From: Thermoanaerobaculia bacterium | GTDB taxonomy: Bacteria > Acidobacteriota > Thermoanaerobaculia > Gp7-AA8 | Assembly: GCA_046594105.1 (NCBI GenBank) | Contig: JBKJQB010000010.1 | Coordinates: 14,096-78,095 of the forward strand | DNA: 64,000 nt | Reading direction: 5' to 3' | Part shown: positions 1 to 64,000 of the stretch, piece after piece | Numbering within the stretch: position 1 is the stretch's first letter | How the letters are laid out: the number at the start of each line of letters is the position of its first letter | Made by a program: the position numbers and the translations under genes | The notes under the pieces: model-generated | Database searches by the model: none | What the model was told of the DNA's origin: nothing | What the model saw: only the letters and a program-made list of their open reading frames with translations

Positions 1-675
1 TACGCCGAGGCGGCCACGTTGCTGGCCATCGACCTTCAGCCAGTGAATCCACCGCCGGACCTCCGAGCGAGGGTACTGAGCGCCACCACCCGTGACGAGA
101 GCATTGACGAGAGCAACCTGATCGAGTCAGCCCAGCGATTCCGGATGAAGCCCTGGTGGCTGGCCACCGCTGCAACCCTGTTCCTCGCCTTGTGGGGCTG
201 GCGGGAACTGTCAGTGCGCGCCCTCCACGAGAAGGTGATCGAGCAGGATGCGGAGATCCGCCGCCTCAACGAGTCCAACGGCCGACTCTCCTCACACAAC
301 GAAAAGCTCAACTCGGAGATGTCCGAGATTGCTTCGCCGGAGACCAGAACGATTGCCTTGGCGGGACAGGAGGTTTCTCCCGCCGCCACCGCGCGTGTGT
401 TCCTCGAGCCCGGTCGCCGCCGTGCCGTCGTGTTCTTTTACAACATGCCGGTGAACCCGGGCGATAAGAGCTACCAGCTCTGGATCCTCCGCTCCGACTC
501 GCCGAAACCGCAAAGCGCAGGCGTGTTTGACGTCTCGCCCGCCGGCCAGGCCAGCATCACTGTAGAAAACCTGCCCGTCGACCTGCCGATCAAGGGGCTG
601 GCGGTAACCATGGAGCCACGAGGCGGCGGCGAGCAGCCCACCAACAGCAACTATTACGTGATGGGCAAGAGCTGA
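1..675 (+). CDS. Anti-sigma factor, RskA/ChrR-like C-terminal region; partial, 5' end lies outside the window
   Basis: The reading frame is open from nt 1 (TTG at 19 is only the ORF-caller start). The C-terminal part resembles the anti-sigma-K RskA domain: a single TM segment (WWLATAATLFLALWGW) followed by a periplasmic domain. Confidence 0.45.
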   Translation, partial: YAEAATLLAIDLQPVNPPPDLRARVLSATTRDESIDESNLIESAQRFRMKPWWLATAATLFLALWGWRELSVRALHEKVIEQDAEIRRLNESNGRLSSHNEKLNSEMSEIASPETRTIALAGQEVSPAATARVFLEPGRRRAVVFFYNMPVNPGDKSYQLWILRSDSPKPQSAGVFDVSPAGQASITVENLPVDLPIKGLAVTMEPRGGGEQPTNSNYYVMGKS

Positions 676-711
676 ACGCTCTTCAACGTTCGTCCACAGC
701 ATCGTTTCCGG

Positions 712-1485
712 TCACAACCCGACGATGCTGTAGCCGCAATCGACGTACATCACCTCTCCGGTGATCCCCGAGGACATCGGCGAGCACAGAAATAGCGCGG
801 CGTTGCCGATCTCCTCGAGCTCCACATTGCGCCGCAAAGGGGCCTTCTCTGCGTGATGCTTGAGCATCGTGGTGAAGCCTTTGATCCCGCGCGCGGCCAG
901 TGTGTTGACCGGTCCCGCGGAGATCGCATTCACCCGGACGTTCCTCGGTCCCAGGTTCGCCGCGAGGTACCGCACCGACGCCTCCAGCGAGGCTTTCGCC
1001 ACACCCATGACGTTGTAGCCCTCGACCGCCTTCACCGCACCGTGATAGCTCATGGCCAGGACCGACCCTCCGCCTGATTTCTCCATCAGCGGGAGCGCCG
1101 CGCGGGTCAGGCCGATCAGGGAGTACGAAGAGATGTCGTGCGCAGTCTTGAATCCCTCGCGGCTGGTGCGGACGAACTCATTTTCCAGATCCTCACGGGG
1201 AGCGAAGGCCACCGAGTGCACCAGCGTATCCAGACGGCCAAACGATTCTTCGACTCCGCGAAACGCAGCGTCCATCTCGCCATCCACCGTGACGTCGCAG
1301 GGTAGAAGAACCGAGCCTTCGATCGTGCTGCTCAGGGCCTCGACACTCTCCTTCAGCCGCTCGCCCTGATAGGTGAACGCCAGCCGCATTCCTTCGCGGG
1401 AGAGCGCCTGCGCGATGGCCCAGGCAATGGACCGCTTGTTCGCCACGCCGAAGACGATTCCTGCTTTCCCCTCGAGCATGCCCAT
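712..1485 (-). CDS. fabI: Enoyl-[acyl-carrier-protein] reductase (NADH) FabI
   Basis: N-terminus MGMLEGKAGIVFGVANKRSIAWAIAQ aligns with E. coli FabI ([26 protein letters not shown]). Full-length SDR with the Y..K catalytic pair. Start chosen at MGML. Confidence 0.9.
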   Translation of the reverse strand: MGMLEGKAGIVFGVANKRSIAWAIAQALSREGMRLAFTYQGERLKESVEALSSTIEGSVLLPCDVTVDGEMDAAFRGVEESFGRLDTLVHSVAFAPREDLENEFVRTSREGFKTAHDISSYSLIGLTRAALPLMEKSGGGSVLAMSYHGAVKAVEGYNVMGVAKASLEASVRYLAANLGPRNVRVNAISAGPVNTLAARGIKGFTTMLKHHAEKAPLRRNVELEEIGNAALFLCSPMSSGITGEVMYVDCGYSIVGL

Positions 1486-1524
1486 GCGGAAACTCCTTCT
1501 CGCGGATGATAGCAACCTTCGGCG

Positions 1525-1887
1525 CTACGGAATCGGTGTGGCGAGAGGCTCCTCGAGCCGGGGCGGCGTGTTGACGACGTAGCGCCGCACCTCAGTCTCC
1601 ATCTTCCCGGCCATCATCAGGAAGAGCATCCGGTAATCCGCGACCAGCGAATACACCGGGTGACCAAAACTCGCTGGCTTGTTCCTCTCCACGAACCAGT
1701 GGGCGTACCAGGCGAAGGCATATCCGACCAGCGGCACGGCGATCAGAAACCACAAGCTCACCGCGAATGCGATTCCCAGCGTGACCACAGACAACACCGA
1801 GCCGATCGCGTGCAGAACCCTCGTTTTCTCCCGGGCATGGGCGCGGACGTACTGCGGCCAGAACTCTGCGAAACTCAGAATTTTCAT
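1525..1887 (-). CDS. DUF962 (Mpo1-like) membrane protein
   Basis: MKILSFAEFWPQYVRAH... N-terminus and two TM helices, typical of the DUF962/YGL010w family. Start chosen at the internal MKIL. Confidence 0.55.
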   Translation of the reverse strand: MKILSFAEFWPQYVRAHAREKTRVLHAIGSVLSVVTLGIAFAVSLWFLIAVPLVGYAFAWYAHWFVERNKPASFGHPVYSLVADYRMLFLMMAGKMETEVRRYVVNTPPRLEEPLATPIP

Positions 1888-1950
1888 GGGTTGATGGCTG
1901 AAATTCTCCCACGGACCCGCGTGGCACTTCAATTGCTCGGTTTTTCAAGC

Positions 1951-2193
1951 ATGCCCAACGACTTCGAACAAACACTGAAAGACCTTTTCGGCGAGCCACT
2001 CAGCCGCCTTTCGCAGTTTCAGGGCGAGCAGATGCAGAAGCTGCAAACCAAGCTTCAGGAACTGGCGCGGGAAGCGATCAAGGAAGACCTCGGCAAGCTC
2101 CACACCGAGCTCAATGAGCTGCGGAGCCGGGTGGTCGTGCTGGAGTCCGAACGCCTCCAGAAGGCGGCAGACGGACTCCAGTCGTCGTTCTGA
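1951..2193 (+). CDS. Hypothetical small coiled-coil protein (80 aa)
   Basis: ATG at 1951. Heptad-rich sequence (KLQTKLQELAREAIKEDLGKLHTELNELRSRVVVLESERLQK). Convergent with the MglA-like gene. Confidence 0.35.
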   Translation: MPNDFEQTLKDLFGEPLSRLSQFQGEQMQKLQTKLQELAREAIKEDLGKLHTELNELRSRVVVLESERLQKAADGLQSSF

Positions 2194-2336
2194 GACAGGA
2201 AAGGTAGCGGTGGCCTTTCCTAGCGCCGGCTGGAAGCCGACGCCACGGCCGGCAAGGATGCCGGCGCTACGATCGCTTCGCTCAGGAACCACGGAATGAC
2301 GGATCGTTTACGACCGCACCGTTCACGCTCTCCAAC

Positions 2337-3386
2337 TCAACCCTTTGCCAGTGCCGCCTTCAGTTTCTGTTCGTGAGCTCGTGCTCGATCCAGTGCCTGT
2401 TCGAGCGCTCTGACCATCTCGGAGGCACCTTCCAGCACGCCGCTCATGTCGGGGAGATCCGGGCTGGCGTCGTGGGTGTCCTCACGCGGCGCCGCGAAAG
2501 GATTTTCCGCGGAGCTGGCATGTCCACTGAGGTCCTCGGCCTCGCCGAATGGATCGTCCTCTTCCGGCTCGAAGGTTTGCGCCGGCGAGGGGGCAGCGGC
2601 CCGCGGCGGAGTGGGGACGTCGGTCAGCGTGCGCCGGGCAGGCTCTGGCGATGGCGCCGGAGTCGTCGGGACAGGTTCTGCTGCGCCGCCGAAAGTATTT
2701 TTCATGGAGAGCTTCGCACTGCCCGCCGAGGAGTTGGTCACTCCCGCCTTGACGCTCATGTCCGGTCGTTGCAGCTCCGGTTCGTCGTACAGAACGGTGT
2801 CGACGTTGTTCTTGAGGTTGTCGAGAATGCGGGTGACCGCGGCGCGCAGCGTGGCCGTGACCCCGACGCCGGTGATGGCCGAGGCTTCCACGACGGCGGC
2901 GTTGCCGGGATGCAGGTAGGCGGTCATCTCGTCGACCGAGTCGACATTGGGCAGATCGCGTTTGTTGTACTGGAACACCATGGCCACTTTCTGCGGGTCG
3001 ATCCGGTTGAGTTTGAGGTTCGTCCGCAGATTCAGCAGGCTGTCGAGATTGGACTCATGCATGGACTGCTGCGAGTCCGCCACGAACACCACGCCGTCGG
3101 CGCCGCGCAGCACGAGCTTGCGTGTGGCGTCGTAGAAAACCTGGCCGGGAACGGTGTACAGCTGCACGCGAACTTTCTGTCCCGCGATCGTGCCCAGTTC
3201 CATCGGCATGAAGTCGAAGAAGAGGGTCCGATCGGTCTCCGTCGACATCGAGATCATCTTGCCCTTGTTGTCGAGTTTTGGGTTGGAGTAGATCTTCTCG
3301 AGATTGGTCGTCTTCCCGCACAAACCGGGGCCGTAATAGACCAGTTTGACCGTGATCTCGTTGATGGCCTTGTTGATCAGAACCAT
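2337..3386 (-). CDS. MglA-family small Ras-like GTPase with a long C-terminal low-complexity/coiled-coil extension
   Basis: P-loop YYGPGLCGKTT, switch II TVPGQVFYDATRKL, and G4 NKRD all present. Strong similarity to the M. xanthus MglA core. A ~170-aa Pro/Ala/Glu/Asp-rich tail ends in a coiled-coil segment. Confidence 0.8.
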   Translation of the reverse strand: MVLINKAINEITVKLVYYGPGLCGKTTNLEKIYSNPKLDNKGKMISMSTETDRTLFFDFMPMELGTIAGQKVRVQLYTVPGQVFYDATRKLVLRGADGVVFVADSQQSMHESNLDSLLNLRTNLKLNRIDPQKVAMVFQYNKRDLPNVDSVDEMTAYLHPGNAAVVEASAITGVGVTATLRAAVTRILDNLKNNVDTVLYDEPELQRPDMSVKAGVTNSSAGSAKLSMKNTFGGAAEPVPTTPAPSPEPARRTLTDVPTPPRAAAPSPAQTFEPEEDDPFGEAEDLSGHASSAENPFAAPREDTHDASPDLPDMSGVLEGASEMVRALEQALDRARAHEQKLKAALAKG

Positions 3387-3527
3387 GAACCGACTCCTCC
3401 TGGGGGACCGGTCACAGATTAGCACTACGACTGGCGCGGACCAGCCGCCGGCCCGGCGGACAAACCTGTTCCCGGAAAATTGGAGGCGATCCCTGCGCCG
3501 AAAGTGGCGGGTCCGGCGATCGGGACC

Positions 3528-4274
3528 CTACTGTCGCGCGTCCGTGGCCGTCGAATCCGCCGCCAGCACCTTCACCGAACCACCGCGCGCGAAGAAGGTC
3601 GAGCGGGTCAGCCAGTTCTTGTCCGGGTAGTAGGCGAAGACCGCGGTGCCGCCGCGCAGCGTGTTGATCACCTTGTCGGCGATCTCCTGGCGTACCGCAG
3701 GGCATCCCCAGCTGCGCCCGAGCCGGCCGAGGGCCCGGATCGCCTCGCCGCTGACGTAGGAGGCGCCGTGCATGACGATGGCTCGGTCCCAGGCGCGGTC
3801 GTTGATTCCCGCCTCGAGGCCCTTCAGACGTAGCGAGTAACCGTTGTGCCCGAAGTAGGTGTCCGCCGTGACGAACAGACCGAAGCTCGTGGCCAGGCTG
3901 CCGGGATCGTTGGAGAAGAAGGAGGTGACGTTGCCGCCGCTGTTCTTCCCATGCGCCACCAGCTCGCGGAACAACAGCTTCCGCGTGGTCAGATCGAACA
4001 CGAAGAGGCGAGGCTGAGACGAAGGCAGCGAGTAGTCGATCACCGCGAGAATGTTTCGGCGCGACACCAGGCCGCGTGCCCCGGCGCATCGAGTGGCATC
4101 GAGCGCCAGCGTGAGGACGTCGGCTCTCAAACCCGGGGCCTGATGGAGGAGCGTCGGAAGGATCGTCTCGGAGGATCCGTGCGTGCAGGCCGCAGCCGAC
4201 GCCGTCTGGGGAACCAGCAACAAGGCCAGCGCCATCGCCGAAAAGAATCGTGTCAATCTCGAAAAAGCTCTCAT
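3528..4274 (-). CDS. L,D-transpeptidase-like (YkuD_2 family) secreted protein
   Basis: Signal peptide MRAFSRLTRFFSAMALALLLVPQTASAA. Motifs HGKNSG...MHGASYV...SWGCPAV match the murein L,D-transpeptidase catalytic-domain family (H / G-C). Confidence 0.6.
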   Translation of the reverse strand: MRAFSRLTRFFSAMALALLLVPQTASAAACTHGSSETILPTLLHQAPGLRADVLTLALDATRCAGARGLVSRRNILAVIDYSLPSSQPRLFVFDLTTRKLLFRELVAHGKNSGGNVTSFFSNDPGSLATSFGLFVTADTYFGHNGYSLRLKGLEAGINDRAWDRAIVMHGASYVSGEAIRALGRLGRSWGCPAVRQEIADKVINTLRGGTAVFAYYPDKNWLTRSTFFARGGSVKVLAADSTATDARQ

Positions 4275-4425
4275 TCTTGAAAGTGTCTGCGTCCGGGACC
4301 GACCGTCAACAGTCCGTGGATGATAGCAAATAACCTGGAAAAGGCGAGACGAGCTACAAGGCAGGACGGCCTGAGCCACTCCGGAAGCCAGATTGTGCCG
4401 CTCACTTGGGGTACCCGGCCCTCAG

Positions 4426-5049
4426 TCAGTCCGAGCCCTTCCTCATCACCCAGGTGGTCATGCATCGGCTGTCCTGGACGACGGTGGTCTTGATCGGATC
4501 GACGAGGGTCCCGCCCAGTCTGGAAGTCCACTGCAGCAGCATCGGCTCATCGACCAGAAACCTCTCCGAGCCATCGGGAAGCAGAAACCGGCGGCCGGAT
4601 AGCAGACGACAGCGCGTCTCCATGCCGATGTTCGACGCGAGGCGGCAGAAGAAAAGACCATCGTCCGCAAGAAGACGCCACGTCCCCCGCAGCATCGCCT
4701 CGAAGTGCGCTTCATCTCTGGCAAAGTGCAGGACGGCGCTGCTGATCACGACATCGGCGATGCCATCCGGGAAGCTGTTGGATTCCAGAGGCTCCGCGCG
4801 GAAGTTCGTGGGAGGAAGTGTGGGGGCAAGTTCTGCCGCGAGCGCCTGCACGGCAGCGATCGCTCGCGCCTCGGAATCGATGGCCGAAACCTCAAAGCCC
4901 TCGCGCAGAAAAAAGGTCAGATTCCGCCCGCCGCCGCATCCCGCGTCCATCAGGCGCTGTCCCGGCTGGATGCGACCGCGCTGGATCTGATCGAACAGGT
5001 AGATGTCCATCTGCCCGAAAATCGCGGCGACGTCGGTCATGCCAAGCAT
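4426..5049 (-). CDS. Class I SAM-dependent methyltransferase
   Basis: Motif I LMDAGCGGGRN and the post-I acidic residue (SAIDSE). ~207 aa. Start at MLGM. Confidence 0.7.
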   Translation of the reverse strand: MLGMTDVAAIFGQMDIYLFDQIQRGRIQPGQRLMDAGCGGGRNLTFFLREGFEVSAIDSEARAIAAVQALAAELAPTLPPTNFRAEPLESNSFPDGIADVVISSAVLHFARDEAHFEAMLRGTWRLLADDGLFFCRLASNIGMETRCRLLSGRRFLLPDGSERFLVDEPMLLQWTSRLGGTLVDPIKTTVVQDSRCMTTWVMRKGSD

Positions 5050-5069
5050 TCTTGGTGGCCCGTGACCCT

Positions 5070-5489
5070 TCAGCGCCACCCACCGAGGATCAGCCCGGCC
5101 AGAACCGCCGACACCAGGTTGTAGCCGGCATCGATCAGCCACAGTCGCGACGGCCTGCTCGAAAACAACGAGGTCGTGAGACTGGTGGACGCCTGGAATC
5201 CGAGCCAGCACAACGCGCCGATCATTGCGCCCTTCATCGCATCCATGTAGCTGTAGTGATGCAGCACCACGGCAAGAGCGAGGGCCACCAGCAGGCCGCC
5301 GACAAACGAAATCAGCATCAACACCGGCATGGGAAGAGGGTTCGCCGCTTTCAGCTCTTCCGGGGTTCGGCCCTGCAGTGCGATCCACCGTTTCGCGAAC
5401 ATCACCGGCGAGTACCACAGCCCGCCCAGAATGAAGAGGACGACGGCCGTTACCAGCACTGCGAGGTAATTCATCTGGGGAAGATTCAT
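5070..5489 (-). CDS. DUF1761-like small membrane protein
   Basis: 139 aa with 4 predicted TM helices (MNLPQMNYLAVLVTAVVLFILGGLWYSPVMF...). Confidence 0.5.
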   Translation of the reverse strand: MNLPQMNYLAVLVTAVVLFILGGLWYSPVMFAKRWIALQGRTPEELKAANPLPMPVLMLISFVGGLLVALALAVVLHHYSYMDAMKGAMIGALCWLGFQASTSLTTSLFSSRPSRLWLIDAGYNLVSAVLAGLILGGWR

Positions 5490-5625
5490 GGAAGCCTCCT
5501 CGGGATCGGTTCGAGACTCCATCGTACTCTTCACCGGAAACTCGCTTCGACCCCGGTTTTGAGAAAAGCGGTGATTGTGTACCGGGCGGCAGACGCGCGG
5601 AACGCTGCGGTACGATCGCGCAGTC

Positions 5626-6819
5626 ATGGAATTCGACGTCTTCTTCTCGATCAGCCAGACCGACGTTCGCGGATGGATTCCCAGCGAACGGGAGATGTTC
5701 GAGCATTTCTTCGAGCAGGTGGAGCTGGCCGACCGCCTCGGATTCGGCACCGCCTGGATCGCCGAGAGCCACCTGTCGAGCGAGGTGCAGAAGGGCAATC
5801 CGGGTGCGGTCATCCCGCATTTCGTCGGAGAGATCGGGCTGAACACCGACATCCTGCAGCTCGCCCATCGCATCTTCGCCAGAACCAAGCGCATCGGCGT
5901 CGGCTCAGCGATCCTCAACATTCTCTGTAACGGCGGACCGATCGCCGCGGCCGAACGGGTGAAGACGTTCCTCACCCTCCATGGCCTCAATCCAGCCGAG
6001 GAGCGTCTGCTGCACATCGGTTTCGCCTCGGGGCGCTTCCCGTTCATCAACATCCCTTACGGCATCGTTCCGAGGAATCCGGTGGAAGAGGCCGCGTGGC
6101 CGGTGGTGAAGAACAAGATCTTCGAAGAAGCCACGGAGATTTTCTTGCGGTTGCTCCGAGGTGAGACGCTCAGCTCCTCAGACATCCATTCGCAGACGCT
6201 TCGGCGCGAGGACTTTCGGAGCGATGCCGACTGGCAGCGCGTCGTCGACGCCGCTGGCCACACAGCAGTGTTGCCGCAAGGGATTCCGTTGGAACGGCGA
6301 TGGATCTTTCCCAATTTGAAAATTGTGCCGCAGGAGCCGCGCCTGGAGCTGCTGCGGTTGCTGATCGGATCGCACGATCCGCAGGTGCAGGGCTTCGCGA
6401 ACACGTGGATGCCGGTCGGCGTCTTCAATCTCTCGATCACGCCGGGCGGCGAGATCGAGAAAACGAACGCCTCGATGCAGACGGCCTATCACCCCAGCGG
6501 CGGCGGCTGGCATCGCCGCCTCATGCCGCGCACGGTGCTGGTGTTCATGAACGAAGATCCGGACAAGGCCGCGGCAGAAGCGCGCGAGGCGCTGGCGAAC
6601 TACTGGAACGCTCTGGAAGGGACTCTGGATGAGGAGAAAGTGCGCAAGGCCACCGACAACGCGCTGATCGGCGACGGCCCGGCAATCCTCGAGCAGATGA
6701 TGAAACGCTTCCACCCCGAAGACCGGCTGATGCTCTGGTTCGACTTCAACAACCACGACTCGCGGCGCGTGATGAAGAACATGGCCGATTTCATGGCCGC
6801 GGCGAAATCGCTGGCCTAG
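5626..6819 (+). CDS. LLM-class flavin-dependent oxidoreductase (luciferase-like monooxygenase family)
   Basis: N-terminal ...FGTAWIAESHLS... TIM-barrel signature of the bacterial luciferase-like family. 397 aa. Start at MEFDVFF. Confidence 0.7.
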   Translation: MEFDVFFSISQTDVRGWIPSEREMFEHFFEQVELADRLGFGTAWIAESHLSSEVQKGNPGAVIPHFVGEIGLNTDILQLAHRIFARTKRIGVGSAILNILCNGGPIAAAERVKTFLTLHGLNPAEERLLHIGFASGRFPFINIPYGIVPRNPVEEAAWPVVKNKIFEEATEIFLRLLRGETLSSSDIHSQTLRREDFRSDADWQRVVDAAGHTAVLPQGIPLERRWIFPNLKIVPQEPRLELLRLLIGSHDPQVQGFANTWMPVGVFNLSITPGGEIEKTNASMQTAYHPSGGGWHRRLMPRTVLVFMNEDPDKAAAEAREALANYWNALEGTLDEEKVRKATDNALIGDGPAILEQMMKRFHPEDRLMLWFDFNNHDSRRVMKNMADFMAAAKSLA

Positions 6820-7079
6820 GCCGGCACGGCCGGCATCCTGAGCGAGGGCACCGTGTAGGAATCGCAGAGATTGATGGCGAGAAACGCGAACCTCCCGATC
6901 GAGCGTCCTTCTCCCCGCACACGGGGAGAAGGTCCGCGAAGCGGGGATGAGGGGTCCTGCTTCGTCGAGTGAGCGCCCCCTCATCCGGCCTTCGGCCACC
7001 TTCTCCCCGTTCGCGGGGAGAAGGAACTCTCGATGAAGATTGGTGGAAAGAAACCGAGTGCCATTGCGCCGCTCCGCTG

Positions 7080-7601
7080 ATGGCCTGGATGACACGACCA
7101 CCTCCCGTGCCTCACAATCGCGCAGCCATGATGATGACCTCCCTTCCCGATGATCTCCTGGACATCGCCACGCGCCTGATCGCGGCGACTGCGTGCGGCG
7201 GCGCCATCGGCTTCGATCGTGAGCTGCGGCACAAGCCCGCCGGTCTGCGGACGCACGCGCTGGTGTCCCTCGGCGCTTCGCTGGTCACCGTCCTCGTTCT
7301 CCGCACTGCTCCTGCCTTTGAGCACGTCGACGCAATCAGCCGGGTGATTCAGGGCGTGCTGGCCGGCGTCGGCTTTCTCGGCGCCGGAGCGATTCTGCGC
7401 AACACCGTCTCCACCCAGGAACAGGTCCACGGCCTGACCACCGCCGCCACCATCTGGGTCGTCGCTGCCCTCGGCATCGCCTGCGGTGTCGGCCAGTGGT
7501 CGGTCGCACTGATTGCGGTGGCCGTCGCGCTGTTCGTCCTGATCGCCGGCGGACCGTTCGAGCGTCTGCTGCATCGGATTTTCAAGAAGAAGGAACCGTA
7601 G
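7080..7601 (+). CDS. mgtC: MgtC/SapB family protein
   Basis: LLDIATRLIAATACGGAIGFDRELRHKPAGLRTHALVSLGA is the conserved MgtC N-terminal block, followed by 4-5 TM helices. Start is ambiguous: ATG 7080 (MAWMTRPPPVP...) or ATG 7128 (MMMTSLPDD...). Confidence 0.75.
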   Translation: MAWMTRPPPVPHNRAAMMMTSLPDDLLDIATRLIAATACGGAIGFDRELRHKPAGLRTHALVSLGASLVTVLVLRTAPAFEHVDAISRVIQGVLAGVGFLGAGAILRNTVSTQEQVHGLTTAATIWVVAALGIACGVGQWSVALIAVAVALFVLIAGGPFERLLHRIFKKKEP

Positions 7602-7799
7602 AGCGGCCGGCATTGGCGGTGCACCGAGCCACCCATGCCCGTTCGCTTTCGAACCTCCGGTTGCCTCTTCAGCATCATCGCCTCGGTGGTTCTGACCATC
7701 GCGCTCAACCTGATGCAGCGCGGTTGTCGCTAACCCGCTCCGTCTGAGATCCACCGCAAGCCGTACCGTTGAGTCGCCGCCCGAAGTACCATCGCTCGT

Positions 7800-9290
7800 T
7801 TGAACTCCACGGGACAGCGTCGCAGGATCGCGCTCGTCGCTGCGGGGGCCGTCGCCCTTCTCGCGTGGTTTCTTTTCCTGCTCTCGCGAACCTCGATGGC
7901 TGCGGCCGGTCCGGACGGCTCGGGCTACATGAACGAAGCGCGCATGATCTCCGACGGCCGCCTTCGCATGGAGATCTCCCCACTGCGCACGCTGGGGCTG
8001 GATCGCAGCTTCGCGAACGTGTTCACCCCTCTCGGTTTCAACGTTGCTCCCGAGGGCACGATGGTCCCCACCTATCCCGCTGGGTTCCCGCTGCACATCG
8101 CGCTGGCGGCACGACTGGGCGGCTGGAAGACCGCGGCGTTTGCCATTCCGCCGCTCGCCTCCGCCGGGTGTCTGCTGATGATCTTCCTCGTCGCTTCCCA
8201 GCTCGGGCTGGGACGCGGCTGGGCCATCAGCGCGGCGCTCGCCCTCGCCGCCTGCCCGGTGTATCTGATGCATTCGCTCCAGCAGATGAGCGACGTGCTG
8301 GCCACGTTCTGGACGCTGGTGGCCCTCTGGTGCGCGCTCCGTGCGAACGAACGCGCTGACCGTCGCATGCTGCTCGCGGCGGGGGCGGCGTTCGCCATCG
8401 GTGTGTGGGTCAGACCGACCAACGTTCTGGTAGCCCTGCCGCTGGCCTTCGCGCTGCGATGGCGTCCCTCGCGACTGGCGATCGCGGCTGCCGCGGCGCT
8501 GCCGTTCGCTCTCGGATTGATGTGGTGGAACGCAGCGCTTTACGGCAGTCCGATTTCGACCGGCTACGGAGGGTTCGGCCAGGTCATCGACTGGTCGGCC
8601 CTGAGAACCTGCCCTCCGCGCTACGGCACCTGGCTGCTGGAGATGGTCACGCCGTTCATTTTTCCCACCGGCCTGCTCGTGGTATTCGATCGACGAGTCG
8701 GACGATGGAACCGCTCTCTGCTCGGTGTCTGGTTCCTCACCTACTTCGCCTTCTACTCGGTCTACAGCGTCTGCGACTCCTGGACGTACACACGATTCCT
8801 CCTTCCCGCTCTTCCCGCCTTGATCATCGGCGCACTGTTCGTGATGCGGGATCTCCTCGCTGCGCTGGCGGGAGTGCGGTGGATCGCGGTCGCCCGTGGA
8901 GTGGCCATCCTGCTGATCCTGGCCACCCTCACACTGCAGATTCGGAGTGATGATCGCCGCGACCTCCTGCACACCCGGCGCGGTGAAGCGATCTACCCCG
9001 ACGTCGTGCATTTGACCGAAGCGACTGTTCCCCGCAATGCCATCGTCATCAGCGGCTTGATGAGTGGTTCGTTTCTCTACTACAAGGGCCGCTTCACGGT
9101 CCGATGGGATCAGATCGACAACGATCAGTTCCAGCTATTGAGAGCCTACGCCGCGAACGCCGGTCTGCGATGGTACGCAGCGTTGTCGGACGTGGAGTTG
9201 AGCCCGGAGGACCTGCCCAGGAGGTTCGACGCGCAGTGGAAGTCTCTCGGCAGAGTTCGTGACGTCACGCTATGGGAGCTGAAGGACTAG
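7800..9290 (+). CDS. GT-C fold membrane glycosyltransferase (GT39/ArnT/PMT-like)
   Basis: About 12 TM helices over ~496 aa. An early loop motif YMNEARM resembles the DE(A/S)R motif of the PMT/ArnT family with D->N. Start uncertain. Confidence 0.5.
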   Translation: MNSTGQRRRIALVAAGAVALLAWFLFLLSRTSMAAAGPDGSGYMNEARMISDGRLRMEISPLRTLGLDRSFANVFTPLGFNVAPEGTMVPTYPAGFPLHIALAARLGGWKTAAFAIPPLASAGCLLMIFLVASQLGLGRGWAISAALALAACPVYLMHSLQQMSDVLATFWTLVALWCALRANERADRRMLLAAGAAFAIGVWVRPTNVLVALPLAFALRWRPSRLAIAAAAALPFALGLMWWNAALYGSPISTGYGGFGQVIDWSALRTCPPRYGTWLLEMVTPFIFPTGLLVVFDRRVGRWNRSLLGVWFLTYFAFYSVYSVCDSWTYTRFLLPALPALIIGALFVMRDLLAALAGVRWIAVARGVAILLILATLTLQIRSDDRRDLLHTRRGEAIYPDVVHLTEATVPRNAIVISGLMSGSFLYYKGRFTVRWDQIDNDQFQLLRAYAANAGLRWYAALSDVELSPEDLPRRFDAQWKSLGRVRDVTLWELKD

Positions 9291-9996
9291 GCCGGGCCGG
9301 CACGGCCGGCGGCGTTGGTTGCCCAAGGCTCCGCCGTGATCACGCTCCAAGACGTTCTTCCGCGCAGGCCCTAGGAGAGAAGGAAACCAGAAAGCGGAAA
9401 GTGGAAGGCAGAAAGCCCTGAGCAATGGACAGCGCGCACGCTGCGCCTGAGAGAAAGAAACGGGCGCGGAGGCAGAGCGCCGGAGGCGCGATTGACCTTA
9501 GCCCAGGACTTCAGTCCTGGGACTTGAGGGGCTCCCCCAGACGAGTCCCGGAGGGACGATTGACGATGCTTCGTTGCGACATGTTCAATCGTCCCTACGG
9601 GACTTACTTTTTAGGGGCATCAAACCCAGGACTGAAGTCCTGGGCTAAGTTCAATCGTCCCTACGGGACTCGCAAATCCGCATAAAACCTGGCTGTTTCT
9701 GGGAAGCGGCGTGGGGTGGCGGGCGGGAAGCGAAGGATCTGCAATCACGCGAATGCCGCTTGCGACAGTCGGGGCGATGCAGATCCTTCGCCGTCTACGC
9801 GGGCTCTAATGAACTCTGGTCCGAGGCATCAAGAGGATCGAACTCACACCCGCGACGTTGCAGATCCTTCGCCGTCTTCGCGGCTCAGGATGACGGGAGG
9901 GATCTTGCAGCCGGCAGGATTACCTTCTGATTTCTGCTTTCTGCTTTCTGGTTTCTGCTTTTCCGCCTCCCCGCGCACTTGACCTAGAATCCATCG

Positions 9997-10623
9997 ATGC
10001 CTGTCAGGCGGTCCATCTTTGTCAGTGCGTCCGAGGATCGGCTGCAGAAGCTCATCGTGGAACGGCTGGAGCCGGGGGCAGATAAGGAAAGCATCGACCG
10101 CCGGCTCTGGGATCTCTTCGGTGAGGAGTGGTGCATCATGACCACCGACCTGATGGGATTCTCCCGGTCGGTCTCCCGCTTCGGCATCATCCATTACCTG
10201 CAGACCATCTACGAGTCGGAGCGGCTGCTCGTGCCGGTGGTCGAGCAGCACGACGGCATCATGCTGAAGATGGAAGGCGACAGTTTCCTGATCATCTTCC
10301 GGAACGTGCAGAAAGCACTGTTCGCCGCCGTGAGCATGCAGCGGAAGCTCAAGCTCTACAACGAGACGAAGCCGCCGGAAGAGCAGGTCCTGCTGGGCAT
10401 GGGCCTGGGATACGGCCGGGTCCTGCGCATCAGCGACGAGGATGTCTTCGGGATCGAGGTCAACGCTGCCTACGTCCTCGGCGAGGACATCGCCGGCGCC
10501 TACGAGATCCTGGTGTCGGCCGCCGTGCGCGAGGCTGCTGGTGACATGAAGGAAATCTTCGAAGAGCTCCACGACGCCCCCGCCGGCATCGGCACCGCAT
10601 TCCGCGTCCGCTACGACGCGTGA
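9997..10623 (+). CDS. Stand-alone class-III nucleotidyl (adenylate/guanylate) cyclase homology domain protein
   Basis: TTDLMGFS (metal Asp 1), GIMLKMEGDSFLIIF (metal Asp 2) and VNAAYVLGEDIAG (transition-state/N-R region). 208 aa with no sensory domain. Confidence 0.5.
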   Translation: MPVRRSIFVSASEDRLQKLIVERLEPGADKESIDRRLWDLFGEEWCIMTTDLMGFSRSVSRFGIIHYLQTIYESERLLVPVVEQHDGIMLKMEGDSFLIIFRNVQKALFAAVSMQRKLKLYNETKPPEEQVLLGMGLGYGRVLRISDEDVFGIEVNAAYVLGEDIAGAYEILVSAAVREAAGDMKEIFEELHDAPAGIGTAFRVRYDA

Positions 10624-10752
10624 TCAGCGGCTCGACGCGGCCGGCACGGCCGGTGGCGTTGGTTCGCAAAGCGTCCGCCACGATTTTCGCCTCAGCCGCG
10701 GTCACTCGGCCGTCTTTGATTGCAGAAGTGGAGAAGGTGCCGAAGGCCGTTC

Positions 10753-12258
10753 TCATCCTTCGCGAATTCGTAGGGTGATCGCTTCGGCAACTTCCTCCGG
10801 GTGCGAGAAGGTGCAGGCGTGCGCCCCGGCCACGAGTTGCAGCGCAGGAATCTCCTCGCGGCGCACCAGCGGATCGCGCTCGCCGGCGAGCAGGAGCCCG
10901 TCCTCCGGCGCAGCACGCCGCACATCCCGGACATAGCGCCGATAGGTGCGAAACCACCGGCCGAGACCGGTACGCCAGTACGCGTGCGCCACCTGCGCCA
11001 GAAGGGCGAAAGGCTCGCGGATGGCGTCGGTGAAGAGAGCTGGGAAGAGCAGCATGGGGTGACGATGCGTCCACAACGGTCCGATGAACACCGCGGCCTT
11101 CACCAGATCGGGACGCAGAGCTTTGAGATGCTCCACGTCGTTGCATCCGACGGAATGGCCGATCCAGGTCGCGCCGCGGATGGAGACGGCATCGGCCCAG
11201 CGCGCCAGGATCGCTGCGTGGTCCTGAGGTCCCACCGCAGGGCCGTCCGCACTGGCACCGAAGCCGGGAAGATCGGGAGCAATCGGATTCCAGCCGCGTT
11301 CGAACAGCGCGCGGGCAAACGGCCGGAAGTACGCGCTCGACATGCCCAGGCCATGCACCAGGACAACATCCTTGCCGCGACCCGCGGCACGATGGGCGAC
11401 GCCGTCAGTCCAGCCGGAGAGGGCCCACGAAAACTCGGGGGCGGCGTCCGATCGCACCGCCTCCACCTCATCCAGAAACGCGAACAGCTCGCGGTGGAAG
11501 GCCTCCGGGTTCTCCCACATGGGGATGTGGCCGGCGTTCTCGATGACTCGCAGCCTCGCGTTCGGAATCTCCTGCAGCATCTGCTGGCCGTAGGACAACG
11601 GCACCAGCGGATCGTTCGCTCCCCAGAGCAACAGCACCGGCAGTCGCAGCGCCCGCAGAAGCGGCCGCGCGTCATCGCGGAGCAGACGGGTGAACGCGAC
11701 GGCCACCGAGGTCGGCCCGGCGCGGAAAAGATCGCGGGCCAGCACCGTGGCGAACGACCAGGCGCCGCGCGGGACCATCAGATTGGCCAGATGCGGTGCG
11801 GGATGCAGTTCGAAGGGAATGCCGGTCGAGTCGACCAGAACAAGCGAGCGGACCAGGTCCGGCCGCGAGGTCGCCAGGTGAATGGCGATCTGCCCTCCCA
11901 TCGAGTTTCCCACGATGTGCACCGGCTCGCGGAACGACGCTTCGATCCACCGCGCCAGCAATGCCGCGATCTCGTCGAAGTTCAACGGCAGGGAGCTGCG
12001 CCGAAGAAAAAAGCGGTTGCGCCCGAATCCGACCAGGTCCACGGCGCTGACTTGAAAGCGTTCCGCAAGCACATCGAGATTCCGGCGCCACCAGTCGGAA
12101 GATCCGCCCAGCCCGTGAATGAGGATCAACGGCGGACCGGCACCGGCTCGCGTCTCCCAGAAACTGTACGGCGGCAGATCGACCCGTCGCGTTTCTGCCA
12201 CGTCAGCGTGAGCCTGAGAAAATCGAACGGGGCGCCGCCATCTTGTCGCCCGAGCCAC
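10753..12258 (-). CDS. Tandem alpha/beta-hydrolase fusion protein (two complete hydrolase folds)
   Basis: Domain 1: HGLGGSS ... GNSMGG ... AGHIPMWE. Domain 2: VHGLGMSS ... GHSVG ... GAHACTFSHPEE. Each has its own Ser-Asp-His triad. Confidence 0.7.
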   Translation of the reverse strand: MARATRWRRPVRFSQAHADVAETRRVDLPPYSFWETRAGAGPPLILIHGLGGSSDWWRRNLDVLAERFQVSAVDLVGFGRNRFFLRRSSLPLNFDEIAALLARWIEASFREPVHIVGNSMGGQIAIHLATSRPDLVRSLVLVDSTGIPFELHPAPHLANLMVPRGAWSFATVLARDLFRAGPTSVAVAFTRLLRDDARPLLRALRLPVLLLWGANDPLVPLSYGQQMLQEIPNARLRVIENAGHIPMWENPEAFHRELFAFLDEVEAVRSDAAPEFSWALSGWTDGVAHRAAGRGKDVVLVHGLGMSSAYFRPFARALFERGWNPIAPDLPGFGASADGPAVGPQDHAAILARWADAVSIRGATWIGHSVGCNDVEHLKALRPDLVKAAVFIGPLWTHRHPMLLFPALFTDAIREPFALLAQVAHAYWRTGLGRWFRTYRRYVRDVRRAAPEDGLLLAGERDPLVRREEIPALQLVAGAHACTFSHPEEVAEAITLRIREG

Positions 12259-12309
12259 AAGACCATTTCTTCACGAGGTCCGAAGAAGAGACTCGTGTCG
12301 ACCGCGGGC

Positions 12310-12753
12310 TCACCGGTGCAGTCGCGCCTCTTCGACCATCAGACAGCGGTCTTGCACCACCTTGATCCCGGCTTCCGCAAATCGCTTCGCCGCCTCGTCG
12401 TTCCGGATGCCCAGCTGCAGCCAGACGCTGTTCGGCTTCGCCGCCAGGATGTCGTCCACGTGCGGCGGGATGTCGTTCGGGCGGCGGAACACGTTGACCA
12501 TGTCGATCGGACGCCCGATGTCCGCCACCTGCCGGTAGACGCGCTTTCCCAGGATCTCGGTGACCTCGGGGTAATAGACCGGGACCGGAATGATCTCGAA
12601 GCCGGCCGCAGCCATATGGGCGGCCACGTAGTGCGCTGCCTGATCGGCGTGGGTCTCCGGTTTGATGCCGAGCACGGCAATGGTGTGCGTCTCGCGAAGG
12701 AGTCTCTCGATTCCATCCCCGTCGTTGATCAGATTTGTTTTCCAGTCAGCCAT
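12310..12753 (-). CDS. CoA-binding domain protein (YccU-like)
   Basis: IAVLGIKPETHADQAAHYVAAHMAAAGFEIIPV... Rossmann-like CoA-binding fold, 147 aa. Start at MADWKT. Confidence 0.65.
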   Translation of the reverse strand: MADWKTNLINDGDGIERLLRETHTIAVLGIKPETHADQAAHYVAAHMAAAGFEIIPVPVYYPEVTEILGKRVYRQVADIGRPIDMVNVFRRPNDIPPHVDDILAAKPNSVWLQLGIRNDEAAKRFAEAGIKVVQDRCLMVEEARLHR

Positions 12754-12924
12754 CGATTGCTCCTCGCCATCCCGTCTGAGGGGGCGCAGACTAGCAAAAA
12801 CTGAGCGCGGCCAATCCGCCGACTTGCCAAAAGTACACGGAATAACTAATTGCCACCGACCGCTTTTATACGACAAATTCAAGTCACTCCAACCCAAAAT
12901 CCAACCATCGAGGTGGGCCTCCGA

Positions 12925-14700
12925 ATGAAACGAATCGCAGCTTTGCTGTTCCTTCTTGCGATCCCGACGATTGCCCACGCAGATGCGAATCCACGTCGCA
13001 TGATCGTGGTCACGCGCCATCCCTTCGCTCAGGCGGAGCGCGCACTGCGCGGAGCCCGTGGCGATGACTTCGACTTCGAGAACCGCGTTCGTTACAACGT
13101 CAAGGCGTTCACGATCATCAACGGCTTCGCGGCCGACCTGACTGCGGATGAGATCGCTCAGCTGAAGAAGTCCCCCGAGGTTTCGTATATCGAGCCGGTC
13201 ATCGAACGGTACAAGTTTGGGGTGTCATCACCACGACACACCGATGACTCCACCCGGGCCATGGAACTGGCCCCTTCAGCTCTCGCCGACTCGATCATTG
13301 CGGGGCAACAGACTGTGCCTTACGGCGTGACTCTGGTGGGTGCGCCGAACGTGTGGCCGGTCACCCGGGGAAAATCCCTCGACCCGAAGATCCCTACCCG
13401 CGTGGTGGTGGTGGACACCGGCGTCGACTACAACAACCCGGAGCTCAAGGCGATCTACAAGGGCGGCCTCAACGTCGTGGGCGGAAACAACAACCCTATC
13501 GACGATGACGGCCACGGGACGCACGTCGCCGGAACCATCGCCGCAGCCGACGACGGCGTGGGTGTGGTCGGGGTCGCGTCGCAAGTGGAACTCTATGCTG
13601 TCAAAGTACTCGACGAATGCGGAATCGGCTCGAACCTCGCGAGCATCGACGCACTCGATTGGATCACCAAGCAGAAGAAGGCCATCGGTGGAAACTGGAT
13701 CGCAAACTTTTCTCTGGGTTCCAATACCTCGTCCGGCAGCGAGCGGTCTGCTTTCCAGAAGGCCGCCGACGCCGGCGTGCTGATCTTTGCCGCCTCGGGC
13801 AACTCCTTTAAAGAAGAGACAGGGCTGGCTTTTCCTGCCGGCTACTCCGGCGTGATCTCGGTGGGCGCGATCGACAGCACCGGCAAGATCGCCTCGTTCT
13901 CACAGCGCGGCACGGGGCAGGGGATCGTCGCGCCCGGCGTCGGCGTCCTGTCGACCTTCGTGGAGGGTCAGGTCGCATCATCGGATGGACAGAAGGTTCT
14001 GGCTCGCTTCGCCCAGGCGTACAACGCCAAAGACTTTCCCGTATGCCTTCCCCGAGGGCCGATCAGCGGCACGTTCGTCTTCTCCGGAACGGGCAATCTT
14101 GCAGAGTTCCCCGCCGAGGTCTCCGGGAAAATCGCGCTGATCGAGCGCAGAGGAACTGACGCGGCCGGTCAAACCCTGACCTTCCTTACGAAAGCGAAGA
14201 ACGCGAAAAAAGCGGGAGCGATCGCGGCGGTGATCTACAGCCTTCCCGGACTCGACCTCGTGCGGCCCGGGTTCAGCCCTTTCGAGACGTCGGACATCAG
14301 CAGCGTGGTTCCCACGGCTCTCATTTCCGAAGCCGACGGCGCGCGTCTCAAAGCGCTGAGCGACAAGACCATCACCCTCGCCTTCGACGGCAGCGGCTAC
14401 TCCAGCACCTACGACTCCCTCTCCGGCACCTCGATGGCCTGCCCGCATGCGGTGGGCGTCGCTGCGCTGGTCTGGTCCGTCGTTCCGAACGCGAGCACGA
14501 TCACCATCGTCAACGCCATGGAGCAGTCGGCCAAGGACCTTGGCGTCTCCGGCTACGACACGGACTATGGCTTCGGCCTGATCAACGCGTTCGACGCGGC
14601 GAAGACGCTGAACCCCGCAGCCTTCAGCTCACCCATCCAGCCGCCCCCGGTCGAAGGGCCGGTGGTTGGACGCACGCCGGGGCGACGCGGCGGCCATTGA
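12925..14700 (+). CDS. S8 family serine peptidase (subtilase) with N-terminal I9 propeptide and inserted PA domain
   Basis: Signal peptide MKRIAALLFLLAIPTIAHA. Catalytic triad VVDTGVD (Asp) / HGTHVAG (His) / GTSMACPH (Ser). I9-like propeptide. Insertion between His and Ser resembles a PA domain. Confidence 0.85.
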   Translation: MKRIAALLFLLAIPTIAHADANPRRMIVVTRHPFAQAERALRGARGDDFDFENRVRYNVKAFTIINGFAADLTADEIAQLKKSPEVSYIEPVIERYKFGVSSPRHTDDSTRAMELAPSALADSIIAGQQTVPYGVTLVGAPNVWPVTRGKSLDPKIPTRVVVVDTGVDYNNPELKAIYKGGLNVVGGNNNPIDDDGHGTHVAGTIAAADDGVGVVGVASQVELYAVKVLDECGIGSNLASIDALDWITKQKKAIGGNWIANFSLGSNTSSGSERSAFQKAADAGVLIFAASGNSFKEETGLAFPAGYSGVISVGAIDSTGKIASFSQRGTGQGIVAPGVGVLSTFVEGQVASSDGQKVLARFAQAYNAKDFPVCLPRGPISGTFVFSGTGNLAEFPAEVSGKIALIERRGTDAAGQTLTFLTKAKNAKKAGAIAAVIYSLPGLDLVRPGFSPFETSDISSVVPTALISEADGARLKALSDKTITLAFDGSGYSSTYDSLSGTSMACPHAVGVAALVWSVVPNASTITIVNAMEQSAKDLGVSGYDTDYGFGLINAFDAAKTLNPAAFSSPIQPPPVEGPVVGRTPGRRGGH

Positions 14701-14721
14701 TTTCTCCAGGATCATCCCTTG

Positions 14722-14755
14722 AGCGGCGTCCCGAACGGGGCGCCGCTTTTCTTTC
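14722..14755 (+). terminator. Rho-independent terminator after the S8 peptidase gene
   Basis: agcggcgtcccgaacggggcgccgct hairpin followed by tttctttcc. Confidence 0.6.
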
Positions 14756-14791
14756 CTCCCTGACTCTCGTGCGCGGCCTCGAAAGCCTTCG

Positions 14792-14962
14792 ATGATCAAG
14801 CCAGCGTTTCTTCTGTTTCTTTCGATCCTCGGCTTCAGCTCCCTGCTCAACGCGCAAACGACTCGCTACATCGTTTTCACCCGTGCACACGGGGAAGTGG
14901 CGCAGATGAGAGTGGCTGCGGCCGTCACCGACGGTCCCGATTTACGCGCAAATCCGCACTGA
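14792..14962 (+). pseudogene. Truncated paralog of the S8 peptidase N-terminus (signal peptide plus first propeptide strand); 56-aa ORF below the ORF-track size cutoff
   Basis: MIKPAFLLFLSILGFSSLLNAQTTRYIVFTRAHGEVAQMRVAAA aligns residue-by-residue with MKRIAALLFLLAIPTIAHADANPRRMIVVTRHPFAQAERALRGA of the upstream peptidase, then hits a stop. Confidence 0.4.
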
Positions 14963-15100
14963 ATCTTTCACCATCGCGCCACAGACCATCACTCCCGGCA
15001 CGGGCAGCGAGAGATGGCGGACCGCGCCGGGTTGGTTCGGTTTAGAATACGCGCCCTGCCGCGCCACCAGCGCGAGCTTCCCGACTGGAGAATCCACCCC

Positions 15101-16213
15101 ATGAAAATCGGCGTACCGACCGAGATCAAGAACAACGAATTCCGAGTGGGGATGACGCCGGCTGGCGCGGCCGTCCTCACCGCCGATGGCCATGACGTCT
15201 TCATCCAGGCCGGGGCGGGCGACGGCAGCGGTTTCGGCGATGACGAATACAAAGCCGCGGGCGCAACGATCCTCTCCGGCGCCGGCGCCGTCTACGACAA
15301 GGCGGACATGATCGTGAAGGTCAAAGAGCCGGTGGAGGCCGACCTCAAGCTCCTCAAAGATGGCCAGCTGCTCTTCACCTATCTGCATCTGGCGCCGGTT
15401 CCTGACCTGACCGACGCGCTGCTGAAAAAGAAGATCACCGGGATCGCCTACGAAACCATCACCGACGATCGCCGTCGCAGCCTTCCACTGCTCACTCCGA
15501 TGTCAGAAGTCGCGGGGCGGATGTCCGTCCATGTCGGCGCCTACTATCTGCACAAGCCTCTCGGTGGCCGCGGAGTGCTTCTGGGCGGGGTTCCCGGAAC
15601 CCTGCCCGGTGACGTGGTGATCATCGGCGGCGGCGTGGTGGGCACCAATGCCGCCAAGATGGCGGTCGGCCTCGGTGCCCGCGTCACCATCCTCGACACC
15701 AACCTCGACCGGCTGCGTCAACTGGACGACATCTTCCGCGGCACCGTGCAGACGCTGGCCTCGAACATGGCCCACATCGCGGAAGCGGTCCGTCACGCGG
15801 ACCTGCTGATCGGCGGAGTGCTCATCCCCGGCGCGGCCGCGCCCAAACTGATCACCCGGCAGATGATCGGCGAAATGAAAAAGGGTTCCGTCATCGTCGA
15901 CGTGGCCATCGATCAGGGCGGCTGCGTGGAGACCGCTCACGCCACCACCCATTCCGATCCGGTGTACGAGGTCGACGGCGTCACGCACTACTGTGTGGCC
16001 AATATGCCAGGCGCGGTGCCGCGCACCTCGACCATTGCCCTGACCAACGCCACTCTCCCCTACACGCGCAAGCTGGCAACGCTCGGTTTCCGCAAGGCCG
16101 TGGAAGACACCGGGCTGGCCGAGGGGGTGAACGTCTACAACGGCGCGATCACCTACCGCGCCGTCGCGGAGTCGCAGGGGCGGCAGTACACCTCACTCGA
16201 AAAAGCCCTCTGA
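15101..16213 (+). CDS. ald: Alanine dehydrogenase
   Basis: [22 protein letters not shown]... N-terminus and the NAD-binding motif [14 protein letters not shown]. 370 aa, full length. Confidence 0.9.
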
Positions 16214-16351
16214 GGTGGGGAGAGGCGCAGCCGCCTCTCCTCGTCCGCCGCGCAGAAAGTCCCGGCGCATCCGGCTCTCGTTGGATTCCAGTTGCACATT
16301 TCAGGGCTGACGAGTAAAAGTCGTCGGTCCCAGGTCGCCGAAGAAGAGGAG

Positions 16352-19300
16352 ATGTTCATGCGCCGGTTCACGAAAGTCTTTGCCGTGAGCACCTTTCTGT
16401 TTGCCGGTTTCGCTTCGTCGGTCCACGCTCAGTCCGCGGACCTCCTCGTCTCGAAAAGCGGACCGGCCAGCGCGAATGCCGGGACCAACGTTCCCTACAG
16501 CGTCTCGGTGATGAATCTTGGACCCGACAACGCGACATCGATCACCCTCACCGATCCCATCCCGGCCGGCATGACCTTCGTTTCGGTCACCCAGAACGGT
16601 GGCCCCGCGTTCTCGTGCACCTTCCCAGCGGTCGGCGCCGGGGGCACGGTCAGCTGCACCGCGGGAACCCTGACCTCAGGCTCTACAGCAACTTTCACGT
16701 TCGTCTTTCAGATCTCCCTGATGACGCCTCCCGGCACCATTTTCACCAATACCGCTACCGTGATGACGGCGACCTTGGACCCCAACAGCGAGAACAACTC
16801 GAGCATCGCCTCCACCCAGACGCCGCCACCGCCCCAGAGTGATCTCTACGTCAGCAAGAGCGGACCGGCAAGCGCAGGTCCGAATACCAACGTGACCTAC
16901 CTGATCACCGCAGGGAACGCCGGTCCCGACACGGCGATGAGCGTATCCCTGCAGGACACGCTTCCCGGGAACATGACCTTCGTCTCCCTGACCCAGACTT
17001 CAGGGCCGGCGTTCATCTGTTCAAAACCAGCGGTCAACTCCGGAGGAACGGTCACCTGCACCATCGCGTCGCTCAACGCCGGCGTCAGCGCCTCGTTCAG
17101 CCTGGTCACCCAGGTTCCAACAGGCACCCCATCGGGTACCTCCTACGCGAACAACGCGAGCATCTCTTCCGCGACCGCGGACCCGAATGCGGAGAACCAA
17201 GTCTCCGGTAGCATCACCGTCGTCGTGGTGGCCGACGTTTCTGCTACCAAGACCGCGTCCCCGACGGCGACTGCTGGGGGAACGGTCACCTATGTCGTCA
17301 CGGCCACGAACGGCGGCCCTGATCAGGCGAACAATGTGGCTCTTCAGGATCCCCTGCCCGGTGGGGTGACCTTTGTGTCCGCAACCCAGAACAGCGGTCC
17401 GGCCGGAGGGTGCAGCACCAACACGACCGGCGGGACCACCACCGTCTTCTGCTCCATCAGCGCTCTGGCATCGGGTGCCAGCGCACAGTTCACAATCGTC
17501 GGGACCATTCCTTCGACTGCAACCGGCACGCTCAACAACACCGTGACCGTCTCCACCGACAGCTACGATTCGAATCTGGCCAACAACAGCGCCACTGCTT
17601 CCACAGCGGTCACCACATCCGCAGACCTCGCGGTCACCAAAAGCGCACCGGCAACCGCAGTCACCGGAGCGAACGTCACCTATACGATTTCCCTCACGAA
17701 CAACGGTCCCTCCTCCGCGAGCACGGTGTCGCTGAGCGATGTCCTCCCAGCCGCAACGACGTTCGTCTCCTCCACTCAGAACAGTGGGCCGGCCTTCACT
17801 TGCAGCACTCCCTCTCCCGGGGCCAGCGGCTCCATCACCTGCACCGCGGCGACCCTGGTGTCGGGAACGACAGCGACCTTCAGTTTCGTGGTCCAGATCG
17901 CCGCCTCCACGCCGGCGGGCAGCGTCATCAGCAACACCGCGAGTGTTTCCTCCTCCACTTCCGATCCAAACGCCGGAAACAACAGCGCTACCGCCTCGAC
18001 GACCACCAGCGTCTCTTCGGACGTCTCGGTAAACAAGACCAGCCCGGCCACCTCCGCGGCAGGATCCAACATCACCTACACCATCACGGTGACCAACGGC
18101 GGCCCATCCACCGCCACCACGTTGTCTCTCAGTGATCCACTGCCAGCGAACGTCACCTTCGTCTCGGAGTCGCAGACCAGCGGTCCGGCATTTGTCTGCG
18201 CGACACCAGGCATCGGTGCCACCGGGACGATCACCTGCACTGCCGCCACCCTCGCCCCCGGCGCATCGTCCGTGTTCAGCCTGGTGGTGAAGCTCGACCC
18301 AGCAGTCGCCAGCGGAACCACAACCTCGAATACGGCGGCCATCAGCTCAGGCAGTGCCGACTCCAATCCTGCCAACAACTCTTCGACCACAACGGTCACG
18401 GCCAGCCAGTCGGCCGATCTCTCGGTCTCGAAGACGGGATCGGCCACGGTGACTGCCGGCTCGAACATCACCTACAGCGTGTCCCTGACGAACAATGGTC
18501 CCTCGAACGCGGCCACGGTCTCGCTCAGCGACGCCATCCCCGCCAATACCACGTTTGTCTCCGCAGCGCCCACCAGTGGCCCCGTTTCCGGTCCAGCCTT
18601 CACCTGCACGTCGCCTGCGGTCGGCGGGACGGGCACGATCGTCTGCAGCGCCCCCTCGTTGATTGCCGGCGGCTCGGTCGTTTTCAGCATCGTCGTGAAG
18701 ACCTCACCGGGGGCCAACGGCACGGTCATCTCGAACACCGCTTCGGCGGCCTCAGCGACGCCGGACCCGGTCCCGGCAAACAACAGCTCGACGTTCGGCA
18801 CCTCTGCCGGCGCCGTGGCCGATCTTGCCATCGTCAAGACAGCGCCGGCCACAGCGATCGCCGGCAGCAACCTCACCTACTCCGTGACCTTGACCAATAA
18901 CGGCCCGTCCGATGCGGCAGGGGTCACCTTCACCGATGCAATCCCCGCGAACGCCACCTTCTTCTCCGAGGCGCAGACCAGCGGGCCGGCGTTCACCTGC
19001 ACACTCCCCGCAGCCGGCGGTTCCGGAACGATTTCGTGTACCTCGCCGATCCTGGCGACTGGAGCTTCTGCGATCTTCAGCATCGTCGTTCGCAGCAGTC
19101 CTGCAGCACCGAGCGGCACCGTGATCAGCAACACGGTGACCACTTCATCAGTCAGTACAGACTCCACTCCAGCGAACAACACCTCGACGGCGACGACCAC
19201 CGTGTCGACCTCCGCCGACCTCGGAATCACCAAGACCGGACCGGCGAGCGCCGGGGCTGGAAGTGACATTTCTTACGCGCTCACGCTCACGAACTTCGGC

Positions 19301-19693
19301 CCGTCCGACGCGGCGGCCGTGTCGCTGACGGACACCCTGCCGGCGAACGCAACCTTCGTTTCCGCAACCCAAACCGGCGGCCCTGCCTTCAGCTGCACCA
19401 CCCCCGCACCGGGCGGAACGGGATTGGTCCTGTGTACCGCCCCCTCGCTGTCCGCCAGCTCGGTGGCCACATTCAACGTGGTGATTCGTCTCCCCATCAA
19501 CACACCGGTCGGCACGGTCATCACCAACAGCGCATCGGTCTCCTCGACGACGGCCGACGCCAATCCGGCGAACAACACGGCGAGCATCTCCACCACCTCG
19601 TCCACAGCGATTCCAACCCTTTCGCCTCTCACACTGGTTCTTCTCGGACTCGGCCTGGCCGCCGTGGCCGCCGTGGTTCTGCGCGGGAACTGA
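16352..19693 (+). CDS. DUF11 (conserved repeat domain) tandem-repeat surface protein with C-terminal IPTL-CTERM sorting signal
   Basis: Signal peptide, then about 10 repeats of ~110 aa (DLxVSKSGPASA...NVTYxISxTNNGPS...TFVSxTQNSGPAFxC...GTITCT...DPNxxNNS). C-terminus TSSTAIPTLSPLTLVLLGLGLAAVAAVVLRGN has IPTLS, a TM helix and a basic end. Confidence 0.75.
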   Translation: MFMRRFTKVFAVSTFLFAGFASSVHAQSADLLVSKSGPASANAGTNVPYSVSVMNLGPDNATSITLTDPIPAGMTFVSVTQNGGPAFSCTFPAVGAGGTVSCTAGTLTSGSTATFTFVFQISLMTPPGTIFTNTATVMTATLDPNSENNSSIASTQTPPPPQSDLYVSKSGPASAGPNTNVTYLITAGNAGPDTAMSVSLQDTLPGNMTFVSLTQTSGPAFICSKPAVNSGGTVTCTIASLNAGVSASFSLVTQVPTGTPSGTSYANNASISSATADPNAENQVSGSITVVVVADVSATKTASPTATAGGTVTYVVTATNGGPDQANNVALQDPLPGGVTFVSATQNSGPAGGCSTNTTGGTTTVFCSISALASGASAQFTIVGTIPSTATGTLNNTVTVSTDSYDSNLANNSATASTAVTTSADLAVTKSAPATAVTGANVTYTISLTNNGPSSASTVSLSDVLPAATTFVSSTQNSGPAFTCSTPSPGASGSITCTAATLVSGTTATFSFVVQIAASTPAGSVISNTASVSSSTSDPNAGNNSATASTTTSVSSDVSVNKTSPATSAAGSNITYTITVTNGGPSTATTLSLSDPLPANVTFVSESQTSGPAFVCATPGIGATGTITCTAATLAPGASSVFSLVVKLDPAVASGTTTSNTAAISSGSADSNPANNSSTTTVTASQSADLSVSKTGSATVTAGSNITYSVSLTNNGPSNAATVSLSDAIPANTTFVSAAPTSGPVSGPAFTCTSPAVGGTGTIVCSAPSLIAGGSVVFSIVVKTSPGANGTVISNTASAASATPDPVPANNSSTFGTSAGAVADLAIVKTAPATAIAGSNLTYSVTLTNNGPSDAAGVTFTDAIPANATFFSEAQTSGPAFTCTLPAAGGSGTISCTSPILATGASAIFSIVVRSSPAAPSGTVISNTVTTSSVSTDSTPANNTSTATTTVSTSADLGITKTGPASAGAGSDISYALTLTNFGPSDAAAVSLTDTLPANATFVSATQTGGPAFSCTTPAPGGTGLVLCTAPSLSASSVATFNVVIRLPINTPVGTVITNSASVSSTTADANPANNTASISTTSSTAIPTLSPLTLVLLGLGLAAVAAVVLRGN

Positions 19694-19726
19694 CGCGCAG
19701 AACCATAGACTGATCGTGGGCAACGA

Positions 19727-20737
19727 ATGACCATCATCCGAGTCACCGTCCTGAGCGGAGATGCCATCCGTCAGGGAGGCGTAGAGCTAATCGATGGATG
19801 GAGCTCCGACGGCGCGGAGAAGTTGTGGGTCGATATCCAGGAGCCGACGGAGGCCGATCTCGAAGCGCTCCTGGAAAAGCGTTTCGGCTTCCACGAGCTG
19901 GCGGCGGAAGACAGCATGTCCACCACCACCCTGCCGAAATACGACCGCTTCAAGAACTACGACTTCTTCATCTTCCGCGCGGTCGACGTCAATCTCAACG
20001 ACCACGGTTCGCAGACGTACAAGCTGGCTGCGTTTCTCGCAGCCAATTTTCTCTTCACGGTTCACCGCGAGCCGATGCTCGCAGTCGACGACGTGACGAA
20101 ACGACTTCCGGCCGACCGGCGGATTCTTGGCAACGGAACGGATTTTCTGCTCTACGCCATCGTGGACCAGATGGTGGATGCGCATTTTCCTCTGCTGGAG
20201 CGAATCGAAGAGTGCGTCGACACACTGCAGGAAACCATTTTCCAGTCCGCCAGGCCCGAGCATCTCGATGAGTTGCTCCACCTCAAGCGCGACATCAACG
20301 TCCTCCGACGCCAATCGATGCCCCAGCGCGAGCTGCTCAATCAGCTCTCACGCGGCGATGCGCAGTTCATCGCCAGCGATCACCTCATCTATTTTCGAGA
20401 CCTGTACGACCACATGTTCCGGATCAGCGAAACCATCGATGTGGAGCGCGACATGATGGCCGGCACCATGGAGGCCTACCTCTCCGTGGTGGCCAACCGG
20501 ACCAACGAGATCATGAAGGTGCTGACCGTCTTCTCCGCGATTATGCTGCCGCTGACGCTCATCGCCGGCGTCTACGGGATGAACTTCGCCCTCCTTCCCG
20601 AGTTGCACTGGCGCTTTGGATACTGGTACGCCCTTGGCCTGATGGCCACCACGGCCAGCTTCATGCTCTTCTGGTTCTGGCGGCGCGGATGGATTGGACA
20701 GGGCACCTCAGAATCGACGTTTCGGAAACGCCCCTGA
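19727..20737 (+). CDS. corA: Magnesium/cobalt transporter CorA
   Basis: C-terminal YGMNF signature followed by 2 TM helices. Cytoplasmic N-domain ~250 aa. Confidence 0.85.
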   Translation: MTIIRVTVLSGDAIRQGGVELIDGWSSDGAEKLWVDIQEPTEADLEALLEKRFGFHELAAEDSMSTTTLPKYDRFKNYDFFIFRAVDVNLNDHGSQTYKLAAFLAANFLFTVHREPMLAVDDVTKRLPADRRILGNGTDFLLYAIVDQMVDAHFPLLERIEECVDTLQETIFQSARPEHLDELLHLKRDINVLRRQSMPQRELLNQLSRGDAQFIASDHLIYFRDLYDHMFRISETIDVERDMMAGTMEAYLSVVANRTNEIMKVLTVFSAIMLPLTLIAGVYGMNFALLPELHWRFGYWYALGLMATTASFMLFWFWRRGWIGQGTSESTFRKRP

Positions 20738-21197
20738 TCGCCGGATGGGATTTGAGCGACCTGCGGAACCTGCCGCGAAGTCAGGGGCAACCTTTCGACG
20801 ACTGGAACAACTTCGTAACGCCACCCCGGCATGACTCACGATAAAAAGCTGATCGGGACTCTCTTCCTATCCCGCCAACGCCCCGCCCGCTATTTGAGAG
20901 GATTCCGCCATCATTTCTGACCCGTTCATCCAGAGACTCCAGCCGGAGGCACCAGCGCGTCAGAAGAGGGCGAGCGGCCCGCGATCGTCCCGGCCATGGC
21001 CGATCTTCCTCGCGCTCGCAGCCCTCGCCTGCGGCTGCACCACGGTCCGTTCCCGAGTCGACCAGGCTCGCCAGCCGGATGCGGGGAGCACTTCCTCCTC
21101 TCCCGCCCAGCCTTGGATACTACCGGCCGGCGCGCTTCCCCCACGCCACTCTTATCCATCGACAACCGCGCAACTCCCTGCCGGTCTGAAACCGGGG

Positions 21198-22430
21198 ATG
21201 CCGGTCTCTCTCGCGCAGATCGTCGATGTCGCGCTGGCCAACAATCCGTCGACCCGGATCGCCTGGCTGCAGGCGCGCGCGGCGCAGGAGGAGGTGGGCA
21301 GCCGGCGCGCGGCGTGGCTGCCCGAAGTCGACCTCAACGGATCGCTGGTCCGTTCACGATCTGCTGCGCAGCCCGGCCGCCCGAGCACCACCCAGACCAC
21401 CTTCGGTCCGTCGGTCGCCCTCAGTCTGCTGCTGTTCGATTTCGGTGGCCGGACCGCTCAGGTCGACGAGGCGCGTGCGGCGTTGATCTCGGCGAATCTT
21501 CTTCACAATCAGAGCATCCAGGACGTCCTCCTTCGTGCGGAAACCGCGTACTACCGCGTGCTCGATGGCATCGCCCTTCTGGCCGCTCAGGATTCCACCA
21601 TCAAGGAACGCCAGGCGTTTCTCGATGCGGCGGAAGCGCGGCACCGCGCCGGTGTCTCCACCATCGCCGACGTTCTGCAGGCGCGGACCGCGCTCTCCCA
21701 GGCGATGCTTGCTCGGGAGACGATCGAAGGGAATCTGCGAACCGCCGAGGGCCAGCTGGCTGCGGCGATGGGCCTATCGCCTGCTGTCCGCTTCGAGCTC
21801 GGAAGTCTGCCGCTGGAAGTCCCGGCCCTTGAGATCGAAAGCGCAGTGGAAGAACTCCTTGGGAACGCCGCGGTCAAGCGTCCCAACCTCAATGCGGCGC
21901 GGGCCGACGTCATGGCCGCCGAGGCCCGCTTGAAGGAAGTGCGCGCGCAAGGCCTGCCCTCCGTCAGTCTTTCCACTTCCGCCGGTCGTGTGTCCACTGG
22001 TGGCTCCGCCTCCGGCAGTCTGGGATATTCAGCCGGTGTCTTCGTTCGCTGGCCAATTTTCAGCGGCTTCCGGAACACCTACGACCTTCGTCAGGCTCAA
22101 CTCCGTGTGGAAGCACAACGCGAGAATGCGCGGCGTGTGGAACAGGATGTGAGTCTCGAGGTGTGGACCAGCTATCACGCTCTGCAGACCGCGTCCCAGC
22201 GGCTGGTCACGGTGCGCGACCTGCTCAAAAGCGCGCAGGAATCCGTGGATGTCGCCTCGGGACGGTATCGCGCCGGCGTGGGAAGCGTGATCGACCTGCT
22301 CACTGCGGAGGCCGCACTGGAAACTGCTCGCGCTGAGGAAGTCCGGGCGCGGACCGACTGGTTTCTCTCCCTGGCCCGGCTTGCTCACGACACCGGGACA
22401 CTCACTCCCGATACCATCCAAGGAAAATGA
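21198..22430 (+). CDS. TolC-like outer-membrane efflux protein (OEP family)
   Basis: Two repeats of the OEP coiled-coil/beta-barrel architecture. Mature N-terminus is ...IVDVALANNPS. An in-frame upstream extension (from ~20945) encodes a lipoprotein-type signal RSSRPWPIFLALAALACGC but has no ATG/GTG/TTG. Confidence 0.7.
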   Translation: MPVSLAQIVDVALANNPSTRIAWLQARAAQEEVGSRRAAWLPEVDLNGSLVRSRSAAQPGRPSTTQTTFGPSVALSLLLFDFGGRTAQVDEARAALISANLLHNQSIQDVLLRAETAYYRVLDGIALLAAQDSTIKERQAFLDAAEARHRAGVSTIADVLQARTALSQAMLARETIEGNLRTAEGQLAAAMGLSPAVRFELGSLPLEVPALEIESAVEELLGNAAVKRPNLNAARADVMAAEARLKEVRAQGLPSVSLSTSAGRVSTGGSASGSLGYSAGVFVRWPIFSGFRNTYDLRQAQLRVEAQRENARRVEQDVSLEVWTSYHALQTASQRLVTVRDLLKSAQESVDVASGRYRAGVGSVIDLLTAEAALETARAEEVRARTDWFLSLARLAHDTGTLTPDTIQGK

Positions 22431-23596
22431 ACGCGATGAGATTCATCGGTCCGCTGATTTCCGAGCCCAGCCCGTCCTCGGAATCGAATCCCAGGTTCCC
22501 TGCCCGACACTCGTTCCTGCTGATGGGAGCCGCCCTGGGGAGCCTGATCCTATCGGCCTGCGACAAGCCGAAGCCCAAGCCGCCAGAGGAACGCGTTCCG
22601 GTGACGGTGGCGGTGGCCCAGATGCGGGACGTCCCCCTGCAGATCCGGGTGATCGGCAGCGTGCAGGCCATCTCTACGGTGGCCGTGCGAGCACAGGTTG
22701 GTGGCCAGCTGACCCAGGTTCACTTCCGCGAAGGGCAGGATGTCCGCAGGGGACAGCCGCTGTTCACCATCGATTCGCGCCCGTACCGATCGGCGCTGGC
22801 CGCAGCAGAGGCGAATCTTGCACGCGATCAGGCGCAGTTGCGGAACGCCGAATCGGAAGCCTCCCGTTACGCGGGACTGGTCAAGAAGGACTACGTCACG
22901 CGGGAGGAGTACGAAAAGATCACCACCGGCGCTGAAGCCGCGCGGGCCGTGGTGGCGGCCGATCGGGCAGCCATTGAAAACGCCCGTCTGCAACTCTCCT
23001 ACTCCGACATCCGATCGCCCATCGACGGACGCACCGGCAGCCTGCAGCTTCAGGCTGGAAACCTCGTTCGCGCCAACGACGCCAATCCCCTGGTCACCAT
23101 CCTCCAGATCGCTCCCGTCTACGTCGACTTCGCGGTGCCGGAATCGCAGCTCGGCGACCTTCGCTCGCGAGGCCTGGGGAACGTACCGGTGACCGCCTCT
23201 CCGCAGGGGAGCGGAAAGGTGGTCGATGGCGGTCACCTGACCTTCGTCGACAACGCCGTCGACACGGCCACCGGCACCATTCATGTGAAAGCGACGTTCC
23301 CCAATCAGGATCGCTCTCTGTGGCCTGGTCAGTTTGTGAATGTAGCCATGACTCTGTCCAGTCGCGCAAACGCGGTGCTCATCCCCTCGCAGGCTGTGCA
23401 GTCGGGTCAGAAGGGACAATATGTTTACGTCGTCATGGAGGGCGGAAGCGTCGAGATGCGTTCCGTCTCTGTGTTTCGCGCCGTCGATCAGGAGTCGATC
23501 ATCGATCACGGGGTGTCGGCCGGCGAACGCGTGGTCACGGACGGCCAGTTACGCCTTTCGCCGAAGAGCAAAGTCGACATCAAGGGCGGGGCGTGA
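22427..23596 (+). CDS. RND efflux periplasmic adaptor (membrane fusion protein, HlyD/AcrA family)
   Basis: ATGA start/stop overlap with the upstream OEP gene. Lipobox LILSAC. Biotinyl-like barrel, coiled-coil hairpin and beta-barrel domain order. Confidence 0.85.
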   Translation: MNAMRFIGPLISEPSPSSESNPRFPARHSFLLMGAALGSLILSACDKPKPKPPEERVPVTVAVAQMRDVPLQIRVIGSVQAISTVAVRAQVGGQLTQVHFREGQDVRRGQPLFTIDSRPYRSALAAAEANLARDQAQLRNAESEASRYAGLVKKDYVTREEYEKITTGAEAARAVVAADRAAIENARLQLSYSDIRSPIDGRTGSLQLQAGNLVRANDANPLVTILQIAPVYVDFAVPESQLGDLRSRGLGNVPVTASPQGSGKVVDGGHLTFVDNAVDTATGTIHVKATFPNQDRSLWPGQFVNVAMTLSSRANAVLIPSQAVQSGQKGQYVYVVMEGGSVEMRSVSVFRAVDQESIIDHGVSAGERVVTDGQLRLSPKSKVDIKGGA

Positions 23597-23687
23597 GCGG
23601 GGCGCAGCAAACAGCAGCGACCTTTGAAGCGAGGTTTCCCCGCGCAGAAGACTCCACGCCGTGCCACTGCATCCTGAGGGCGGCGTC

Positions 23688-26600
23688 ATGAACATCTCCG
23701 CGTTCTTCATCAAACGCCCGGTCATGACCACGCTGGTGATGCTGGCCATCATCGTCTTCGGCGTGATGGCATATCACCAGCTGCCGGTGAGCGATCTGCC
23801 CAATGTCGACTTCCCGACCATTCAGGTCTCGGCCTCGCTGCCCGGCGCCAGTCCGGAGACGATGGCGGCATCGGTGGCCACTCCGCTGGAGCGGCAGTTC
23901 TCGACCATCGCCGGGCTGGACTCCATGAACTCCGCCTCCGCGCTGGGGACGACCTCCATCACCCTGCAGTTCAATCTCTCCCGGGACCTCGATGCCGCTG
24001 CCCAGGACGTGCAGGCCGCCATCGCAGCCGCTGCCAGGCAGCTGCCGCCGAACATGCCCTCGCCTCCTTCCTACAACAAGGTCAATCCCGCGGACTCGCC
24101 GGTGATTTACCTTGCCCTGACCTCGGACACGCTACCGCTCTACCAGCTCGACGAGTACGCCGAAACGATGATGGCGCAGCGGATCTCCACCATCCAGGGC
24201 GTCGCTCAGGTGCAGGTGTACGGTGCGCAGAAATACGCGGTGCGGGTGCAGCTCGATCCGCGCGAGATCGCCACCCGTGGCATCGGGATCGATGAGGTTG
24301 CCGCCGCACTGCGCAGCAGCAACGTCAACCTGCCCACCGGCGTGCTCAATGGTCCCTACACTGCGTATACCGTTCAGGCCAACGGTCAGCTTTTCCGGGC
24401 CGAGGACTACCGGCGCATCACGGTGGCCTATCGCAACGGCGCACCGGTCCATCTCGGAGAGCTGGGCCGCGTGCTCGACGACGTGGAGAACGACCAGACC
24501 GCCGCCTGGTTCCGCGACAAACGCGGCTTCGTGCTTGCGGTGCAGAAGCAGCCCGGCACCAACGCGGTCGAGGTCTCCGACCGCGTGCGAGCGCTTCTGC
24601 CGACCTTCCGCAGGGAGTTGCCGGCGTCGGTCCACCTGGACATTCACCGCGACCGCGCCGAGTCCATCCGAGCCTCGGTGGGAGACGTGAAGTTCACACT
24701 CGTCCTGACGCTCTTCCTGGTGATCCTGGTGATCTTCCTCTTCCTTCGGAACGTCTCCGCCACGGTGATTCCCAGCCTGGCCCTGCCACTGTCAATCGTG
24801 GCCACCTTCGGGGTGATGTACCTATTCGATTACTCGCTCGACAACCTCTCGCTGATGGCACTGACACTCTCGGTAGGCTTCGTGGTCGACGACGCCATCG
24901 TCATGCTCGAGAACATCGTTCGGCACATGGAGATGGGCGAGCCACCTCTGACTGCGGCATTGAACGGGTCGAAGGAAATCGGATTCACCATCATCTCCAT
25001 GACCATCTCCCTCGCCGCGGTGTTCATCCCCATCCTGTTCATGGGCGGGATTCTGGGGCGGCTGTTTCACGAGTTTGCGGTAACCATCGGCGCCGCGATT
25101 CTGGTTTCCGGCTTCGTCTCGCTTTCGCTCACACCGCTGCTGGCGGCGAAGTTTCTGCGCCCACCCGGGAAGGAGCAGCACGGACGCCTCTACCAGAGCA
25201 CCGAGCGATTCTTCGACTGGATGCTGCACAGCTACGAGCGCGGCCTGAAGACGGCCCTGCGCTTCCGCGCCCTGACCATGCTGATCTCCGCGATCATCCT
25301 GGCGGCGACCGTGTGGTTGTTCACGGCCGTACCCAAAGGCTTCATTCCGAACGAGGATGCCAGCGAGGTGCGCATCAGCCTGGAAGCCGCGCAGGGGATC
25401 TCCTTCCCCGATCTGGTGCGCCATCAGCTGCAGGCCATGGCCATCGTCATCCGGGACCCGAACGTGGCCACGTTCTTCTCCTTTGCCGGAGGCCGCGGCG
25501 GCGCGTCCAATACGGGCCTCATCTCGCTGCGTCTGGTGCCGAGATCGAAGCGCGTCTCCATCGATCAGGTGATCGCCGGACTACGGCCGAAGCTCAACGC
25601 CATTCCTGGACTGAGGGTCACCCTGCAGAACCCGCCGCCCATCCGGCTGGGCGGCCGGCAAGCCAATTCGCAATATCAGTACACGCTGCAATCGTCCGAC
25701 ACTGCAGCGCTGTATCCCGCCGGTCAGGAGATGCTCGACAGGATGCGCAAGCTCCCCGGCTTCGAGGACGTCAGTACCGATCTGCTGCTGCGCAACCCCA
25801 CCGTCGGAGTGAACATCGATCGCGACCGGATCGCCGCTCTGGGGTTGAACATGCAGCAGGTCCAGGACGCCCTGTTCTCTGCGTACGGCACTCGCCAGAT
25901 CTCCACCATCTACGCGCCCACCAACGCGTACGCGGTCATCATGGAGCTCGATCCGAAATACCAGACCGGTCCGCAGGCCCTGTCCATGCTCTACGTCCGC
26001 GCGCCCTCTGGCGAGATGATCCCGCTGTCCACTCTGGCGAAGTTCGTCCCCACCTACGGACCCACCTCGGTCAACCACTCCGGGCAGCTGCCGTCGGTGA
26101 CCATCTCCTTCAACCTCAAGCCCGGAGTGTCCCTCGGCGAGGCCGTGGACGCCGTCAACAAGACCGCAAAGGCGACGCTCCCGTCTTCCGTCACCACGGC
26201 GTTCCAGGGCACCGCTCAGGCCTTCCAGTCCTCACTCCAGGGACTGGGACTGCTGCTGCTCATCGCCATCGCGGTCATCTACCTGGTCCTGGGCATCCTC
26301 TACGAAAGCTTCATCCATCCGCTGACCATTCTCTCGGCGCTGCCCTTTGCGGGATTCGGGGCGTTGCTCACGCTGATGATCTTCCGCGTCGATCTCTCGA
26401 TCTACGCCTTCGTCGGAATCATCATGCTGGTGGGGCTGGTCAAGAAAAACGGGATCATGATGGTCGACTTCGCCATCGAAGCCGAGAAGAACGGCGCGTC
26501 GCCGGAACAGGCGATTTACGAAGCCTGCGTGGTGCGCTTCCGTCCGATCATGATGACCACCATGGCCGCTCTCATGGGCACCCTGCCGATCGCCGTGGGG

Positions 26601-26810
26601 TTTGGCGCTGGCGCGGAATCGCGCCGACCCCTGGGCCTCGCCGTCGTCGGGGGCCTGCTGTTCTCACAGACTCTCACCCTGTACGTCACGCCGGTTTTCT
26701 ACCTGTACATGGACAAGCTGCACCGGAAGCCGGACGGAAACTCGATCGGCGGGCCCGGCTCCTTGAACGATCTCGAGCTGCTCGCGGAGCCTGAACCGGT
26801 CGAGGTTTGA
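23688..26810 (+). CDS. RND multidrug efflux permease (AcrB/HAE1 family)
   Basis: MNISAFFIKRPVMTTLVMLAIIVFGVMAY... N-terminus. 12-TM topology with two large periplasmic loops. 1040 aa. Confidence 0.9.
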   Translation: MNISAFFIKRPVMTTLVMLAIIVFGVMAYHQLPVSDLPNVDFPTIQVSASLPGASPETMAASVATPLERQFSTIAGLDSMNSASALGTTSITLQFNLSRDLDAAAQDVQAAIAAAARQLPPNMPSPPSYNKVNPADSPVIYLALTSDTLPLYQLDEYAETMMAQRISTIQGVAQVQVYGAQKYAVRVQLDPREIATRGIGIDEVAAALRSSNVNLPTGVLNGPYTAYTVQANGQLFRAEDYRRITVAYRNGAPVHLGELGRVLDDVENDQTAAWFRDKRGFVLAVQKQPGTNAVEVSDRVRALLPTFRRELPASVHLDIHRDRAESIRASVGDVKFTLVLTLFLVILVIFLFLRNVSATVIPSLALPLSIVATFGVMYLFDYSLDNLSLMALTLSVGFVVDDAIVMLENIVRHMEMGEPPLTAALNGSKEIGFTIISMTISLAAVFIPILFMGGILGRLFHEFAVTIGAAILVSGFVSLSLTPLLAAKFLRPPGKEQHGRLYQSTERFFDWMLHSYERGLKTALRFRALTMLISAIILAATVWLFTAVPKGFIPNEDASEVRISLEAAQGISFPDLVRHQLQAMAIVIRDPNVATFFSFAGGRGGASNTGLISLRLVPRSKRVSIDQVIAGLRPKLNAIPGLRVTLQNPPPIRLGGRQANSQYQYTLQSSDTAALYPAGQEMLDRMRKLPGFEDVSTDLLLRNPTVGVNIDRDRIAALGLNMQQVQDALFSAYGTRQISTIYAPTNAYAVIMELDPKYQTGPQALSMLYVRAPSGEMIPLSTLAKFVPTYGPTSVNHSGQLPSVTISFNLKPGVSLGEAVDAVNKTAKATLPSSVTTAFQGTAQAFQSSLQGLGLLLLIAIAVIYLVLGILYESFIHPLTILSALPFAGFGALLTLMIFRVDLSIYAFVGIIMLVGLVKKNGIMMVDFAIEAEKNGASPEQAIYEACVVRFRPIMMTTMAALMGTLPIAVGFGAGAESRRPLGLAVVGGLLFSQTLTLYVTPVFYLYMDKLHRKPDGNSIGGPGSLNDLELLAEPEPVEV

Positions 26811-27063
26811 GTTCTCGCCGTCGAGCAAAAATCAGTTGGCTGGGGGAAGGCTTCCGGCAGCAACGGTGGTCGGGCGGCTTTGCCCTCCGTTCCGCCGAGG
26901 ATTGGGACGTCGATCATCAAGGGCGGCGGCGGCGGTCACACACCCCATCGCGAAAGGGGTCATGGCAATCACAAACAGCAGAGTTCGGCGCATGGGGAGA
27001 TCCTCCTCATCAACTTACCATTGGGGCCTGAATCGCTGAGTTTCACTCGCGGAATGGGGACTC

Positions 27064-27092
27064 TTGACAGAATTTCTGCCCGGACATATTGT
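27064..27092 (+). promoter_or_regulatory. Sigma-70-like promoter for groES (-35 TTGACA, 17-nt spacer, -10 TATTGT)
   Basis: cTTGACAgaatttctgcccggacaTATTGTtagcactc. The -10 element abuts the CIRCE left arm. Confidence 0.5.
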
Positions 27093-27118
27093 TAGCACTC
27101 TCAGTGAACGAGTGCTAA
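27092..27118 (+). promoter_or_regulatory. CIRCE operator (HrcA binding site)
   Basis: TTAGCACTC-tcagtgaac-GAGTGCTAA is a perfect match to the TTAGCACTC-N9-GAGTGCTAA consensus, 85 nt upstream of groES. Confidence 0.9.
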
Positions 27119-27202
27119 CACAGACCGCTTCCTGAGCCATCAGCAGCACACGCGGCAGATCTGCCGCGCGACCAATCAAAGAGCATCAGCGAAAGGAGAT
27201 TT

Positions 27203-27499
27203 ATGGCTTCCATGAAACTGCGTCCCCTCTACGACCGCATCGTGGTCCGGCGGAAGGATGCGAAAGAGCAGGTCCGCGGAGGGATCATCATCCCTGACAC
27301 CGCGAAGGAAAAGCCCCAGGAGGCGGAGGTCATCGCCGTGGGAGAAGGAAAGTTTTCTGACGACGGAAAGCGCATGAAGCTCGACGTCAAGAAGGGCGAC
27401 ACGATCCTGATCGGGAAGTACTCCGGCACGGAGATCAAGATCGACGACATCGAGTACACCATCCTCCGCGAGGACGAAGTTCTCGCCGTCGTGGACTAA
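27203..27499 (+). CDS. groES: Co-chaperonin GroES
   Basis: [14 protein letters not shown]...[22 protein letters not shown]. 98 aa. Confidence 0.95.
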
Positions 27500-27564
27500 G
27501 AGACATTCCCCGATCGGCGCTGCTGAGGACGGGACCTTTCCCGCTCCCCTCGACGCCGGCCTGA

Positions 27565-29235
<1,671 letters not shown>

Positions 29236-29260
29236 GAAACGCAGCTCTTCGGAGCGGTGG

Positions 29261-29298
29261 AAAACGGGCGGGCCGAAAGGTCCGCCCGTTTTCTTTTG
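29261..29298 (+). terminator. Rho-independent terminator after groEL
   Basis: aaaacgggcgggccgaaaggtccgcccgttttcttttgg, i.e. a GC-rich hairpin followed by a T tract. Confidence 0.85.
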
Positions 29299-29602
29299 GA
29301 ATTCGGGCCGATCGCTGCCTTCCAACGAGGCGAATTCCCCTTGCTGCATCCGGATCGGCGTCAGTGGCCACAGTTCTTTGGGAGACCCACAAATAGAGTT
29401 CCACATCTCAACGGGGCGGCCCCCCGGTTCACCGGCGTGAAGACCACACAGCCCAACCGAGCAGCACTCGAGTACTGGGCCACCGGACTGGAGCCTGCCT
29501 ATCTGGGAGGCGTTCTGGCGCGGGCACGCTCCGAGGTCTAACGCGACCGCCGAAGCAGACCCAATACTGAGGGTTTGACGGCGGAAGTGGATCAAAACAA
29601 AA

Positions 29603-29632
29603 GGGGCAGCGACGAATCGCTGCCCCTTCGCT
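29603..29632 (-). terminator. Rho-independent terminator downstream of the PAS-GGDEF-EAL gene (minus strand)
   Basis: Plus strand caaaacaaaaggggcagcgacgaatcgctgcccctt. On the minus strand the hairpin is followed by ttttgttttg. Confidence 0.6.
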
Positions 29633-29678
29633 ACGCGCCGGGACCTCGGAGGAGGCAACCCAGCTACCATCTCCTCGA

Positions 29679-31346
29679 TCAGTGCTGCATGAGCAGGACG
29701 TCCGCCAAATCCGCCGCAGGGCGGGGGCGTCCGAAGAAGAAGCCCTGCATGTCGTTGCAGCGCCGCTGCAGCAGGTGTGTCAGTTGGTCTTTCGATTCGA
29801 CGCCTTCCGCGACCACCCGCATGTTCAGCCCCTTGGCCATGGTGATCATGGCCTGGACGATCGCGGCATCATCCTGCCGGCGGGTCATGTTCTGCACGAA
29901 GCTTGGAGCGATCTTCAACGTGTTGACTGGCAGCACCTTCAAGTCGGCGAAGGAGCAGCCTCCGCTTCCGAAGTCGTCGATGGCCAGAAGGACGCCGAGA
30001 TCGCGCAGCTCATTCATGACCTCTCCGGCGCGGCTCTTCTTGGAGAGGATCGGCTCAGCGATCTCCAGTTCCAGCGACCCGTTCTCCAGCCCGCTGACCA
30101 GGACCGCCTGCTGCACGGTCTTCGCGAGACTCCGGCTGTAGAACTGATTCGAAGAGACATTGACCGCGACGCGCAGATTGCGCATTCCTTCCTGATGCCA
30201 CACCTTCGCCTGCCTGCAGGCTTCCGACACCACCCATTCGGTGATGGATGCATCCAGCTGGCCCTGCTCCGCTGCCGCAAGAAAGTCGGCAGCCGGAATG
30301 ATGCCCACGTCGGGATGTCTCCACCGCAGAAGGGCTTCGATACACTCGATGCGTCCGGTCTGCACGTTGACCTCGGGCTGATAATGAAGCTCGAATTCTC
30401 CGCGCGAAAGCGCGCGGCGAAGGCCTGAGATCAGCGCGGTCCGCTCCAGCACACGGGTGTTCAGCTCGCTGGTGTGGAAGTGGTAACGGTTGCGCCCGCG
30501 CTCCTTCGCGCCGTACGCCGCGGTGACTGCCTTCTGAATCAGGGTGTCTGCCTCTTCCCCATCTTCGGTGGAGACGCTGATCCCGATGCTTGCAGTCAGC
30601 CGGATGTCATGACCGGCGATGATGAGGGGCTTCTCCACGGAATCGAGGATCCGCTGGGCGACGACCGCGATATCGGCCTCCGCAACCACGTCCCCAAGGA
30701 CCACGATGAATTCATCGCTGCCAAAGCGCCCGACGGCATCTTCGATCCGCGTGGAGTCGATGATGCGGTCGGCCATCGCCTTGAGTACACGATCTGCGAT
30801 GCCATGGCCGAAGGCGCTGTTGATGACCTCGAAGTGATCCAGATCGACCACCAGGGTAGCCACGGCGGCAGGGCGGCGGCGAATTCGCGCCAGGGCAACT
30901 TTGAGCCGGTCGATGATCAGGGTGCGGTTCGGCAGGAGGGTCAGGCCGTCGTGCCCCGCCTGATACTCCAGGCTCTGCACTCCCAGCCGCTGCTCGGTGA
31001 CATCGAACATGGCTCCTTCGAGCCACAATGCCGAAGCGTCTTCCGAAGCCGTCACACGAAGGTTCTGCAAAACCCAGCAGACCGCGCCACCTTTCGTTCG
31101 CAACGCCACTTCGATGTTGGAAAGAGCACCTATGTCAGGAATCGCCGCGGAGATCGCCTGAAGGTCGGACGTATGCACGTAGGCGAAGCCGTTGGCCGCA
31201 AGAAGCTCCTCGCGGTCGTCGTAGCCAAGAATCCGGGCGCACGCGTCGTTGCAATCGAGAAGGGAGCCGTCGAGAGTCTGCCGGAAGAGGCCGACGAGGT
31301 CTGTGGTGCCGAGACTGCTGTCTGATAGGGCCATCATGATTTCCAT
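29679..31346 (-). CDS. PAS-GGDEF-EAL c-di-GMP turnover protein
   Basis: N-terminal PAS-like domain. GGDEF domain with GSDEF (RFGSDEF). EAL domain with EALLRW...QPE and DDFGSG motifs. Start at MEIMMA. Confidence 0.85.
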   Translation of the reverse strand: MEIMMALSDSSLGTTDLVGLFRQTLDGSLLDCNDACARILGYDDREELLAANGFAYVHTSDLQAISAAIPDIGALSNIEVALRTKGGAVCWVLQNLRVTASEDASALWLEGAMFDVTEQRLGVQSLEYQAGHDGLTLLPNRTLIIDRLKVALARIRRRPAAVATLVVDLDHFEVINSAFGHGIADRVLKAMADRIIDSTRIEDAVGRFGSDEFIVVLGDVVAEADIAVVAQRILDSVEKPLIIAGHDIRLTASIGISVSTEDGEEADTLIQKAVTAAYGAKERGRNRYHFHTSELNTRVLERTALISGLRRALSRGEFELHYQPEVNVQTGRIECIEALLRWRHPDVGIIPAADFLAAAEQGQLDASITEWVVSEACRQAKVWHQEGMRNLRVAVNVSSNQFYSRSLAKTVQQAVLVSGLENGSLELEIAEPILSKKSRAGEVMNELRDLGVLLAIDDFGSGGCSFADLKVLPVNTLKIAPSFVQNMTRRQDDAAIVQAMITMAKGLNMRVVAEGVESKDQLTHLLQRRCNDMQGFFFGRPRPAADLADVLLMQH

Positions 31347-31416
31347 CGCTAATCCGCACCTGCCAACGTACACGCTGGGAAGAGGGCCGGAAAGTACCGT
31401 TGGATGGAAAATGCCT

Positions 31417-32067
31417 CTATCGTTCGATAGAGGCTGGCGGGGGGTCGACCATCCCGCGATCGTAGGCATAGCGGGCCAGCTCGACGCGCCCATGGACGCC
31501 CAATTTCTCGTAAATCGCGTGGAGATGAGACTTAACCGTACCCTCCCCGATGACGAGTTGGGTGGCGATCTCCTTGTTGCGAAGGCCGGTGGCCACCATC
31601 TTGACGATGTCCGTTTCTCTCGGCGACAGGATCTCGGTGATTTTACGGGCGGCCGCCTCTCGTTTGAGGACGTGGTCCAGGGCCCTGCTGACCAGAGCGT
31701 TATCGAGAGCCCGCTCACCTGCCGCGACTCGACGTGCGCACTCCACCAGGGAGATGGCTGCGGCCTCTTTCAACACCAGTCCGCGCACCCCGGCCCGCAC
31801 GGCGTCCGCCACTTCTTCGTCATCCAGTGAGGCGGTCAGCAGCACCACTGCGGTGGGCAATTGCATGCCCTGCAGCTGGTGCAGTACCCACAACCCGTCC
31901 CCCTTGGGCATTCGCAGATCCACCACCAGCACGTCGGGGCGGAAGCGACGAACGGCGGTCACGGCGTCTTCGCCGCTGGTGCACGTGGCCACCACTTCGA
32001 AGTCTTCCTCGCGACGGAACAACTGTTCCAGCCCTTCGAGAATCATTCGATGATCGTCAGCCAGCAC
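31417..32067 (-). CDS. NarL/FixJ (LuxR)-family response regulator
   Basis: Receiver domain (LADDHRMILEGL...VVDLRMP...) plus C-terminal LuxR-type HTH (LSPRETDIVKMVATGLRNKEIATQL). GTG start by the track. An in-frame ATT at 32076 with SD GGAGGA 6 nt upstream is an alternative. Confidence 0.85.
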   Translation of the reverse strand: MLADDHRMILEGLEQLFRREEDFEVVATCTSGEDAVTAVRRFRPDVLVVDLRMPKGDGLWVLHQLQGMQLPTAVVLLTASLDDEEVADAVRAGVRGLVLKEAAAISLVECARRVAAGERALDNALVSRALDHVLKREAAARKITEILSPRETDIVKMVATGLRNKEIATQLVIGEGTVKSHLHAIYEKLGVHGRVELARYAYDRGMVDPPPASIER

Positions 32068-32075
32068 CAGTCGAA

Positions 32076-33254
32076 TCAGAAATCCTCCACAAAGCCCAGA
32101 GGCACTGTAATCTCGACACGGGCTCCCGAATCCGACGATTCGATCGCCAGATCACCATTCAGTGCGATCACCCGTTCGGCCAGCATCCTCGGTCCTCTCC
32201 CGCTTTCGCGAATGGCCTCCAGCAACATCCTTCCCCGCCATTCGAAGCCGCTGCCATCATCGCTGACTTCGATGCGGATCCGACCTTCGCCGGTCCGCAT
32301 TCGTACGTTAATATTTTTGGCGGCACCATGTTTCGCTGCATTCATCACCGCTTCGTGCAGGATCCGGTACGTTTCATGTCCCAGATGGCGCGAAACGGAA
32401 ACGTCGACACCGGAGAGATCGAGCAGCAGATGAATCGACCACTGCTGATGGAGCCTGGAAACGAGGTCCTGCAGACGGGCGTTGAAGTCAAAGGCGGATT
32501 CCGCGCGCGCCGCCCGCGGCCCGAGTTGCTCGACGAAGGATCTCAACTCGCGCTGATCGGCCATCAGCGAGGCTTCCGCCTCGGTGACCATTCGCTTGGC
32601 CCGCTCCGGTTCGGTCGTCAGAACACTGTGCGCCGTCTCCAGCTGCAGAACGATTCCGGTGAACGACTGCAGAAGACCGTCGTGAAGATCGCGGGCCACG
32701 CGCACCCGCTCCCGCGCCACCGCCTCGTCCGTCGACGCCACCACATGGATGTGGCGATCCAGCTGCTCCCCCACCAGGCGCCCCGCGGCATCCCCAGCCA
32801 GCAGCGCAAGCTCGAGATGCTCCCTTTCTGCAAACGACACGAAGACCCGCCCTTCTCCACGCGCCGCAATGATGGGGAACGTCAACATGGCATCGGAGGG
32901 CAGCTCGCCCAGCAACGCTTCGGTGATCACAGCCCCGGTCGCCCTGCTTTCACCGTCGGCGCGAACCACGCTGCCGCCTCGGGGCGACGAAACCCAGAAC
33001 GTGCTGCCGCTCAGCTCGGGGGCCACCGGTGGCGCGAATGGCTCGACTTTTTCTTCGCGACAGTGGAACTCATCCGAAGTGCACCGGGCGATGACCACCC
33101 ACGGCTCCTCCGACTCCTCCCAGGTCAGCAACGCGAACGTGGAATCGAAGATCGCGCAGACTTCTTCCAGTGCGCGTTTCAACGCTCCGCCCAGATCGTC
33201 CGGTTGAACCGAGGAACGCGACTGGAAACGGCTGCCGATCTCCCGAGCCGAGAA
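32076..33254 (-). CDS. Cytoplasmic sensor histidine kinase, NarL-type (HisKA_3 + HATPase_c)
   Basis: H-box RDLHDGLLQSFTGIVLQLE (HisKA_3). C-terminal N/G1/G2 ATPase boxes (HEAVMNAAKHG ... DDGSGF). N-terminal ~180-aa sensory region without TM. Start at MFSA. Confidence 0.7.
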   Translation of the reverse strand, partial: FSAREIGSRFQSRSSVQPDDLGGALKRALEEVCAIFDSTFALLTWEESEEPWVVIARCTSDEFHCREEKVEPFAPPVAPELSGSTFWVSSPRGGSVVRADGESRATGAVITEALLGELPSDAMLTFPIIAARGEGRVFVSFAEREHLELALLAGDAAGRLVGEQLDRHIHVVASTDEAVARERVRVARDLHDGLLQSFTGIVLQLETAHSVLTTEPERAKRMVTEAEASLMADQRELRSFVEQLGPRAARAESAFDFNARLQDLVSRLHQQWSIHLLLDLSGVDVSVSRHLGHETYRILHEAVMNAAKHGAAKNINVRMRTGEGRIRIEVSDDGSGFEWRGRMLLEAIRESGRGPRMLAERVIALNGDLAIESSDSGARVEITVPLGFVEDF

Positions 33255-33514
33255 CATGATCTCGAATGGTAACGCCGCGCCCGTCACCGCGACCGACCAA
33301 ATAGCGCCGGAAAGATTTCGATCCTGTAGGCAACATCGCAAGGATGTTCGCCATGGGGACCGATTCGGCGTCCAGTGGATGTGTCGCCAGCCCCTTCGCA
33401 ACGCCATGAGTCAGAACCCTTACACCAAGATCTCTGTGGCCAACGGCTATTACGATCTGGCCACTCCTCCCGCCGCTACTCTCCCGCCTTCGCTCTCGCT
33501 GTACCATGCGCGCC

Positions 33515-34279
33515 ATGCCACGCATTCTCGTCACCAACGACGACGGTATCTACAGCGAAGGGATCCGCAAGCTCGCCGACGCACTCCGCCCGCTGGGGGA
33601 AGTGATCATCGTCGCTCCCGACCGGGAGCAGAGTGCAGCGTCGCATGCGCTCACGCTCAATCGCCCCCTGCGCATGCTCCAGATCCAGGAAAAGGAATGG
33701 ATCGTCGACGGCACACCGAGCGACTGCGTCAACCTGGCCGTCCTCAAGCTGCTCAAGGATGCTCGCCCCGATATCGTCGTCTCCGGGATCAACTTCGGAC
33801 CGAATCTGGGTGACGACGTCACCTACTCCGGAACCATCTCGGCTGCGTTCGAGGGTGCACTCCTGAACATTCCCTCCATCGCATTCTCCGCGCTGATCGG
33901 GGAGAACTTCTCCTTCGACCGGTGCGCCGCCTTTGCCGCACACCTGACCCGCTGGTTTCTGACCGAGCCGCGCGATCCGCAAATCATCCTGAACGTCAAC
34001 TTCCCCTACACGAAGTTCAACGGCGTGCGCGTCACCCGCCTGGGGAAGAGGATCTACTCCGAGGGCGTGATCGAGCGGCTCGATCCGCGCGGGAGAAAGT
34101 ACTACTGGATCGGTGGCGAGCCGCCCACCTGGCATCCCGGCGAAGGAACCGACTTCGAATCGATCCAGGGTGGTTTTGTGACCATCACCCCCCTTCACCT
34201 CGACCTCACCCATCACGAATCGCTTGCAAAGCTGAAGTCACTCGAGGACACCCTTGACGCCGCCGCAACGAAAGGATGA
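33515..34279 (+). CDS. surE: 5'/3'-nucleotidase SurE
   Basis: MPRILVTNDDGIYSEGIRKLADAL... matches the conserved SurE N-terminus (DDG metal site). 254 aa. Confidence 0.9.
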   Translation: MPRILVTNDDGIYSEGIRKLADALRPLGEVIIVAPDREQSAASHALTLNRPLRMLQIQEKEWIVDGTPSDCVNLAVLKLLKDARPDIVVSGINFGPNLGDDVTYSGTISAAFEGALLNIPSIAFSALIGENFSFDRCAAFAAHLTRWFLTEPRDPQIILNVNFPYTKFNGVRVTRLGKRIYSEGVIERLDPRGRKYYWIGGEPPTWHPGEGTDFESIQGGFVTITPLHLDLTHHESLAKLKSLEDTLDAAATKG

Positions 34280-34322
34280 TCGCAGCGCGCAGGACCGCGA
34301 ATTCGCCCATCAGCGAGCGCTC

Positions 34323-34937
34323 ATGGTCGACCGGCACGTAGCGGCCAGAGGGGTGCGCGACGCGCGGGTGCTGCAAGCCATGCGCGATGTGCCTCGGCAC
34401 CTGTTCGTCCCTTCCGTGATGGCGGCGAAAGCTTACGGGCCGGGAGCCCTCCCCATCGGCTCCAAACAAACCATTTCGCAGCCCTACATCGTGGCCAGGA
34501 TGATCGAGCTCCTGGATCTGAATGGCTCGGAGAAAGTCCTGGAGATTGGCACGGGAACGGGATATCAGGCCGTAGTCCTGTCGAAGCTATGCGCCAAAGT
34601 GTTTACTATCGAACGCCTCCCCGAACTGGCCATGCGCGCTGCCGAGCTGTTTCGCGATCTCAAAATCCACAATGCCAGCGTGAAGGTGTTCGACGGAACC
34701 TACGGATGGTCGGATCAGGCCCCCTTCGACCGGATCATCGTTGCCGCTGCAGCTCCGGCCGTTCCCGAACCGCTGGTCCAACAGCTTTCCCGAACGGGCA
34801 AGCTCGTCATTCCGGTGGGCCCGGAAGGCTCGCAGCGTCTGGCGCGCGTCACGCGGGTGGGCACAGGCGTGCAGATCGAAGACTGCGGCGGTGCGGAGTT
34901 CGTACCCCTGGTCGGAAAATTCGGCTGGAAGGAGTGA
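34323..34937 (+). CDS. pcm: Protein-L-isoaspartate O-methyltransferase
   Basis: VLQAMRDVPRHLFVP, TISQPYIVARM and VLEIGTGTGYQAVVLS motifs. The classic surE-pcm gene pair. Start could be as early as 34254, which would overlap surE. Confidence 0.85.
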   Translation: MVDRHVAARGVRDARVLQAMRDVPRHLFVPSVMAAKAYGPGALPIGSKQTISQPYIVARMIELLDLNGSEKVLEIGTGTGYQAVVLSKLCAKVFTIERLPELAMRAAELFRDLKIHNASVKVFDGTYGWSDQAPFDRIIVAAAAPAVPEPLVQQLSRTGKLVIPVGPEGSQRLARVTRVGTGVQIEDCGGAEFVPLVGKFGWKE

Positions 34938-34941
34938 GGCG

Positions 34942-35439
34942 TTGAAAGCGCGGACGCTCCTCATGGCCACCGCGATCGTCTCCTCCATTCTGGGGGCCGC
35001 CGTGGCCTACCTGGTCCTCACCGTTCCCAACGACATCAACGCTGCGGCGCTTTTGCGCAGGGCTCGAAAGGAGCTCGGCGAAGGCAATCGCGACGAGGCG
35101 CGCAAGGATCTTTCCAACCTGATCCAGCAATTCCCCCGTACAGATGCTGCGGGCGCGGCCACGGTGGCCCTGGCCTCCATCGCCGACAGCGAGCGTCACG
35201 GGCTGCAGAAACAGCTGGAGAATCTGCGGCGCGATGCGGCCGCCGACCGCAAGCAGATGGCTGCGCTTCAGACCCGGGTCGGACTGCTCTCCATGGCTGC
35301 GCCGGTGCCAGCGGCCGCTCCCCCCGCGCCCGTTCCGGTCCCTTCCCCGGCATTGAATATTGCGGCCCCTCCGAAGAAGACCGCGGCCCAGCCGCCGGTG
35401 CCTCATCGCGCGCGGTCCCATCGCCGCCGACGTCATTAG
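34942..35439 (+). CDS. Hypothetical membrane-anchored protein (N-terminal TM, TPR-like/coiled-coil middle, Pro/Ala-rich basic tail)
   Basis: TTG at 34942 with GGAG 7 nt upstream. Alternative start is ATG at 34963. No recognisable family. Confidence 0.35.
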   Translation: MKARTLLMATAIVSSILGAAVAYLVLTVPNDINAAALLRRARKELGEGNRDEARKDLSNLIQQFPRTDAAGAATVALASIADSERHGLQKQLENLRRDAAADRKQMAALQTRVGLLSMAAPVPAAAPPAPVPVPSPALNIAAPPKKTAAQPPVPHRARSHRRRRH

Positions 35440-35481
35440 ACCGGCGAGAGAGGTGGTCGTTTGCGCGTACAATCTGCCGCC

Positions 35482-35760
35482 ATGGCCAAAGAACAACGCC
35501 TCATCCGCATTCAGGGGAAAGTCCAGGGCGTGGGCTATCGATTCTTCGCCACCCGCGTGGCCCGGCGGCTCGGGCTGAAGGGCTCCATCCAGAATCTGCG
35601 CGACGGAACCGTGGAAGCGGTGGTGGAAGGGGAAAAGACTTCCATCGATGAGTGGATCGAGGAGCTCCGCGAGGGGCCCCGGTACGCCGAAGTCGTCACC
35701 ATCGAGCAGGAATCGAAAGACTTCACGGGCAAGCTCCCCGACTTCGACGTCAAGTTCTGA
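35482..35760 (+). CDS. acyP: Acylphosphatase
   Basis: VQGVGYR signature and GxVxN (LRDGTVEAVVEG). 92 aa. Confidence 0.8.
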   Translation: MAKEQRLIRIQGKVQGVGYRFFATRVARRLGLKGSIQNLRDGTVEAVVEGEKTSIDEWIEELREGPRYAEVVTIEQESKDFTGKLPDFDVKF

Positions 35761-35770
35761 GACCGACCGA

Positions 35771-36283
35771 ATGGATCTGCGATCTCTGATCCGCGACATC
35801 CCGGACTTCCCGAAACCGGGGATCGTTTTCAAGGACATCACTCCGCTGCTTCGCTCGCCCGGAGCTCTCCACTACGCCGGCGAAGCGATGGCCGCACCGT
35901 TTCGCGATCAAAACATCACCGCCGTCGCAGCGATCGAATCGCGCGGATTCATCTTCGGCGCGGCGGTCGCTCACATCCTCGGAGTCGGATTCGTCCCCAT
36001 CCGCAAGCCGGGAAAGCTTCCGTTCAAGACGCGACGGAACGAGTACACACTCGAATACGGCAGCGGGATTCTGGAAATCCACGATGACGCGCTCACTCCG
36101 GACGATCGCGTCCTGATTGTCGACGACGTGCTGGCCACCGGCGGCACCGCCTCCGGAGCAGCGGCCCTGATCCGCGACTTCGGAGCGGCGATCGCCGGCG
36201 CATCCATGCTCATCGAGCTCGCTTTCCTGGACGGCCGCAAGTGCCTGCCCGGGTTGCAGATTCGCTCCCTGATCACCTACTGA
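35771..36283 (+). CDS. apt: Adenine phosphoribosyltransferase
   Basis: MDLRSLIRDIPDFPKPGIVFKDITPLL... and the PRPP-binding motif VLIVDDVLATGGT. Confidence 0.9.
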   Translation: MDLRSLIRDIPDFPKPGIVFKDITPLLRSPGALHYAGEAMAAPFRDQNITAVAAIESRGFIFGAAVAHILGVGFVPIRKPGKLPFKTRRNEYTLEYGSGILEIHDDALTPDDRVLIVDDVLATGGTASGAAALIRDFGAAIAGASMLIELAFLDGRKCLPGLQIRSLITY

Positions 36284-36290
36284 GCATTCA

Positions 36291-37730
36291 ATGGACGAGA
36301 CGAACGCGAAGGCAGCCTACGACCTCGTGGTCATGGGGTCCGGCCCGGCTGGCGAAAAGGGCGCGGCCCAGGCTGCCTACTTCGGCAAGCGCGTCGCTCT
36401 GATCGAGCGGGAGCCGGTTCTTGGAGGTGCCTGCGTCAATACCGGCACCATCCCCTCCAAGACTCTGCGCGAATCCGCCCTTCATCTTTCGGGATTCCGC
36501 CAGCGGGGGTTTCACGACTCCGTCGACGTCACCATCAAAGGCATCGGTGTCGGCGAGTTCATGTATCGCAAGGATCTGGTGGTCGCCCACGAATGGAGGC
36601 GCATCGACGAGAACCTGCGGCGCCACAAGATTGATCGGTATCAGGGAGAGGCACGGTTTGTCTCGCCGACCCGCATCGCCATCCACAACGCCCTGGGCGA
36701 GGAGATCGTGGACGCAGCGGTCGTCCTGATTGCCACCGGTTCCTCGCCTCACCGACCGTCCACCATTCCCTTCGACGGGGACTGCATCCTGGACAGCGAC
36801 AACATGCTGGCCATCGACCGCATCCCCGCCAGCCTGGCAGTGGTGGGAGCAGGGGTCATTGGATGTGAGTACGCCTCGATCTTTGCCGCGCTCGGCGTCA
36901 ACGTCCACTTGATCGATGGGCGCACCTCGCTACTTCCGCACATCGACCGCGAAATCGTGCGCGTGCTGCTGGGAGAGCTGCAGAATCGGCTCGCGGTCAG
37001 CCTGCATCTCGGATGCGACGTCGACACCATCGCCAAAGTAGACGGCAAGGTGTCCATCACTCTGAAGGACGGCCAACGCATCGAGGTCGAGAAAGTGCTC
37101 TATGCGGCAGGCCGCAGCAGCAACGTCGAAAGGCTGAACCTCGATGGTGTGGGTGTGAAGACCGGCAATCGAGGACTGATCCTCGTCGATGAGCACTACC
37201 GGACCAGCGTGCCGAATGTGTATGCCGCGGGAGACGTCATCGGATTTCCAGCACTGGCGTCCACTTCCATGGAGCAGGCCCGGGTCGCCGTGGTCCACGC
37301 CTTCGACCTGAAATACAAGACCAGTGTGGCGGCCACACTTCCCTACGCCATCTACACCATCCCCGAACTGGCCACCATGGGCCTCTCTGAGGATGAGTGC
37401 CGGACCAAAGGGCGGGCCTGCGAGGTGGGGCGTGCGTTCTACCGCGACAACGCGCGGGGGCAGATCATTGGCGACTCCAAAGGAATGATCAAGCTGGTGT
37501 TCGATCCTCAGTCCCTGCAGCTTCTGGGGGTTCACATCGTCGGTGAAAACGCCTCGGAGCTTTTGCACGTGGGAATGATGGTCATGCAGTTCGGCGGAAC
37601 GATCAGCGCCTTCATCGACAGCGTCTTCAACTTCCCCACGCTGAGCGAGGCTTACAAATATGCGGCCTACGACGGTCTTGGAAATCTCGCGCGCAGCCGG
37701 GGACCGAAGAAGCAGAAGCAGCCTGAGTAA
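36291..37730 (+). CDS. sthA: Soluble pyridine nucleotide transhydrogenase-like flavoprotein disulfide reductase family member (SthA/UdhA-like)
   Basis: FAD motif VVMGSGPAGE. YAAGDVIGFPALASTSMEQAR and FNFPTLSEAYKYAAYDGL closely parallel E. coli SthA blocks. Could alternatively be a dihydrolipoyl dehydrogenase paralog. Confidence 0.7.
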   Translation: MDETNAKAAYDLVVMGSGPAGEKGAAQAAYFGKRVALIEREPVLGGACVNTGTIPSKTLRESALHLSGFRQRGFHDSVDVTIKGIGVGEFMYRKDLVVAHEWRRIDENLRRHKIDRYQGEARFVSPTRIAIHNALGEEIVDAAVVLIATGSSPHRPSTIPFDGDCILDSDNMLAIDRIPASLAVVGAGVIGCEYASIFAALGVNVHLIDGRTSLLPHIDREIVRVLLGELQNRLAVSLHLGCDVDTIAKVDGKVSITLKDGQRIEVEKVLYAAGRSSNVERLNLDGVGVKTGNRGLILVDEHYRTSVPNVYAAGDVIGFPALASTSMEQARVAVVHAFDLKYKTSVAATLPYAIYTIPELATMGLSEDECRTKGRACEVGRAFYRDNARGQIIGDSKGMIKLVFDPQSLQLLGVHIVGENASELLHVGMMVMQFGGTISAFIDSVFNFPTLSEAYKYAAYDGLGNLARSRGPKKQKQPE

Positions 37731-37731
37731 C

Positions 37732-37962
37732 TCACTCCAGACGCAGATGCAGAGCTGGCGACTCTCCGCTCAAATGAACGCCCGGCTGCAGCTCGAAGGC
37801 CTCGTCCGCCGTACTGGCGCCCCCCAGCAGCAGGCAGAGACGCGCAAAATCCTTGAACGCAGATGCGTCGCCGTGCAGCGTGACGCGATCGCCTTCCACG
37901 GAGAGCCGCAGCCGCGATCGTGTCAGCCCTTCCAGAGCCATCATGGCAAGGTCGTAGTTCAC
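37732..37962 (-). CDS. Hypothetical 76-aa protein, translationally coupled (ATGA) to queD
   Basis: ATG overlaps the queD stop (atga at 37959-37962). High GC3, consistent with coding. No recognisable domain. Confidence 0.35.
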   Translation of the reverse strand: MNYDLAMMALEGLTRSRLRLSVEGDRVTLHGDASAFKDFARLCLLLGGASTADEAFELQPGVHLSGESPALHLRLE

Positions 37963-38372
37963 GCTTCGTCCTCCCCGCGGTAAACAACCGAGTTCTTCTC
38001 GGTTTCCTGCAGGCGGATCTCCTGCAGCGAGCCGTGATCGATCGCCCCTGCCAACTGCTGCCAGAAGGAGCGGGCAAGATTCTCCGCCGTGGGGATGACG
38101 TCGCGCAGGAAGTCTACGTCGGTGTTGAGGTTACGATGATCGACGCGATCGATCACGTTCTTCCGCACGATGTCTTTCAGCTTCTTCAGATCGATGACCA
38201 TTCCGGTGTCTTCATCGATCACGCCCCTGACGCTGACTTCGATCGCGTAGTTGTGACCGTGCCCCCCGGGATTGTCACACTTGTCGTACGTTCGCCGGTT
38301 CCAGTCGGCGTCGAATTTCGGGTTGTGGAGCCGGTGCGCGGCCGAGAAAGTCAGGCGGGCGGTGACGATCAT
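37959..38372 (-). CDS. queD: 6-carboxy-5,6,7,8-tetrahydropterin synthase (QueD/PTPS family)
   Basis: RLTFSAAHRLHNP...CDNPGGHGHNY has the Cys and His Zn ligands of the PTPS fold. 137 aa. Confidence 0.85.
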   Translation of the reverse strand: MIVTARLTFSAAHRLHNPKFDADWNRRTYDKCDNPGGHGHNYAIEVSVRGVIDEDTGMVIDLKKLKDIVRKNVIDRVDHRNLNTDVDFLRDVIPTAENLARSFWQQLAGAIDHGSLQEIRLQETEKNSVVYRGEDEA

Positions 38373-38434
38373 GCCGACATGTTAGCCCGCATTGCTCGCC
38401 CCCCTACCCGGTGAATGCGGACGCTGCCGGGGCC

Positions 38435-41338
38435 CTATCGCGGAACGTCCTGCAACGCTGTGCGAATCTCCTGTTGCTGACGTCGAAGCAGGTCAGATAG
38501 CGGCTGGAACCTCGCATCGCTGCGCAGAAATCCGAAGAGGGGATTGGCCAGTACGTAGCTTGCGGTTGGCTCCTGTCGCGCCGCGGCGCGCTCGAGCGCA
38601 TCGAAGGTGCCGCCGACGTCCCCCCGCAGCGCGGCAATTTCTGCGACGCTGGTCCGAAAGTCGTCGCCGGGCCGCGAGAGCGCTTCCGCAGCCTTCAGTT
38701 CCAGGCTGGCCTCCGCGGTCGCGTGGGCCTCCGCGGCCAGGTACGCCTTCACCAGATGCACCCCGTAGTCAGCCTGCAGCCTCTGCAATTGCTTCAACTC
38801 GGTCTCGGCGATTTCCTTTGAGTGGCGCAGGACAGCAATCCGGCCGATTTTCAAACGAAGCGCCGGGTTGTTCGGAGTCTTCAGCTCTTCGTCGTAGTAC
38901 TGCGTGACCGCGGCGTCGATCTTTCCTGAGGCGGCAAGGCTGTCGGGACCGTGAAGCTCGGATTGATCGCGTGACGCCAGGGCCCGCAGGCAGGCCGCAA
39001 AGGTCTTTCCGTCGCCCACTGCAAGCGCGTACTTGCCAACCACGTTCAGCGCCTCGAGATCCTGACGGTCCCCTTTGAGAATGGTCGCGTAGGCCCGCAG
39101 GGCGGACGGCGCATCTCCAGCCTTCAGTGCGGCATGAGCCACCATCCTGGCCGCGTCAAGGTTGGCCGGGTCGAGGGAAGAGATCTGCTTCGCCAGGATC
39201 ACGGCATCTGCGTCTTTGCCCCGCTCGGCGAAGAACCTCATCGCTACGATCTGGGCGGGCAGCAGAGCGGGATCCGCTTTCATCGACGCTCTGAGCGCCG
39301 TCTCCGCTCTCCCATCGTCTTTTGCCGCGATCGCTTCCACCGCTTCGGCAAAAGCATTGCCCGCCTCTGCGGTCGCCGTCGTTTGCCGGTGCAGCCTGAT
39401 CTCCGCGACCACCAGCCCTACCATCGACTGCACGCCGCTCCATGCATCAGGAAACGGAACTGCCGTTCCTCGCTTCCCGGCCGCTCCCGTCGGAACGATT
39501 TGCGCCGCAGCGCCTCCTCCACGCACGTCCGCAGTGAACGCGCTGACATCAGCACCCGGGGAATCGACCACCCTCAACTCAGGGTACGTCCGCAGGACCT
39601 CGGCGACGCTCTTGCGAACGTTGTCAGCTCGCTGCTGCATGGCTGCATCCGCAGGCTCGACGTGGAAGGGCGAAACCATCACCTTCCGCGGATTGGAGGC
39701 GGAGGCCACCATCAACCCAGTGCCTGCTGAGGCCGTGGGGACCGAAACGGCCGGCCGCCGCATGAAGAACACCGCAGCGACGAGAAGGAGCACCACTGCC
39801 GCACCGGCGACCATCGCCAGCCGCATGCGTTTCCGCTTGCCCTCCGCAATCGCTTTTGCGGCCGATTCCGCCGCAACAGCCTCCGCTTCCGCAGCAGCGA
39901 TCGTCGCCGCTTCTGCCGCCTTGGGTTTCGGCTTCGTCTCTTCCACAGGAGCCAGCTCATAAAGCTTGACGCCGGCGCGCGCGCCGGCGTCCCGCATGCG
40001 CACGTTGCCTCGCCCTCGCTTCACAAACTCCTCTGTCACGAATAGCTGCAGGGGCTCCAGGTGCGTCAGGACCTCGCGGGACTTCTCAACAGCCCTCCCC
40101 ACGACCACTCCCTGCTCCATGCCCACTTCCCCTGCATGGAGCAGCATGCGCACCGGGATAAACTCGGTACCTTGCTGCTCCAGAGAAAAATCAAATTCTC
40201 CCTTGCGACCTGCTTCCAGAGCGCGTTCGACGTCAGGAAGCTCGGCGATCATGTGCGGACCGAAGGGATCCAGCACGTTTCCATCAAACAGGTACACCGC
40301 TTCCCCGAGGATCTGCTGCATGCGGGCCGCCGCGCGAACCGCCGATGCGGGATCCACCCTCATCAGCTCGTCGTGATTGGCGATGTCGGCAATGAAGATG
40401 ATCGCGTTGCGCATCGAGTCCGACACTGCCGACGCTGCCACTGCCGCTCCGTTACCCTGGCTGGACAGGGAGGCCGCCGCCCGGGACACCTCATTGGCAA
40501 ACTTCACGGAGCCGGGGTCCATGCGCACGATCTCGTCGACCAGGGACTTCGCGTCTTTCTGCCGCTTGAACGGATCCCTGAACAGACACTTGCCCATGAC
40601 CGACAGGACGGCGTTGTCGATGCCTGGATGGATCGACTTCGGCGAGGGCGGATTCTCTTCCATGATCTTCCGGGCCACCTCGGCTGCGGTTTCGGCGAGG
40701 TATGGCGCCCGTCCGGTCGCCATTTCGTAGAGCACGATGCCCGTCGAGAAAATGTCTGTCAGCGGTGTCAGGGCCTGACCGCTGATCTGCTCCGGCGCCA
40801 TGTACGCGACGGAGCGCAGATCACTGCCGCGCTGCTGGTACGTCGTGCTCTCTCGCTTAGCCATGAGGTTGGAAACGTTCAACCCGGCCAGCCTCACCTG
40901 CCCACTGGCCGCGATCAGTACCGAATCGCCGGCGATGTTGCCGTGGATGACTTCCTTGGCGTGCAGAAGCTTCACCACGTCGGCCAGTTGATAGGCCATG
41001 TGGAAAAAGTCCTCCCGGCCGGCCGGCTTCCCTCGAACGATCGCCGACAGCGGTTTCGATTCGAACCAGTCCATGACCAGGAGCAACACTTCGCCGGCGG
41101 CGGTCAACTCGATGATGTGCACCAGCGAGGTGTGGTACAGGGCAGCACCGAGACGCACGTCGCGGATCAACGCTTCGCGCCGGACGGGATCACGCGGCAA
41201 CTGTTTGGTGAGAATCTTGAGGGCGACCTTCTTGCCGGTCCGGGTGTCTTCAGCCGACCAGACCGAGGGGCCTACCCGATCAAGCAGCCGATACGAGAGG
41301 ATCGTATTTCCCGGAGAGAATGGATCGACGGCAGACAT
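38435..41338 (-). CDS. Membrane protein: degenerate Ser/Thr kinase domain, degenerate class-III cyclase domain, TM segment, periplasmic/TPR-like region
   Basis: Kinase fold with VALKIL Lys and APE (YMAPEQ) retained, but HRD->HGN (VIHGNIAGDS) and DFG->GLN (RLAGLNVS). The cyclase-like segment FIADIANHDEL...LFDGNVL...RMLLHAGEVGMEQGVVVGRAVEKS lacks the second metal Asp. TM helix LAMVAGAAVVLLLVAAVFF. C-terminal Ala-rich TPR-like repeats. Confidence 0.75.
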   Translation of the reverse strand: MSAVDPFSPGNTILSYRLLDRVGPSVWSAEDTRTGKKVALKILTKQLPRDPVRREALIRDVRLGAALYHTSLVHIIELTAAGEVLLLVMDWFESKPLSAIVRGKPAGREDFFHMAYQLADVVKLLHAKEVIHGNIAGDSVLIAASGQVRLAGLNVSNLMAKRESTTYQQRGSDLRSVAYMAPEQISGQALTPLTDIFSTGIVLYEMATGRAPYLAETAAEVARKIMEENPPSPKSIHPGIDNAVLSVMGKCLFRDPFKRQKDAKSLVDEIVRMDPGSVKFANEVSRAAASLSSQGNGAAVAASAVSDSMRNAIIFIADIANHDELMRVDPASAVRAAARMQQILGEAVYLFDGNVLDPFGPHMIAELPDVERALEAGRKGEFDFSLEQQGTEFIPVRMLLHAGEVGMEQGVVVGRAVEKSREVLTHLEPLQLFVTEEFVKRGRGNVRMRDAGARAGVKLYELAPVEETKPKPKAAEAATIAAAEAEAVAAESAAKAIAEGKRKRMRLAMVAGAAVVLLLVAAVFFMRRPAVSVPTASAGTGLMVASASNPRKVMVSPFHVEPADAAMQQRADNVRKSVAEVLRTYPELRVVDSPGADVSAFTADVRGGGAAAQIVPTGAAGKRGTAVPFPDAWSGVQSMVGLVVAEIRLHRQTTATAEAGNAFAEAVEAIAAKDDGRAETALRASMKADPALLPAQIVAMRFFAERGKDADAVILAKQISSLDPANLDAARMVAHAALKAGDAPSALRAYATILKGDRQDLEALNVVGKYALAVGDGKTFAACLRALASRDQSELHGPDSLAASGKIDAAVTQYYDEELKTPNNPALRLKIGRIAVLRHSKEIAETELKQLQRLQADYGVHLVKAYLAAEAHATAEASLELKAAEALSRPGDDFRTSVAEIAALRGDVGGTFDALERAAARQEPTASYVLANPLFGFLRSDARFQPLSDLLRRQQQEIRTALQDVPR

Positions 41339-41372
41339 ACAGGGAAGTATAGATGGCTGGCGGCCCCATCTG

Positions 41373-41876
41373 TCATGAAGGATCGATCTGAATGAGCTCC
41401 GCTCCACTGTCGACCGTATCGCCGATCCCCACGAAGACTTCGGTGACGATTCCATCCGCAGCGGAGGCAATCTCGTTCTCCATCTTCATCGCTTCGAGAA
41501 CGAGCAGCGCGCCACCTTTGCTTACGGAATCGCCTTTCTTCACCAGGACACGGACGATGCGACCGGGCATCAGTGCTCGAATCAACCCTCCGGCGGCAAC
41601 CTCGTCCTCTGTTCTGCTACGTTTCACGGAGAGTGGATCGGTGATCTCGACATGAATCGACGATGCCAGAAGTGTGATCTCGTGCATTGCACCGCTGCGA
41701 TGATCGATCAGCGAGAACTGCCGCCCATCCTCGAGCCGGAGAGACTGGATATGGCCACCCGCGGTCACCAGATCCGCCGTGATCATCTTTCCGTCGACGA
41801 TCACCCGATACCCGGCGCCGACGCGCTCCACTTCAATGGCCATCTCGCGGCCGTCATGGCGGGCCACCAGTTTCAT
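41373..41876 (-). CDS. accB: Biotin carboxyl carrier protein (biotin/lipoyl attachment domain)
   Basis: Biotinylation motif EAMKMENEI near the C-terminus. ATGA coupling to the upstream biotin carboxylase. Start chosen at MKLVA. Confidence 0.7.
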   Translation of the reverse strand: MKLVARHDGREMAIEVERVGAGYRVIVDGKMITADLVTAGGHIQSLRLEDGRQFSLIDHRSGAMHEITLLASSIHVEITDPLSVKRSRTEDEVAAGGLIRALMPGRIVRVLVKKGDSVSKGGALLVLEAMKMENEIASAADGIVTEVFVGIGDTVDSGAELIQIDPS

Positions 41877-43372
41877 CGGTCGCCCCGCAAGCCATCCCGC
41901 CGCCCCGACCACTTCCATGGCGAGTCGGCCTCTTCCGGGAGCCTGACCTGCTGCGATTCCTCGAAGGCCAGAATCGCCGCGGCAGTGATGGCCGCCTCGA
42001 CCTCCCTGCCGTCGGCTCCCCCCTGCTCCAGATTCATCTGAGGGAGGATCCGATCGATGAACCCGGTATCGAACCGAGCCTCACGAAACTCGGGGTGATC
42101 CATGAGCCAGGTGAAAAACGGAATGGTGGTCTGGATCCCTTCCACGCGGTACTCCATCAGCGCACGGCGCATCCGGGCGATGGTCTCAGCCCGCGTGGCC
42201 GCGTGACAGATCAGCTTCGAGAGCATCGGATCGTACGCGACCGGCACGGTGTATCCGCCGTACACGCCGTTGTCGTTCCGCACCCCGGGCCCCTGCGGAA
42301 GATTGATGAAACGAATCAGTCCAGGAGAGGGGGCGAATTTGCGTGCCGGATCCTCCGCGTAAATGCGGCATTCGATGGCGTGGCCACTCGGCTTCAGCTG
42401 CTCCTGCCGCATGCTGATTCGCTCGCCGCGGGCCACGCGGAGCTGCTCCTTGACCAGATCGACTCCCCACACCATCTCGGTGACCGGATGCTCCACCTGC
42501 AGACGAGTGTTCATCTCCAGAAAGTAGAACTGCTGATCGGGTCCCATCAGGCACTCGACGGTTCCGACAGAAAAGTAGTCGACCGCTTTTGCAGCCTGCA
42601 CCGCCATGGCCCCGAGCTTCTCCCTCAGTTCCGGCCCGACGACCGGCGACGGGCACTCTTCCACAACTTTCTGATGACGTCGTTGCAGCGTGCATTCGCG
42701 CTCTCCGACGTGGACCAGATTGCCATGCTGATCGCCGAGGACCTGCACTTCGATGTGACGCGGCGAGGCGACGAACTTCTCTGCGTAGACCGATCCGTCG
42801 CCGAAGAAGGATTGCGCCTCACTGGTCACCCGATCGTAGGCAGCCCTGAGATCCTCTGATTTCTCGACCAGGCGCATTCCCTTGCCGCCGCCACCCGCGC
42901 TGGCTTTCACCATGATCGGGAAACCGGACGCTTCTGCAAACGCTGCAATCTCGTCGAAGGATTTGACCGCCTCGGTCAGCCCGGGAACCACGGACACTCC
43001 AGCAGCCTGCATTCTCTGCCGCGCCTCCGTCTTGGAACCCATGGCATCGATGGCTTCCGGTGAAGGCCCGATGAAGATGAGCCCCGCATCGCGCACCGCC
43101 CGGGCAAATGCCGCGTTCTCGGCGAGAAATCCATATCCGGGATGGATGGCTTCGGCCCCGGTCTTCTTCGCGGCGTCCAGGATGCGGTCCACCCGCAGAT
43201 AGCTTTCCCGCGAAGGGGCCGGACCGATGGGCATGGCTTGATCCGCGTAGACCACGTGGAGAGCCGCTCGATCGGGCTCCGAGTAGACCGCGACGGTCGG
43301 GTAGCTCAATTCGCGGCAGGCGCGAATGACGCGCACGGCGATCTCTCCGCGGTTGGCAATCAGCACTTTCAT
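41873..43372 (-). CDS. accC: Biotin carboxylase (acetyl/acyl-CoA carboxylase subunit)
   Basis: MKVLIANRGEIAVRVIRACRELSYPTVAVYSEPDRAALHV... ATP-grasp fold. 499 aa with a ~50-aa C-terminal extension relative to typical AccC. No carboxyltransferase gene in the window. Confidence 0.9.
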   Translation of the reverse strand: MKVLIANRGEIAVRVIRACRELSYPTVAVYSEPDRAALHVVYADQAMPIGPAPSRESYLRVDRILDAAKKTGAEAIHPGYGFLAENAAFARAVRDAGLIFIGPSPEAIDAMGSKTEARQRMQAAGVSVVPGLTEAVKSFDEIAAFAEASGFPIMVKASAGGGGKGMRLVEKSEDLRAAYDRVTSEAQSFFGDGSVYAEKFVASPRHIEVQVLGDQHGNLVHVGERECTLQRRHQKVVEECPSPVVGPELREKLGAMAVQAAKAVDYFSVGTVECLMGPDQQFYFLEMNTRLQVEHPVTEMVWGVDLVKEQLRVARGERISMRQEQLKPSGHAIECRIYAEDPARKFAPSPGLIRFINLPQGPGVRNDNGVYGGYTVPVAYDPMLSKLICHAATRAETIARMRRALMEYRVEGIQTTIPFFTWLMDHPEFREARFDTGFIDRILPQMNLEQGGADGREVEAAITAAAILAFEESQQVRLPEEADSPWKWSGRRDGLRGDR

Positions 43373-43437
43373 CGGGGCGCATTGTAATCGGGGGGCGTTG
43401 TAATCACGGCGATCCGAAGGCTGATAAGATCCGACCC

Positions 43438-43758
43438 ATGGCTGAAGCCTCACTGCATGACCAGCGGATGGACATTCTCTCCGGCGTGGTCAAGGTATTG
43501 CTCGACGACCTTCAGCAGGGTCGGGGAGACAAGGACCGACGACGTCAGGTCGAGGAGTGGCTGCGCGGTCTGGCGGAAAAGTACCCCGAGTTCGCAATCG
43601 AGACGGGGCTGCGCGACTACTACCTGGCGGAGGCCAAACGCCTGCGCGGAGACTTCGACCAGACCTCTGAGATCAACGACAAGCTGGCCCTGGGCCGGTC
43701 CATCGAGGGTTTTCTCGACCGTGCGGCAGATTACGATCGCCGTATCACCGAGCGCTGA
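43438..43758 (+). CDS. Hypothetical 106-aa protein
   Basis: Divergent from accC. Charged, helical. No recognisable motif. Confidence 0.35.
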   Translation: MAEASLHDQRMDILSGVVKVLLDDLQQGRGDKDRRRQVEEWLRGLAEKYPEFAIETGLRDYYLAEAKRLRGDFDQTSEINDKLALGRSIEGFLDRAADYDRRITER

Positions 43759-43810
43759 TCCGCCCCTCCGCCGCTGCGGATCTCCGTCGCTCCCGAAGTC
43801 CAAATGAAAA

Positions 43811-43838
43811 AGCTCGCCGGAGCGAGCCTTTCATCAGA
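43811..43838 (-). terminator. Rho-independent terminator downstream of tRNA-Leu/secG (minus strand)
   Basis: Plus strand aaaaagctcgccggagcgagcctttc. The minus-strand hairpin gctcgc-tccg-gcgagc is followed by tttttcatttgg. Confidence 0.6.
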
Positions 43839-43843
43839 TCAAC

Positions 43844-43928
<85 letters not shown>

Positions 43929-43953
43929 AAAAAGGCAATGAGGGAAATCATTG

Positions 43954-44247
43954 TTATCGCTTTGCGGGGACAGTCGGTGCTGCGGGCGCCGGGTGGCTGC
44001 CCATCACGGAAGACCGGGGACGGGCCTGAAGAACGGCCAGCGACAGAGACGTGACCACGAAGGCCACAAAGAACCAGGTGGTCAGTTTGTGAAGAAGCGT
44101 GGTCGCCCCGCGCGCTCCAAAAGCGGTCTGGGAACCGCCACCACCGAATGCGCCTGCCAGGTCAGCGCCCTTCCCCTGCTGCAGGAGGACGACCAGGATC
44201 AGAAACAGACTGACGATGACGTGGATGATGACGAGCAGTACGATCAT
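43954..44247 (-). CDS. secG: Preprotein translocase subunit SecG
   Basis: MIVLLVIIHVIVSLFLILVVLLQQGKGADLAGAFGGGGSQTAFGARG is the canonical SecG N-terminus and Gly-rich loop. The tpiA-secG-tRNA-Leu arrangement is widely conserved. Confidence 0.85.
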   Translation of the reverse strand: MIVLLVIIHVIVSLFLILVVLLQQGKGADLAGAFGGGGSQTAFGARGATTLLHKLTTWFFVAFVVTSLSLAVLQARPRSSVMGSHPAPAAPTVPAKR

Positions 44248-44337
44248 GAGGTCTCCGAAGCAGCTCCTAACCGAGCGAGGGAGCGGATTCTTCCCGGAAA
44301 GGCGTCGCCAGTCAAGCCTTTCGCCACCCGCCTGTTT

Positions 44338-45096
44338 TCAACGGGAGATGGTCACCAGCGCCGCGTGTAGCGAGAGCAACTTCCCCGAATCGAGGCTGGC
44401 GCCGCCAACCAGAAAGCCATCCGCGTGACCGCCACCGACCAGTTCCGCGGCGTTCTCAGGCGTCACGCTTCCGCCGTATAGCACGGACGCATCCGCGGCG
44501 CAGGAAGCCGGCCAGAACCTGTTCAGCGCTTCACGAAGGTGATCGACCATCTCCGCGACCACCGGCCCGCTGGCATGGCGCCCGGTACCGATCGCCCAGA
44601 CCGGCTCGTAGGCGAGGACCAACTCCGACGCTCGTTCCAGCGCAGGAACCATTGCCGTCTTGATCTGATCGGAAACATAGATCGAGGCCTCACCCGCTTC
44701 CCGAACACGCGCATCCTCTCCCACGCACAGGATGGGGATCAGCCCGGCGTCGATGGCCATGGTGAGTTTGCGGGCAATGAATGCCGGACTCTCGCCGAAC
44801 AGCGAGCGACGTTCCGAATGACCCAGGATCACGTAGCGGGCACCCGTCTCTCGAATCATGGCCGCGGACACTTCTCCGGTGAATGCGCCTGATGGCTGAT
44901 CAGCGCAGTTCTGACCAGCCATCTCCATGGCACTGCCCTCGATGGCCGATCCAAGCTCACGCAGATGCACAAAGGGGGGAGCCACAACGACCTTCACCGG
45001 CCCCTGCAGGCTCCCGCGAAGCAGGGACGCGTACGAGCTGATGCCCTCAGGAGGCACATTCATTTTCCAGTTCGCGATGAGGTAACGGGCGGGCAT
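44338..45096 (-). CDS. tpiA: Triose-phosphate isomerase
   Basis: IANWKMN (catalytic Lys), GHSERR (His) and AYEPVWAIGTG (Glu) are all present. 252 aa. Confidence 0.92.
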   Translation of the reverse strand: MPARYLIANWKMNVPPEGISSYASLLRGSLQGPVKVVVAPPFVHLRELGSAIEGSAMEMAGQNCADQPSGAFTGEVSAAMIRETGARYVILGHSERRSLFGESPAFIARKLTMAIDAGLIPILCVGEDARVREAGEASIYVSDQIKTAMVPALERASELVLAYEPVWAIGTGRHASGPVVAEMVDHLREALNRFWPASCAADASVLYGGSVTPENAAELVGGGHADGFLVGGASLDSGKLLSLHAALVTISR

Positions 45097-45133
45097 GGAC
45101 GGGAGTGTAGACCAGCAGTGAACAGGGGGGCGG

Positions 45134-46141
45134 TCAGAATGCGAACCGGTCTTTTCCCGACCGTTTGGCTTCATAGAGACGCTCGTCGGCTCGCCTCATC
45201 AGGTCGGCCTGCGTCTCATCGTCAGGCCGCAGGTTGGCAATCCCAATGGAGATCGAACATTGAACACTTCCCTCTTCCGTCGCCTGGAGATTGAGACCCC
45301 GAAGTTTCTGCAGAAACCTCTCCGCCACCGCCACGGCACCAGGCAGATCGGTATGTGGCAGAATCAAGGCAAACTCATCCCCCCCGTAGCGGGCAAAAAA
45401 ATCGGGGGGGCGCAGCGTTTCCCGAATGGCGGCGCAAATCTCCGACAGCACGACATCACCCATGGGATGGCCGAACGTATCGTTGATCAACTTGAAATCG
45501 TCGATGTCGATCATCAGCAGCGAGAGCGGGACGCCGTAGACGCGCGCTCGATCGATTTCCTGCGGCAGCTTGGTGCTGAACGCGCGCTTGTTCGAGATCC
45601 CGGTCAGGTGATCCGTATCGGCCAGACTCTGGATCTGCCGTCGCGCTTGGATCTGGGTAATGAGCATCGCCACCTGGGCCGAGAAGATGTCAAGAATCTG
45701 GTGTTCCGTGGTCGAGAACACCTGGGTCGTGCGGAAGGTGATCAGAAGACCAGCAGTACGACCTTCGAGCTCAATGAGCGCGTGAGTAGACTCCAGGAGA
45801 TCGCCCGTCCCCGACGACGGAGCGGAAATCATGGTCTCTGAGCGGATGACCACGTCTGTCGTCTGGAAGGAGATCGGGATGACGTCTTCGAGCGCCCCCC
45901 TGATCTTTGCAATCAGCCCTTCGTTGACCAGAGGGACCGTCACTTCACTCATGGCCAGATGCAGTTCGAGGGTCTGCTCGAGCATGACTGCGACGGCCAG
46001 GTCGAAGGCAACGTATTGATGCAGGACCGGCAGCGCTTCCGAGAAAAGGTCGGCAACGGTTTCCGCCCGGGCCACGCGTCCGCCCAGATCTCGAATCAGC
46101 GCGAGAACATCACCGATCTGCTGATGGACTGATTCGACCAC
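45134..46141 (-). CDS. GAF-GGDEF diguanylate cyclase
   Basis: N-terminal GAF-like domain. C-terminal GGDEF with the intact active site RYGGDEF and an I-site-like RxxD upstream. Confidence 0.8.
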   Translation of the reverse strand: MVESVHQQIGDVLALIRDLGGRVARAETVADLFSEALPVLHQYVAFDLAVAVMLEQTLELHLAMSEVTVPLVNEGLIAKIRGALEDVIPISFQTTDVVIRSETMISAPSSGTGDLLESTHALIELEGRTAGLLITFRTTQVFSTTEHQILDIFSAQVAMLITQIQARRQIQSLADTDHLTGISNKRAFSTKLPQEIDRARVYGVPLSLLMIDIDDFKLINDTFGHPMGDVVLSEICAAIRETLRPPDFFARYGGDEFALILPHTDLPGAVAVAERFLQKLRGLNLQATEEGSVQCSISIGIANLRPDDETQADLMRRADERLYEAKRSGKDRFAF

Positions 46142-46192
46142 GAATGCTCCAATTATATGAGAGGCGACCCCTTATAATTCGTCAGAGAGACC

Positions 46193-48115
46193 ATGGTTGA
46201 GTCTTCAGCGATTCCATTCGAGCACCATGACTTACGAGGCGAACGCCTTCTGGTCCTGGCCCCCCATCCGGACGACGAGGTCATCGGATGCGGCGGAGTC
46301 CTGGCCCGCCATCTGGACCTCGGCTGCCCCGTACGGATCCTGATCGCCACCGACGGCTCGGAGGCCGATCCCGGCGAAGCCGATCGGGATGCCTACCGGG
46401 ACCGGCGGGAACAGGAGACGCGCCAGGGACTCGCTCTTCTGGGTGGAGTCTGCGAAATCACCTTCCTGCGCGCGCCCGATCGCGGTCTGGCCGCAGCAAG
46501 CCCCTCAGTGAGCGCCGCGATCGCGGGACTGTTACGAACCTTCCGTCCCGACCTGATCCTGCTCCCCAGCCCGATCGAGATTCATCCCGACCACTCGGCC
46601 CTCGCCCAATTATTCTGCCAGCTCATTCAGGGCGACCAGACCCTCGCCGCCGAGCTCGCCGTGACTCGAGTCGGTTTCTATGAGATCGGCCAGCCCCTTC
46701 GCCCCAATGTCCTCGTCGACATCACAGACGTCGCCGAACGGAAGTATGCGGCCATCTCTGCTCATGCCTCCCAGACCGCGCTGCACGACTACGTGGGCTT
46801 CACGCGAGGACTGAACGCCTACCGTGCTATGACCCTGACTGCCGATTGCTCTCGGGCCGAGGCGTACTGGGTGACCGACCTGCCGGAGTTGCGCACGCTG
46901 CCCTATTCCGCTCTCCAGCATCGAATGGGCGACGCTCGCGGCACCATCGAGGTCATCGGCGAAACCACGCCGATCAGCGTCATCATCCGGACCAGGAACC
47001 GGCCGGGCCTGTTGCGTGAGGCTCTCCAGTCCGTCCGGTCCAACGGCTATCCGGCAGAGATCGTGGTGGTCAATGACGGCGGTACGCCAGTCACCGCGGA
47101 AGACGTCACCCTCATCGTTCACGAGGAATCGCTGGGGCGCGCGGAAGCGGGAAATCGGGGCGTCCGCGAGGCAACGTCCGAGTTCGTCACTTTTCTGGAT
47201 GATGACGACCTCTACTATCCGGAGCATCTGCAGACCCTTTCCAACGCAGCGGCCGTCATGACCGGCGCGGCGTGCTACACCGACGCCGTCTCCGCATTCG
47301 TAGCCACCGGTACTTCGGGAAGTCTGGAAACGCGCTCCCGGCAACGGTTGTTCGCACGCGACTTTGACCCGGATCTGCTGCTGATCGACAACTACATCCC
47401 GCTACCGACAGTCATCGTGTCCCGGACGAATTTTCTCGACAGCGGCGGCTTCGACCCCGCGTTCGACCTTTTCGAAGACTGGGATTTCCTGATCCGGCTT
47501 TCCCGGCTGGGGCGGTTCACTCGGGTGCCGCGCATCACCTGCGAGATCCGTCACATCGAGGATAGCGGCTCGATCACTCTGACAGCTCCTGAAGGCTCCG
47601 CTCCATTCCGGAAGGCCAAGCTGCAGGTCTGGCAGAAACACGCCGCCCTCATCAACAATAATCTGATGGCCAGCGTGTTCGAAATGCAGAAGCGGGATGC
47701 TGGGCAAGTTTACGCTCAGAGGATCGAGGCAAGCGGGCTGGCCGCGTTTCACGAGCAGAGTGCCCGGCGCGTCGAGCGAGAGAAGCAGTCGCTGATCGAG
47801 CGCCTGCAGGAGCAGAACGAACATCTGAATGAAGCCGTCGTGCGCGGCAGCAACCTCGCTGGCCAGATCCGGGGCATGGAGATCCATCACGACGAGATGA
47901 GGGAAAGCCTGGCCCGATTGGAAAACGAGCGCAACGATCTCCTGGTCCGACTGGCCATCCTGGGTGACGCGCGGGTCGCTTTCGATGAGACCCAGCGGAC
48001 GATCGGGGTCCTCTACGCGGAGATCGCACGCCTTCAGAACCTCCTCGACACCATCTACGGCTCCCGCACGTGGAAGCTGCACAACGTGGTGCAACGAATC
48101 AAGGGCCAGGGTTGA
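46193..48115 (+). CDS. Fusion: PIG-L/LmbE-family N-deacetylase, GT2 glycosyltransferase, C-terminal coiled coil
   Basis: LmbE motif APHPDDEVIGCGG at the N-terminus. GT2 module from ~aa 270 (ISVIIRTRNRPGLLREALQSV...VVVNDGGT...FLDDDD DxD). Coiled-coil tail aa 520-640. Confidence 0.75.
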   Translation: MVESSAIPFEHHDLRGERLLVLAPHPDDEVIGCGGVLARHLDLGCPVRILIATDGSEADPGEADRDAYRDRREQETRQGLALLGGVCEITFLRAPDRGLAAASPSVSAAIAGLLRTFRPDLILLPSPIEIHPDHSALAQLFCQLIQGDQTLAAELAVTRVGFYEIGQPLRPNVLVDITDVAERKYAAISAHASQTALHDYVGFTRGLNAYRAMTLTADCSRAEAYWVTDLPELRTLPYSALQHRMGDARGTIEVIGETTPISVIIRTRNRPGLLREALQSVRSNGYPAEIVVVNDGGTPVTAEDVTLIVHEESLGRAEAGNRGVREATSEFVTFLDDDDLYYPEHLQTLSNAAAVMTGAACYTDAVSAFVATGTSGSLETRSRQRLFARDFDPDLLLIDNYIPLPTVIVSRTNFLDSGGFDPAFDLFEDWDFLIRLSRLGRFTRVPRITCEIRHIEDSGSITLTAPEGSAPFRKAKLQVWQKHAALINNNLMASVFEMQKRDAGQVYAQRIEASGLAAFHEQSARRVEREKQSLIERLQEQNEHLNEAVVRGSNLAGQIRGMEIHHDEMRESLARLENERNDLLVRLAILGDARVAFDETQRTIGVLYAEIARLQNLLDTIYGSRTWKLHNVVQRIKGQG

Positions 48116-49329
48116 GCACCGCCCTCCTCGTCTGTCCCGAGCCCCTCGGGCATCGACAGCCGGCAGGGATCGGCATCCGTTTCCTGGAAATGGCTCGCGT
48201 GCTACGGGAAGACGGCCATTCCATCATCCTGCTGACTCCAGATGGCGCCGGTGTGGCCGGATATCAGACCGCCACCCTCACGCCGCAGTCACTGCGGGAT
48301 TGCTCGGCACGCGCGGACGTCGCAGTGGTCCAGGGACACGTCGCCAATGAGCTCTGGGCGCATGGCTCGGTAATTCCCACGGTGGTCGATCTCTACGATC
48401 CGTTCATCGTCGAGAACCTGCACTACTACACCACTCGGGGGTCTGAGGTTTTTGCTCACGATCACCAGACCTTGATGGCGTCGCTGCGCCGGGGCGACCT
48501 TTTCCTCTGCGCCTCCTCCTCCCAGCGATTCTTCTATCTGGGGATGCTGCTGGCTGCCGGAAGACTGAACCCCATCAGTTTTGAATCGGACCCCACGCTG
48601 CAGTCGCTCCTTCGCCTTGCGCCATTCGGGGTCAGTCCGGCGATCCATCGCACCGGCGCGGAGCCGGACCGTACGGCCGTGCTCTTCGGAGGAATCTACG
48701 ACTGGTACGACCCGATTCTCGCCATCGATGCCGTTGTGCTGGCGCGGCGCGAGATCTCCGACCTGTCCATCACCTTCACCACGCATCCCAATCCATCCAG
48801 CACTCCGCAGAGCCGAACCGCCCAGGCCATCGCGCACGCCGACCGCCATGGGTACGGCCAGTTCGTGCACTTCCGGCCGTGGGTTCCCTACGAGGCCCGG
48901 GCTGAGTTCTACGCCGATTTCTCGGTTGCCCTGCTGACGTTTTCCCCCTCGCTGGAGACGGATCTCTCCATGCGGACACGCGTGTACGACTACCTCTGGG
49001 CAGGGCTTCCAGTGGTCACCAGCTCCGCGCCGGGAACGGATGAAATCATCGAACGATACCGGGCCGGTTCCGTCGTGAGCGGCGGATCCGCGTCAACTTT
49101 TGCCGAGGCTCTGGTGCGGACCATCGCCGATCGCCAATCGACGCAGCCAGGCCTCCGGGAGTTCGTCCGCGATCACCAGTGGGAGAAGACCCTTTCGCCG
49201 CTCGTTGAGTTCGTCCGCTCACCTCGAATGGATCCGACCAAACGGACTTTCGCGACAGCGTCGTCGCTTCCGAAACAGGCGGCCTCCGTCCTCCACCGGC
49301 TTCGCCGGCGCATGGGAGGCCGGTCCTGA
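48112..49329 (+). CDS. GT4-family (GT-B fold) glycosyltransferase
   Basis: TTG start overlaps the upstream stop (TTGA). C-terminal GT4 block YDYLWAGLPVVTSSAPGTDEII (E-x7-E region). Confidence 0.7.
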   Translation: MSTALLVCPEPLGHRQPAGIGIRFLEMARVLREDGHSIILLTPDGAGVAGYQTATLTPQSLRDCSARADVAVVQGHVANELWAHGSVIPTVVDLYDPFIVENLHYYTTRGSEVFAHDHQTLMASLRRGDLFLCASSSQRFFYLGMLLAAGRLNPISFESDPTLQSLLRLAPFGVSPAIHRTGAEPDRTAVLFGGIYDWYDPILAIDAVVLARREISDLSITFTTHPNPSSTPQSRTAQAIAHADRHGYGQFVHFRPWVPYEARAEFYADFSVALLTFSPSLETDLSMRTRVYDYLWAGLPVVTSSAPGTDEIIERYRAGSVVSGGSASTFAEALVRTIADRQSTQPGLREFVRDHQWEKTLSPLVEFVRSPRMDPTKRTFATASSLPKQAASVLHRLRRRMGGRS

Positions 49330-50522
49330 GCGATCCCCTGGTCGACATCATCATCGTCAACTGGAACAGCCGTCAGGACACCCTGGCCTGCCTGGAAGCT
49401 GCGGACGCGCAGCTTCGCGAGGTTCCAGGCTCCGTGATTACGGTGGTCGACAACGGCTCCACGGACGGAAGCATCGGCGCGATTGCAGAGCGCTATCCAC
49501 AGGTACGGCTCCTCCCTCTTGGTGAGAATCGCGGCTTCACCGGTGGGCTGGCCGCGGCGCTGGTCCGATCGCGGGCAACCTCGGTGATTTTTCTGAACAA
49601 CGATGCCATCCCTGAGCGGGGATGGCTTGCCGCCCTGGTCGGCGCGCTGGAGCGGTCGCCGCAGGACGTCATCTCCATCGGTGGAAAGATCGTCGATCTG
49701 TCCGGGCAGCTCATCGATTTCATCGGAGGAGCGCTTACCTTCGACGGGCACGCCTTCCAGTCTGGATTTCGCTACCCGCTGGCCTCACGCACCGGACCTT
49801 CGGCAGGTGATGAGATTCTCTTCGCCTGCGGAGGAAACATGATCTCTCGCCGCGAACCCTTCATGAGGCTGGGGGGATTCGACGACGACTACTTTGCGTA
49901 CCTGGAGGACGTGGACTTTGGCTGGCGCTCCTGGCTGTCCGGCTTCCGCGTTGTATACGAGCCCGCGGCTGTGGTCCGCCACGCATCGAGCGCCACCAGC
50001 CAGCGCCTTGGCGATTTTGAACGGGGTGTGTTGTTCGAGCGGAATGCCCTGCAGACCGCTCTGAAAAATTTCGAGGATCTCCGCGAGGCTGGCGGCTCCC
50101 TCTTCTTCTCGTTCCTTTCCCGTCTGCACCATTACGCAAGCACGCGGAATCCACGAGCCAGGGAACTGACCCGGCCGCCATTCGCGTCCGCGGCGCCGCC
50201 CCGCGCCGGCAGTTGGACCTCGCGAATCCGCAACAGGATCTTCGGCCGCCCCCCGCTGGCCACCATCGACGACCCGCTCACGGTGATGCAGTTCCGCGCG
50301 CTTCACTGGGTGGCGTCCAACACGCAGCGTATTGCGGAAAAGAGGCAGGAGGTTCAGCGCCGGCGTACCCGCAGCGATCGCGAGATCTTCGAGAAATTTC
50401 CCCTCTATCTCGTACCTACCTATCCCGGCGACGAAGGAATGATGGCGGGCGCTCTGTTCCAAATGCTTCTACCAGAGCTGCCCGCGGTCGAAAAAACGCT
50501 GGCCGATATCATGAAGACATGA
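49326..50522 (+). CDS. GT2-family glycosyltransferase
   Basis: Conserved N-terminus DIIIVNWNSRQDTLACLEA...VVDNGSTDGS and DxD (YLEDVD). The first canonical start (GTG 49434) would cut off the conserved beta-1 strand, so start is placed at CTG 49326 overlapping the GT4 stop (cTGA). N-terminus unresolved. Confidence 0.65.
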   Translation: MSDPLVDIIIVNWNSRQDTLACLEAADAQLREVPGSVITVVDNGSTDGSIGAIAERYPQVRLLPLGENRGFTGGLAAALVRSRATSVIFLNNDAIPERGWLAALVGALERSPQDVISIGGKIVDLSGQLIDFIGGALTFDGHAFQSGFRYPLASRTGPSAGDEILFACGGNMISRREPFMRLGGFDDDYFAYLEDVDFGWRSWLSGFRVVYEPAAVVRHASSATSQRLGDFERGVLFERNALQTALKNFEDLREAGGSLFFSFLSRLHHYASTRNPRARELTRPPFASAAPPRAGSWTSRIRNRIFGRPPLATIDDPLTVMQFRALHWVASNTQRIAEKRQEVQRRRTRSDREIFEKFPLYLVPTYPGDEGMMAGALFQMLLPELPAVEKTLADIMKT

Positions 50523-51412
50523 CCGGCAGTTCCTGGCGACAGCGCTTTCTGGTTCGCGGTGTCTTCTGGCGTCAGGGTCTGCGCTGGGGCATTCTCAACA
50601 TCCCGGTCTGGCTCGAACCGGCTGTCATCGCCTGGTGGTCGGCCTTCTTTCTGCTCTGGGGCCCGGGACGCCGAGGGGTCATGAGCAATCTTTCGGCAAT
50701 CAAACCGGGGTCGCTCGCCGTGAGCAACTTCTTCCGCTGCTACCGAGTCTTCTGGAACTACGCATGGACCATCTCCGACAACATCCGCCTCAAGGAACTG
50801 CGCGTGATCCCCGATTGGGAGTTTGAAGGATGGGAGCACTTTCAGGAGATGCAGTCCAGCACCGGCGCCATCCTCCTGACCGCCCACATGGGGAGCTACG
50901 ACCTCGGCGCGCAGCTGTTTTCCGAGATGTCCGCCCGGAATATCGTCATGGTACGCGCCCCGGAAATCGATCCAGAAACTCGGGCCTTCGAGGCGCAGCA
51001 GAGTGCTCGGGGAGTGCGGGTGGAGCTCAACACACAAGCTGGAGCGCTGGCCCTCGATCTCCTGGAAACGGTACGGGCCGGCGGCATCATCGCCATTCAG
51101 GGTGACCGCGTGACACCAGGCATCGGCTTTCTCCAGGCCCAGCTGTTCGGGAAATCTGCACCGATTCCAGCAGGACCGTTCGCTCTGGCCATGTCGGGAC
51201 GTGTCCCCATCTACCCGATTTTCGTCGTCCGCACCGGCCGCAGCCGCTATCGGCTCATCACCCGGCCACCGATCGAGGTTGTGCGCACACGGGATCGTGA
51301 CCAGGACTTTGCGCGCGCTGCCGAAAAATGGACGGTGGAACTTGAGGATCTCATCCGGAGGAGCTGGTTCCAATGGTTCCAGTTCGAACCATTTTCTGTG
51401 GAGCTGCGGTAG
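50519..51412 (+). CDS. Lysophospholipid/lipid-A-type acyltransferase (LPLAT, HtrB/LpxL/PatA-like)
   Basis: ATGA overlap with the upstream gene. N-terminal TM. HX4D acyltransferase motif LTAHMGSYDLG. ~297 aa. Confidence 0.6.
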   Translation: MTGSSWRQRFLVRGVFWRQGLRWGILNIPVWLEPAVIAWWSAFFLLWGPGRRGVMSNLSAIKPGSLAVSNFFRCYRVFWNYAWTISDNIRLKELRVIPDWEFEGWEHFQEMQSSTGAILLTAHMGSYDLGAQLFSEMSARNIVMVRAPEIDPETRAFEAQQSARGVRVELNTQAGALALDLLETVRAGGIIAIQGDRVTPGIGFLQAQLFGKSAPIPAGPFALAMSGRVPIYPIFVVRTGRSRYRLITRPPIEVVRTRDRDQDFARAAEKWTVELEDLIRRSWFQWFQFEPFSVELR

Positions 51413-51981
51413 TGAAAGTGATTCGCGACCAGCCCTACGCGCGATGGTTTCCTTCGCGAAGGCGTTTCGCACTGACGAAGATTCTTGCGTTCGCCTTACT
51501 CAGGACGCTCAGTTCCAACGGAGCGCCGGCACCATCCGATACGGCCGGAGGAAAGCGCATCGTCCTGGGCCTCGATCGTGATCACGACTCGTTCGAGATC
51601 TACTCGGCGGCCAGCCTTCACTTCGTGGTCCTCACCTGTTTCATGGCCTCCTTCATCCCGCTGCCCCCTCCACTCTCGATCCTGCTGGCGGCATTTTTTG
51701 AGCCTCTGCTCGCGCTGCTCCTCTGTTTTGCCGGCGCGCTGGTCATGTCCCGCTGGACCGCCCTCCGAGGTCGCAGCAGGGTGGGCTTCGCGCCTGGGAA
51801 CTCCGTCGTTCTCATGGCGCTGGCAATCGCGGCTTCGTTCTATCTCCTGTGGCGGAACGGATGGGCCGCGCCGGTCGGTGGATTGTTTTTGACGATCGTC
51901 ATCATTAACGCGATCGCTTCGATCGCCGTGCGCTTCCTGCAGCCCACGATCGCCAGATTGGAGGAACGGTGCGTCGCCTGA
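51412..51981 (+). CDS. Hypothetical polytopic membrane protein (~4 TM)
   Basis: GTG start overlapping the upstream TAG by 1 nt. Four hydrophobic helices. No recognisable family. Confidence 0.4.
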   Translation: MKVIRDQPYARWFPSRRRFALTKILAFALLRTLSSNGAPAPSDTAGGKRIVLGLDRDHDSFEIYSAASLHFVVLTCFMASFIPLPPPLSILLAAFFEPLLALLLCFAGALVMSRWTALRGRSRVGFAPGNSVVLMALAIAASFYLLWRNGWAAPVGGLFLTIVIINAIASIAVRFLQPTIARLEERCVA

Positions 51982-52724
51982 TTCTTGGCTTCGCCATCGC
52001 CGCACCAATTCTGCTGGTGGTGGTCTGGCCCTTCTCGAAGATTCTGGCGATCGGCATCCTGGCCGCCTCGCATGCGCTCCTCTTGTACCCGACCCTCCGC
52101 CCGAACGTCCAGTGGCTGGGGCCTGTGATCACGAGCTTCCGGCCGGAAGGAAAACAGGTTTGGCTCACCATCGACGATGGACCTTGCGATGACACAGAAG
52201 GGTTGCTCGATGAGCTGGAGACGCGCGGCGTGAAAGCAACGTTTTTCGTCAAGGGAAGCCTGGCCCGATTGCGACCGGACCTGATCACGATGACTCTGGC
52301 GCGGGGCCACGCCATCGCCAACCACTCCGATACGCATCCCGCCGCCTCGTTCTGGTGCCTTCCGCCCGGCAGGATCGCCCATGAAATCGATCGATGCAGC
52401 GAGGCCATCCGATCCATCGCCGGCCGCGACCCCCACCTGTTTCGCGCACCGGTAGGAATGAAGAATCCCGCCGTGCATCCGCTGCTTGCTCGCAGGAAGA
52501 TGCGACTGGTCGGCTGGAGCATCCGCGGCTTCGACTCCATCGCTCGCGAGGTCGCACCGGTGATCCGGAGAATCGTTCCCAGGGTTCGGCCCGGCTCCAT
52601 CATCGTGATGCACCAGGGTCGATCGATCTCCATCGCCTGCATCACCGGAGTGGTGGACGCGCTGATCTTGCAGGGCTACTCGTTCGTCATCCCGGCAGAG
52701 GATCGCCTGAACACCAGCAGGTAG
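51969..52724 (+). CDS. Polysaccharide deacetylase (CE4/NodB homology domain) with N-terminal TM anchor
   Basis: NodB motifs TIDDGP (MT1), HSDTHP (MT2), RAPVG (MT3). 251 aa. Overlaps the upstream gene by 13 nt. Confidence 0.8.
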   Translation: MRRLILGFAIAAPILLVVVWPFSKILAIGILAASHALLLYPTLRPNVQWLGPVITSFRPEGKQVWLTIDDGPCDDTEGLLDELETRGVKATFFVKGSLARLRPDLITMTLARGHAIANHSDTHPAASFWCLPPGRIAHEIDRCSEAIRSIAGRDPHLFRAPVGMKNPAVHPLLARRKMRLVGWSIRGFDSIAREVAPVIRRIVPRVRPGSIIVMHQGRSISIACITGVVDALILQGYSFVIPAEDRLNTSR

Positions 52725-53344
52725 TTGTTGAAGGGCGTCCTGCCCCAGAGCGGCGTGACCGTTGCCGTGAACTGGTCTTTTGGGAACATCTTCCGGATCG
52801 ACTCCTGCGTCGGGAATTCGAGCCTCTCTGCGCGCAGCCATCGAGTGGCCCGGGCAAAGGCTTCGGCCAGCCAGGTGACCCCGAATCGCCAGGACTCATC
52901 GCGGATCGCGTCGCGGAGAATGGCCACTCCGCCCGGCGCCACAGAATCGGCGACCTTGCGCAGAATGACTGCCTGCTCCTGCTGCGTAAAGTAATGAAGT
53001 ACATCCAGCATGACCACGCTGCCGGAAAAACCAGGAAGCTCCCGGATGTCGCCCTCCCGGAATTGCAGATGCTCACTGGGCCGAACCATCCGTTCGGCCA
53101 CGTCGATTTTGCGGCGGTCGTGGTCGATCCCCTCGATGGCAACAGTCAAACCATGTTCGCGCAGAAAAAAAGCGAGGACGCCGGCGCCGCATCCGAGATC
53201 AAGAATCGGGTTTCGCACGTCTCGGAGATTTTCCAGCACAGCGCGATAAACGGGATCGGTGCGAATCTTGGTACGGACGTACGAGCGCAGAAAGTGTGAC
53301 GGATATCGGGCTGCCACCTTTGCTGCGATGTCGTCGGAGCTCAC
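52676..53344 (-). CDS. Class I SAM-dependent methyltransferase
   Basis: Motif I ILDLGCGAGVLAFFL and the post-I acidic residue (GIDHD). 222 aa. Its 3' end overlaps the convergent deacetylase gene by 49 nt. Confidence 0.75.
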   Translation of the reverse strand: MSSDDIAAKVAARYPSHFLRSYVRTKIRTDPVYRAVLENLRDVRNPILDLGCGAGVLAFFLREHGLTVAIEGIDHDRRKIDVAERMVRPSEHLQFREGDIRELPGFSGSVVMLDVLHYFTQQEQAVILRKVADSVAPGGVAILRDAIRDESWRFGVTWLAEAFARATRWLRAERLEFPTQESIRKMFPKDQFTATVTPLWGRTPFNNYLLVFRRSSAGMTNE

Positions 53345-53775
53345 GGAGAGAGATGCTCGATCAAGTCGATCAGCTCCGGAAGGTTGAAGGGCTTCGGGAG
53401 AATTGCCGAAACACCCATCTGCAGCACTGCTTGCGGGTCGATCCGCAGATGAGCGGAGACCACGATGATCGGAGTTTTGCCGAGTTGGCCCGTTTCCTTG
53501 AGCCGTGCCAGAAAGTCCCAGCCGTTCACGTCCGGCATGGCCAGATCCAGCAGAACCACGTGCGGCTGGTGGAGCGTCAACGCCCGATGCCCCTCCCCCC
53601 CGTCTCCCGCCAGCAGAACCTGAAAACCATGCTGGCGCAGCGCCGCTGCGAGCATTCCTCGGAGGGGAAGATCGTCGTCGATCACAAGAATCCGCTTGCG
53701 ATCGACATCGGCGACCTGCTTCGCCCCTGCGCTGTTCTGAGGCTCCATCTGACTCATCGAAAGGCTCGTTCCCAC
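53341..53775 (-). CDS. Single-domain CheY-like response regulator (receiver only)
   Basis: ILVIDDD...VVLLDLAMPDVNG...PIIVVSA has the phospho-acceptor Asp and acidic pocket. No output domain. Confidence 0.8.
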   Translation of the reverse strand: MGTSLSMSQMEPQNSAGAKQVADVDRKRILVIDDDLPLRGMLAAALRQHGFQVLLAGDGGEGHRALTLHQPHVVLLDLAMPDVNGWDFLARLKETGQLGKTPIIVVSAHLRIDPQAVLQMGVSAILPKPFNLPELIDLIEHLSP

Positions 53776-53809
53776 TGCTGCTGAGACCGTTATGCAGGGA
53801 CAGCGCCAG

Positions 53810-54835
53810 TCAGAAGAGGTCGGAGTCGCCCATCGTGTAATAAAGCCGATCCCGCATCATCGCCACGGCATCCGCCACCTCGAAAGGAACACACATCAGG
53901 GAGAGGTCCTGCGGTTCGGGCCCCGTCATGAAACCCAGATCGTCGAGGACCGCGCTGAACCACTGCGGGTGCCGCGGAAACCAGCCCTCAACCTGATCGA
54001 CAGGATATCCGGGCACCACATGCCGGAGCATGACCGAGACGGCCGCCGGAACCTCAGGATCGAACAGCGCGTCTCCCCACACCAGGCTCCTGCCCAGCAC
54101 TCGAAAGACCGACCAGCCGACCAGTCGACGCCACCGGCGGATGGCGATCACGAAGTAGGTAGTATCCGGACAATCGAAGTAGCGCCATTGAACATAGCGG
54201 GCATCGCGTCGCACCAGGACACCGTAGGCCGGGCGAACGCGATCGAAGAATTCATCGAGCTCGCTGCCGCTCTGTCTCAGAAGCTCCAGGCGGTACCCCT
54301 TCGCTTTGCGCGCCCAGCGTGAAAGCTTCGGCACCGGGTTTCGGGAGAGATCCCGTGCCCGCCAGGCCACCGGCGCGACGCGGTCACTCCTCAGGAAGCG
54401 CAGCGAAAACCGCTGAATGTTCGCGACGTTGAATCCATAGTTGAAGGCAACCTTCTGCTCACAGAATCTCTGGTAGAAGTCGAGGGCAGTTCTGCCAAGA
54501 ACGCTGCTCGGGCCGCGTCCTAAATGCCGCACCGAAGGCCGGGTCATGGTGTCGCCGATCTGATGCACCGACAGGAGCTGGTTGTCCCACTGCAAGGGTA
54601 CGGCGTAACCCGCGTAGTGACCCGCCAGCGTGCCGGCTTCGTCGAACGTGAGGCTGATGTGCCCCGCGCCAAACGGATCCTGTTCGTACTTCCAGCGGAA
54701 GTGATCAGTGCTTCGGGGAGCATGAGGAAAGCAGCGTGCGAACAGATCGAGGATGGCCGGAACATCACGTGCTTCAAAGCCGCGGGTGATGAGGGCTGGA
54801 GGACCGCCCGGCGCATCGACGGATTCAGCGGGCAT
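53810..54835 (-). CDS. FemAB/BioF2-like GNAT-fold acyltransferase (Acetyltransf_6-like)
   Basis: ~340 aa with ...FFDRVRPAYGVLVRRDARYVQWRYFDCP... typical of the FemAB-like GNAT family found in polysaccharide loci. Assignment from fold-level motif memory only. Confidence 0.5.
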   Translation of the reverse strand: MPAESVDAPGGPPALITRGFEARDVPAILDLFARCFPHAPRSTDHFRWKYEQDPFGAGHISLTFDEAGTLAGHYAGYAVPLQWDNQLLSVHQIGDTMTRPSVRHLGRGPSSVLGRTALDFYQRFCEQKVAFNYGFNVANIQRFSLRFLRSDRVAPVAWRARDLSRNPVPKLSRWARKAKGYRLELLRQSGSELDEFFDRVRPAYGVLVRRDARYVQWRYFDCPDTTYFVIAIRRWRRLVGWSVFRVLGRSLVWGDALFDPEVPAAVSVMLRHVVPGYPVDQVEGWFPRHPQWFSAVLDDLGFMTGPEPQDLSLMCVPFEVADAVAMMRDRLYYTMGDSDLF

Positions 54836-56321
54836 GCGTCGGCTCGACGGAGCGGATCGGTCGGAATTCGTGCGGAGATCCAGCTCGCCGTTTTGCCACG
54901 ATCCGGATGGAACCCGACCCAACCAGCAGAGGATCGGGAAGGACCCGCAGCACAGCTCGCACCATTCCTGTCACAGCAGGCCATTGCGACGAAGCGAGGT
55001 GGCGAAGAAATTTGTGATCCCGGTACTCCATCTCCGGGCCAACTGTCAGGACCTCAAAGCCGGAGTGCTCGAGGAGCTCAATCAACGCCGATCGCGAATA
55101 CAGAATGGCGTGGGTGCGAAAACTCTGCGCCATCCATCGTCTGGCCGAGAACAGGAAGAGGAGACTCTCCGTATCAAAGGTACTCAGCAAGAGAACCCCG
55201 CCCGGCTTGAGCAGCTCCTTGATCCGCGACAGCGCATCGTGGGGATCGGGAAGCGTTTCGAACACATGATGAAGAGTGACCGCATCGAACGCCGGCCCGG
55301 TGTTGACGAATTTCGCGAGCGTTGAACAATAGACCTCCAGCCCTCGCGAGCGTGCAGAACGTGCAGCAGCAGCCGCTCGATCGATCCCCACGTACTCGAA
55401 GTCACGGGAGGCCGCATTTCCGAAGCTGCCATCTCGAACTCCGATCTCCAGCACCCTGGCCCTCGGGTTCAAATGACGGCGCAACGTCAATAGCCTCCGT
55501 CCGCTCGTCTTCTCGCGTGCGCTGGTGGTGGAACCGGTCTCCTCTGGATCGCGCTCCACCAGAGCCGAGCGAAGCTGGCGATGCACCGGAATGCCCTCGT
55601 CCTCACTGACGAGCTGGCTGCGATAGCGGCACTTGCAACGGCTGCAGGCACGGATCACATCCCCCGGAATCTGCGCACAGGTCCAGACCTCCGAGGAGAA
55701 ACAGATCGGGCATCTGCGCGGCGCGCGGTAGCTGTTCCTCCGATCAAGGATTCGTATGGTCAGCGCCGAGAGCACCTGCCCCAGGCTTTCCATGACCGAA
55801 AGACGCCGGCCCGCTGCGCCTTCGGCCAGATTCAATCGATCCACTCGAAATCCATACTTGTTCGCAAGGTAGGCGGCTTCGAGCCCGAAGCCATTTTTCA
55901 AACGCGACTCGCCGATGATGAATCGGGCGGCCTCCGCCGAGAACGCCTTCAAGCCCACCGTGGGATCCGGCAGTACGGGAACCAACAGCCACCTTAGAAG
56001 CAAGGGGGCGGATCCGTAGGTCTGGCGCGCGCCGAAGATCACATCCGCTGCTTCTGATTGGATGAGCGCAATGGCGTCGCCCACGGCGTCCGTAGCAAGA
56101 GCCTCGGTTTCATTCAGGATGACGATCACGTTGCCTTTCGCGTCCGGCCAGGCCGCACGGACAGCGGCACCCGGAGATCCACCATCACCGCCACCGACAT
56201 CGATGAGCTGAAAGGTCAGACCGGTGGCCTGGAGATAGCGTTCGAGAGTCTCCCCGGCCTTCATCGATCCCGCTGATCCGGAAACGGACGCGATGATCAG
56301 AGTGACCTCCGGCGACTTCAT
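54825..56321 (-). CDS. Three-module fusion: uncharacterized N-terminal domain (~200 aa), CxxC...CxxC zinc ribbon, class I SAM-dependent methyltransferase
   Basis: Zn ribbon CPICFSSEVWTCAQIPGDVIRACSRCKC. MTase motif I VLEIGVRDGSFG and motif II/III (VTLHHVFETL...GGVLLLSTFD). The N-terminal domain was not recognised. Confidence 0.6.
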   Translation of the reverse strand: MKSPEVTLIIASVSGSAGSMKAGETLERYLQATGLTFQLIDVGGGDGGSPGAAVRAAWPDAKGNVIVILNETEALATDAVGDAIALIQSEAADVIFGARQTYGSAPLLLRWLLVPVLPDPTVGLKAFSAEAARFIIGESRLKNGFGLEAAYLANKYGFRVDRLNLAEGAAGRRLSVMESLGQVLSALTIRILDRRNSYRAPRRCPICFSSEVWTCAQIPGDVIRACSRCKCRYRSQLVSEDEGIPVHRQLRSALVERDPEETGSTTSAREKTSGRRLLTLRRHLNPRARVLEIGVRDGSFGNAASRDFEYVGIDRAAAAARSARSRGLEVYCSTLAKFVNTGPAFDAVTLHHVFETLPDPHDALSRIKELLKPGGVLLLSTFDTESLLFLFSARRWMAQSFRTHAILYSRSALIELLEHSGFEVLTVGPEMEYRDHKFLRHLASSQWPAVTGMVRAVLRVLPDPLLVGSGSIRIVAKRRAGSPHEFRPIRSVEPTHAR

Positions 56322-57346
56322 TGGATCATTCTAGCTTTTGCGAACGCCGCGATCGAAACCCCACTCCTCCGGTCGACGATCCGCGCATACAACACCTCCC
56401 CCTGATAGCAGGCCCAGATGTCTTCTGGAATCGACACGGTTCGGGAGCTCGGGAAGAAGCCTGCCGCCGTATCGAACTCCGGAAATGGCGACGCCTCGAT
56501 CACCACCTCCTGGTCCGGCAGACGGATTCCGTCATCGGGGAAAAGGGCGAATACGGGCGTCGCGGCCAAAGGGCGTTCGAAGCGTTTCAGCAGCATTCCG
56601 GCAGAACCGTTCCACTTCTCGAGGTAGCGCGCCTCGGAGACCGCGTAAGAAGAGGCCGCCTCCTGCGAGCCGGCCGCACTCTGGTTGTAGAGATGACGGA
56701 CTTTGGCATCAGGGACGTAGAGGATGTCTCCCCGGATTCGCCGGAGGAAGTCATGCTCCTCGAAGTACAGCGGATACCGCTCGTCGAACCCACCGGCGGC
56801 ATCGAACACGGTCGCGCGAACAGCCATCACCGCTCCGGACAACGTGGGAACGACCGTGGGGACTGTCCGTGACCAGAAGGCGATCCTGCTCCGAGTTCGG
56901 CGCCGATCTCGGCTCCCGGCCCAACGACGCCATCGGCTCGCGGCAACGCGATCGAGAACTTGCGCTCGAGTATGAAGCTCCGCCGGCGGGAGCATCCACT
57001 GCAGCGCCTCGTCCCAGAAGAGAGCCGGTCCGGCCACCGCGGCGCCGGCGGCGAGCAGCCCATCGATGGATCCGGGTGCAAACCGCACGTCCGGGTTCGT
57101 GATCAGAAGGGTCTCCCCATCGCACCATCTTCGCCCTGCGTTGATCGCTCCGGCATAACCAAGGTTCCGATCAGCAGTCAGAATCTTGCCGGCGCCGCGA
57201 AGCGCCTCGGTCTCTGCCGGATCAACGCTGTTGTCAACGATCACCACTTGTAGCGAAGCGGAGTGCGCGGCCTGCGCGGTGGCGATCGCGTCCAGCGCCA
57301 GTCGCGCCGAGCGATAGTTGACGACGAGAAGGGAGCAGCTCGGCAT
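56318..57346 (-). CDS. GT2-family glycosyltransferase
   Basis: CSLLVVNYRSARLALDAI...VVIVDNSVDP...DxD-like (TNPDV). ~342 aa. 4-nt overlap with the downstream gene and 1-nt overlap with the upstream gene. Confidence 0.75.
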   Translation of the reverse strand: MPSCSLLVVNYRSARLALDAIATAQAAHSASLQVVIVDNSVDPAETEALRGAGKILTADRNLGYAGAINAGRRWCDGETLLITNPDVRFAPGSIDGLLAAGAAVAGPALFWDEALQWMLPPAELHTRAQVLDRVAASRWRRWAGSRDRRRTRSRIAFWSRTVPTVVPTLSGAVMAVRATVFDAAGGFDERYPLYFEEHDFLRRIRGDILYVPDAKVRHLYNQSAAGSQEAASSYAVSEARYLEKWNGSAGMLLKRFERPLAATPVFALFPDDGIRLPDQEVVIEASPFPEFDTAAGFFPSSRTVSIPEDIWACYQGEVLYARIVDRRSGVSIAAFAKARMIQ

Positions 57347-58566
57347 CAACGCTCGACGGCGGCGGTCTCCGCGAGAGCCGGCACCCACCGATGATCGACA
57401 GAAATCAGGCCCACTTCGTAACGTTCTCCCCGGATTGAAAACGCCGGCCGGATGTCGCGCCGATCGAACACGGAAACGGCCGTTTCGTCGCCGGCGAACG
57501 CGATGATCGAATAGTCGCCCCGATTGAGAGGAACATCGTGAAGCTGGACCACCAGCTCGTACTCGTTCCGGCCCGTCAGCGGCGCCACCCCGTCGCCGTG
57601 CGTTCCCACGGCAAAGCACTGAAGGTCATCGGCGGAGCGATGAACCCCGACGATGACGTGAATTGGCTGCCACGCCTGCTCAGAGTCGATTCTGAGTCGC
57701 ACGTGAATGTCCTCGCCCCGCTCGAAGACATCGCGGGGAACACCGCTCCGATCGCAGACCACGATCTCTCGAAACCGGACCGGGGTCAGCGCCCTCTCTG
57801 CCTCCGCCGCCCCCTCGTTGGCCGGACGATCACGATCGCGCTGCAGGAGAAAGGTCTCGTATTCGTGAACGACGTCGAGCGACGGCCCGTAGCGCATCAC
57901 TCGTCCATGATCGAGCCACAGGGCCCGGCGGCAGATCGAGCTGACGTGGTAGAGCGCGTGCGAACAGAACAGAATTGTCTTCCCCTGCTCCTGGAACTCC
58001 CGGATTTTGTCCACACACTTTTTCTGGAAGTGGCCGTCGCCGACGGCGAGAGCTTCGTCGATGATCAGAATCGAGGGGTTGGCGTTGACGGCAACAGAGA
58101 ACGCCAGGCGCATGTACATCCCGGAGGAGTAGGTCTTCACAGGCCGGTCCAGAAAGTCGCCCAGCTCCGAGAACTCCAGGATCGCCGGCAGCCTCTCCCG
58201 CAATTCTGCCGATGAGAGTCCGAGGATGGTGGCGTTGAGCGACGCGTTGTCCCGGCCCGTAAACTCGGGATGAAAACCGGTTCCCAGCTCCAGAATCGAG
58301 GCGATCGTCCCGTCGGTATGCAACGTTCCGCTCGTCTGTCTGGTGACGTTGCAGAGCAACTTGAGCAGCGTGCTCTTGCCCGCTCCGTTCTGCCCGATGA
58401 TCCCGATCGTTTCGCCGCGCTCAACCTCGAATGAGACGTCATCGAGAGCAGGAAAGACCGTGTGCCGGTTTCGTCCGGTGATCGTCTCCAGCAGCCGATC
58501 GATAGGCCGCGGATAAACGTCATATTGCTTGGTCAGCCTGTCGGCGCGAACGGCGATGTTCATCAA
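57346..58566 (-). CDS. Wzt/TagH-like polysaccharide-export ABC transporter ATP-binding protein with C-terminal carbohydrate-binding-type domain
   Basis: Walker A GQNGAGKST, ABC signature YSSGMYMRLAF, Walker B ILIIDEALAVGD, H-loop CSHAL, plus a ~160-aa C-terminal beta-rich extension as in Wzt. No Wzm permease gene is adjacent. Confidence 0.85.
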   Translation of the reverse strand: MMNIAVRADRLTKQYDVYPRPIDRLLETITGRNRHTVFPALDDVSFEVERGETIGIIGQNGAGKSTLLKLLCNVTRQTSGTLHTDGTIASILELGTGFHPEFTGRDNASLNATILGLSSAELRERLPAILEFSELGDFLDRPVKTYSSGMYMRLAFSVAVNANPSILIIDEALAVGDGHFQKKCVDKIREFQEQGKTILFCSHALYHVSSICRRALWLDHGRVMRYGPSLDVVHEYETFLLQRDRDRPANEGAAEAERALTPVRFREIVVCDRSGVPRDVFERGEDIHVRLRIDSEQAWQPIHVIVGVHRSADDLQCFAVGTHGDGVAPLTGRNEYELVVQLHDVPLNRGDYSIIAFAGDETAVSVFDRRDIRPAFSIRGERYEVGLISVDHRWVPALAETAAVER

Positions 58567-58615
58567 TCGTATTGTACGGTTCGCGCTTCCGGTTCATCGC
58601 TCCCGGGGGCCAAAA

Positions 58616-58647
58616 ACAAATGTGGCGGGCCGAAGCCCGCCACATTT
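58616..58647 (-). terminator. Rho-independent terminator downstream of the PKD-repeat protein gene (minus strand)
   Basis: caaatgtggcgggccgaagcccgccacatttg is a 13-bp stem with a cgaa loop. On the minus strand it is followed by gtttttgg. Confidence 0.8.
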
Positions 58648-58673
58648 GCATCAAACCATTCGAAGAGACGGAA

Positions 58674-61600
58674 TCAGTGGCGTCCGGCCCGGCGGCGTGG
58701 AGTGACCACCGGCGGCGGCGGCGTGACGGGTGCACCGCCCCCGGCAACCTTGACCTTCTGCTTGATCTGAACGCTGCCAGAACTATTGGTGACCGTGAGG
58801 ATCATGTCGTACGTTCCGGCACCGGTCGCGTACTTGTGCGTGGTCAGCAGACCACTGCCGTGCGCCGTCTTGTCGCCGTAATCCCAATCGTAGGTATGGG
58901 AGCCGCAGCCGAAGGTGTAGCCGCCATTCGGATACGCCTTGAAGCCAATCTCTTCATCTGCGCCGCAGTCCCCGTAGCTCGAGGTGCAGCCGCTGACCGG
59001 TCCGGTGTATCCGACGTACGCGTTGTCCGTGGTCATCGGTGGGCAGGAGCCGTTGAAGACGGCCACACGCACCGGCTGAGTGAGCGAGACCGATGAACCG
59101 GTAGGATTGCCGATGGTGACAGTCACCGTGTAGTCGCCGGGCGCCGCAAATGCATGCTGCGGTGAGGGCGAGCTCGAAGTGAAACCATCGCTGGTGCGCC
59201 ACGAGTAGGTGTGAGTCCCGCAGGTCAACGGGTATCCGGCCGACTGCACGCTGAAGCCCAGAGACTCGCCCGAGGCGCAGGTTCCACCCGGCTTGCACGC
59301 GGCCGACTGCGCGCTATATGCGAGCGAGACGTTCGTCGGGTTCAAGGCTGGGCAAGTGGTCACCGGAGGAGGCGGTGTCGTAACGGTCCCCACCTGCACC
59401 GGCTGCGCGATGGTGATTTGCTGATAGCCATTGAAGATGGTCACCGAGGCGCTGTAGGTGCCGGCCGCGGCGTAGGCGTGAGCCGGCGGGATCTGTCCCG
59501 TGCCGGTGGTGTTGTCACCAAAGTTCCATGTGAACGTGTGGTCGGCGCAACCGAAGTTGTACCCGTTCTGAGAGTAAGCATGGAAGGTGACCTGCTCGCT
59601 GGGGCTGCAGTTGCCGTTCGATGAAGTGCAGCCCGAGGAGGCGCCGTTGTAGCCGATGTAGGCGTTTGTTGTGGAGAACGTTCCGCACGGGCTGCCGCCA
59701 CCCGGGTTCGGAGTGGGAGTCGGCGTCGGAGTGGGGGTCGGAGTGGGGGTGGGCGTAGGAGGCGGCGGGCTGTTGCCCACCAGAACGCTCGCGGTCAGGT
59801 CCTTCGGGTTTCCACCGTTATCGATGTGCACAGTGACGTTGTACGTGCCGTTCGCGGCGAACGTGTGAGGTGGCGCCGAGGCGGTTGACTGGGTGTTGTC
59901 TCCGAAGTTCCACGCGAACTTGTCGCATTCCTTGTTGGGGTAAACGCGGAAGTTCACCGTCTCACCCGAAGTGCAGGCCGTGTAGGGACTTGAACAATTC
60001 GACGACACCCCCAGCCATTGAATCGAAGGTGAGTCAGAGCTGCCACAGGCACTTGGAGCCAACGCGATCGTATCGGCCAGCGCCTGCGAGCCGAGGGCAT
60101 TGCTCACCGTGACACTGACTGTGTATGTCCCCGGCACAACGATGGACGGTTTGAAGGTTGCGAACTGAGTTCCGGCGCCCGCCAGTCCGTTCACGACTGA
60201 GGGTCCGCTGACCGTCCACGTGTAGTTCCACGACGGCTGACTGGCGGCGGACACGACATTGAATGTGCAGGGGGTTCCAATTGTGGCGCCGCACGTCTTG
60301 GACAGCGTTGCGCTGGGTCCGGTGAGCGATCCGAGGGTGCTGCTGGTCGCGGTGAATCCCTGGCAGCCGGCACCGAGCGCCGTAGCGCTCACGGTGACCA
60401 CCAGTCGCGCCTTCAATGCCACGCTCCCGAACTTGGATCGGGGAACGATGAACGAGGGAACGCTGGCCAGACTGGCCGATCCGGTCGCGGTGGCCAACGA
60501 CGTACCGTTCGCATCGAGCAGATCCCATGTGTACTGAGCGGTAGTGGAGGAGGCTCCGCCCGGAAGGTCAGCCGCAATCGAGGAGACGCGACCAGCGGCC
60601 GGGAAGGTCACATTCACCGTGTCGGCGGTGGGCTGGCCTACGCGGAAGGCGAACGGCGTTGACGCGTAGACGAAGGAGCCGATGGAATAGACGGCATCCG
60701 CAGAAGTGGGATTGAACGCCGCGTCATACGGCCCGTAGTGGGCCAGGTAGTTCAACGTGTGGGTGCCGCAGACTCCCGCGCTGGTGGATGCCGAGGGAAT
60801 GGCGCGGGATGTCGCGGCATCCAGACGCCATTCGTTGAAGTGACTCTCCACCGCACCGTCCGAGGCGTCGATGAACTCGTCGCTGGTGACGATGGGAGCG
60901 GCGGAGCTTGCATCCGGCTGCAGAAAAAGCAATTCAGGACGACCCTTGACCCCAAAGCGAACCTGAGGAGCCTTGATGGTGACGCTGAGGGTGTCCGTAA
61001 TGTTGGGATCGAGGGCGCTGGTTGCAACGACCTGCCGAGCCACCGAGGCCGACCCAACCACCGCGGCATATTGATGCGAGATATCGGCACCAGGGAGAGC
61101 GTTGCCGATGGGAGTGTTGTCCCCGAACGACCAATTGACCGACGGAGGAGTGACGGCAGACGACCCGCTGGCGAACGTAATCTTGTCACCATAAATCGGG
61201 CCGGCATTGGCCACGCTCGCGGCGTTGGGATTGACCGTTTCATACGTGGTCTTCACCCTAGCGATGATCGAGTCGTTCCCTTTGATCTCGTAAACGTCGC
61301 CGAAGCCAGTCGCCGCTACCACGAGGTAGTACTTCGTTCCGCTCTTGTAGACCTGCGCGTCATGAAACGTGCTGGTCTGCGTCGGGAAGACGTATCCCTT
61401 GTTCGATCCGATGGCCGTGTAATAGTTGGCGAAGTAGTTTCCGAGCGGAACGTCGGTCGGAACGGTGCCGGCCAGCTTGAAGAGCCGGACGTTTCCCGAA
61501 GCGTTTGCCTCAGGACCGAAAACCGTGAGGTATCCGGCCCCGTAGTGGATGTTCGGATAGCCTCCGAAGTAGGCGGTCCCGACCGGGTAATCACCAATGT

Positions 61601-62645
61601 TGGTATACCCGTTGCCGTTTGCGGATGGCGCGAATACAGAGATCAGAGCGCCGCTCGCTGCGCTGTTCACGGCGTAGAAATTCGTACCGTCCGTATCGAT
61701 TGCCGAGTACGTGCCGGACTTTGCGGAGAATCGGGCAACCGGTGAATTCGTGACAAGGCTGTCGTTGGTGTAGATCTTCACCGAGCCATCGAGATCGGCC
61801 ACGCCGATCCGGGTTCCCGCGGCGTTCTTGGCAAACTTGTAGATCGCAATCTTGGAAATTCCGCGTCGCTCGTGCGCCAGCTGAGCGCTGGTACCCATGT
61901 ACCAGAGATTCGAGTTCTGCGAGTTGTCCGCGGAAACCAGCGCGTAGTAGCCGCCATCGCTGGTCTTGAACGACATGATGTTGGAGGGGGAAACATCGTC
62001 CCCCCCGGTTACCTGCTGGTACGAACTGGTCATCAGGCTGGCTTGGTTGCCGCCACCATCGAGCACGACTCCCCACCCGTAGACGCTGTACGCCAGGTAG
62101 ACGTAGCCGCGATCATCCCAGTCGAAGCCGAACAGCCGGTCCTGCCCATCGGCGAGAGGAATCTGCCAGCCGCCGGGGCCTTCTGCATAAAACCATTGGC
62201 TCCATCGCAGGAACCTTTCCGGAGGATTGTGATTGGTGTTGTACGCCACGGGCACTTCGTTCTCGGGCATCAAAGCCTCGCCGGCTTCGAGACGCGTGAA
62301 AAACGTCTTGATGTCGTACGCGGCCAATGCACTGCCGAGGATCATGTAGATGCGTCCGCGATCAGGAGCGAACTTCACTTGATAGGCGCGGGCAGTCCGG
62401 AAGTTGAACTGAATGTCGCGTGCGTATTGCGAATCGAGATACCTCCCGGTGAAGGTAGCGATCGGAAGGCTGTAGGGAGCGGTCAGCTTGCCTTCCTTAC
62501 CGGCGCAGGAGGGGGCTCCGACAGGACAGGGAACAGGAGTATTGGGAGTCTTGGCTGGGACGGGCCAGCCCTGTCCATAGGCAGCGGGTAGAACAGCGAG
62601 GCTCACACAGAGCGACAGCAACAAGCGGAGTCGATTCGGAATCAC
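58674..62645 (-). CDS. Giant secreted protein: N-terminal beta-rich region, (Pro-Thr)n linker, multiple PKD domains
   Basis: Signal peptide MIPNRLRLLLSLCVSLAVLPAAYGQ. Four or more repeats with the PKD signature (WNFGDNT...H.Y...G.Y.V.V...N). Linker PPPPTPTPTPTPTPTPTPTPNPGGG. 1323 aa. Confidence 0.8.
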   Translation of the reverse strand: MIPNRLRLLLSLCVSLAVLPAAYGQGWPVPAKTPNTPVPCPVGAPSCAGKEGKLTAPYSLPIATFTGRYLDSQYARDIQFNFRTARAYQVKFAPDRGRIYMILGSALAAYDIKTFFTRLEAGEALMPENEVPVAYNTNHNPPERFLRWSQWFYAEGPGGWQIPLADGQDRLFGFDWDDRGYVYLAYSVYGWGVVLDGGGNQASLMTSSYQQVTGGDDVSPSNIMSFKTSDGGYYALVSADNSQNSNLWYMGTSAQLAHERRGISKIAIYKFAKNAAGTRIGVADLDGSVKIYTNDSLVTNSPVARFSAKSGTYSAIDTDGTNFYAVNSAASGALISVFAPSANGNGYTNIGDYPVGTAYFGGYPNIHYGAGYLTVFGPEANASGNVRLFKLAGTVPTDVPLGNYFANYYTAIGSNKGYVFPTQTSTFHDAQVYKSGTKYYLVVAATGFGDVYEIKGNDSIIARVKTTYETVNPNAASVANAGPIYGDKITFASGSSAVTPPSVNWSFGDNTPIGNALPGADISHQYAAVVGSASVARQVVATSALDPNITDTLSVTIKAPQVRFGVKGRPELLFLQPDASSAAPIVTSDEFIDASDGAVESHFNEWRLDAATSRAIPSASTSAGVCGTHTLNYLAHYGPYDAAFNPTSADAVYSIGSFVYASTPFAFRVGQPTADTVNVTFPAAGRVSSIAADLPGGASSTTAQYTWDLLDANGTSLATATGSASLASVPSFIVPRSKFGSVALKARLVVTVSATALGAGCQGFTATSSTLGSLTGPSATLSKTCGATIGTPCTFNVVSAASQPSWNYTWTVSGPSVVNGLAGAGTQFATFKPSIVVPGTYTVSVTVSNALGSQALADTIALAPSACGSSDSPSIQWLGVSSNCSSPYTACTSGETVNFRVYPNKECDKFAWNFGDNTQSTASAPPHTFAANGTYNVTVHIDNGGNPKDLTASVLVGNSPPPPTPTPTPTPTPTPTPTPNPGGGSPCGTFSTTNAYIGYNGASSGCTSSNGNCSPSEQVTFHAYSQNGYNFGCADHTFTWNFGDNTTGTGQIPPAHAYAAAGTYSASVTIFNGYQQITIAQPVQVGTVTTPPPPVTTCPALNPTNVSLAYSAQSAACKPGGTCASGESLGFSVQSAGYPLTCGTHTYSWRTSDGFTSSSPSPQHAFAAPGDYTVTVTIGNPTGSSVSLTQPVRVAVFNGSCPPMTTDNAYVGYTGPVSGCTSSYGDCGADEEIGFKAYPNGGYTFGCGSHTYDWDYGDKTAHGSGLLTTHKYATGAGTYDMILTVTNSSGSVQIKQKVKVAGGGAPVTPPPPVVTPRRRAGRH
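59706..59760 (-). repeat. Simple-sequence (Pro-Thr codon) repeat inside the PKD protein gene
   Basis: Plus strand ggagtgggagtcggcgtcggagtgggggtcggagtgggggtgggcgtagg encodes PTPTPTPTPTPTPTPTPTP on the minus strand. Confidence 0.7.
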
Positions 62646-62767
62646 AGTTTCCCCCAGACACCCTCACAACACGTTGGCGGACGGAAAATTCGGGATTGAT
62701 GAACTAAAGACAACCGGAGGCAAAGGTTATTTTACTTCACGAATCCCGAGAAAGTCATCAGAAAAGT

Positions 62768-62799
62768 GAAGGGCGGGCCGGTTGCCCGGCCCGCCCTTC
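62768..62799 (-). terminator. Rho-independent terminator downstream of the last (partial) gene (minus strand)
   Basis: gaagggcgggccggttgcccggcccgcccttc is a perfect 12-bp GC stem. On the minus strand it is followed by acttttctg. Confidence 0.75.
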
Positions 62800-62820
62800 G
62801 GCGACTACGTGAGATGAGAA

Positions 62821-64000
62821 CTATGGATTGACTGCTCCACCGAGAGTGGCCGGCGAGCAGTTCGGAGCGGCACCGGGTACGCCAGAAGCGAGCCCCGGGC
62901 AAACCAGCGGGCCGCCAAGCTGCGAAGCCGGAGAGATGGTAGCGCCTGCGGGAACAGCAGGGGTGCAACCATTGCCGAGCCAAGCTGCGTCGAAGTCCAC
63001 CGACAGGCGGTTCGCACCGACAGCACCGAACATGGAGACGATGACCCAGTTCTGGCTGGTGGTGCGGCTACCGCTGGTGCCGAGGGCTGCAGCGCCGACC
63101 GTACCGAATCCAGCGCGCTGAGCGCTGTAGACGGCGACAGGAACGCCAGCGCTCGCGCCGACCGTGCTGGTGGCGTTGTTGCTGAGGTTCAGGTACATCC
63201 AACCACCGACGTCAGTACCGCCGAGCGTCGGGTAGTTGGCGGAGGTCGTCGATGTACGTGACGTCTCCGGAAGCGGCGGGATACCACCCGGGCTGCAAGG
63301 CGAGCAGATCAGGTTCGAACCGAAGCCGTAGGAGTTCTCGCGCTCGTCAAAGCGAACGATGTTGGTGACGGCGAGAGCCGAGTTGACGGTGACCGCGCAA
63401 CCAGCGGTACCGCTGGTCACACCTTCGCGCCAGATCTTGTAGTCGGTCGCGAAACCGGCTCCAGCGCTCTGGATGTAACGAGCCGCCCACTGCGACGGAA
63501 GCGGCTGCCGGCGATCTGCCGTGCGCGCGCCCGCCGGGGTGTAACGGTCGTAGAAGGTGAAGGGAAGGATGGTGGGGACAGCCGCGGCGCCGGCGAAGCC
63601 GGAAAGACCGCCCTCAGGGACGGCGCGAATGTGAACCATCGGGTTGCCACCGGCGTCATATCCAGCGGTCGTGCCGGAGCCAGAAGGCGCCGGTCCGAGC
63701 TGCTGGTAATCGCCGATGAGGGTGTTGTCGAACAGGATTTCTGCCGACGCGCCCGTATAGTACGAGGAGTTCGTCGGAAGAGCCGTCGAGCAGGTTGCCG
63801 CAACGTCGATCGTCACGTAACCGATTGCACGCGTTCCATGGTTGGCACCAATGGCGCCCGAGCAGCTCACGCCACCCGTGGAGTAACCCGTGCCGGTGGT
63901 CAGCGCGTTCCGCACTGCCGTCACGAGGTCGCCAGGGAGATTTCCAGGGAGACCGTTGCAGGTGGATCCAACCGACGCCAGGAAGTTCGGGTTGGAGGTG
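62821..64000 (-). CDS. Secreted Gly/Thr/Ala-rich protein, C-terminal ~390 aa (partial; 5' end lies beyond the window)
   Basis: The reading frame stays open from 62821 to the window edge. The track start GTG 63924 is not the real start. Low-complexity beta-rich composition, several Cys pairs. No recognisable catalytic motif. Confidence 0.5.
   Translation of the reverse strand, partial: TSNPNFLASVGSTCNGLPGNLPGDLVTAVRNALTTGTGYSTGGVSCSGAIGANHGTRAIGYVTIDVAATCSTALPTNSSYYTGASAEILFDNTLIGDYQQLGPAPSGSGTTAGYDAGGNPMVHIRAVPEGGLSGFAGAAAVPTILPFTFYDRYTPAGARTADRRQPLPSQWAARYIQSAGAGFATDYKIWREGVTSGTAGCAVTVNSALAVTNIVRFDERENSYGFGSNLICSPCSPGGIPPLPETSRTSTTSANYPTLGGTDVGGWMYLNLSNNATSTVGASAGVPVAVYSAQRAGFGTVGAAALGTSGSRTTSQNWVIVSMFGAVGANRLSVDFDAAWLGNGCTPAVPAGATISPASQLGGPLVCPGLASGVPGAAPNCSPATLGGAVNP

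Follow-up and report, generated by a model that had tools for sequence, protein, structure and literature searches.

A conserved subfamily of long-tailed MglA-type GTPases in Acidobacteriota whose genes lack a neighboring mglB

The gene located at 2337..3386 on the minus strand of the window, i.e., the whole 64-kb stretch of DNA analyzed here, encodes a protein of 349 aa that alignment places among the Group 1 MglA-type Ras-like switch GTPases and that continues past its G domain into a disordered tail of about 155 aa closed by a helix. Comparison with its homologues indicates that it belongs to a conserved and previously undescribed subfamily of long-tailed MglA proteins; the literature search returned no paper naming both Thermoanaerobaculia and MglA and no account of the tail. 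We lean, with slightly better than even confidence, toward an orphan Group 1 MglA whose tail would tether the switch to partners or to a location. Among the Ras-like polarity switches of bacteria, MglA has been studied the most, and what is known of it comes almost entirely from Myxococcus, Thermus, and Bdellovibrio. The proteins described here make one clear departure, with a near-canonical G domain fused to a motif-bearing disordered tail and a helix, and with mglB consistently not nearby.

According to the ORF list, the reading frame extends from an ATG at 3386 to a stop codon at 2337–2339. This ATG is favored as the start because the N-terminal MVLIN sequence is invariant across the best 120 homologues and because a Shine-Dalgarno-like element read from the sequence, AGGAGGAG (3394..3401, minus strand), lies 7 nt 5′ of it. 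An alternative GTG start at 3425 would add 13 residues, which are not conserved. The best 120 homologues have lengths of 307 to 382 aa and are covered at approximately 100%.

The G domain (residues 1–192; 2811..3386, minus strand) aligns with Myxococcus xanthus MglA over 192 aa with 58% identity and no gap. The P-loop GPGLCGKT with Gly21, the Arg53 finger, the T78-VPG-Q82 motif, and the NKRD motif at residues 141–144, starting with Asn141, all occur in the protein and do not vary across the family (120 sequences), so that the MglA-type G domain with canonical motifs proposed in the earlier note is borne out. The trait of Group 1 MglA proteins, a Thr in place of Asp in G3 (TxxGQ) together with the catalytic Gln82, is found as T78-V-P-G-Q82. 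The stretch around the switch I Arg53, STETDRTLFFDF, is the same as in M. xanthus MglA, with Arg53 invariant in the 120 homologues. The insertion between G1 and G2, a feature of bacterial-type MglA proteins (PMC4316618), is present as well, residues 27–52 aligning ungapped with the M. xanthus protein. A phmmer search against the PDB gave MglA proteins as the top four matches (E values of 5e-65 to 9e-52), with the solved M. xanthus structures 5ymx, 6izw, and 6h17 at about 5e-65, followed by Thermus MglA at 9e-52. The domain is nearly invariant over 120 family members, with a dN/dS of 0.02–0.04.

Three other identities were considered for this protein and dropped. Pfam returned only generic matches for the GTPase (Ras, GTP_EFTU, Arf, and Roc); a SRP receptor beta subunit was rejected because the best-matching relatives of known structure are without exception MglA proteins and the Arf match, at 21.8 bits, falls below the cutoff of 22.3 bits. 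The GAP-independent type known from Bdellovibrio, with Ser or Ala at position 21 (PMC3983030), does not fit a family in which Gly21 is invariant in 120 sequences, and the canonical single-domain MglA of ~195 aa does not fit a protein of 349 aa with 154 residues past residue 195, an arrangement shared by all relatives. The AlphaFold2 model, built from a shallow alignment, has a mean pLDDT of 61, with values near 30 in the N-terminal half of the G domain. As for database names, many homologues are labeled SRP receptor beta subunit at JGI, which looks like a generic automated name.

The tail comprises residues 193–349 (~155 aa) and carries a net charge of −13, with 12% Pro, 16% Ala, and 18% Asp plus Glu. 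The earlier note had described an acidic, Pro-rich tail of ~170 aa, ending in a coiled coil and foreign to canonical MglA. The tail itself and its ending, here an amphipathic heptad helix, stand, as does its foreignness (349 versus 195 aa), but the length has to be corrected to 154 aa past the canonical end. The layout of the tail is conserved and consists of a post-G segment, a variable Pro-rich linker, acidic [DENS]PF motifs, and the heptad helix. The post-G segment (residues 193–230, NNVDTVLYDEPELQRPDMSVKAGVTNSSAGSAKLSMKN; 2697..2810, minus strand) is 38 aa long and gap-free, with a column conservation of 0.74–0.92 and the family consensus NVDTTLhdEPELxaPDMSaKSGVTxxSAGTPKLSMK; P208, G215, S220, A221, and L226 are invariant among the 120 homologues. 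Residues 212–235 have a pLDDT below 50 and no predicted fold in the shallow-alignment AlphaFold2 model. The Pro/Ala-rich linker that follows (residues 231–270; 2577..2696, minus strand) has a conservation of 0.23–0.45 with gaps of 24–51% and is nearly missing in short members such as L076; counted from residue 186, the tails of the family range from 122 to 197 aa.

The acidic region with short motifs (residues 271–312; 2451..2576, minus strand) contains EEDDPFG, within which DDPFG lies at 2544-2558, and ENPFA at 2493-2507, both on the minus strand. P279, F280, and F297 are invariant in the 120 homologues, D278, G281, and P296 are conserved in at least 90% of them, and each of the 120 tails bears two to four [DENS]PF motifs. 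From residue 231 to 313, there is no Lys, and the net charge is −13. The model has low pLDDT from about 205 to 310, with ~47–55 in the motif region, and then a confident helix at 314–348 (pLDDT ~94). This C-terminal amphipathic heptad helix (residues 313–349; 2340..2450, minus strand) displays a 3-4-3-4 spacing of L318, A321, V325, L328, L332, A335, E339, L342, and L346; of its residues, L318, A321, V325, L328, E329, A331, L332, A335, and E339 are conserved in at least 90% of the 120 homologues. Its hydrophobic moment of 1.29, compared with 0.52 ± 0.26 for shuffled sequences, was reached by 2 of 1000 shuffles.

The composition bias of the tail and its lack of a Pfam domain in the Pfam scan are the sole grounds for suspecting an artefact, i.e., a fusion, a read-through across a frameshift, or a chimeric assembly unique to the source contig, and we hold the chance of this to be vanishingly small. 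Orthologs lacking the tail, in which the earlier note would have seen a sign of a local fusion, were not found; indeed, since the best 120 homologues and 71 genome loci all carry it, the tail is to be regarded as a feature of the family. The 71 loci come from a search of species-representative genomes with a profile of the tail only, most of them matching the whole tail and five only its first ~45 residues. The same layout occurs in at least 120 protein clusters from NCBI, JGI, ENA, and Logan assemblies, the coding signal persists unbroken across the tail (GC3 of 0.71), and the tail is under purifying selection, which together refute an artefactual origin.

In the collections searched, the tailed subfamily appears confined to the Acidobacteriota and mainly to the class Thermoanaerobaculia, all the homologues and loci deriving from metagenome-assembled genomes of these groups. 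The gene is present on two complete chromosomes (OY970284.1 and OY970380.1). Every genome found with a tailed MglA is metagenome-assembled. Furthermore, the tail-only profile matched just 76 of 1.84 billion representative proteins. Twelve of these were inspected, and 11 proved to be family members or fragments thereof, the remaining one being a HEAT-repeat protein (P0202) that bears the terminal helix of the tail; the other matches are mostly short fragments. As nearly all the inspected matches belong to the family, the tail appears to be a family-specific module. The profile found no match among PDB sequences even at E ≤ 10, and the terminal-helix motif does not recur in the other ORFs of the window or of the related loci.

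The substitution pattern indicates that every segment of the tail is under purifying selection. The dN/dS is ~0.25 for the tail overall, with segments spanning 0.10–0.60: ~0.10 for the post-G segment, 0.26–0.35 for the linker, up to 0.4–0.6 for the acidic segment, and 0.21–0.25 for the helix. The higher of these values, the variable length and sequence of the linker, and a G domain that is fully canonical would be expected if the protein were an ordinary MglA working with an unlinked MglB, its extension being a tolerated disordered appendage of little function. We regard this as quite improbable, since the conservation of the post-G segment is near that of the G domain and since, at an overall tail identity of ~40%, the PF motifs and the helix positions named above are either unchanged in all homologues or conserved in at least 90% of them. 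Moreover, the post-G segment, the PF motifs, and the helix are all retained in even the shortest tails. The conserved motifs and the purifying selection fit the suggestion of the earlier note that the tail serves as an interface.

No MglB or roadblock protein was found in the 64-kb window by a Pfam scan of the small called ORFs, including three flanking genes, and M. xanthus MglB searched against the six-frame translation with tblastn and phmmer gave a best E value of ~1, i.e., noise; as a control of sensitivity, the same query recovers Thermus MglB at 3e-17. The window covers 64 kb of a source contig of 78,280 nt, of which ~14 kb falls outside. In a syntenic relative (L080), the region beyond the left boundary of the window contains no mglB. 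Likewise, none was found within 10 kb on either side of the gene in 83 related loci (1.23 Mb in total), and the Robl_LC7 family (PF03259) is absent from the precomputed Pfam annotation of the neighbors in related loci. The absence of a nearby MglB reported in the earlier note holds for the window and for these related loci. Neither the window nor any of the related loci contains a further MglA-like gene. A coupled MglA/MglB module has been defined by a roadblock GAP gene within four genes of mglA, MglA being otherwise an orphan (Wuichet & Sogaard-Andersen 2014). No mglB lies within four genes of the tailed mglA, and with none in the window or within ~10 kb in relatives, the tailed MglA is an orphan by this published definition. 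This status is not exceptional, as orphans account for 59 of the 449 catalogued MglA-family proteins, many of them longer than 195 aa (Wuichet & Sogaard-Andersen 2014).

A GAP encoded elsewhere in the genome is plausible because Gly21, Arg53, Gln82, and the beta2 residues on which a roadblock GAP acts are retained. Furthermore, there is essentially no variation within the family in the switch regions and beta2, which argues that trans-acting partners still bind the G domain. In the mechanism that we consider most likely, the G domain would cycle between a GTP-bound on state and a GDP-bound off state as MglA does, and the tail would act as a flexible tether setting the site of action of the switch and its choice of partners. 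Candidate docking sites for partner proteins are the near-invariant post-G segment of 38 aa and the acidic [DE]PF motifs, which are multivalent, and the terminal heptad helix could let the protein self-associate or anchor it to a scaffold. Control over GTP hydrolysis would not fall to the tail but would be exerted in trans by the product of a gene elsewhere in the genome, be it an unlinked roadblock-type GAP or a different protein. Such a tether is consistent with the AlphaFold2 model, in which a disordered tail leads to a confident amphipathic helix, and has a precedent in SofG, an orphan Group 1 paralogue that is positioned via direct binding to the landmark polymer BacP. Speaking against it, no partner of the tail was found in this analysis, the gene context is only partly conserved, and the window contains no motility, pilus, or polarity genes.

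The tail may instead act in cis, its acidic PF motifs or terminal helix binding the G domain in its allosteric pocket (alpha5 and the beta2-beta3 loop) and mimicking either the C-terminal helix of MglB, which is D/E-rich, or the Glu-rich one of RomR, so as to replace part of the function of these proteins in an MglB-independent switch. Both helices promote nucleotide exchange on MglA, that of RomR can stand in for that of MglB, and the M. xanthus MglB helix (Asp150-152, Asp154, and Phe157) contacts Lys181, Lys185, Leu64, and Ile67 of MglA (PMC6785124). In the tailed protein, Leu64, Ile67, and Arg181 align with these pocket residues, Arg181 with Lys181, and Arg186 adjoins the position of Lys185; across the 120 homologues, Leu64 and Arg181 are invariant, Ile67 is conserved in at least 90%, and Arg186 is largely conserved. 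An acidic cluster followed by a Phe (EEDDPFG) occurs in every tail of the family, and mglB is not nearby in the 83 loci. Nevertheless, regulation in cis appears unlikely. In sequence, the tail resembles neither MglB (M. xanthus MglB, hhalign probability of 0.1%) nor any PDB chain, the Pro residues in the motifs make a helix like that of MglB unlikely, and no docking of the low-confidence motif region is predicted in the shallow-alignment AlphaFold2 model. The GAP action of MglB requires that a roadblock dimer sit on the switch/beta2 face, something that a disordered tail is unable to provide. Gly21, Arg53, and Gln82 are retained and form a GAP-responsive configuration, in contrast to the Ser21 of Bdellovibrio MglA. 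Besides, the 313-aa MglA of Fibrobacter is still coupled to MglB, so that an extension and MglB are not mutually exclusive. A fully self-contained polarity switch, in which the PF motifs would occupy the pocket (Leu64, Ile67, Arg181, and Arg186) and take over the exchange-promoting role while the helix anchors or dimerizes the protein, is less likely still, if marginally; were it true, a whole acidobacterial class could run the MglA cycle without a roadblock GAP/GEF.

A further possibility, which we rate as rather unlikely, is that the tail is a docking and phosphorylation platform for a Hanks-type Ser/Thr kinase of ~760 aa with TPR repeats, with the TPR domain docking onto either the PF motifs or the terminal helix and the post-G segment serving as the substrate for phosphorylation. 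A divergent gene for such a Pkinase-TPR protein lies directly upstream of the tailed mglA in 29 of ~61 loci with upstream sequence, with listed gaps mostly below 150 bp, i.e., in roughly every second locus of the Thermoanaerobaculia. The nearly invariant post-G segment (SGVTxxSAGTPKLSMK) is rich in Ser and Thr, and the kinase MasK is an interaction partner of MglA in M. xanthus. A TPR protein is, moreover, bound by the MglA of Bdellovibrio (PMC3983030). However, this neighbor is missing from the other half of the loci, including the window and its close relatives, and its adjacency may reflect lineage-inherited synteny. The sole kinase of the window (38435-41470) shares with this protein no more than a generic kinase-domain similarity (24% identity), and the TP dipeptide of the post-G segment is uncorrelated with the adjacency of the kinase gene, being present in 25 loci without it and in 23 with it.

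The tailed protein can be set against the MglA systems already described. It shares with the M. xanthus and Thermus thermophilus MglA proteins (5ymx, 6izw, and 3t12) the Gly21 P-loop, the Arg53 finger, Thr78 for the Asp of Ras, Gln82, and NKRD, and with the M. xanthus protein also the pocket residues Leu64 and Ile67, position 181 being basic in both. It differs from both in its length (349 versus 195 aa) and its conserved disordered tail, and its gene, unlike canonical mglA in its mglBA operon, has neither an adjacent mglB nor motility genes nearby. Long orphan Group 1 paralogues are known, such as MXAN_6703 with 298 aa and those of Geobacter with 270–305 aa (Wuichet & Sogaard-Andersen 2014). 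Among all of these systems, SofG offers the closest functional analogy for a localization tail. The long paralogues of the SofG type have G domains more diverged from MglA, SofG itself carrying an N-terminal extension and associating with a bactofilin landmark; they coexist in the same genome with a canonical, MglB-coupled mglA of 195 aa. The tailed MglA, unlike SofG, aligns to MglA from residue 1 with a near-canonical G domain, its extension is purely C-terminal, and its tail profile, the one HEAT-repeat protein aside, brought up nothing outside the acidobacterial family among the matches inspected. By these traits, it is not SofG-like, having no N-terminal extension and no bactofilin neighbor, as no bactofilin domain occurs among the neighbors in the window or in related loci.

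The lack of an MglB partner is shared with Bdellovibrio bacteriovorus and with another acidobacterium, 'Candidatus Koribacter versatilis', the genomes of which are without MglB; their MglA proteins, in contrast, are tail-less and of 194–197 aa, and that of Bdellovibrio has the GAP-insensitive Ser21 rather than Gly21. The Group 1 MglA of Fibrobacter succinogenes (Fisuc_0226, 313 aa) has an extension similar in size, but its gene adjoins mglB, and the tail profile found no family member outside the acidobacteria. RomR, with its linker and Glu-rich C-terminus, and PopZ resemble the tail in architecture only, namely a Pro/Glu/Asp-rich disordered region followed by a conserved helix, which in both serves partner binding or self-assembly; both are separate proteins and not GTPase extensions. 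Orphan MglA paralogues of greater length, SofG among them, are already catalogued, and what is new is the conserved acidobacterial tail. If this tail is indeed a localization or regulatory interface, it would be a compact case of a bacterial GTPase wired through short linear motifs, a mode of wiring usually linked with eukaryotic GTPases, and would hint at a control of cell polarity or surface motility in Thermoanaerobaculia. The gain is modest, a defined subfamily and mutable motifs being added to a known family rather than a new kind of system.

Regarding the immediate neighbors of the gene, both of those reported in the earlier note are real. Upstream, in the same orientation, lies a gene for a protein with a YkuD_2 L,D-transpeptidase domain (Pfam, E value of 3.4e-61), and the convergent 80-aa coiled-coil ORF (1951-2193, plus strand; GC3 of 0.78) is, judging by its 83 homologues, a real and conserved gene. 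An interaction of this ORF product with the tail, for which the earlier note suggested a test, is not supported: the ORF was not found in the 79 mglA loci searched, and its pairing with the tail was rejected on gene context. Its conserved neighbor is instead a Mpo1-like gene, beside which it lies in four other contigs with unrelated genes on the opposite flank.

The open reading frame at 2337-3386 on the reverse strand encodes a protein of 349 aa whose ATG lies at 3386, a start favored by the Shine-Dalgarno sequence AGGAGGAG located 7 nt upstream (3394-3401) and by the N-terminal MVLIN, invariant in 120 homologues; the alternative GTG at 3425 would add 13 unconserved residues. Residues 1-192 match the solved structures of Myxococcus xanthus MglA (E ~5e-65) and Thermus MglA (E 9e-52) and align with M. 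xanthus MglA at 58% identity without any gap. Furthermore, the P-loop GPGLCGKT with Gly21, the Arg53 intrinsic finger, the TVPGQ motif with Thr78 and Gln82, and N141-KRD are all present and invariant across the tailed family, which bears out the proposal of the earlier note that this is an MglA-family GTPase with canonical motifs. Pfam returned generic Ras/Arf/Roc similarity only, NCBIfam only 'small_GTP', and homologues are named 'MglA' or 'SRP receptor beta' in databases. Since it displays every sequence-defined feature tested, the protein can be placed in Group 1 of the MglA family.

Past the canonical end at residue 195, the protein carries a C-terminal tail of 154 residues with a net charge of -13 and a content of 12% Pro, 16% Ala, and 18% Asp + Glu, the central 83 residues being 20% Pro and devoid of Lys. 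An AlphaFold2 model built on a 120-sequence alignment has low confidence over residues ~205-310, consistent with disorder of this region, and shows a confident helix at 314-348 (pLDDT ~94). In the same model, the G domain is poor in its N-terminal half (pLDDT ~30), which we attribute to the shallow and nearly invariant alignment. The description of a disordered, acidic, and Pro-rich tail with a helical end therefore stands, and its proposed length of ~170 residues is to be corrected to 154. The terminal helix is strongly amphipathic (moment of 1.29 versus 0.52 +/- 0.26 for shuffles, a value reached by 2 of 1000 shuffles) and follows a 3-4-3-4 heptad pattern with conserved L318, A321, V325, L328, L332, A335, and E339, which L342 and L346 continue in the window's own sequence.

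Tail-less orthologues, whose occurrence had been named beforehand as one way to refute the tail, did not appear among the 120 best database homologues (307-382 aa, ~100% query coverage, 60-84% identity), all of which are tailed. This fixed architecture in 120/120 rules out a local accident, and the probability of a fusion or assembly artefact is negligible. The nearly invariant G domain (residues 1-192) is followed by a gap-free post-G segment (193-230, NVDTTLhdEPELxaPDMSaKSGVTxxSAGTPKLSMK, conservation 0.74-0.92), a poorly conserved Pro-rich linker of variable length (231-270), an acidic region with PF motifs in which P279, F280, and F297 are invariant (271-312), and the terminal helix (313-349), whose core positions are at least 90% conserved. 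Each of the 120 tails contains two to four [DENS]PF motifs, and in the shortest family members the linker is gone and the post-G segment, motifs, and helix are retained. Against two relatives at ~80% identity, for which dS is near saturation and the values are rough, dN/dS amounts to 0.02-0.04 for the G domain, ~0.10 for the post-G segment, 0.26-0.35 for the linker, 0.38-0.60 for the acidic region, and 0.21-0.25 for the terminal helix; it follows that the tail is translated and under constraint. Alongside these values, a merely passive tail appears quite improbable.

When one genome per species was scanned with a tail-only profile, 71 loci emerged, every one of them from a MAG carrying the label Thermoanaerobaculia or Acidobacteria(ota); two lie on complete chromosomes (OY970284.1 and OY970380.1). 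Among 1.84 billion representative proteins, the profile gave only 76 matches; the 12 inspected are family members or metagenomic fragments with the sole exception of P0202, and most of the remaining ones are proteins of 42-190 aa. Our literature search found no paper joining MglA with Thermoanaerobaculia and none describing the tail. The tailed subfamily is a real, conserved, and undescribed version of a known MglA type. As to P0202 (L079, a 2.2-kb metagenome contig, 1013-1654 (+)), it is a 213-aa HEAT-repeat protein ending in a helix as in the MglA tails (LASAQQLVFSLEAALDQARRHEEEIRARL), and its gene occupies the syntenic position directly 5' of the methyltransferase gene that normally follows the tailed mglA. 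This single example reflects either retention of the helix in a domain swap or chimerism of the contig.

The absence of an MglB partner from the neighborhood, as first noted, was confirmed and extended. Indeed, no roadblock/MglB gene was found when the window's small called ORFs, including the three flanking mglA, were scanned with Pfam; tblastn and phmmer searches of the six-frame window with M. xanthus MglB found no MglB (best E ~1), and neither did the search of 83 related loci (1.23 Mb) with this query, which detects Thermus MglB at 3e-17. Likewise, no roadblock/MglB appears among the mglA neighbors on seven contigs in their precomputed Pfam annotation. For the source DNA, the search covered the 64-kb window of a 78,280-nt contig, ~14 kb of which lies outside; its syntenic relative L080 has no MglB in the stretch past the window's left end. 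By the published criterion of an MglB gene within four genes, the whole tailed subfamily is orphan in the loci searched, and the protein falls outside both the coupled MglA/MglB class and the single-domain 195-aa form. Orphans are a known class (59 of 449 MglA-family proteins), many Group 1 orphans of 220-430 aa being recorded in Table S2 of the same survey, SofG among them, while the Fibrobacter MglA has 313 aa yet is coupled to MglB and the acidobacterial entries have only 194-196 aa (PMC4316618). SofG, an orphan extended paralogue placed by a landmark protein, may by analogy be the closest in function, although, in contrast to SofG, the tailed MglA has a G domain close to canonical and is extended at the C-terminus only, by a family-specific tail.

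The genes upstream of mglA (luciferase-like monooxygenase, DUF1761, methyltransferase, YkuD_2) are conserved in the window's clade (L005, L077), and at its left end the window shows synteny with a Thermoanaerobaculia-type contig. While mglA is followed by methyltransferase-bshC-PIG-L-GT4 in relatives, including L077 and L078 (~80% identity) and most Thermoanaerobaculia, it is followed in the window by the 80-aa ORF, Mpo1-like, FabI, and RskA genes, and a rearrangement junction therefore lies just 3' of mglA. This synteny breakpoint maps to ~2194-2336, and the block from the 80-aa ORF to RskA is found elsewhere in L080. The coiled-coil ORF itself (1951-2193 (+)) is a real gene, with a coding-like GC3 of 0.78 and 83 homologues (clusters) that measure 76-99 aa, share 59-91% identity with it, and all belong to one acidobacterial lineage. 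No homologue occurs in the 79 mglA loci searched; the gene pairs divergently with an Mpo1-like (PF06127) membrane-protein gene (1525-1932 (-)), and this pair is kept, ~20-60 bp apart, in four other Thermoanaerobaculia contigs (L080-L083), where a PHP-domain polymerase or a 2093-aa protein is encoded on the other side of the small gene. That the 80-aa ORF adjoins mglA in the window is thus incidental, and the suggestion that it partners the tail is unsupported by gene context.

In 29 of ~61 Thermoanaerobaculia loci with upstream sequence, mglA adjoins a divergent gene for a ~760-aa Hanks-type Ser/Thr kinase with C-terminal TPR repeats (for instance L001 7668-9947 (-) and L002 7650-9935 (-)), mostly at less than 150 bp in the loci listed. 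This adjacency is absent from the window and its clade and shows no correlation with the post-G segment's TP dipeptide; a switch controlled by the kinase-TPR protein seems unlikely.

The architecture is a canonical MglA G domain followed by a conserved, disordered, motif-bearing tail with an amphipathic heptad helix at its end, with no linked mglB. Its best explanation, which we favor with modest confidence, is that the tail acts as a tether setting where the GTPase is located and which partners it chooses. Docking would occur at the post-G segment and the acidic PF motifs, the terminal helix would serve in self-association or scaffold binding, and GTP hydrolysis would be under control in trans. 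That Gly21, Arg53, Gln82, and the invariant beta2/switch surface have been kept argues that partners of the G domain persist, possibly including an unlinked roadblock GAP. The most interesting rival is regulation in cis by the tail at the allosteric pocket, which in M. xanthus MglA comprises Lys181, Lys185, Leu64, and Ile67 and binds the acidic Ct-helix of MglB, the Glu-rich helix of RomR also being accepted (PMC6785124). The tail is acidic and Leu64, Ile67, Arg181, and Arg186 are conserved in the tailed MglA, but the tail has no similarity to MglB, its PF motifs contain Pro, and no docking is predicted in the model with the poor N-terminal G-domain half, so that this reading is rather unlikely.

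The rest of the window encodes housekeeping, efflux, c-di-GMP, and cell-surface functions, with no pilus or gliding genes. ORFs were called with a simple GC3-based gene caller, and the annotation is unreliable at 53296-54322 and 56321-57253, where the called ORFs are dubious, Arg/His-rich, and without Pfam match, the true genes probably lying in a different frame or on the opposite strand. Three ORFs with coding-like composition have no Pfam match at E <= 1e-5, namely those of 667 aa (10801-12804 (+)), 330 aa (34849-35841 (-)), and 367 aa (62821-63924 (-)); the first, with an unusually high GC of 0.78 at codon position 1, may have been called in the wrong frame or encode a low-complexity protein. 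Two intergenic Acido-Lenti-1 RNA motifs (Rfam RF01687; 54.5 and 57.5 bits versus a gathering threshold of 37) lie in opposite orientation ~100 nt apart (9476-9521 (-) and 9625-9670 (+)), and the ORF called across them (9425-9685), with its repeated 'FNRPYGT' peptide, is probably spurious. Together with the synteny of the left end, these RNA motifs place the window in the Acidobacteriota. Finally, two very large repeat proteins are encoded, one of 1133 aa with eight DUF11 repeats (16292-19693 (+)) and one of 1323 aa with PKD repeats (58674-62645 (-)).

Follow-up and report, generated by a model that had tools for sequence, protein, structure and literature searches.

The intergenic spacer at positions 9291 to 9996 of a 64-kb window (the whole stretch of DNA analyzed) is likely to be a BIME-like mosaic of nonautonomous palindromic repeats, built up by insertions in the genome of a Thermoanaerobaculia-like member of the Acidobacteriota. 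At its core is an inverted pair of Acido-Lenti-1 units (Rfam RF01687), which is probably not a small RNA gene but a DNA hairpin mobilized by a tyrosine (HUH) transposase. For the family as a whole, we lean, more cautiously, toward the view that Acido-Lenti-1 is not an RNA gene but a two-hairpin, TTAG/GTAG-tagged single-stranded DNA (ssDNA) substrate of TnpA-Y1 subclass 1.2, making up a REPtron-like system across Acidobacteriota, Verrucomicrobiota, Planctomycetota, Bacteroidota, Patescibacteria, and other phyla, of which the element in our spacer (module 1) would be a gene-less REPIN-type offspring. At this locus, an odd-looking "structured" spacer would fall into an ordinary category, that of nested REP-like mobile repeats. 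The wider point is one of re-annotation: a curated Rfam "sRNA" family without a known function is apparently a DNA element of the REP type.

Repeat architecture of the spacer

The spacer (706 bp) separates a PMT_2-type glycosyltransferase ORF (7800-9290, plus strand) from a class III cyclase-like ORF (9997-10623, plus strand), and its two internal ORFs (86 and 88 amino acids) had no Pfam match. The initial annotation had read it as a MITE-like element or a structured-RNA locus, which our analysis partly supported: the direction was right, and both halves need revision. All the repeats that it listed exist, with two or three copies each in a pattern search allowing up to 3 mismatches, versus 0.00 expected from 100 dinucleotide-preserving shuffles of the 64-kb window, and several limits had to be corrected. 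The 24-mer TTAGCCCAGGACTTCAGTCCTGGG does form an inverted pair, with the second copy at 9625-9648 on the minus strand and not at 9634-9657; the 21-nt element is the 22-nt GTTCAATCGTCCCTACGGGACT, found at 9583-9604 and 9649-9670 and inverted, with 3 mismatches, at 9544-9565; the 26-nt direct repeat measures 25 nt (9778-9802 and 9859-9883); and each outer arm is a tandem array of 7-nt units (9382-9416 and 9925-9961), the two arrays being inverted relative to each other and 84% complementary across a 31-nt stretch. The region combines, as a mosaic, at least three repeat families that are found in other places as well; in the 64-kb window itself, no element within 9350-9996 recurs. With RNA parameters, both strands of the spacer fold far better than shuffled sequences (z = -10.6 and -12.3), as is expected from inverted repeats at the DNA level.

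Module 1 (9424-9707) is a palindromic element of 284 bp that resembles a REPIN. Its units are ordered (-)(-)(+)(+): two inverted copies of Acido-Lenti-1 form the arms, and two inverted half-units lie between them. The Rfam covariance model search that had been suggested for this region returned the two full units, at 9476-9521 on the minus strand (54.5 bits; E = 4e-11) and at 9625-9670 on the plus strand (57.5 bits; E = 6.5e-12), both matching positions 1-46 of the 46-position RF01687 model and exceeding its gathering score of 37 bits. The unit at 9476-9521 consists of hairpin 1, a GCTAA linker, and hairpin 2. The half-units retain only the linker and hairpin 2: GTCCCggaGGGAC (9544-9565, minus strand) is GTTCAATCGTCCCTACGGGACT with 3 mismatches and has a hairpin-2-type stem, and GTCCCtacGGGAC (9583-9604, plus strand) reproduces the 22-mer exactly and has a T-rich run after it. 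The unit hairpin has an 8-bp stem and a 4-nt loop and is followed by CTAA (complement, TTAG), with CTAG or CTAC (complement, GTAG) in relatives; the canonical REP head is GTAG, the complement of CTAC. The predicted ssDNA fold of module 1 is a single long hairpin (-91 kcal/mol; z = -10.8). The minus/plus pair of units is 103 nt apart, within the usual range of neighboring copies, and no spacer of the 64-kb window other than 9291-9996 has Acido-Lenti-1 units. An Rfam RsmY match at 9425-9549 was rejected at 22.6 bits (threshold, 57); we also took as noise a sub-threshold match to MIR537 within the region and, outside it, a match to sR1 at positions 4420-4469 of the window.

Downstream, positions 9708-9896 (module 2) form a second long-palindrome element, into which module 1 appears to have been inserted. 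Module 2a (9708-9802, plus strand) is a long hairpin with a 34-nt loop and inverted 14-nt arms, GCGAAGGATCTGCA (9730-9743) and TGCAGATCCTTCGC (9778-9791), while module 2b (9852-9896, plus strand) holds a duplicate of the right arm (TGCAGATCCTTCGCCGTCT) and, after it, the outer terminus GCTCAGGATGACG (9883-9895). The motif CCTGAGC (9417-9423, plus strand), directly followed by module 1, is taken as the remnant of the outer left arm. In a related genome (locus L047, see below), module 2 runs uninterrupted on the reverse strand from cGTCATCCTGAAC into GGCGTGGGCGG, and the window has CCTGAGC, then 9424-9707, and then GGCGTGGGG; module 1 occupies the very point at which the L047 copy is continuous and looks like a nested insertion, with the junction inferred from by-eye alignment and blastn boundaries. 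AGC is present at both module 1 junctions in two of three copies in all, and the ends and target site of module 1, judged from these three copies only, are uncertain.

Both modules are bracketed by the heptad arrays. The left one (9382-9416, plus strand) reads GGAAACC AGAAAGC GGAAAGT GGAAGGC AGAAAGC (TRF period 7; 5.0 copies), and the right one (9925-9964, minus strand; TRF period 7; 5.3 copies; 90% matches) reads TTCTGAT TTCTGCT TTCTGCT TTCTGGT TTCTGCT TTTCC on the plus strand. Between the repeats and the cyclase gene, and outside all of them, lies a TAGAAT box (9985-9990, plus strand), 6 nt before the ATG. At three orthologous loci (L175, L176, and L177), it keeps the same position, 6 to 8 nt from the ATG, despite differing upstream sequence, and it is a probable -10 element. 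A sigma-70 consensus scan of the region found no full promoter.

Dispersed copies and empty orthologous sites

A related Thermoanaerobaculia MAG (JBDSGC01) carries copies of modules 1 and 2 at unrelated sites, with 85 to 94% identity. Module 1 is 92% identical to L047:4223-4494 and 93% identical to L090:171-411, both at unrelated sites of this MAG; module 2a is 85% identical to L047:1162-1255 (minus strand), and module 2b is 93% identical to L047:1149-1193. In the closest MAG, represented by four short loci, copies are on four contigs. The combinations vary from place to place. Module 1 stands by itself in L090; at L047:4140-4500, it is preceded by a single heptad array (4140-4190), and module 2 is missing; and at L047:1100-1310, module 2 lies between inverted heptad arrays (1100-1140 and 1275-1310) without module 1, as an element of about 230 bp at an unrelated site. 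The outer terminus GCTCAGGATGACG was also found in L047, L149, and L177. A metagenome scan with the module 2 19-mer TGCAGATCCTTCGCCGTCT gave 51 loci, nearly all of them chance matches in coding sequence; the sole true relative among them was L149, which has the module 2a architecture with different heptads (CTAGCAG) on one side only.

Orthologous loci provide the empty site. In L176, the orthologous PMT_2 (69% amino acid identity) and cyclase (85%) genes are only 36 bp apart, so that the repeat block is a lineage-specific insertion. The 181-bp spacer of L175 is also without the repeats, and, taken together, the spacers in front of orthologous cyclase genes (85 to 88% amino acid identity) measure 36, 174, and 181 bp, all without modules 1 and 2a. 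In the syntenic L177, only the right arm of module 2 and the heptads are present, in an array of about 3.5 units, and its spacer is 80% identical to positions 9862-9996 of the window. The empty orthologous site marks the repeat block as dispensable.

Seen against these loci, the claim that 9375-9968 is one element bounded by its own inverted termini does not hold, as the modules occur separately in L090, L047, and L177. What survives of the MITE-like reading is that these are dispersed, apparently mobile repeats with close copies and an empty orthologous site, not that they form one MITE: the search for copies and target site duplications found copies of the modules in the related MAG and none elsewhere in the window, and no duplication is evident outside the heptad arrays. 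Along similar lines, the structured-RNA reading had its counterpart in two Rfam matches above the gathering score, but orthologs without the region are at odds with a conserved RNA locus.

Acido-Lenti-1 copies across phyla and linkage to Y1 transposase genes

In the published RF01687 seed (89 sequences), copies in Lentisphaera araneosa are clustered, tandem or inverted, at 74 to 200 nt from each other. Our scan for hairpin 1 plus CTAA found at least 116 loci in at least nine phyla. Among the matches listed, Chitinophaga fulva had at least 11 loci and one Acidobacteriota MAG at least 10; the triplet after the 8-bp/4-nt hairpin was CTA 188 times, versus 25 at most for any other; and of the neighboring copies no more than 400 nt apart, 48 pairs were inverted and 16 direct. 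Each hairpin was also found alone as a repeat. Judging by this clustering and these numbers, the family behaves as an interspersed repeat. Mismatches in the stems of this noisy, relaxed copy set were equally G.T (21) and A.C (22), with no sign of selection for one transcribed strand.

In many phyla, hairpins of both types are physically linked to genes for Y1 HUH enzymes. Among the matches listed, a PF01797 gene (75 to 105 bits) lay 24 to 302 nt from a copy in 8 of 116 motif-ascertained loci, and when the loci were ascertained from the proteins (seven queries), hairpin copies flanked the Y1 gene in 10 out of 10. In the motif-ascertained loci, Y1 genes were searched for with E. coli YafM and IS608 TnpA, of which only the IS608-like query matched, and all matches were then confirmed with Pfam and NCBIfam. 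Four Acidobacteriota-type homologs led to seven loci, every one with hairpin 1 and CTAA, CTAG, or CTAC within 17 to 132 nt. In six of the seven, copies were on the minus strand upstream and on the plus strand downstream of the Y1 gene, sometimes several per side; L119 and L120 had the upstream copy only. Three Bacteroidota homologs were flanked by hairpin-2-type stems (GTCCCgtaGGGAC upstream and GTCCCtacGGGAC downstream) identical to positions 9591-9603 and 9657-9669 of the window. At L049 and L095, the flanking copies were direct, as at IS ends.

All the linked proteins that were checked have the motifs DH.H, WQ.GY, and Y...Q..HH, the last being the signature of subclass 1.2 (Quentin et al. 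2018, PMC6006769), by which they are assigned to this subclass of TnpA-Y1. They score above the cutoff of the NCBIfam model transpos_IS200 (NF033573; 57 to 85 bits; cutoff, 55) and below that of the RAYT model (NF047646; 22 to 33 bits; cutoff, 80), and each was seen on one to four contigs only. The clade was reported as low copy and without IS properties, terminal structures, or associated repeats (Quentin 2018, PMC6006769); this orphan Y1 HUH clade, described without cognate repeats, appears to have some. The 64-kb window contains no Y1 gene, and none was seen in the four short loci of the closest MAG.

Alternative explanations

Rfam classifies RF01687 as "Gene; sRNA," both of our matches exceed its gathering threshold, and Weinberg et al. 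2010 (PMC2864571) considered the motif likely to be an RNA on account of its covariation, which is also compatible with RNA function. Even so, that the two matches are genes for small trans-acting RNAs, with the nearby repeats incidental, seems unlikely to us, given that they lie on opposite strands as the arms of one palindrome, that copies are numerous in many genomes and mostly arranged as inverted doublets, and that an orthologous locus is without the units. Either hairpin, moreover, repeats alone, both flank Y1 transposase genes, G.U is not in excess of A.C in the stems, and no promoter-like site was found in the scan. The T-rich run after hairpin 2 at 9591-9603 would suit an RNA gene; a terminator scan found one site (the half-unit at 9583-9604 with the T-rich run after it), with 0.7 expected from shuffles, that is, no excess. 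A structured 5' leader or riboswitch controlling the cyclase gene would fit the position directly 5' of that ORF and the very stable fold, but we regard it as very improbable: spacers of orthologous cyclase genes are without modules 1 and 2a, the conserved TAGAAT box is 3' of all the repeats, and the two strands fold equally well. More generally, a large structured RNA or cyclase regulatory leader is unlikely because orthologs are without the region and the box lies between the repeats and the ATG.

Two further alternatives also invoke mobile DNA. Positions 9375-9968 might be one MITE of roughly 590 bp, moved whole by a DDE transposase with the heptad arrays as terminal inverted repeats, as the 84% complementarity of the arms would suggest; the heptad-bounded element of about 230 bp around module 2 in L047 means, moreover, that a smaller unit of this kind may be mobile. 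We give the 590-bp version a low probability, since it has no second copy in the window, the 116 genome loci listed, or the 51 metagenome loci, and module 1 occurs without module 2 and without the right array (L047:4140-4500 and L090). The different, single-sided heptads of L149, the lack of an evident target site duplication outside the arrays, and the change in array length between orthologs (3.5 units in L177 versus 5.5 in the window) also speak against it. The copies could instead be internally deleted (PATE/MITE-like) derivatives of an active IS200-type insertion sequence and not REPs served by a domesticated single-copy enzyme, and indeed the linked enzymes pass the IS200 model and fail the RAYT model, and L049 and L095 have direct copies, like the left and right ends of IS200/IS605. 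This too we consider unlikely: flanking copies are inverted, as in REPtrons, in six of seven Acidobacteriota-type loci and are mainly of inverted polarity at the three Bacteroidota loci, each protein was seen on one to four contigs only, and the clade is described as low copy and without IS properties (PMC6006769). We retain the mosaic of REP-like repeats as the preferred reading.

Proposed mechanism and comparison with known systems

The mosaic can be compared with the REP/REPIN/BIME and RAYT (TnpA-REP) systems, reportedly the subject of work by Nunvar in 2010, Bertels and Rainey in 2011, and Ton-Hoang in 2012. These systems are also covered by Corneloup 2021 (PMC8266576). Shared features are a short hairpin with an unpaired tetranucleotide (TTAG, CTAG, or GTAG) at its foot; an intergenic location, mostly as inverted doublets and in mosaic clusters with other repeats; and an enzyme gene between inverted copies (REPtron), seen in relatives and absent from the window. 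Unlike REP/REPIN, however, the enzyme here is TnpA-Y1 subclass 1.2 (Y...Q..HH), RAYT being class 2 (YIxxNP), and the unit has two unlike hairpins and, as its usual tag, TTAG instead of GTAG.

IS200/IS605 elements and the gene-less PATEs have in common with our repeats a Y1 HUH enzyme of the same Pfam/NCBIfam family and subterminal hairpins, with no need for long terminal inverted repeats and no obvious target duplication. They differ in that the enzyme clade found here is reported as low copy and without IS features (PMC6006769), the flanking copies are mostly inverted and multiple, and short units far outnumber genes. In Acidobacteria, tyrosine transposase genes of class 3 TnpA-Y1 (TIRYT) have long inverted repeats or repeated secondary structures of an atypical kind on their flanks; Solibacter has about 600 copies (PMC3733652, PMC6006769). 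The acidobacterial host is the same, and this class is a possible analogue for module 2, for which no transposase link was found; its signature (NHVH, YV..EQ, and a CnGA foot), in contrast, was unseen in the enzymes found here. Module 2 was also considered as a CGTC-tagged REP, as the complement of its terminus GCTCAGGATGACG begins CGTCATCC, yet it is without the required short stem-loops, which in that superfamily have 8- to 9-bp stems and 4- to 5-nt loops (Di Nocera 2013, PMC3733652). Its sequence had no match in that paper, and a literature search with GTCATCCTGAGC returned unrelated primer sequences only.

As for Acido-Lenti-1 itself, the two-hairpin layout, the conserved GCUA linker, and the acidobacterial host are shared with the Rfam family, and the copies cluster as they do in its seed. 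The differences are that Rfam treats the family as an sRNA gene of no known function, whereas here a dispersed palindromic DNA element has the copies as its arms; that each hairpin also occurs alone and both are linked to Y1 transposase genes; and that hairpin 1 with the CTAA core is found in many more phyla than the family name implies.

The mechanism that we suggest is modeled on IS200/IS605 TnpA and E. coli TnpA-REP. Where DNA becomes single stranded, for example, on the lagging-strand template, each unit would fold into its own hairpins, and a subclass 1.2 Y1 HUH enzyme, presumably encoded by the source genome, would bind at the foot of the hairpin, where a tetranucleotide is unpaired (CTAA on the Rfam strand and TTAG on the other). 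By cutting and rejoining the strand, the enzyme would excise doublets or copy them into new places between genes. Module 1, a REPIN-like doublet in which a pair of inverted half-units separates two inverted Acido-Lenti-1 units, would have landed inside an older long-palindrome module 2, itself bracketed by the inverted heptad arrays. If the reading of Acido-Lenti-1 as a REP-type DNA element with subclass 1.2 as its enzyme clade is confirmed, REP-RAYT-like systems would reach well past Proteobacteria, a defined enzyme/substrate pair would be open to in vitro tests, and some covariation-supported "RNA motifs" may be ssDNA hairpins. Effects on neighboring genes are possible, putatively through protection of transcript 3' ends, termination, or insulation.

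The heptad arrays are left unexplained by the HUH mechanism. A tRNA remnant at 9803-9851 was supported by neither ARAGORN nor Rfam, and a CRISPR array was dismissed on account of the inverted, irregularly spaced copies, which form part of a palindrome. Outside the palindromic core, the spacer has a member of a separate small repeat family (GGCCGGCACGGCCGGCGGCGTTGGTT...; 9295-9349, plus strand), whose sequence follows the stop codons of three plus-strand ORFs (6819-6834, 9295-9320, and 10639-10664). In a related MAG, the copy at 9295-9349 has an 82% match to L108:461-407, and the one at 10636-10708 is 92% identical to L108:393-464.

A REP-like repeat cluster upstream of a cyclase gene

The 706-bp spacer at 9291-9996, between a PMT_2-type glycosyltransferase ORF (7800-9290, + strand) and a class III cyclase-like ORF (9997-10623, + strand), is a REP/REPIN/BIME-like cluster that contains a known Rfam family. 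Every repeat named in the initial annotation exists, with two to three copies per element versus 0.00 expected (pattern search with ≤3 mismatches; shuffles), and a repeat finder returned six direct families and 11 inverted pairs. Two positions needed slight correction: the second copy of the 24-mer pair lies at 9625-9648, and the direct-repeat pair is 25 nt long, at 9778-9802 and 9859-9883. The supposed outer arms (9382-9416 and 9925-9961) are inverted, and each consists of 7-nt units in tandem. Elements of 9350-9996 did not recur elsewhere within the 64-kb window. Compared with shuffles, both strands folded far more strongly (z = -10.6 and -12.3), which is the behavior to be expected of inverted repeats at the DNA level.

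The covariance-model (Rfam) search suggested initially matched Acido-Lenti-1 (RF01687; gathering score, 37) twice, at 9625-9670 (+ strand, 57.5 bits) and 9476-9521 (- strand, 54.5 bits). What had been described as a palindromic 24-mer is hairpin 1 of this motif plus the GCUAA linker, and the 21-nt element is the remainder of the linker plus hairpin 2. Linker and hairpin 2 alone are also found at 9544-9565 (- strand) and 9583-9604 (+ strand), and therefore the unit order is (-)(-)(+)(+), symmetric about 9574. Weinberg et al. 2010 (PMC2864571) described Acido-Lenti-1 in Acidobacteria and Lentisphaerae, in some cases close to group II introns, as a probable noncoding RNA whose function was unknown. 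In the seed alignment of that study, the Lentisphaera araneosa copies are clustered, in tandem and inverted, 74 to 200 nt apart, which is repeat-like behavior, unlike that of a single gene. Regular tandem arrays are also formed in this genome: four units at NZ_ABCK01000001 416513-416780 repeat strictly in tandem every 74 nt (RF01687 seed, PMC2864571 supplementary file 183), and the periods of other arrays are 110, 115, and 192 nt.

Modules dispersed separately and a dispensable block

The closest relative among the matches listed was a Thermoanaerobaculia MAG (JBDSGC01). Module 1, the 284-bp palindromic element at 9424-9707, has counterparts at two loci of this MAG (9421-9692 matches L047:4223-4494 at 92% identity and L090:171-411 at 93%), the L090 version being a longer palindrome with arms of ~90 nt. 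Module 2, a second long palindrome (9708-9896), is found 3 kb from the module 1 copy of L047 (9707-9802 and 9852-9896, 85 to 93% identity to L047:1149-1255). There it is uninterrupted and lies between inverted heptad arrays (cGTCATCCTGAAC/GGCGTGGGCGG...GAAGGATCTGCA-loop-TGCAGATCCTTCGCCGTCTGCGCGGCTCAGGAAGAC, the slash marking the junction), while the equivalent junction in the window, CCTGAGC (9417-9423) followed by GGCGTGGGG, is split by 9424-9707. Because of this difference, module 1 is best read, from three copies, as a 284-bp insertion nested in module 2; AGC is present at both module 1 junctions in two of the three. The metagenomic locus L149 shares the module 2 plan (ends GTCATCCTGAGCG...GCTCAGGATGAC, inner hairpin GCGAAGGATCT/AGATCCTTCGC); the heptad array that comes after it, (CTAGCAG)5, is a different one. 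Such arrays, with a CAGAAAG-type or CTAGCAG unit in 3.5 to 5.5 copies, accompany module 2 in every relative (9382-9416 and 9925-9964 in the window; L047:1100-1140, 1275-1310, and 4140-4190; L149:~600-640; L177:~455-480).

Four related loci were reached through homologs of the cyclase protein. L176 has the same upstream PMT_2 gene (69% amino acid identity; cyclase, 85%) and a 36-bp spacer without repeats, and L175 (cyclase, 88%) has a 181-bp spacer, also without repeats. The 174-bp spacer of L177 (cyclase, 85%), 80% identical to 9862-9996, retains the module 2 right arm, a short remnant of the left heptad array, and a 3.5-unit right heptad array. The fourth, L178, is a more distant homolog (72%) with different neighboring genes and is uninformative on the spacer. 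In all four orthologs, counting the window, a TAGAAT box precedes the cyclase ATG by 6 to 8 nt, 3' of any repeats (9985-9990, L175:~810, L176:~3093, L177:~497). Its position, kept whatever sequence lies upstream, suggests a leaderless or nearly leaderless cyclase mRNA.

A role for the block as a conserved cyclase leader was rejected, given ortholog spacers with none or only part of it and TAGAAT 3' of the repeats; the block is therefore lineage specific and dispensable. The initial reading as a MITE-like or structured-RNA locus holds insofar as the repeats are of a mobile type and include a curated "RNA" motif, but the spacer is neither one MITE nor a large structured RNA. A single MITE was rejected since the modules are dispersed separately and the entire 590-bp interval had no second copy among the window and the related loci compared. 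The locus is a hot spot of gain and loss, the PMT_2 gene itself being absent from L175 and L177, where an MgtC-like gene directly precedes the cyclase gene.

Acido-Lenti-1 hairpins across phyla and their linkage to Y1 genes

Scanning 185,579 species genomes for CCCAGGNNTGAANNCCTGGGCTAA (hairpin 1 plus CTAA) gave at least 116 loci, those listed belonging to Acidobacteriota, Verrucomicrobiota, Planctomycetota, Bacteroidota, Omnitrophota, Patescibacteria, Armatimonadota, Cloacimonadota, and Chloroflexota. Among the matches listed, single genomes often contributed many loci, the two free inner base pairs were almost always complementary, and the triplet after an 8-bp/4-nt hairpin was CTA 188 times versus ≤25 for any other. 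Of the 135 copies in this set, 52 were followed by a second hairpin, perfect and ≥5 bp long, other lineages having tails of their own. Again among the matches listed, 48 pairs of neighboring copies ≤400 nt apart were inverted and 16 were direct, and the -+ pair of the window, 103 nt apart, is typical of them. Acido-Lenti-1 is thus a multicopy, multiphylum interspersed repeat.

All ORFs of the 116 loci listed were screened with IS608 TnpA and YafM queries, used as leads only. Among the matches listed, eight Y1 genes were found, in Patescibacteria, Verrucomicrobiota (two), Lewinellaceae, Chitinophaga (two), Hymenobacter, and Acidobacteriota; all were confirmed as PF01797 (Pfam, 75 to 105 bits) and lay 24 to 302 nt from a copy of hairpin 1 plus CTAA. 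From the published value of about 1.7 Y1 genes per carrier genome, roughly 0.3% of random 8-kb pieces would be expected to hold one. At L095:2083-2106, one copy of hairpin 1 plus CTAA overlaps the final codons of the Y1 gene; REP insertions inside tnpA-REP genes of another subclass have been published.

In a protein-first sample, four homologs 67 to 87% identical to the acidobacterial enzyme led to seven loci, all with hairpin 1 plus CTAA, CTAG, or CTAC 17 to 132 nt from the Y1 gene. Copies were on the minus strand upstream and on the plus strand downstream in six of them; L119 and L120 had the upstream copy only. Across these Acidobacteriota-type loci, 19 such hairpins were within 400 nt of the Y1 genes versus one farther away. 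Hairpin 1 was absent at three Bacteroidota homologs (Alkalitalea, Spirosoma, and a Flavobacterium MAG). In the latter two, hairpin-2-type stems identical to hairpin 2 of the window flank the gene with the Acidobacteriota-type polarity (GTCCCgtaGGGAC upstream, GTCCCtacGGGAC downstream), and in Alkalitalea both hairpin-2-type copies are upstream. All these Y1 proteins share DH.H, WQ.GY, and Y...Q..HH, the signature of TnpA-Y1 subclass 1.2 (Quentin et al. 2018, PMC6006769), and NCBIfam places the linked ones in IS200/IS605, not RAYT. Subclass 1.2 is reported in that study to be low in copy number, with no associated terminal structures or REPs. Judging from these genomic associations, an orphan Y1 clade likely has Acido-Lenti-1 as its DNA partner. 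No paper linking Acido-Lenti-1 to REPs or Y1 enzymes was found in the literature searched, and an ORF screen detected no Y1 gene within the 64-kb window.

On the model of IS200/IS605 TnpA and E. coli TnpA-REP (PMC6006769, PMC8266576), the Y1 HUH enzyme would bind the hairpin and its unpaired tetranucleotide in single-stranded DNA, cut it, and rejoin it, and the spreading unit would be an inverted doublet such as module 1. As single-stranded DNA, module 1 folds into a single long hairpin (-91 kcal/mol, z = -10.8). Stem mismatches in the noisy set of copies were equally G.T (21) and A.C (22), which gives no indication that one transcribed strand is under selection.

Other repeats in the window

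Several REP-like families, GTAG-tagged ones included, seem to be present in the genome. A palindromic repeat with CTAG/CTAC tags at 2210-2290 (CTAGCGCCGGC...GCCGGCGCTAC, then GATCGCTTCGCTCAGGAAC) is 97% identical to L047:4566-4629 in the related MAG. Within 4 kb, three + strand ORFs each have a separate repeat, GGCCGGCACGGCCGGCGGCGTTGGTTCGCAAAGCGTCCGCC..., immediately after the stop codon (6819-6834, 9295-9349, and 10636-10708). This repeat, whose last copy is 92% identical to L108:393-464 in the related MAG, may form a family in its own right, either terminator-like or REP-like. At 59704-59765, there is a hexamer/18-mer tandem repeat (TCGGAG/GGAGTGGGGGTC; TRF score, 46 to 88) unrelated to the spacer repeats.

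Follow-up and report, generated by a model that had tools for sequence, protein, structure and literature searches.

We propose that one long repetitive gene in a 64,000-nucleotide stretch of Thermoanaerobaculia DNA (the window) probably encodes a Sec-exported, all-stalk CLIPPER envelope protein whose C-terminus is an exosortase signal of the IPTL-CTERM class, processed by an XrtH-type enzyme encoded elsewhere. A signal peptide would direct export of eight tandem CLIPPER (DUF11) Ig-like domains, forming a stalk without a separate head, and the protein's final 27 residues, made up of IPTLS, a helix of 19 residues, and RGN, would act as the sorting signal. After export, the helix would first keep the protein in the inner membrane. 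A small XrtH-type exosortase with five transmembrane segments and a Cys/Arg/His active site would then cut at or just after IPTL and hand the protein to its final site, the cell surface or the matrix, by analogy with sortases and archaeosortase A. We infer cleavage, transfer, and surface location, and likewise that the organism has an XrtH able to accept a tail variant lacking Trp-Gly (WG).

The gene (Table 1) is a single open reading frame on the forward strand ending in a TGA stop at 19691-19693. It is a genuine gene, with GC contents of 0.49, 0.65, and 0.79 at codon positions 1, 2, and 3, and its product is 100% identical to an NCBI protein of 1111 residues (P0001) that begins MRRFTK and so starts at 16358. 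The first-pass annotation used the ATG at 16352, which extends the protein by Met-Phe. Reading the upstream DNA, we regard 16358 as the more likely start, since the GAGGAG element lies 6 nt before it but abuts 16352, and P0001 starts there as well. Signal peptidase I is predicted to cleave after VHA, as judged from the n/h/c-region pattern rather than by a predictor program; the signal peptide contains no lipobox Cys.

Table 1. Coordinates of the repeat-protein gene, its encoded features, and the downstream neighbor within the window.
Feature	Position	Residues	Strand	Basis or remark
Coding sequence	16358..19693		+	Preferred start; ORF list and match to P0001
Shine-Dalgarno-like GAGGAG	16346..16351		+	Read from sequence; 6 nt upstream of ATG 16358
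N-terminal signal peptide MFMRRFTKVFAVSTFLFAGFASSVHA	16352..16429	1-26	+	Sequence read
CLIPPER/DUF11 repeat 1	16439..16840	30-163	+	AlphaFold2 model matches PDB 9IFR
CLIPPER/DUF11 repeat 2	16841..17233	164-294	+	
CLIPPER/DUF11 repeat 3	17234..17623	295-424	+	
CLIPPER/DUF11 repeat 4	17624..18019	425-556	+	
CLIPPER/DUF11 repeat 5	18020..18415	557-688	+	
CLIPPER/DUF11 repeat 6	18416..18820	689-823	+	
CLIPPER/DUF11 repeat 7	18821..19216	824-955	+	
CLIPPER/DUF11 repeat 8	19217..19606	956-1085	+	
Signature motif IPTLS	19610..19624	1087-1091	+	Sequence; P invariant, L in at least 90% of homologue tails
Hydrophobic helix PLTLVLLGLGLAAVAAVVL, 19 residues	19625..19681	1092-1110	+	
Short cytoplasmic end RGN	19682..19690		+	Single basic residue
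corA (Mg2+/Co2+ channel)	19727..20737		+	Pfam CorA E=8.9e-77; downstream

A secreted multi-repeat DUF11 protein had been proposed here, and with the signal peptide in place the family assignment is borne out by matches to Pfam DUF11 (PF01345; E=1.7e-176, 576.6 bits, eight stretches in the protein) and NCBIfam TIGR01451 (E=3.9e-88, 289 bits). The repeat count of about ten and the length of about 110 residues given at that time, however, become eight repeats with a period of 130-135 residues (about 132). The first begins three residues past the predicted signal-peptide cleavage site. There is no adhesive head domain, all Pfam matches being Ig-like repeat families that overlap the DUF11 repeats. 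Repeats share 41-61% protein identity, and no tandem repeats are detectable at the DNA level across the region. Five repeat positions, K6, D39, C60, C73, and N104, are invariant in all eight.

Searched against the PDB, the repeat profile finds its best match, a remote one (E=0.051), in 9ifr_A, a CLIPPER domain solved by crystallography. In that alignment K6 falls on the Lys of DVVKT, by our count residue 715 and the isopeptide-forming Lys described in PMC12617251; D39 falls on the Asp of LNDTL, 749 in our numbering and next to Asp-748, which that paper names as catalytic; N104 lies outside the alignment. An AlphaFold2 model of repeat 1 (pLDDT 93.1, nine strands) matches 9IFR in Foldseek at E=9e-7, with TM-scores of 0.71/0.77 and 20% of structurally aligned residues identical; isopeptide pilins are among its other matches. 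As modeled, the repeat has the CnaA-like Ig beta-sandwich fold. A Lys-Asn intramolecular isopeptide bond and its stabilizing effect have been shown in a CLIPPER domain (PMC12617251). Each repeat here appears to carry the Lys/Asp/Asn set for such a bond, which we predict to form, and a conserved Cys pair; the predicted product is a covalently stiffened, protease-resistant rod about eight domains long. The adhesin that 9IFR represents, B9T28_05395 of Acinetobacter silvestris, is likewise a protein of a Gram-negative host with tandem CLIPPER/DUF11 domains, the Lys/Asp/Asn set, and Cys pairs, but its repeats are only remotely similar and it adds adhesive domains at its N-terminus and an OmpA-like anchor, whereas the window protein is headless and ends in an exosortase-type tail (PMC12617251).

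That tail, AIPTLSPLTLVLLGLGLAAVAAVVLRGN, is exactly as quoted in the first-pass annotation, and no other ORF in the window bears one like it. The helix follows IPTLS directly and ends three residues from the stop, in a protein with a signal peptide. The match to IPTL-CTERM claimed earlier is clear for the IPTLS motif and the transmembrane helix and weaker for the remainder: the tail reads IPTLSPLT, without the W-G of the IPTLxxWG form, its basic end has one Arg (RGN), whereas two or more Arg or Lys residues occur in 96% of 120 canonical tails, and its full-length score is below threshold. Motif-to-end distance is 27 residues, against a median of 31 in canonical tails. TIGR04174 (cut-off 20.5) gives 14.5 bits with the full-length protein and 21.2 bits with the isolated 40-residue tail, PF18203 does not match the full protein and gives the tail 12.4 bits (cut-off 20.8), and Pfam PEP-CTERM gives the tail 14.5 bits (cut-off 20.7), covering the helix only. 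On these residues and scores, the tail counts as a weakly matching IPTL-CTERM variant that lacks WG. We rejected assignment to the midcut-by-XrtH family (NF033207), which scores 26.2 bits against a cut-off of 45, matches only at profile positions 27-62 (the signal), and expects a mid-protein signal with about 110 further residues, whereas the window tail is terminal.

Homologues place this variant in context. The arrangement IP[TAMS][LI]S, helix, and basic end recurs in 110 of the 120 best homologues, one of them an ortholog of 71% identity (P0002, AIPALSLITL...), so on sequence conservation the tail is a conserved module and not a chance helix. TIGR04174 matches 41 of 74 homologue tails at E<=5e-4 (best 7.8e-11), and one homologue (P0069) is named "IPTL-CTERM sorting domain-containing protein" by NCBI. 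Most DUF11 homologues likewise have SPL or SPF where the canonical form has xxWG, and the WG-less IP(T/A/M)(L/I)SPL variant is common in Acidobacteriota DUF11 proteins. Tails of close homologues nonetheless grade continuously into canonical IPT[LV]SEW[GM], which pass both curated models at 27.9-32.8 bits, and proteins named Thermoanaerobaculia bacterium by NCBI range from IPTLSEWM to IPTLSPLAM. The same DUF11 passenger ends in LPXTG in Actinobacteria (P0105, L026, L077) and in Flavobacterium has a different, tail-less C-terminus (...GWVYLKK) that we take as a T9SS-type domain; with IPTL-type, LPXTG, or ...GWVYLKK ends on one passenger, the C-terminus is an exchangeable anchor. Scanning GTDB representatives, among which the source genome does not figure, with the whole protein gave a best match of 49% identity, and among the 80 loci obtained only a few had IPTL-type tails and none an exosortase.

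The processing enzyme for such tails had been described as not identified. Curated libraries, however, already pair IPTL-CTERM with exosortase H, by a computational assignment: TIGR04177 is "exosortase H" in NCBIfam and by NCBI name, and "exosortase H (IPTLxxWG-CTERM-specific)" by JGI name. We recovered the pairing independently from raw metagenome contigs, in which xrtH is associated with canonical IPTLxxWG tails. In metagenome ORFs, 120 of 123 occurrences of IPTLxEWG lie within 45 residues of the C-terminus, on passengers of 62 to 1480 residues. Among 120 metagenome loci (666 kb in total) chosen solely by the IPTLSEWG motif, 10 encode XrtH homologues, about one per 67 kb, and the seven tested all exceed the TIGR04177 cut-off (87.6-176.8 bits against 86). 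Residues C116, N154, R157, and H176 are invariant in these homologues and the motif found is GCN[AG]...LNxxR[VI]; the motif CSG...NxxR, also searched for, had no match. A tail-bearing gene lies within two genes of xrtH in four of six xrtH loci (L205, L208, L210, L219), and in a Methylomirabilis MAG XrtH is encoded about 1 kb from a VPTLSEWG-tailed protein. Some variation in the motif appears to be tolerated: one W-less tail (VPTLGQVAL...) shares its contig with a canonical one (L133). A representative search puts the XrtH family at 849 clusters at E<=1e-30, and the organism names on the XrtH matches listed are Zixibacteria, Verrucomicrobiota, and Methylomirabilis; no Acidobacteriota name occurs among the 240 matches listed, few of which carry organism names. 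Plasmids of Acidovorax and Diaphorobacter carry IPTL-CTERM / choice-of-anchor-U proteins, with no exosortase within 20 kb of these genes.

The window itself, as the first-pass annotation stated, holds no candidate enzyme. We found neither exosortase nor rhombosortase nor CPBP-type enzyme in its 64 kb, where the four polytopic membrane ORFs are MgtC, a GT-C/PMT_2-like protein, an RND pump, and an orphan with five transmembrane segments, and a local XrtH profile matched none of the ORFs of at least 50 residues. Taking XrtH to be a protein of about 170-250 residues with five transmembrane segments and conserved Cys/Asn/Arg/His, we rejected the orphan (51373-51981) as a hidden XrtH: it has no family match and an hhalign probability of 0.07%. 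Nor was xrtH seen within the roughly 182 kb that surround DUF11 genes with WG-less tails (the window, L001, L002, L006, L007, L035, L214, and L217), where about 2.7 copies would be expected from the rate of one per 67 kb near canonical tails; P(0) is about 0.07, for a comparison of differently sampled contigs. Other exosortases (PF09721) were also not seen adjoining the WG-less genes examined, and none was seen near the Thermoanaerobaculia DUF11 genes P0092 and P0033. A metagenome scan for [AGD]IPTLSPL[AT]L returned 15 pattern matches, of which none was confirmed, and added no WG-less loci.

These absences bear on a serious but unlikely alternative, that the WG-less IP(T/A/M)(L/I)SPL tail forms a separate sub-class whose enzyme is not TIGR04177 XrtH but either another member of the exosortase family (a PEP-CTERM-type Xrt, for instance) or one that has yet to be described. 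Pfam scores the tail about equally weakly as PEP-CTERM and as IPTL-CTERM, the W-G is missing and the basic end has a single Arg, and the lack of xrtH around WG-less genes, set beside the 10 loci found in 666 kb near canonical ones, runs with the lack of an Acidobacteriota-named XrtH among the matches listed. EPS-type clusters are the usual setting of PEP-CTERM/XrtA systems, and homologue P0092 sits in one. The PEP-CTERM/exosortase A (EpsH) system also resembles the present case in its Pro motif, helix, and basic end, and its enzyme belongs to the same superfamily; unlike its substrates, however, the window protein has IPTL in place of PEP, and the PEP-CTERM model reaches no further than the helix. 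Against a separate sub-class, IPTLS is exact in the window tail, tails of close homologues intergrade with canonical ones, no other exosortase adjoins these genes, and the absence statistic is weak. The narrower proposal that the IP(T/A/M)(L/I)SP(L/F) tails of this protein and most Acidobacteriota DUF11 relatives are a distinct class with their own undescribed exosortase-type enzyme, not XrtH, is doubtful.

Permanent anchoring is improbable. On this account the helix would tether an uncleaved protein in the inner membrane and IPTLS would be a conserved juxtamembrane segment without an enzyme partner, as the sub-threshold full-length scores and the lack of a sorting enzyme in the window or near its relatives might suggest; our literature search found no mention of XrtH, no experiment on it, and no experimental proof that any IPTL tail is cleaved. 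A simple anchor, however, would require neither the invariant Pro nor an IP-x-L-S whose spacing from the C-terminus is fixed, as is seen in 110 of 120 homologues, and the motif class is terminal on unrelated passengers (120 of 123) and lies beside xrtH far above chance. Moreover, the passenger takes LPXTG, a cleaved signal, in Gram-positive relatives. These LPXTG/sortase proteins of Actinobacteria have the same repeats, followed at the same point by a C-terminal signal that is cleaved, but differ in motif, enzyme family, and acceptor (peptidoglycan in monoderms). That IPTLS stands before the helix by accident in this one protein, as a motif of just five residues and a borderline score from the curated HMM might allow, is refuted by the ortholog and 109 other homologues that hold it at the same position, while no other window ORF has such a tail. 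The check named in the first-pass annotation, absence of the motif from orthologs, came out against a chance IPTLS, since the motif is present there.

Processing by XrtH, the reading we prefer, is the one supported by likeness to the curated system (TIGR04174 with TIGR04177; PF18203 with PF09721), in which a protein with a signal peptide ends in a tripartite tail. The window tail shares the exact IPTLS and a helix of equal length, and its homologues pass the curated models; it differs in having SPLT for xxWG and one basic residue, in scores that stay under the cut-off for the full protein and with Pfam, and in an Acidobacteriota host outside the taxa of named XrtH matches. The S-layer protein mela_00855 of Methylomirabilis lanthanidiphila, experimentally identified as the outermost layer, likewise comes from a diderm outside the Proteobacteria and combines a signal peptide with a tail predicted as IPTL-CTERM, but it is 312 residues long, its passenger is unrelated, and it lacks DUF11 repeats (PMC8671808). 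Its tail was called by InterProScan and so presumably passes threshold.

The gene lies immediately upstream of corA, as had been noted, with 33 nt between its stop and the corA start. This gap contains no terminator-like site, and the two genes are possibly co-transcribed. Adjacency to corA is common only to the locus of the closest ortholog (L001) and absent at the other homologues examined; given this, we reject corA as a functional partner or part of the sorting system.

Our data indicate a real but ordinary long stalk-like envelope protein with a known type of tail. The gene had been put forward as a handle for finding the sorting enzyme; since curated annotation already assigns exosortase H to tails of this class, it is no special handle, and its value is mainly corrective, in that an apparent entry point to an orphan sorting system has a curated partner. 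The DUF11 tail variant of Thermoanaerobaculia type is under-called by both curated models, so that many such proteins are annotated merely as "DUF11" or "hypothetical". An all-CLIPPER rod with a simple tail would also be a convenient substrate for testing the XrtH assignment. Headless stalk proteins with predicted isopeptide stiffening seem to abound in the envelopes of soil Acidobacteriota, where they may serve as sheath, matrix, or S-layer-like material.

The window protein belongs to a known kind: it is an envelope protein built of CLIPPER repeats and ends in an exosortase signal of the IPTL type. It is encoded by a single long plus-strand ORF that ends at 19693 in the ORF list of the window and whose GC content at codon positions 1/2/3 (0.49/0.65/0.79) matches that of other window genes. 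The start first assigned, ATG 16352, is in frame, but ATG 16358 fits better both the GAGGAG ribosome-binding site, which abuts the former and lies 6 nt upstream of the latter, and the start of the identical NCBI product (P0001, 1111 aa). The N-terminus, MFMRRFTKVFAVSTFLFAGFASSVHA followed by QSA, resembles a Sec signal peptide; no lipobox is present, and cleavage is predicted after VHA. As initially described, corA lies just downstream, 33 nt past the stop, with no terminator-like site in that gap. It follows at equal spacing in the closest ortholog's locus (L001) and is not downstream of the DUF11 homologue in three other loci (L002, L214, and L217); this adjacency is local synteny and no part of the sorting system.

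Several neighboring features were also recorded (see table). The inverted repeat upstream of the gene may form a hairpin that acts in transcript termination or stability and sets ald apart from the DUF11 gene. The antisense ORFs, which a simple GC3-minus-GC2 gene picker ranked above the real gene, are a by-product of Thr/Ser/Ala-rich repeats on the coding strand. No connection to the IPTL tail was found for the S8 subtilase. Beyond corA the family scan covered the OEP protein alone; judging by order, size, and many TM segments, we read the two ORFs after it as an efflux operon's membrane-fusion protein and RND pump. The PKD protein is another large envelope protein.

Features of the window and of compared loci (L-numbered contigs from genomes and metagenomes)
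Feature	Location	Strand	Description
S8 subtilase	12850-14700	+	Secreted; I9 propeptide and PA domain; two genes upstream of DUF11 gene
Inverted repeat	16214-16240	+	GC-rich; GGGGAGAGGCG cagc CGCCTCTCC; right past alanine dehydrogenase stop; no T-run
Ribosome-binding site	16346-16351	+	GAGGAG
DUF11 gene	16358-19693	+	Window protein
Antisense ORFs	18076-19767	-	Four in a chain, 130-164 aa, across DUF11 gene
OEP gene and two ORFs	21198-26810	+	Outer-membrane factor (OEP family), then two ORFs; downstream of corA
Membrane ORF	51373-51981	+	202 aa; five predicted TM helices; no Pfam/NCBIfam family; within glycosyltransferase/acyltransferase/polysaccharide-deacetylase cluster (~46.2-57.6 kb)
PKD protein	58674-62645	-	1323 aa; at least 4-5 PKD domains; N-terminal hydrophobic segment; no IPTL-type tail
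Polysaccharide cluster around P0092	L214:1-22511		Wzy_C, Wzx-like flippase, several GT4s, sulfotransferase, Bac_transf, DegT, Asn synthase; arrangement conserved on three contigs
Tandem xrtH paralogs	L143:3865-4590 and 5418-6059	-	Both above TIGR04177 cut-off; 6.3-kb contig; one IPTLSEWG-tailed gene adjoining
xrtH-downstream gene (229-257 aa)	L205:10602-11291; L207:3419-4114; L208:4563-5255; L210:10696-11469		Overlaps or directly follows xrtH 3' end
Gene downstream of xrtH	L209, L219		Methylomirabilis-type loci; ~205-aa protein with SEC-C motif instead
Non-terminal IPTLSEWG helix	L101:1222-3591	-	Followed by two-helix ~75-aa module (...AYLxHLLYL...)
Non-terminal IPTLSEWG helix	L119:3-344	+	Same arrangement
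Separate module gene	L210:9606-9836	+	Similar 76-aa module, between target and xrtH

Eight repeats of 130-135 aa make up the protein (Pfam DUF11, eight stretches, E=1.7e-176; TIGR01451, also eight), in place of the ten or so of ~110 aa counted at first, with D-L-x-x-x-K anchors at aa 30, 164, 295, 425, 557, 689, 824, and 956. They share 41-61% pairwise protein identity, and at the DNA level they have diverged so far that Tandem Repeats Finder does not detect them; K6, D39, N104, and the C60/C73 pair are kept without exception in the eight repeats. Since 2025 DUF11 has been called CLIPPER, and the isopeptide bond of CLIPPER raises the unfolding temperature from ~45 to ~80 degrees C and gives protection from proteinase K; among isopeptide-bonded CLIPPER domains in Acidobacteriota, 79% also have disulfides (PMC12617251). 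The best PDB sequence match of the repeat profile is the CLIPPER crystal structure 9ifr_A, and in this weak alignment (E=0.051) K6 lies opposite the Lys of DVVKT (residue 715, the isopeptide Lys, by our own count) and D39 opposite the Asp of LNDTL, which our count places one residue off the published Asp-748. Modeled with AlphaFold2, repeat 1 (pLDDT 93.1, pTM 0.84) aligns with 9IFR at TM 0.71/0.77, and also resembles integrin calf domains as well as isopeptide pilins of Gram-positive bacteria. Repeat 1 starts 3 residues past the predicted signal-peptide cleavage site and the other Pfam matches are all Ig-like families overlapping the repeats; since a head domain is absent, the protein is a head-less rod, unlike a classical adhesin.

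The C-terminus consists of IPTLS (aa 1087-1091), the helix PLTLVLLGLGLAAVAAVVL, and RGN, as originally read, and is the only one of such design among all window ORFs. The first-pass annotation had allowed for a plain membrane helix with a chance motif that orthologs would lack; this reading fails because the closest ortholog (P0002, 71% identity) ends in AIPALSLITLALLGLGLAAVAIVALRGQ and 110 of the 120 best homologues, several named Thermoanaerobaculia bacterium by NCBI, share the design. Their commonest motifs are IPTLS (25), IPMIS (20), and IPALS (14), with the Pro invariant and the Leu position at least 90% conserved. The other ten lack such a tail, and several of these look truncated, since they have no signal peptide and start within a repeat. 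In other phyla the DUF11 passenger ends in LPXTG (Actinobacteria: P0105, L026, L077) or, in Flavobacterium, in ...GWVYLKK without an IPTL-type tail, an end that we interpret as a T9SS-type C-terminal domain. Judged from these sequences, the C-terminal anchor behaves as a module that can be exchanged.

By profile score, IPTL-CTERM membership is borderline for the window protein and clear for its family. TIGR04174 (cut-off 20.5) gives 14.5 bits for the full protein and 21.2 for the isolated 40-aa tail; Pfam PF18203 (cut-off 20.8) finds nothing at E<=1 in the full protein and gives 12.4 bits for the tail, which reaches 14.5 on Pfam PEP-CTERM (PF07589, cut-off 20.7). At E<=5e-4, TIGR04174 matches 41 of 74 non-redundant homologue tails (best 7.8e-11), and homologues with IPT[LV]SEW[MG] score 27.9-32.8 bits on the Pfam model, above its cut-off. 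The window tail is of normal length from motif to end (27 aa vs a median of 31 in 120 canonical tails); WG is missing, and a single basic residue is present, against two or more in 96% of those 120. The signal class was rightly named; this tail is a weak, WG-less variant in a family whose tails grade into the canonical form.

The processing enzyme, first thought to be unassigned, is paired with this tail class by database names and genome neighborhood: it is exosortase H (XrtH, TIGR04177). The isolated window tail matches the signal part of NF033207, "midcut-by-XrtH protein" (26.2 bits), as do 32 of the 74 tails, which makes exosortase H the candidate enzyme. To test the link, metagenome contigs were scanned for IPTLSEWG-encoding DNA. 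The 120 loci returned hold 123 motif occurrences, of which 120 are no more than 45 aa from the ORF C-terminus; after each of these come a helix and an R/K cluster, and the passengers measure 62-1480 aa. A small 5-TM protein is encoded in ten of the 120 loci, which together span 666 kb (mean 5.5 kb), and all seven of those tested exceed the exosortase H cut-off (87.6-176.8 bits vs 86). The family, which comprises 849 clusters (50% identity) at E<=1e-30, has invariant Cys116, Asn154, Arg157, and His176; its database matches include proteins named "exosortase H (IPTLxxWG-CTERM-specific)" (JGI) or "exosortase H" (NCBI), and the organisms named are Zixibacteria, Verrucomicrobiota, and Candidatus Methylomirabilis. 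A tail-bearing gene lies within two genes of xrtH in four of six distinct xrtH loci (IPTVSEWG in L205, IPTTSEWG in L208, TPTLSQWG in L210, and VPTLSEWG in the Methylomirabilis locus L219), so that for the canonical class tail and xrtH are paired. The Methylomirabilis pair fits experimental work on M. lanthanidiphila: its S-layer protein is located at the outermost layer and is predicted to bear an IPTL-CTERM tail (PMC8671808).

Downstream of xrtH, the 229-257-aa gene has no NCBIfam family in L205 and L210, the two scanned, and no Pfam match on record in any of the four loci; it looks like a conserved, unnamed exosortase H partner in planctomycete- or verrucomicrobia-like contigs. The non-terminal IPTLSEWG helix with its two-helix module is probably the subject of NF033207, a profile on which L119 reaches only 19.8 bits.

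For the WG-less tail, the window contains no xrtH, as first stated, and seven further loci with WG-less DUF11 genes (L001, L002, L006, L007, L035, L214, and L217) have none within 10 kb of those genes. Together these give ~182 kb of xrtH-free DNA, where ~2.7 would be expected at canonical density (P(0) ~0.07, from samples that are not comparable), an absence that is suggestive but not significant. No XrtH match in the database searches carries an Acidobacteriota name. One contig, L133, has a canonical and a W-less tail (VPTLGQVAL...), which argues for tolerance at the W-G positions. EPS/O-antigen-type clusters are a typical setting of exosortase systems, and the WG-less homologue P0092 (Thermoanaerobaculia, IPTLSPLAM tail) lies inside one. 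The 202-aa membrane ORF of the window resembles XrtH in size and topology but is unrelated (hhalign probability 0.07%).

Our data establish the architecture and conservation of the window protein. For its route outward, we propose that it would be exported by Sec with removal of the signal peptide, fold in the periplasm, each repeat gaining an isopeptide bond and a disulfide, and be retained in the inner membrane by its C-terminal helix. An XrtH-type Cys/Arg/His enzyme would then cleave at the IPTL motif and hand the protein to an acceptor, by analogy with sortase and archaeosortase A, after which the protein would be displayed on the surface or within the matrix. The first-pass annotation rested on a real observation and the right class of signal, and erred in repeat count and size and in treating the signal as an orphan. 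The WG-less variant, which is typical of the Acidobacteriota proteins described here, may be served by XrtH or by another enzyme.
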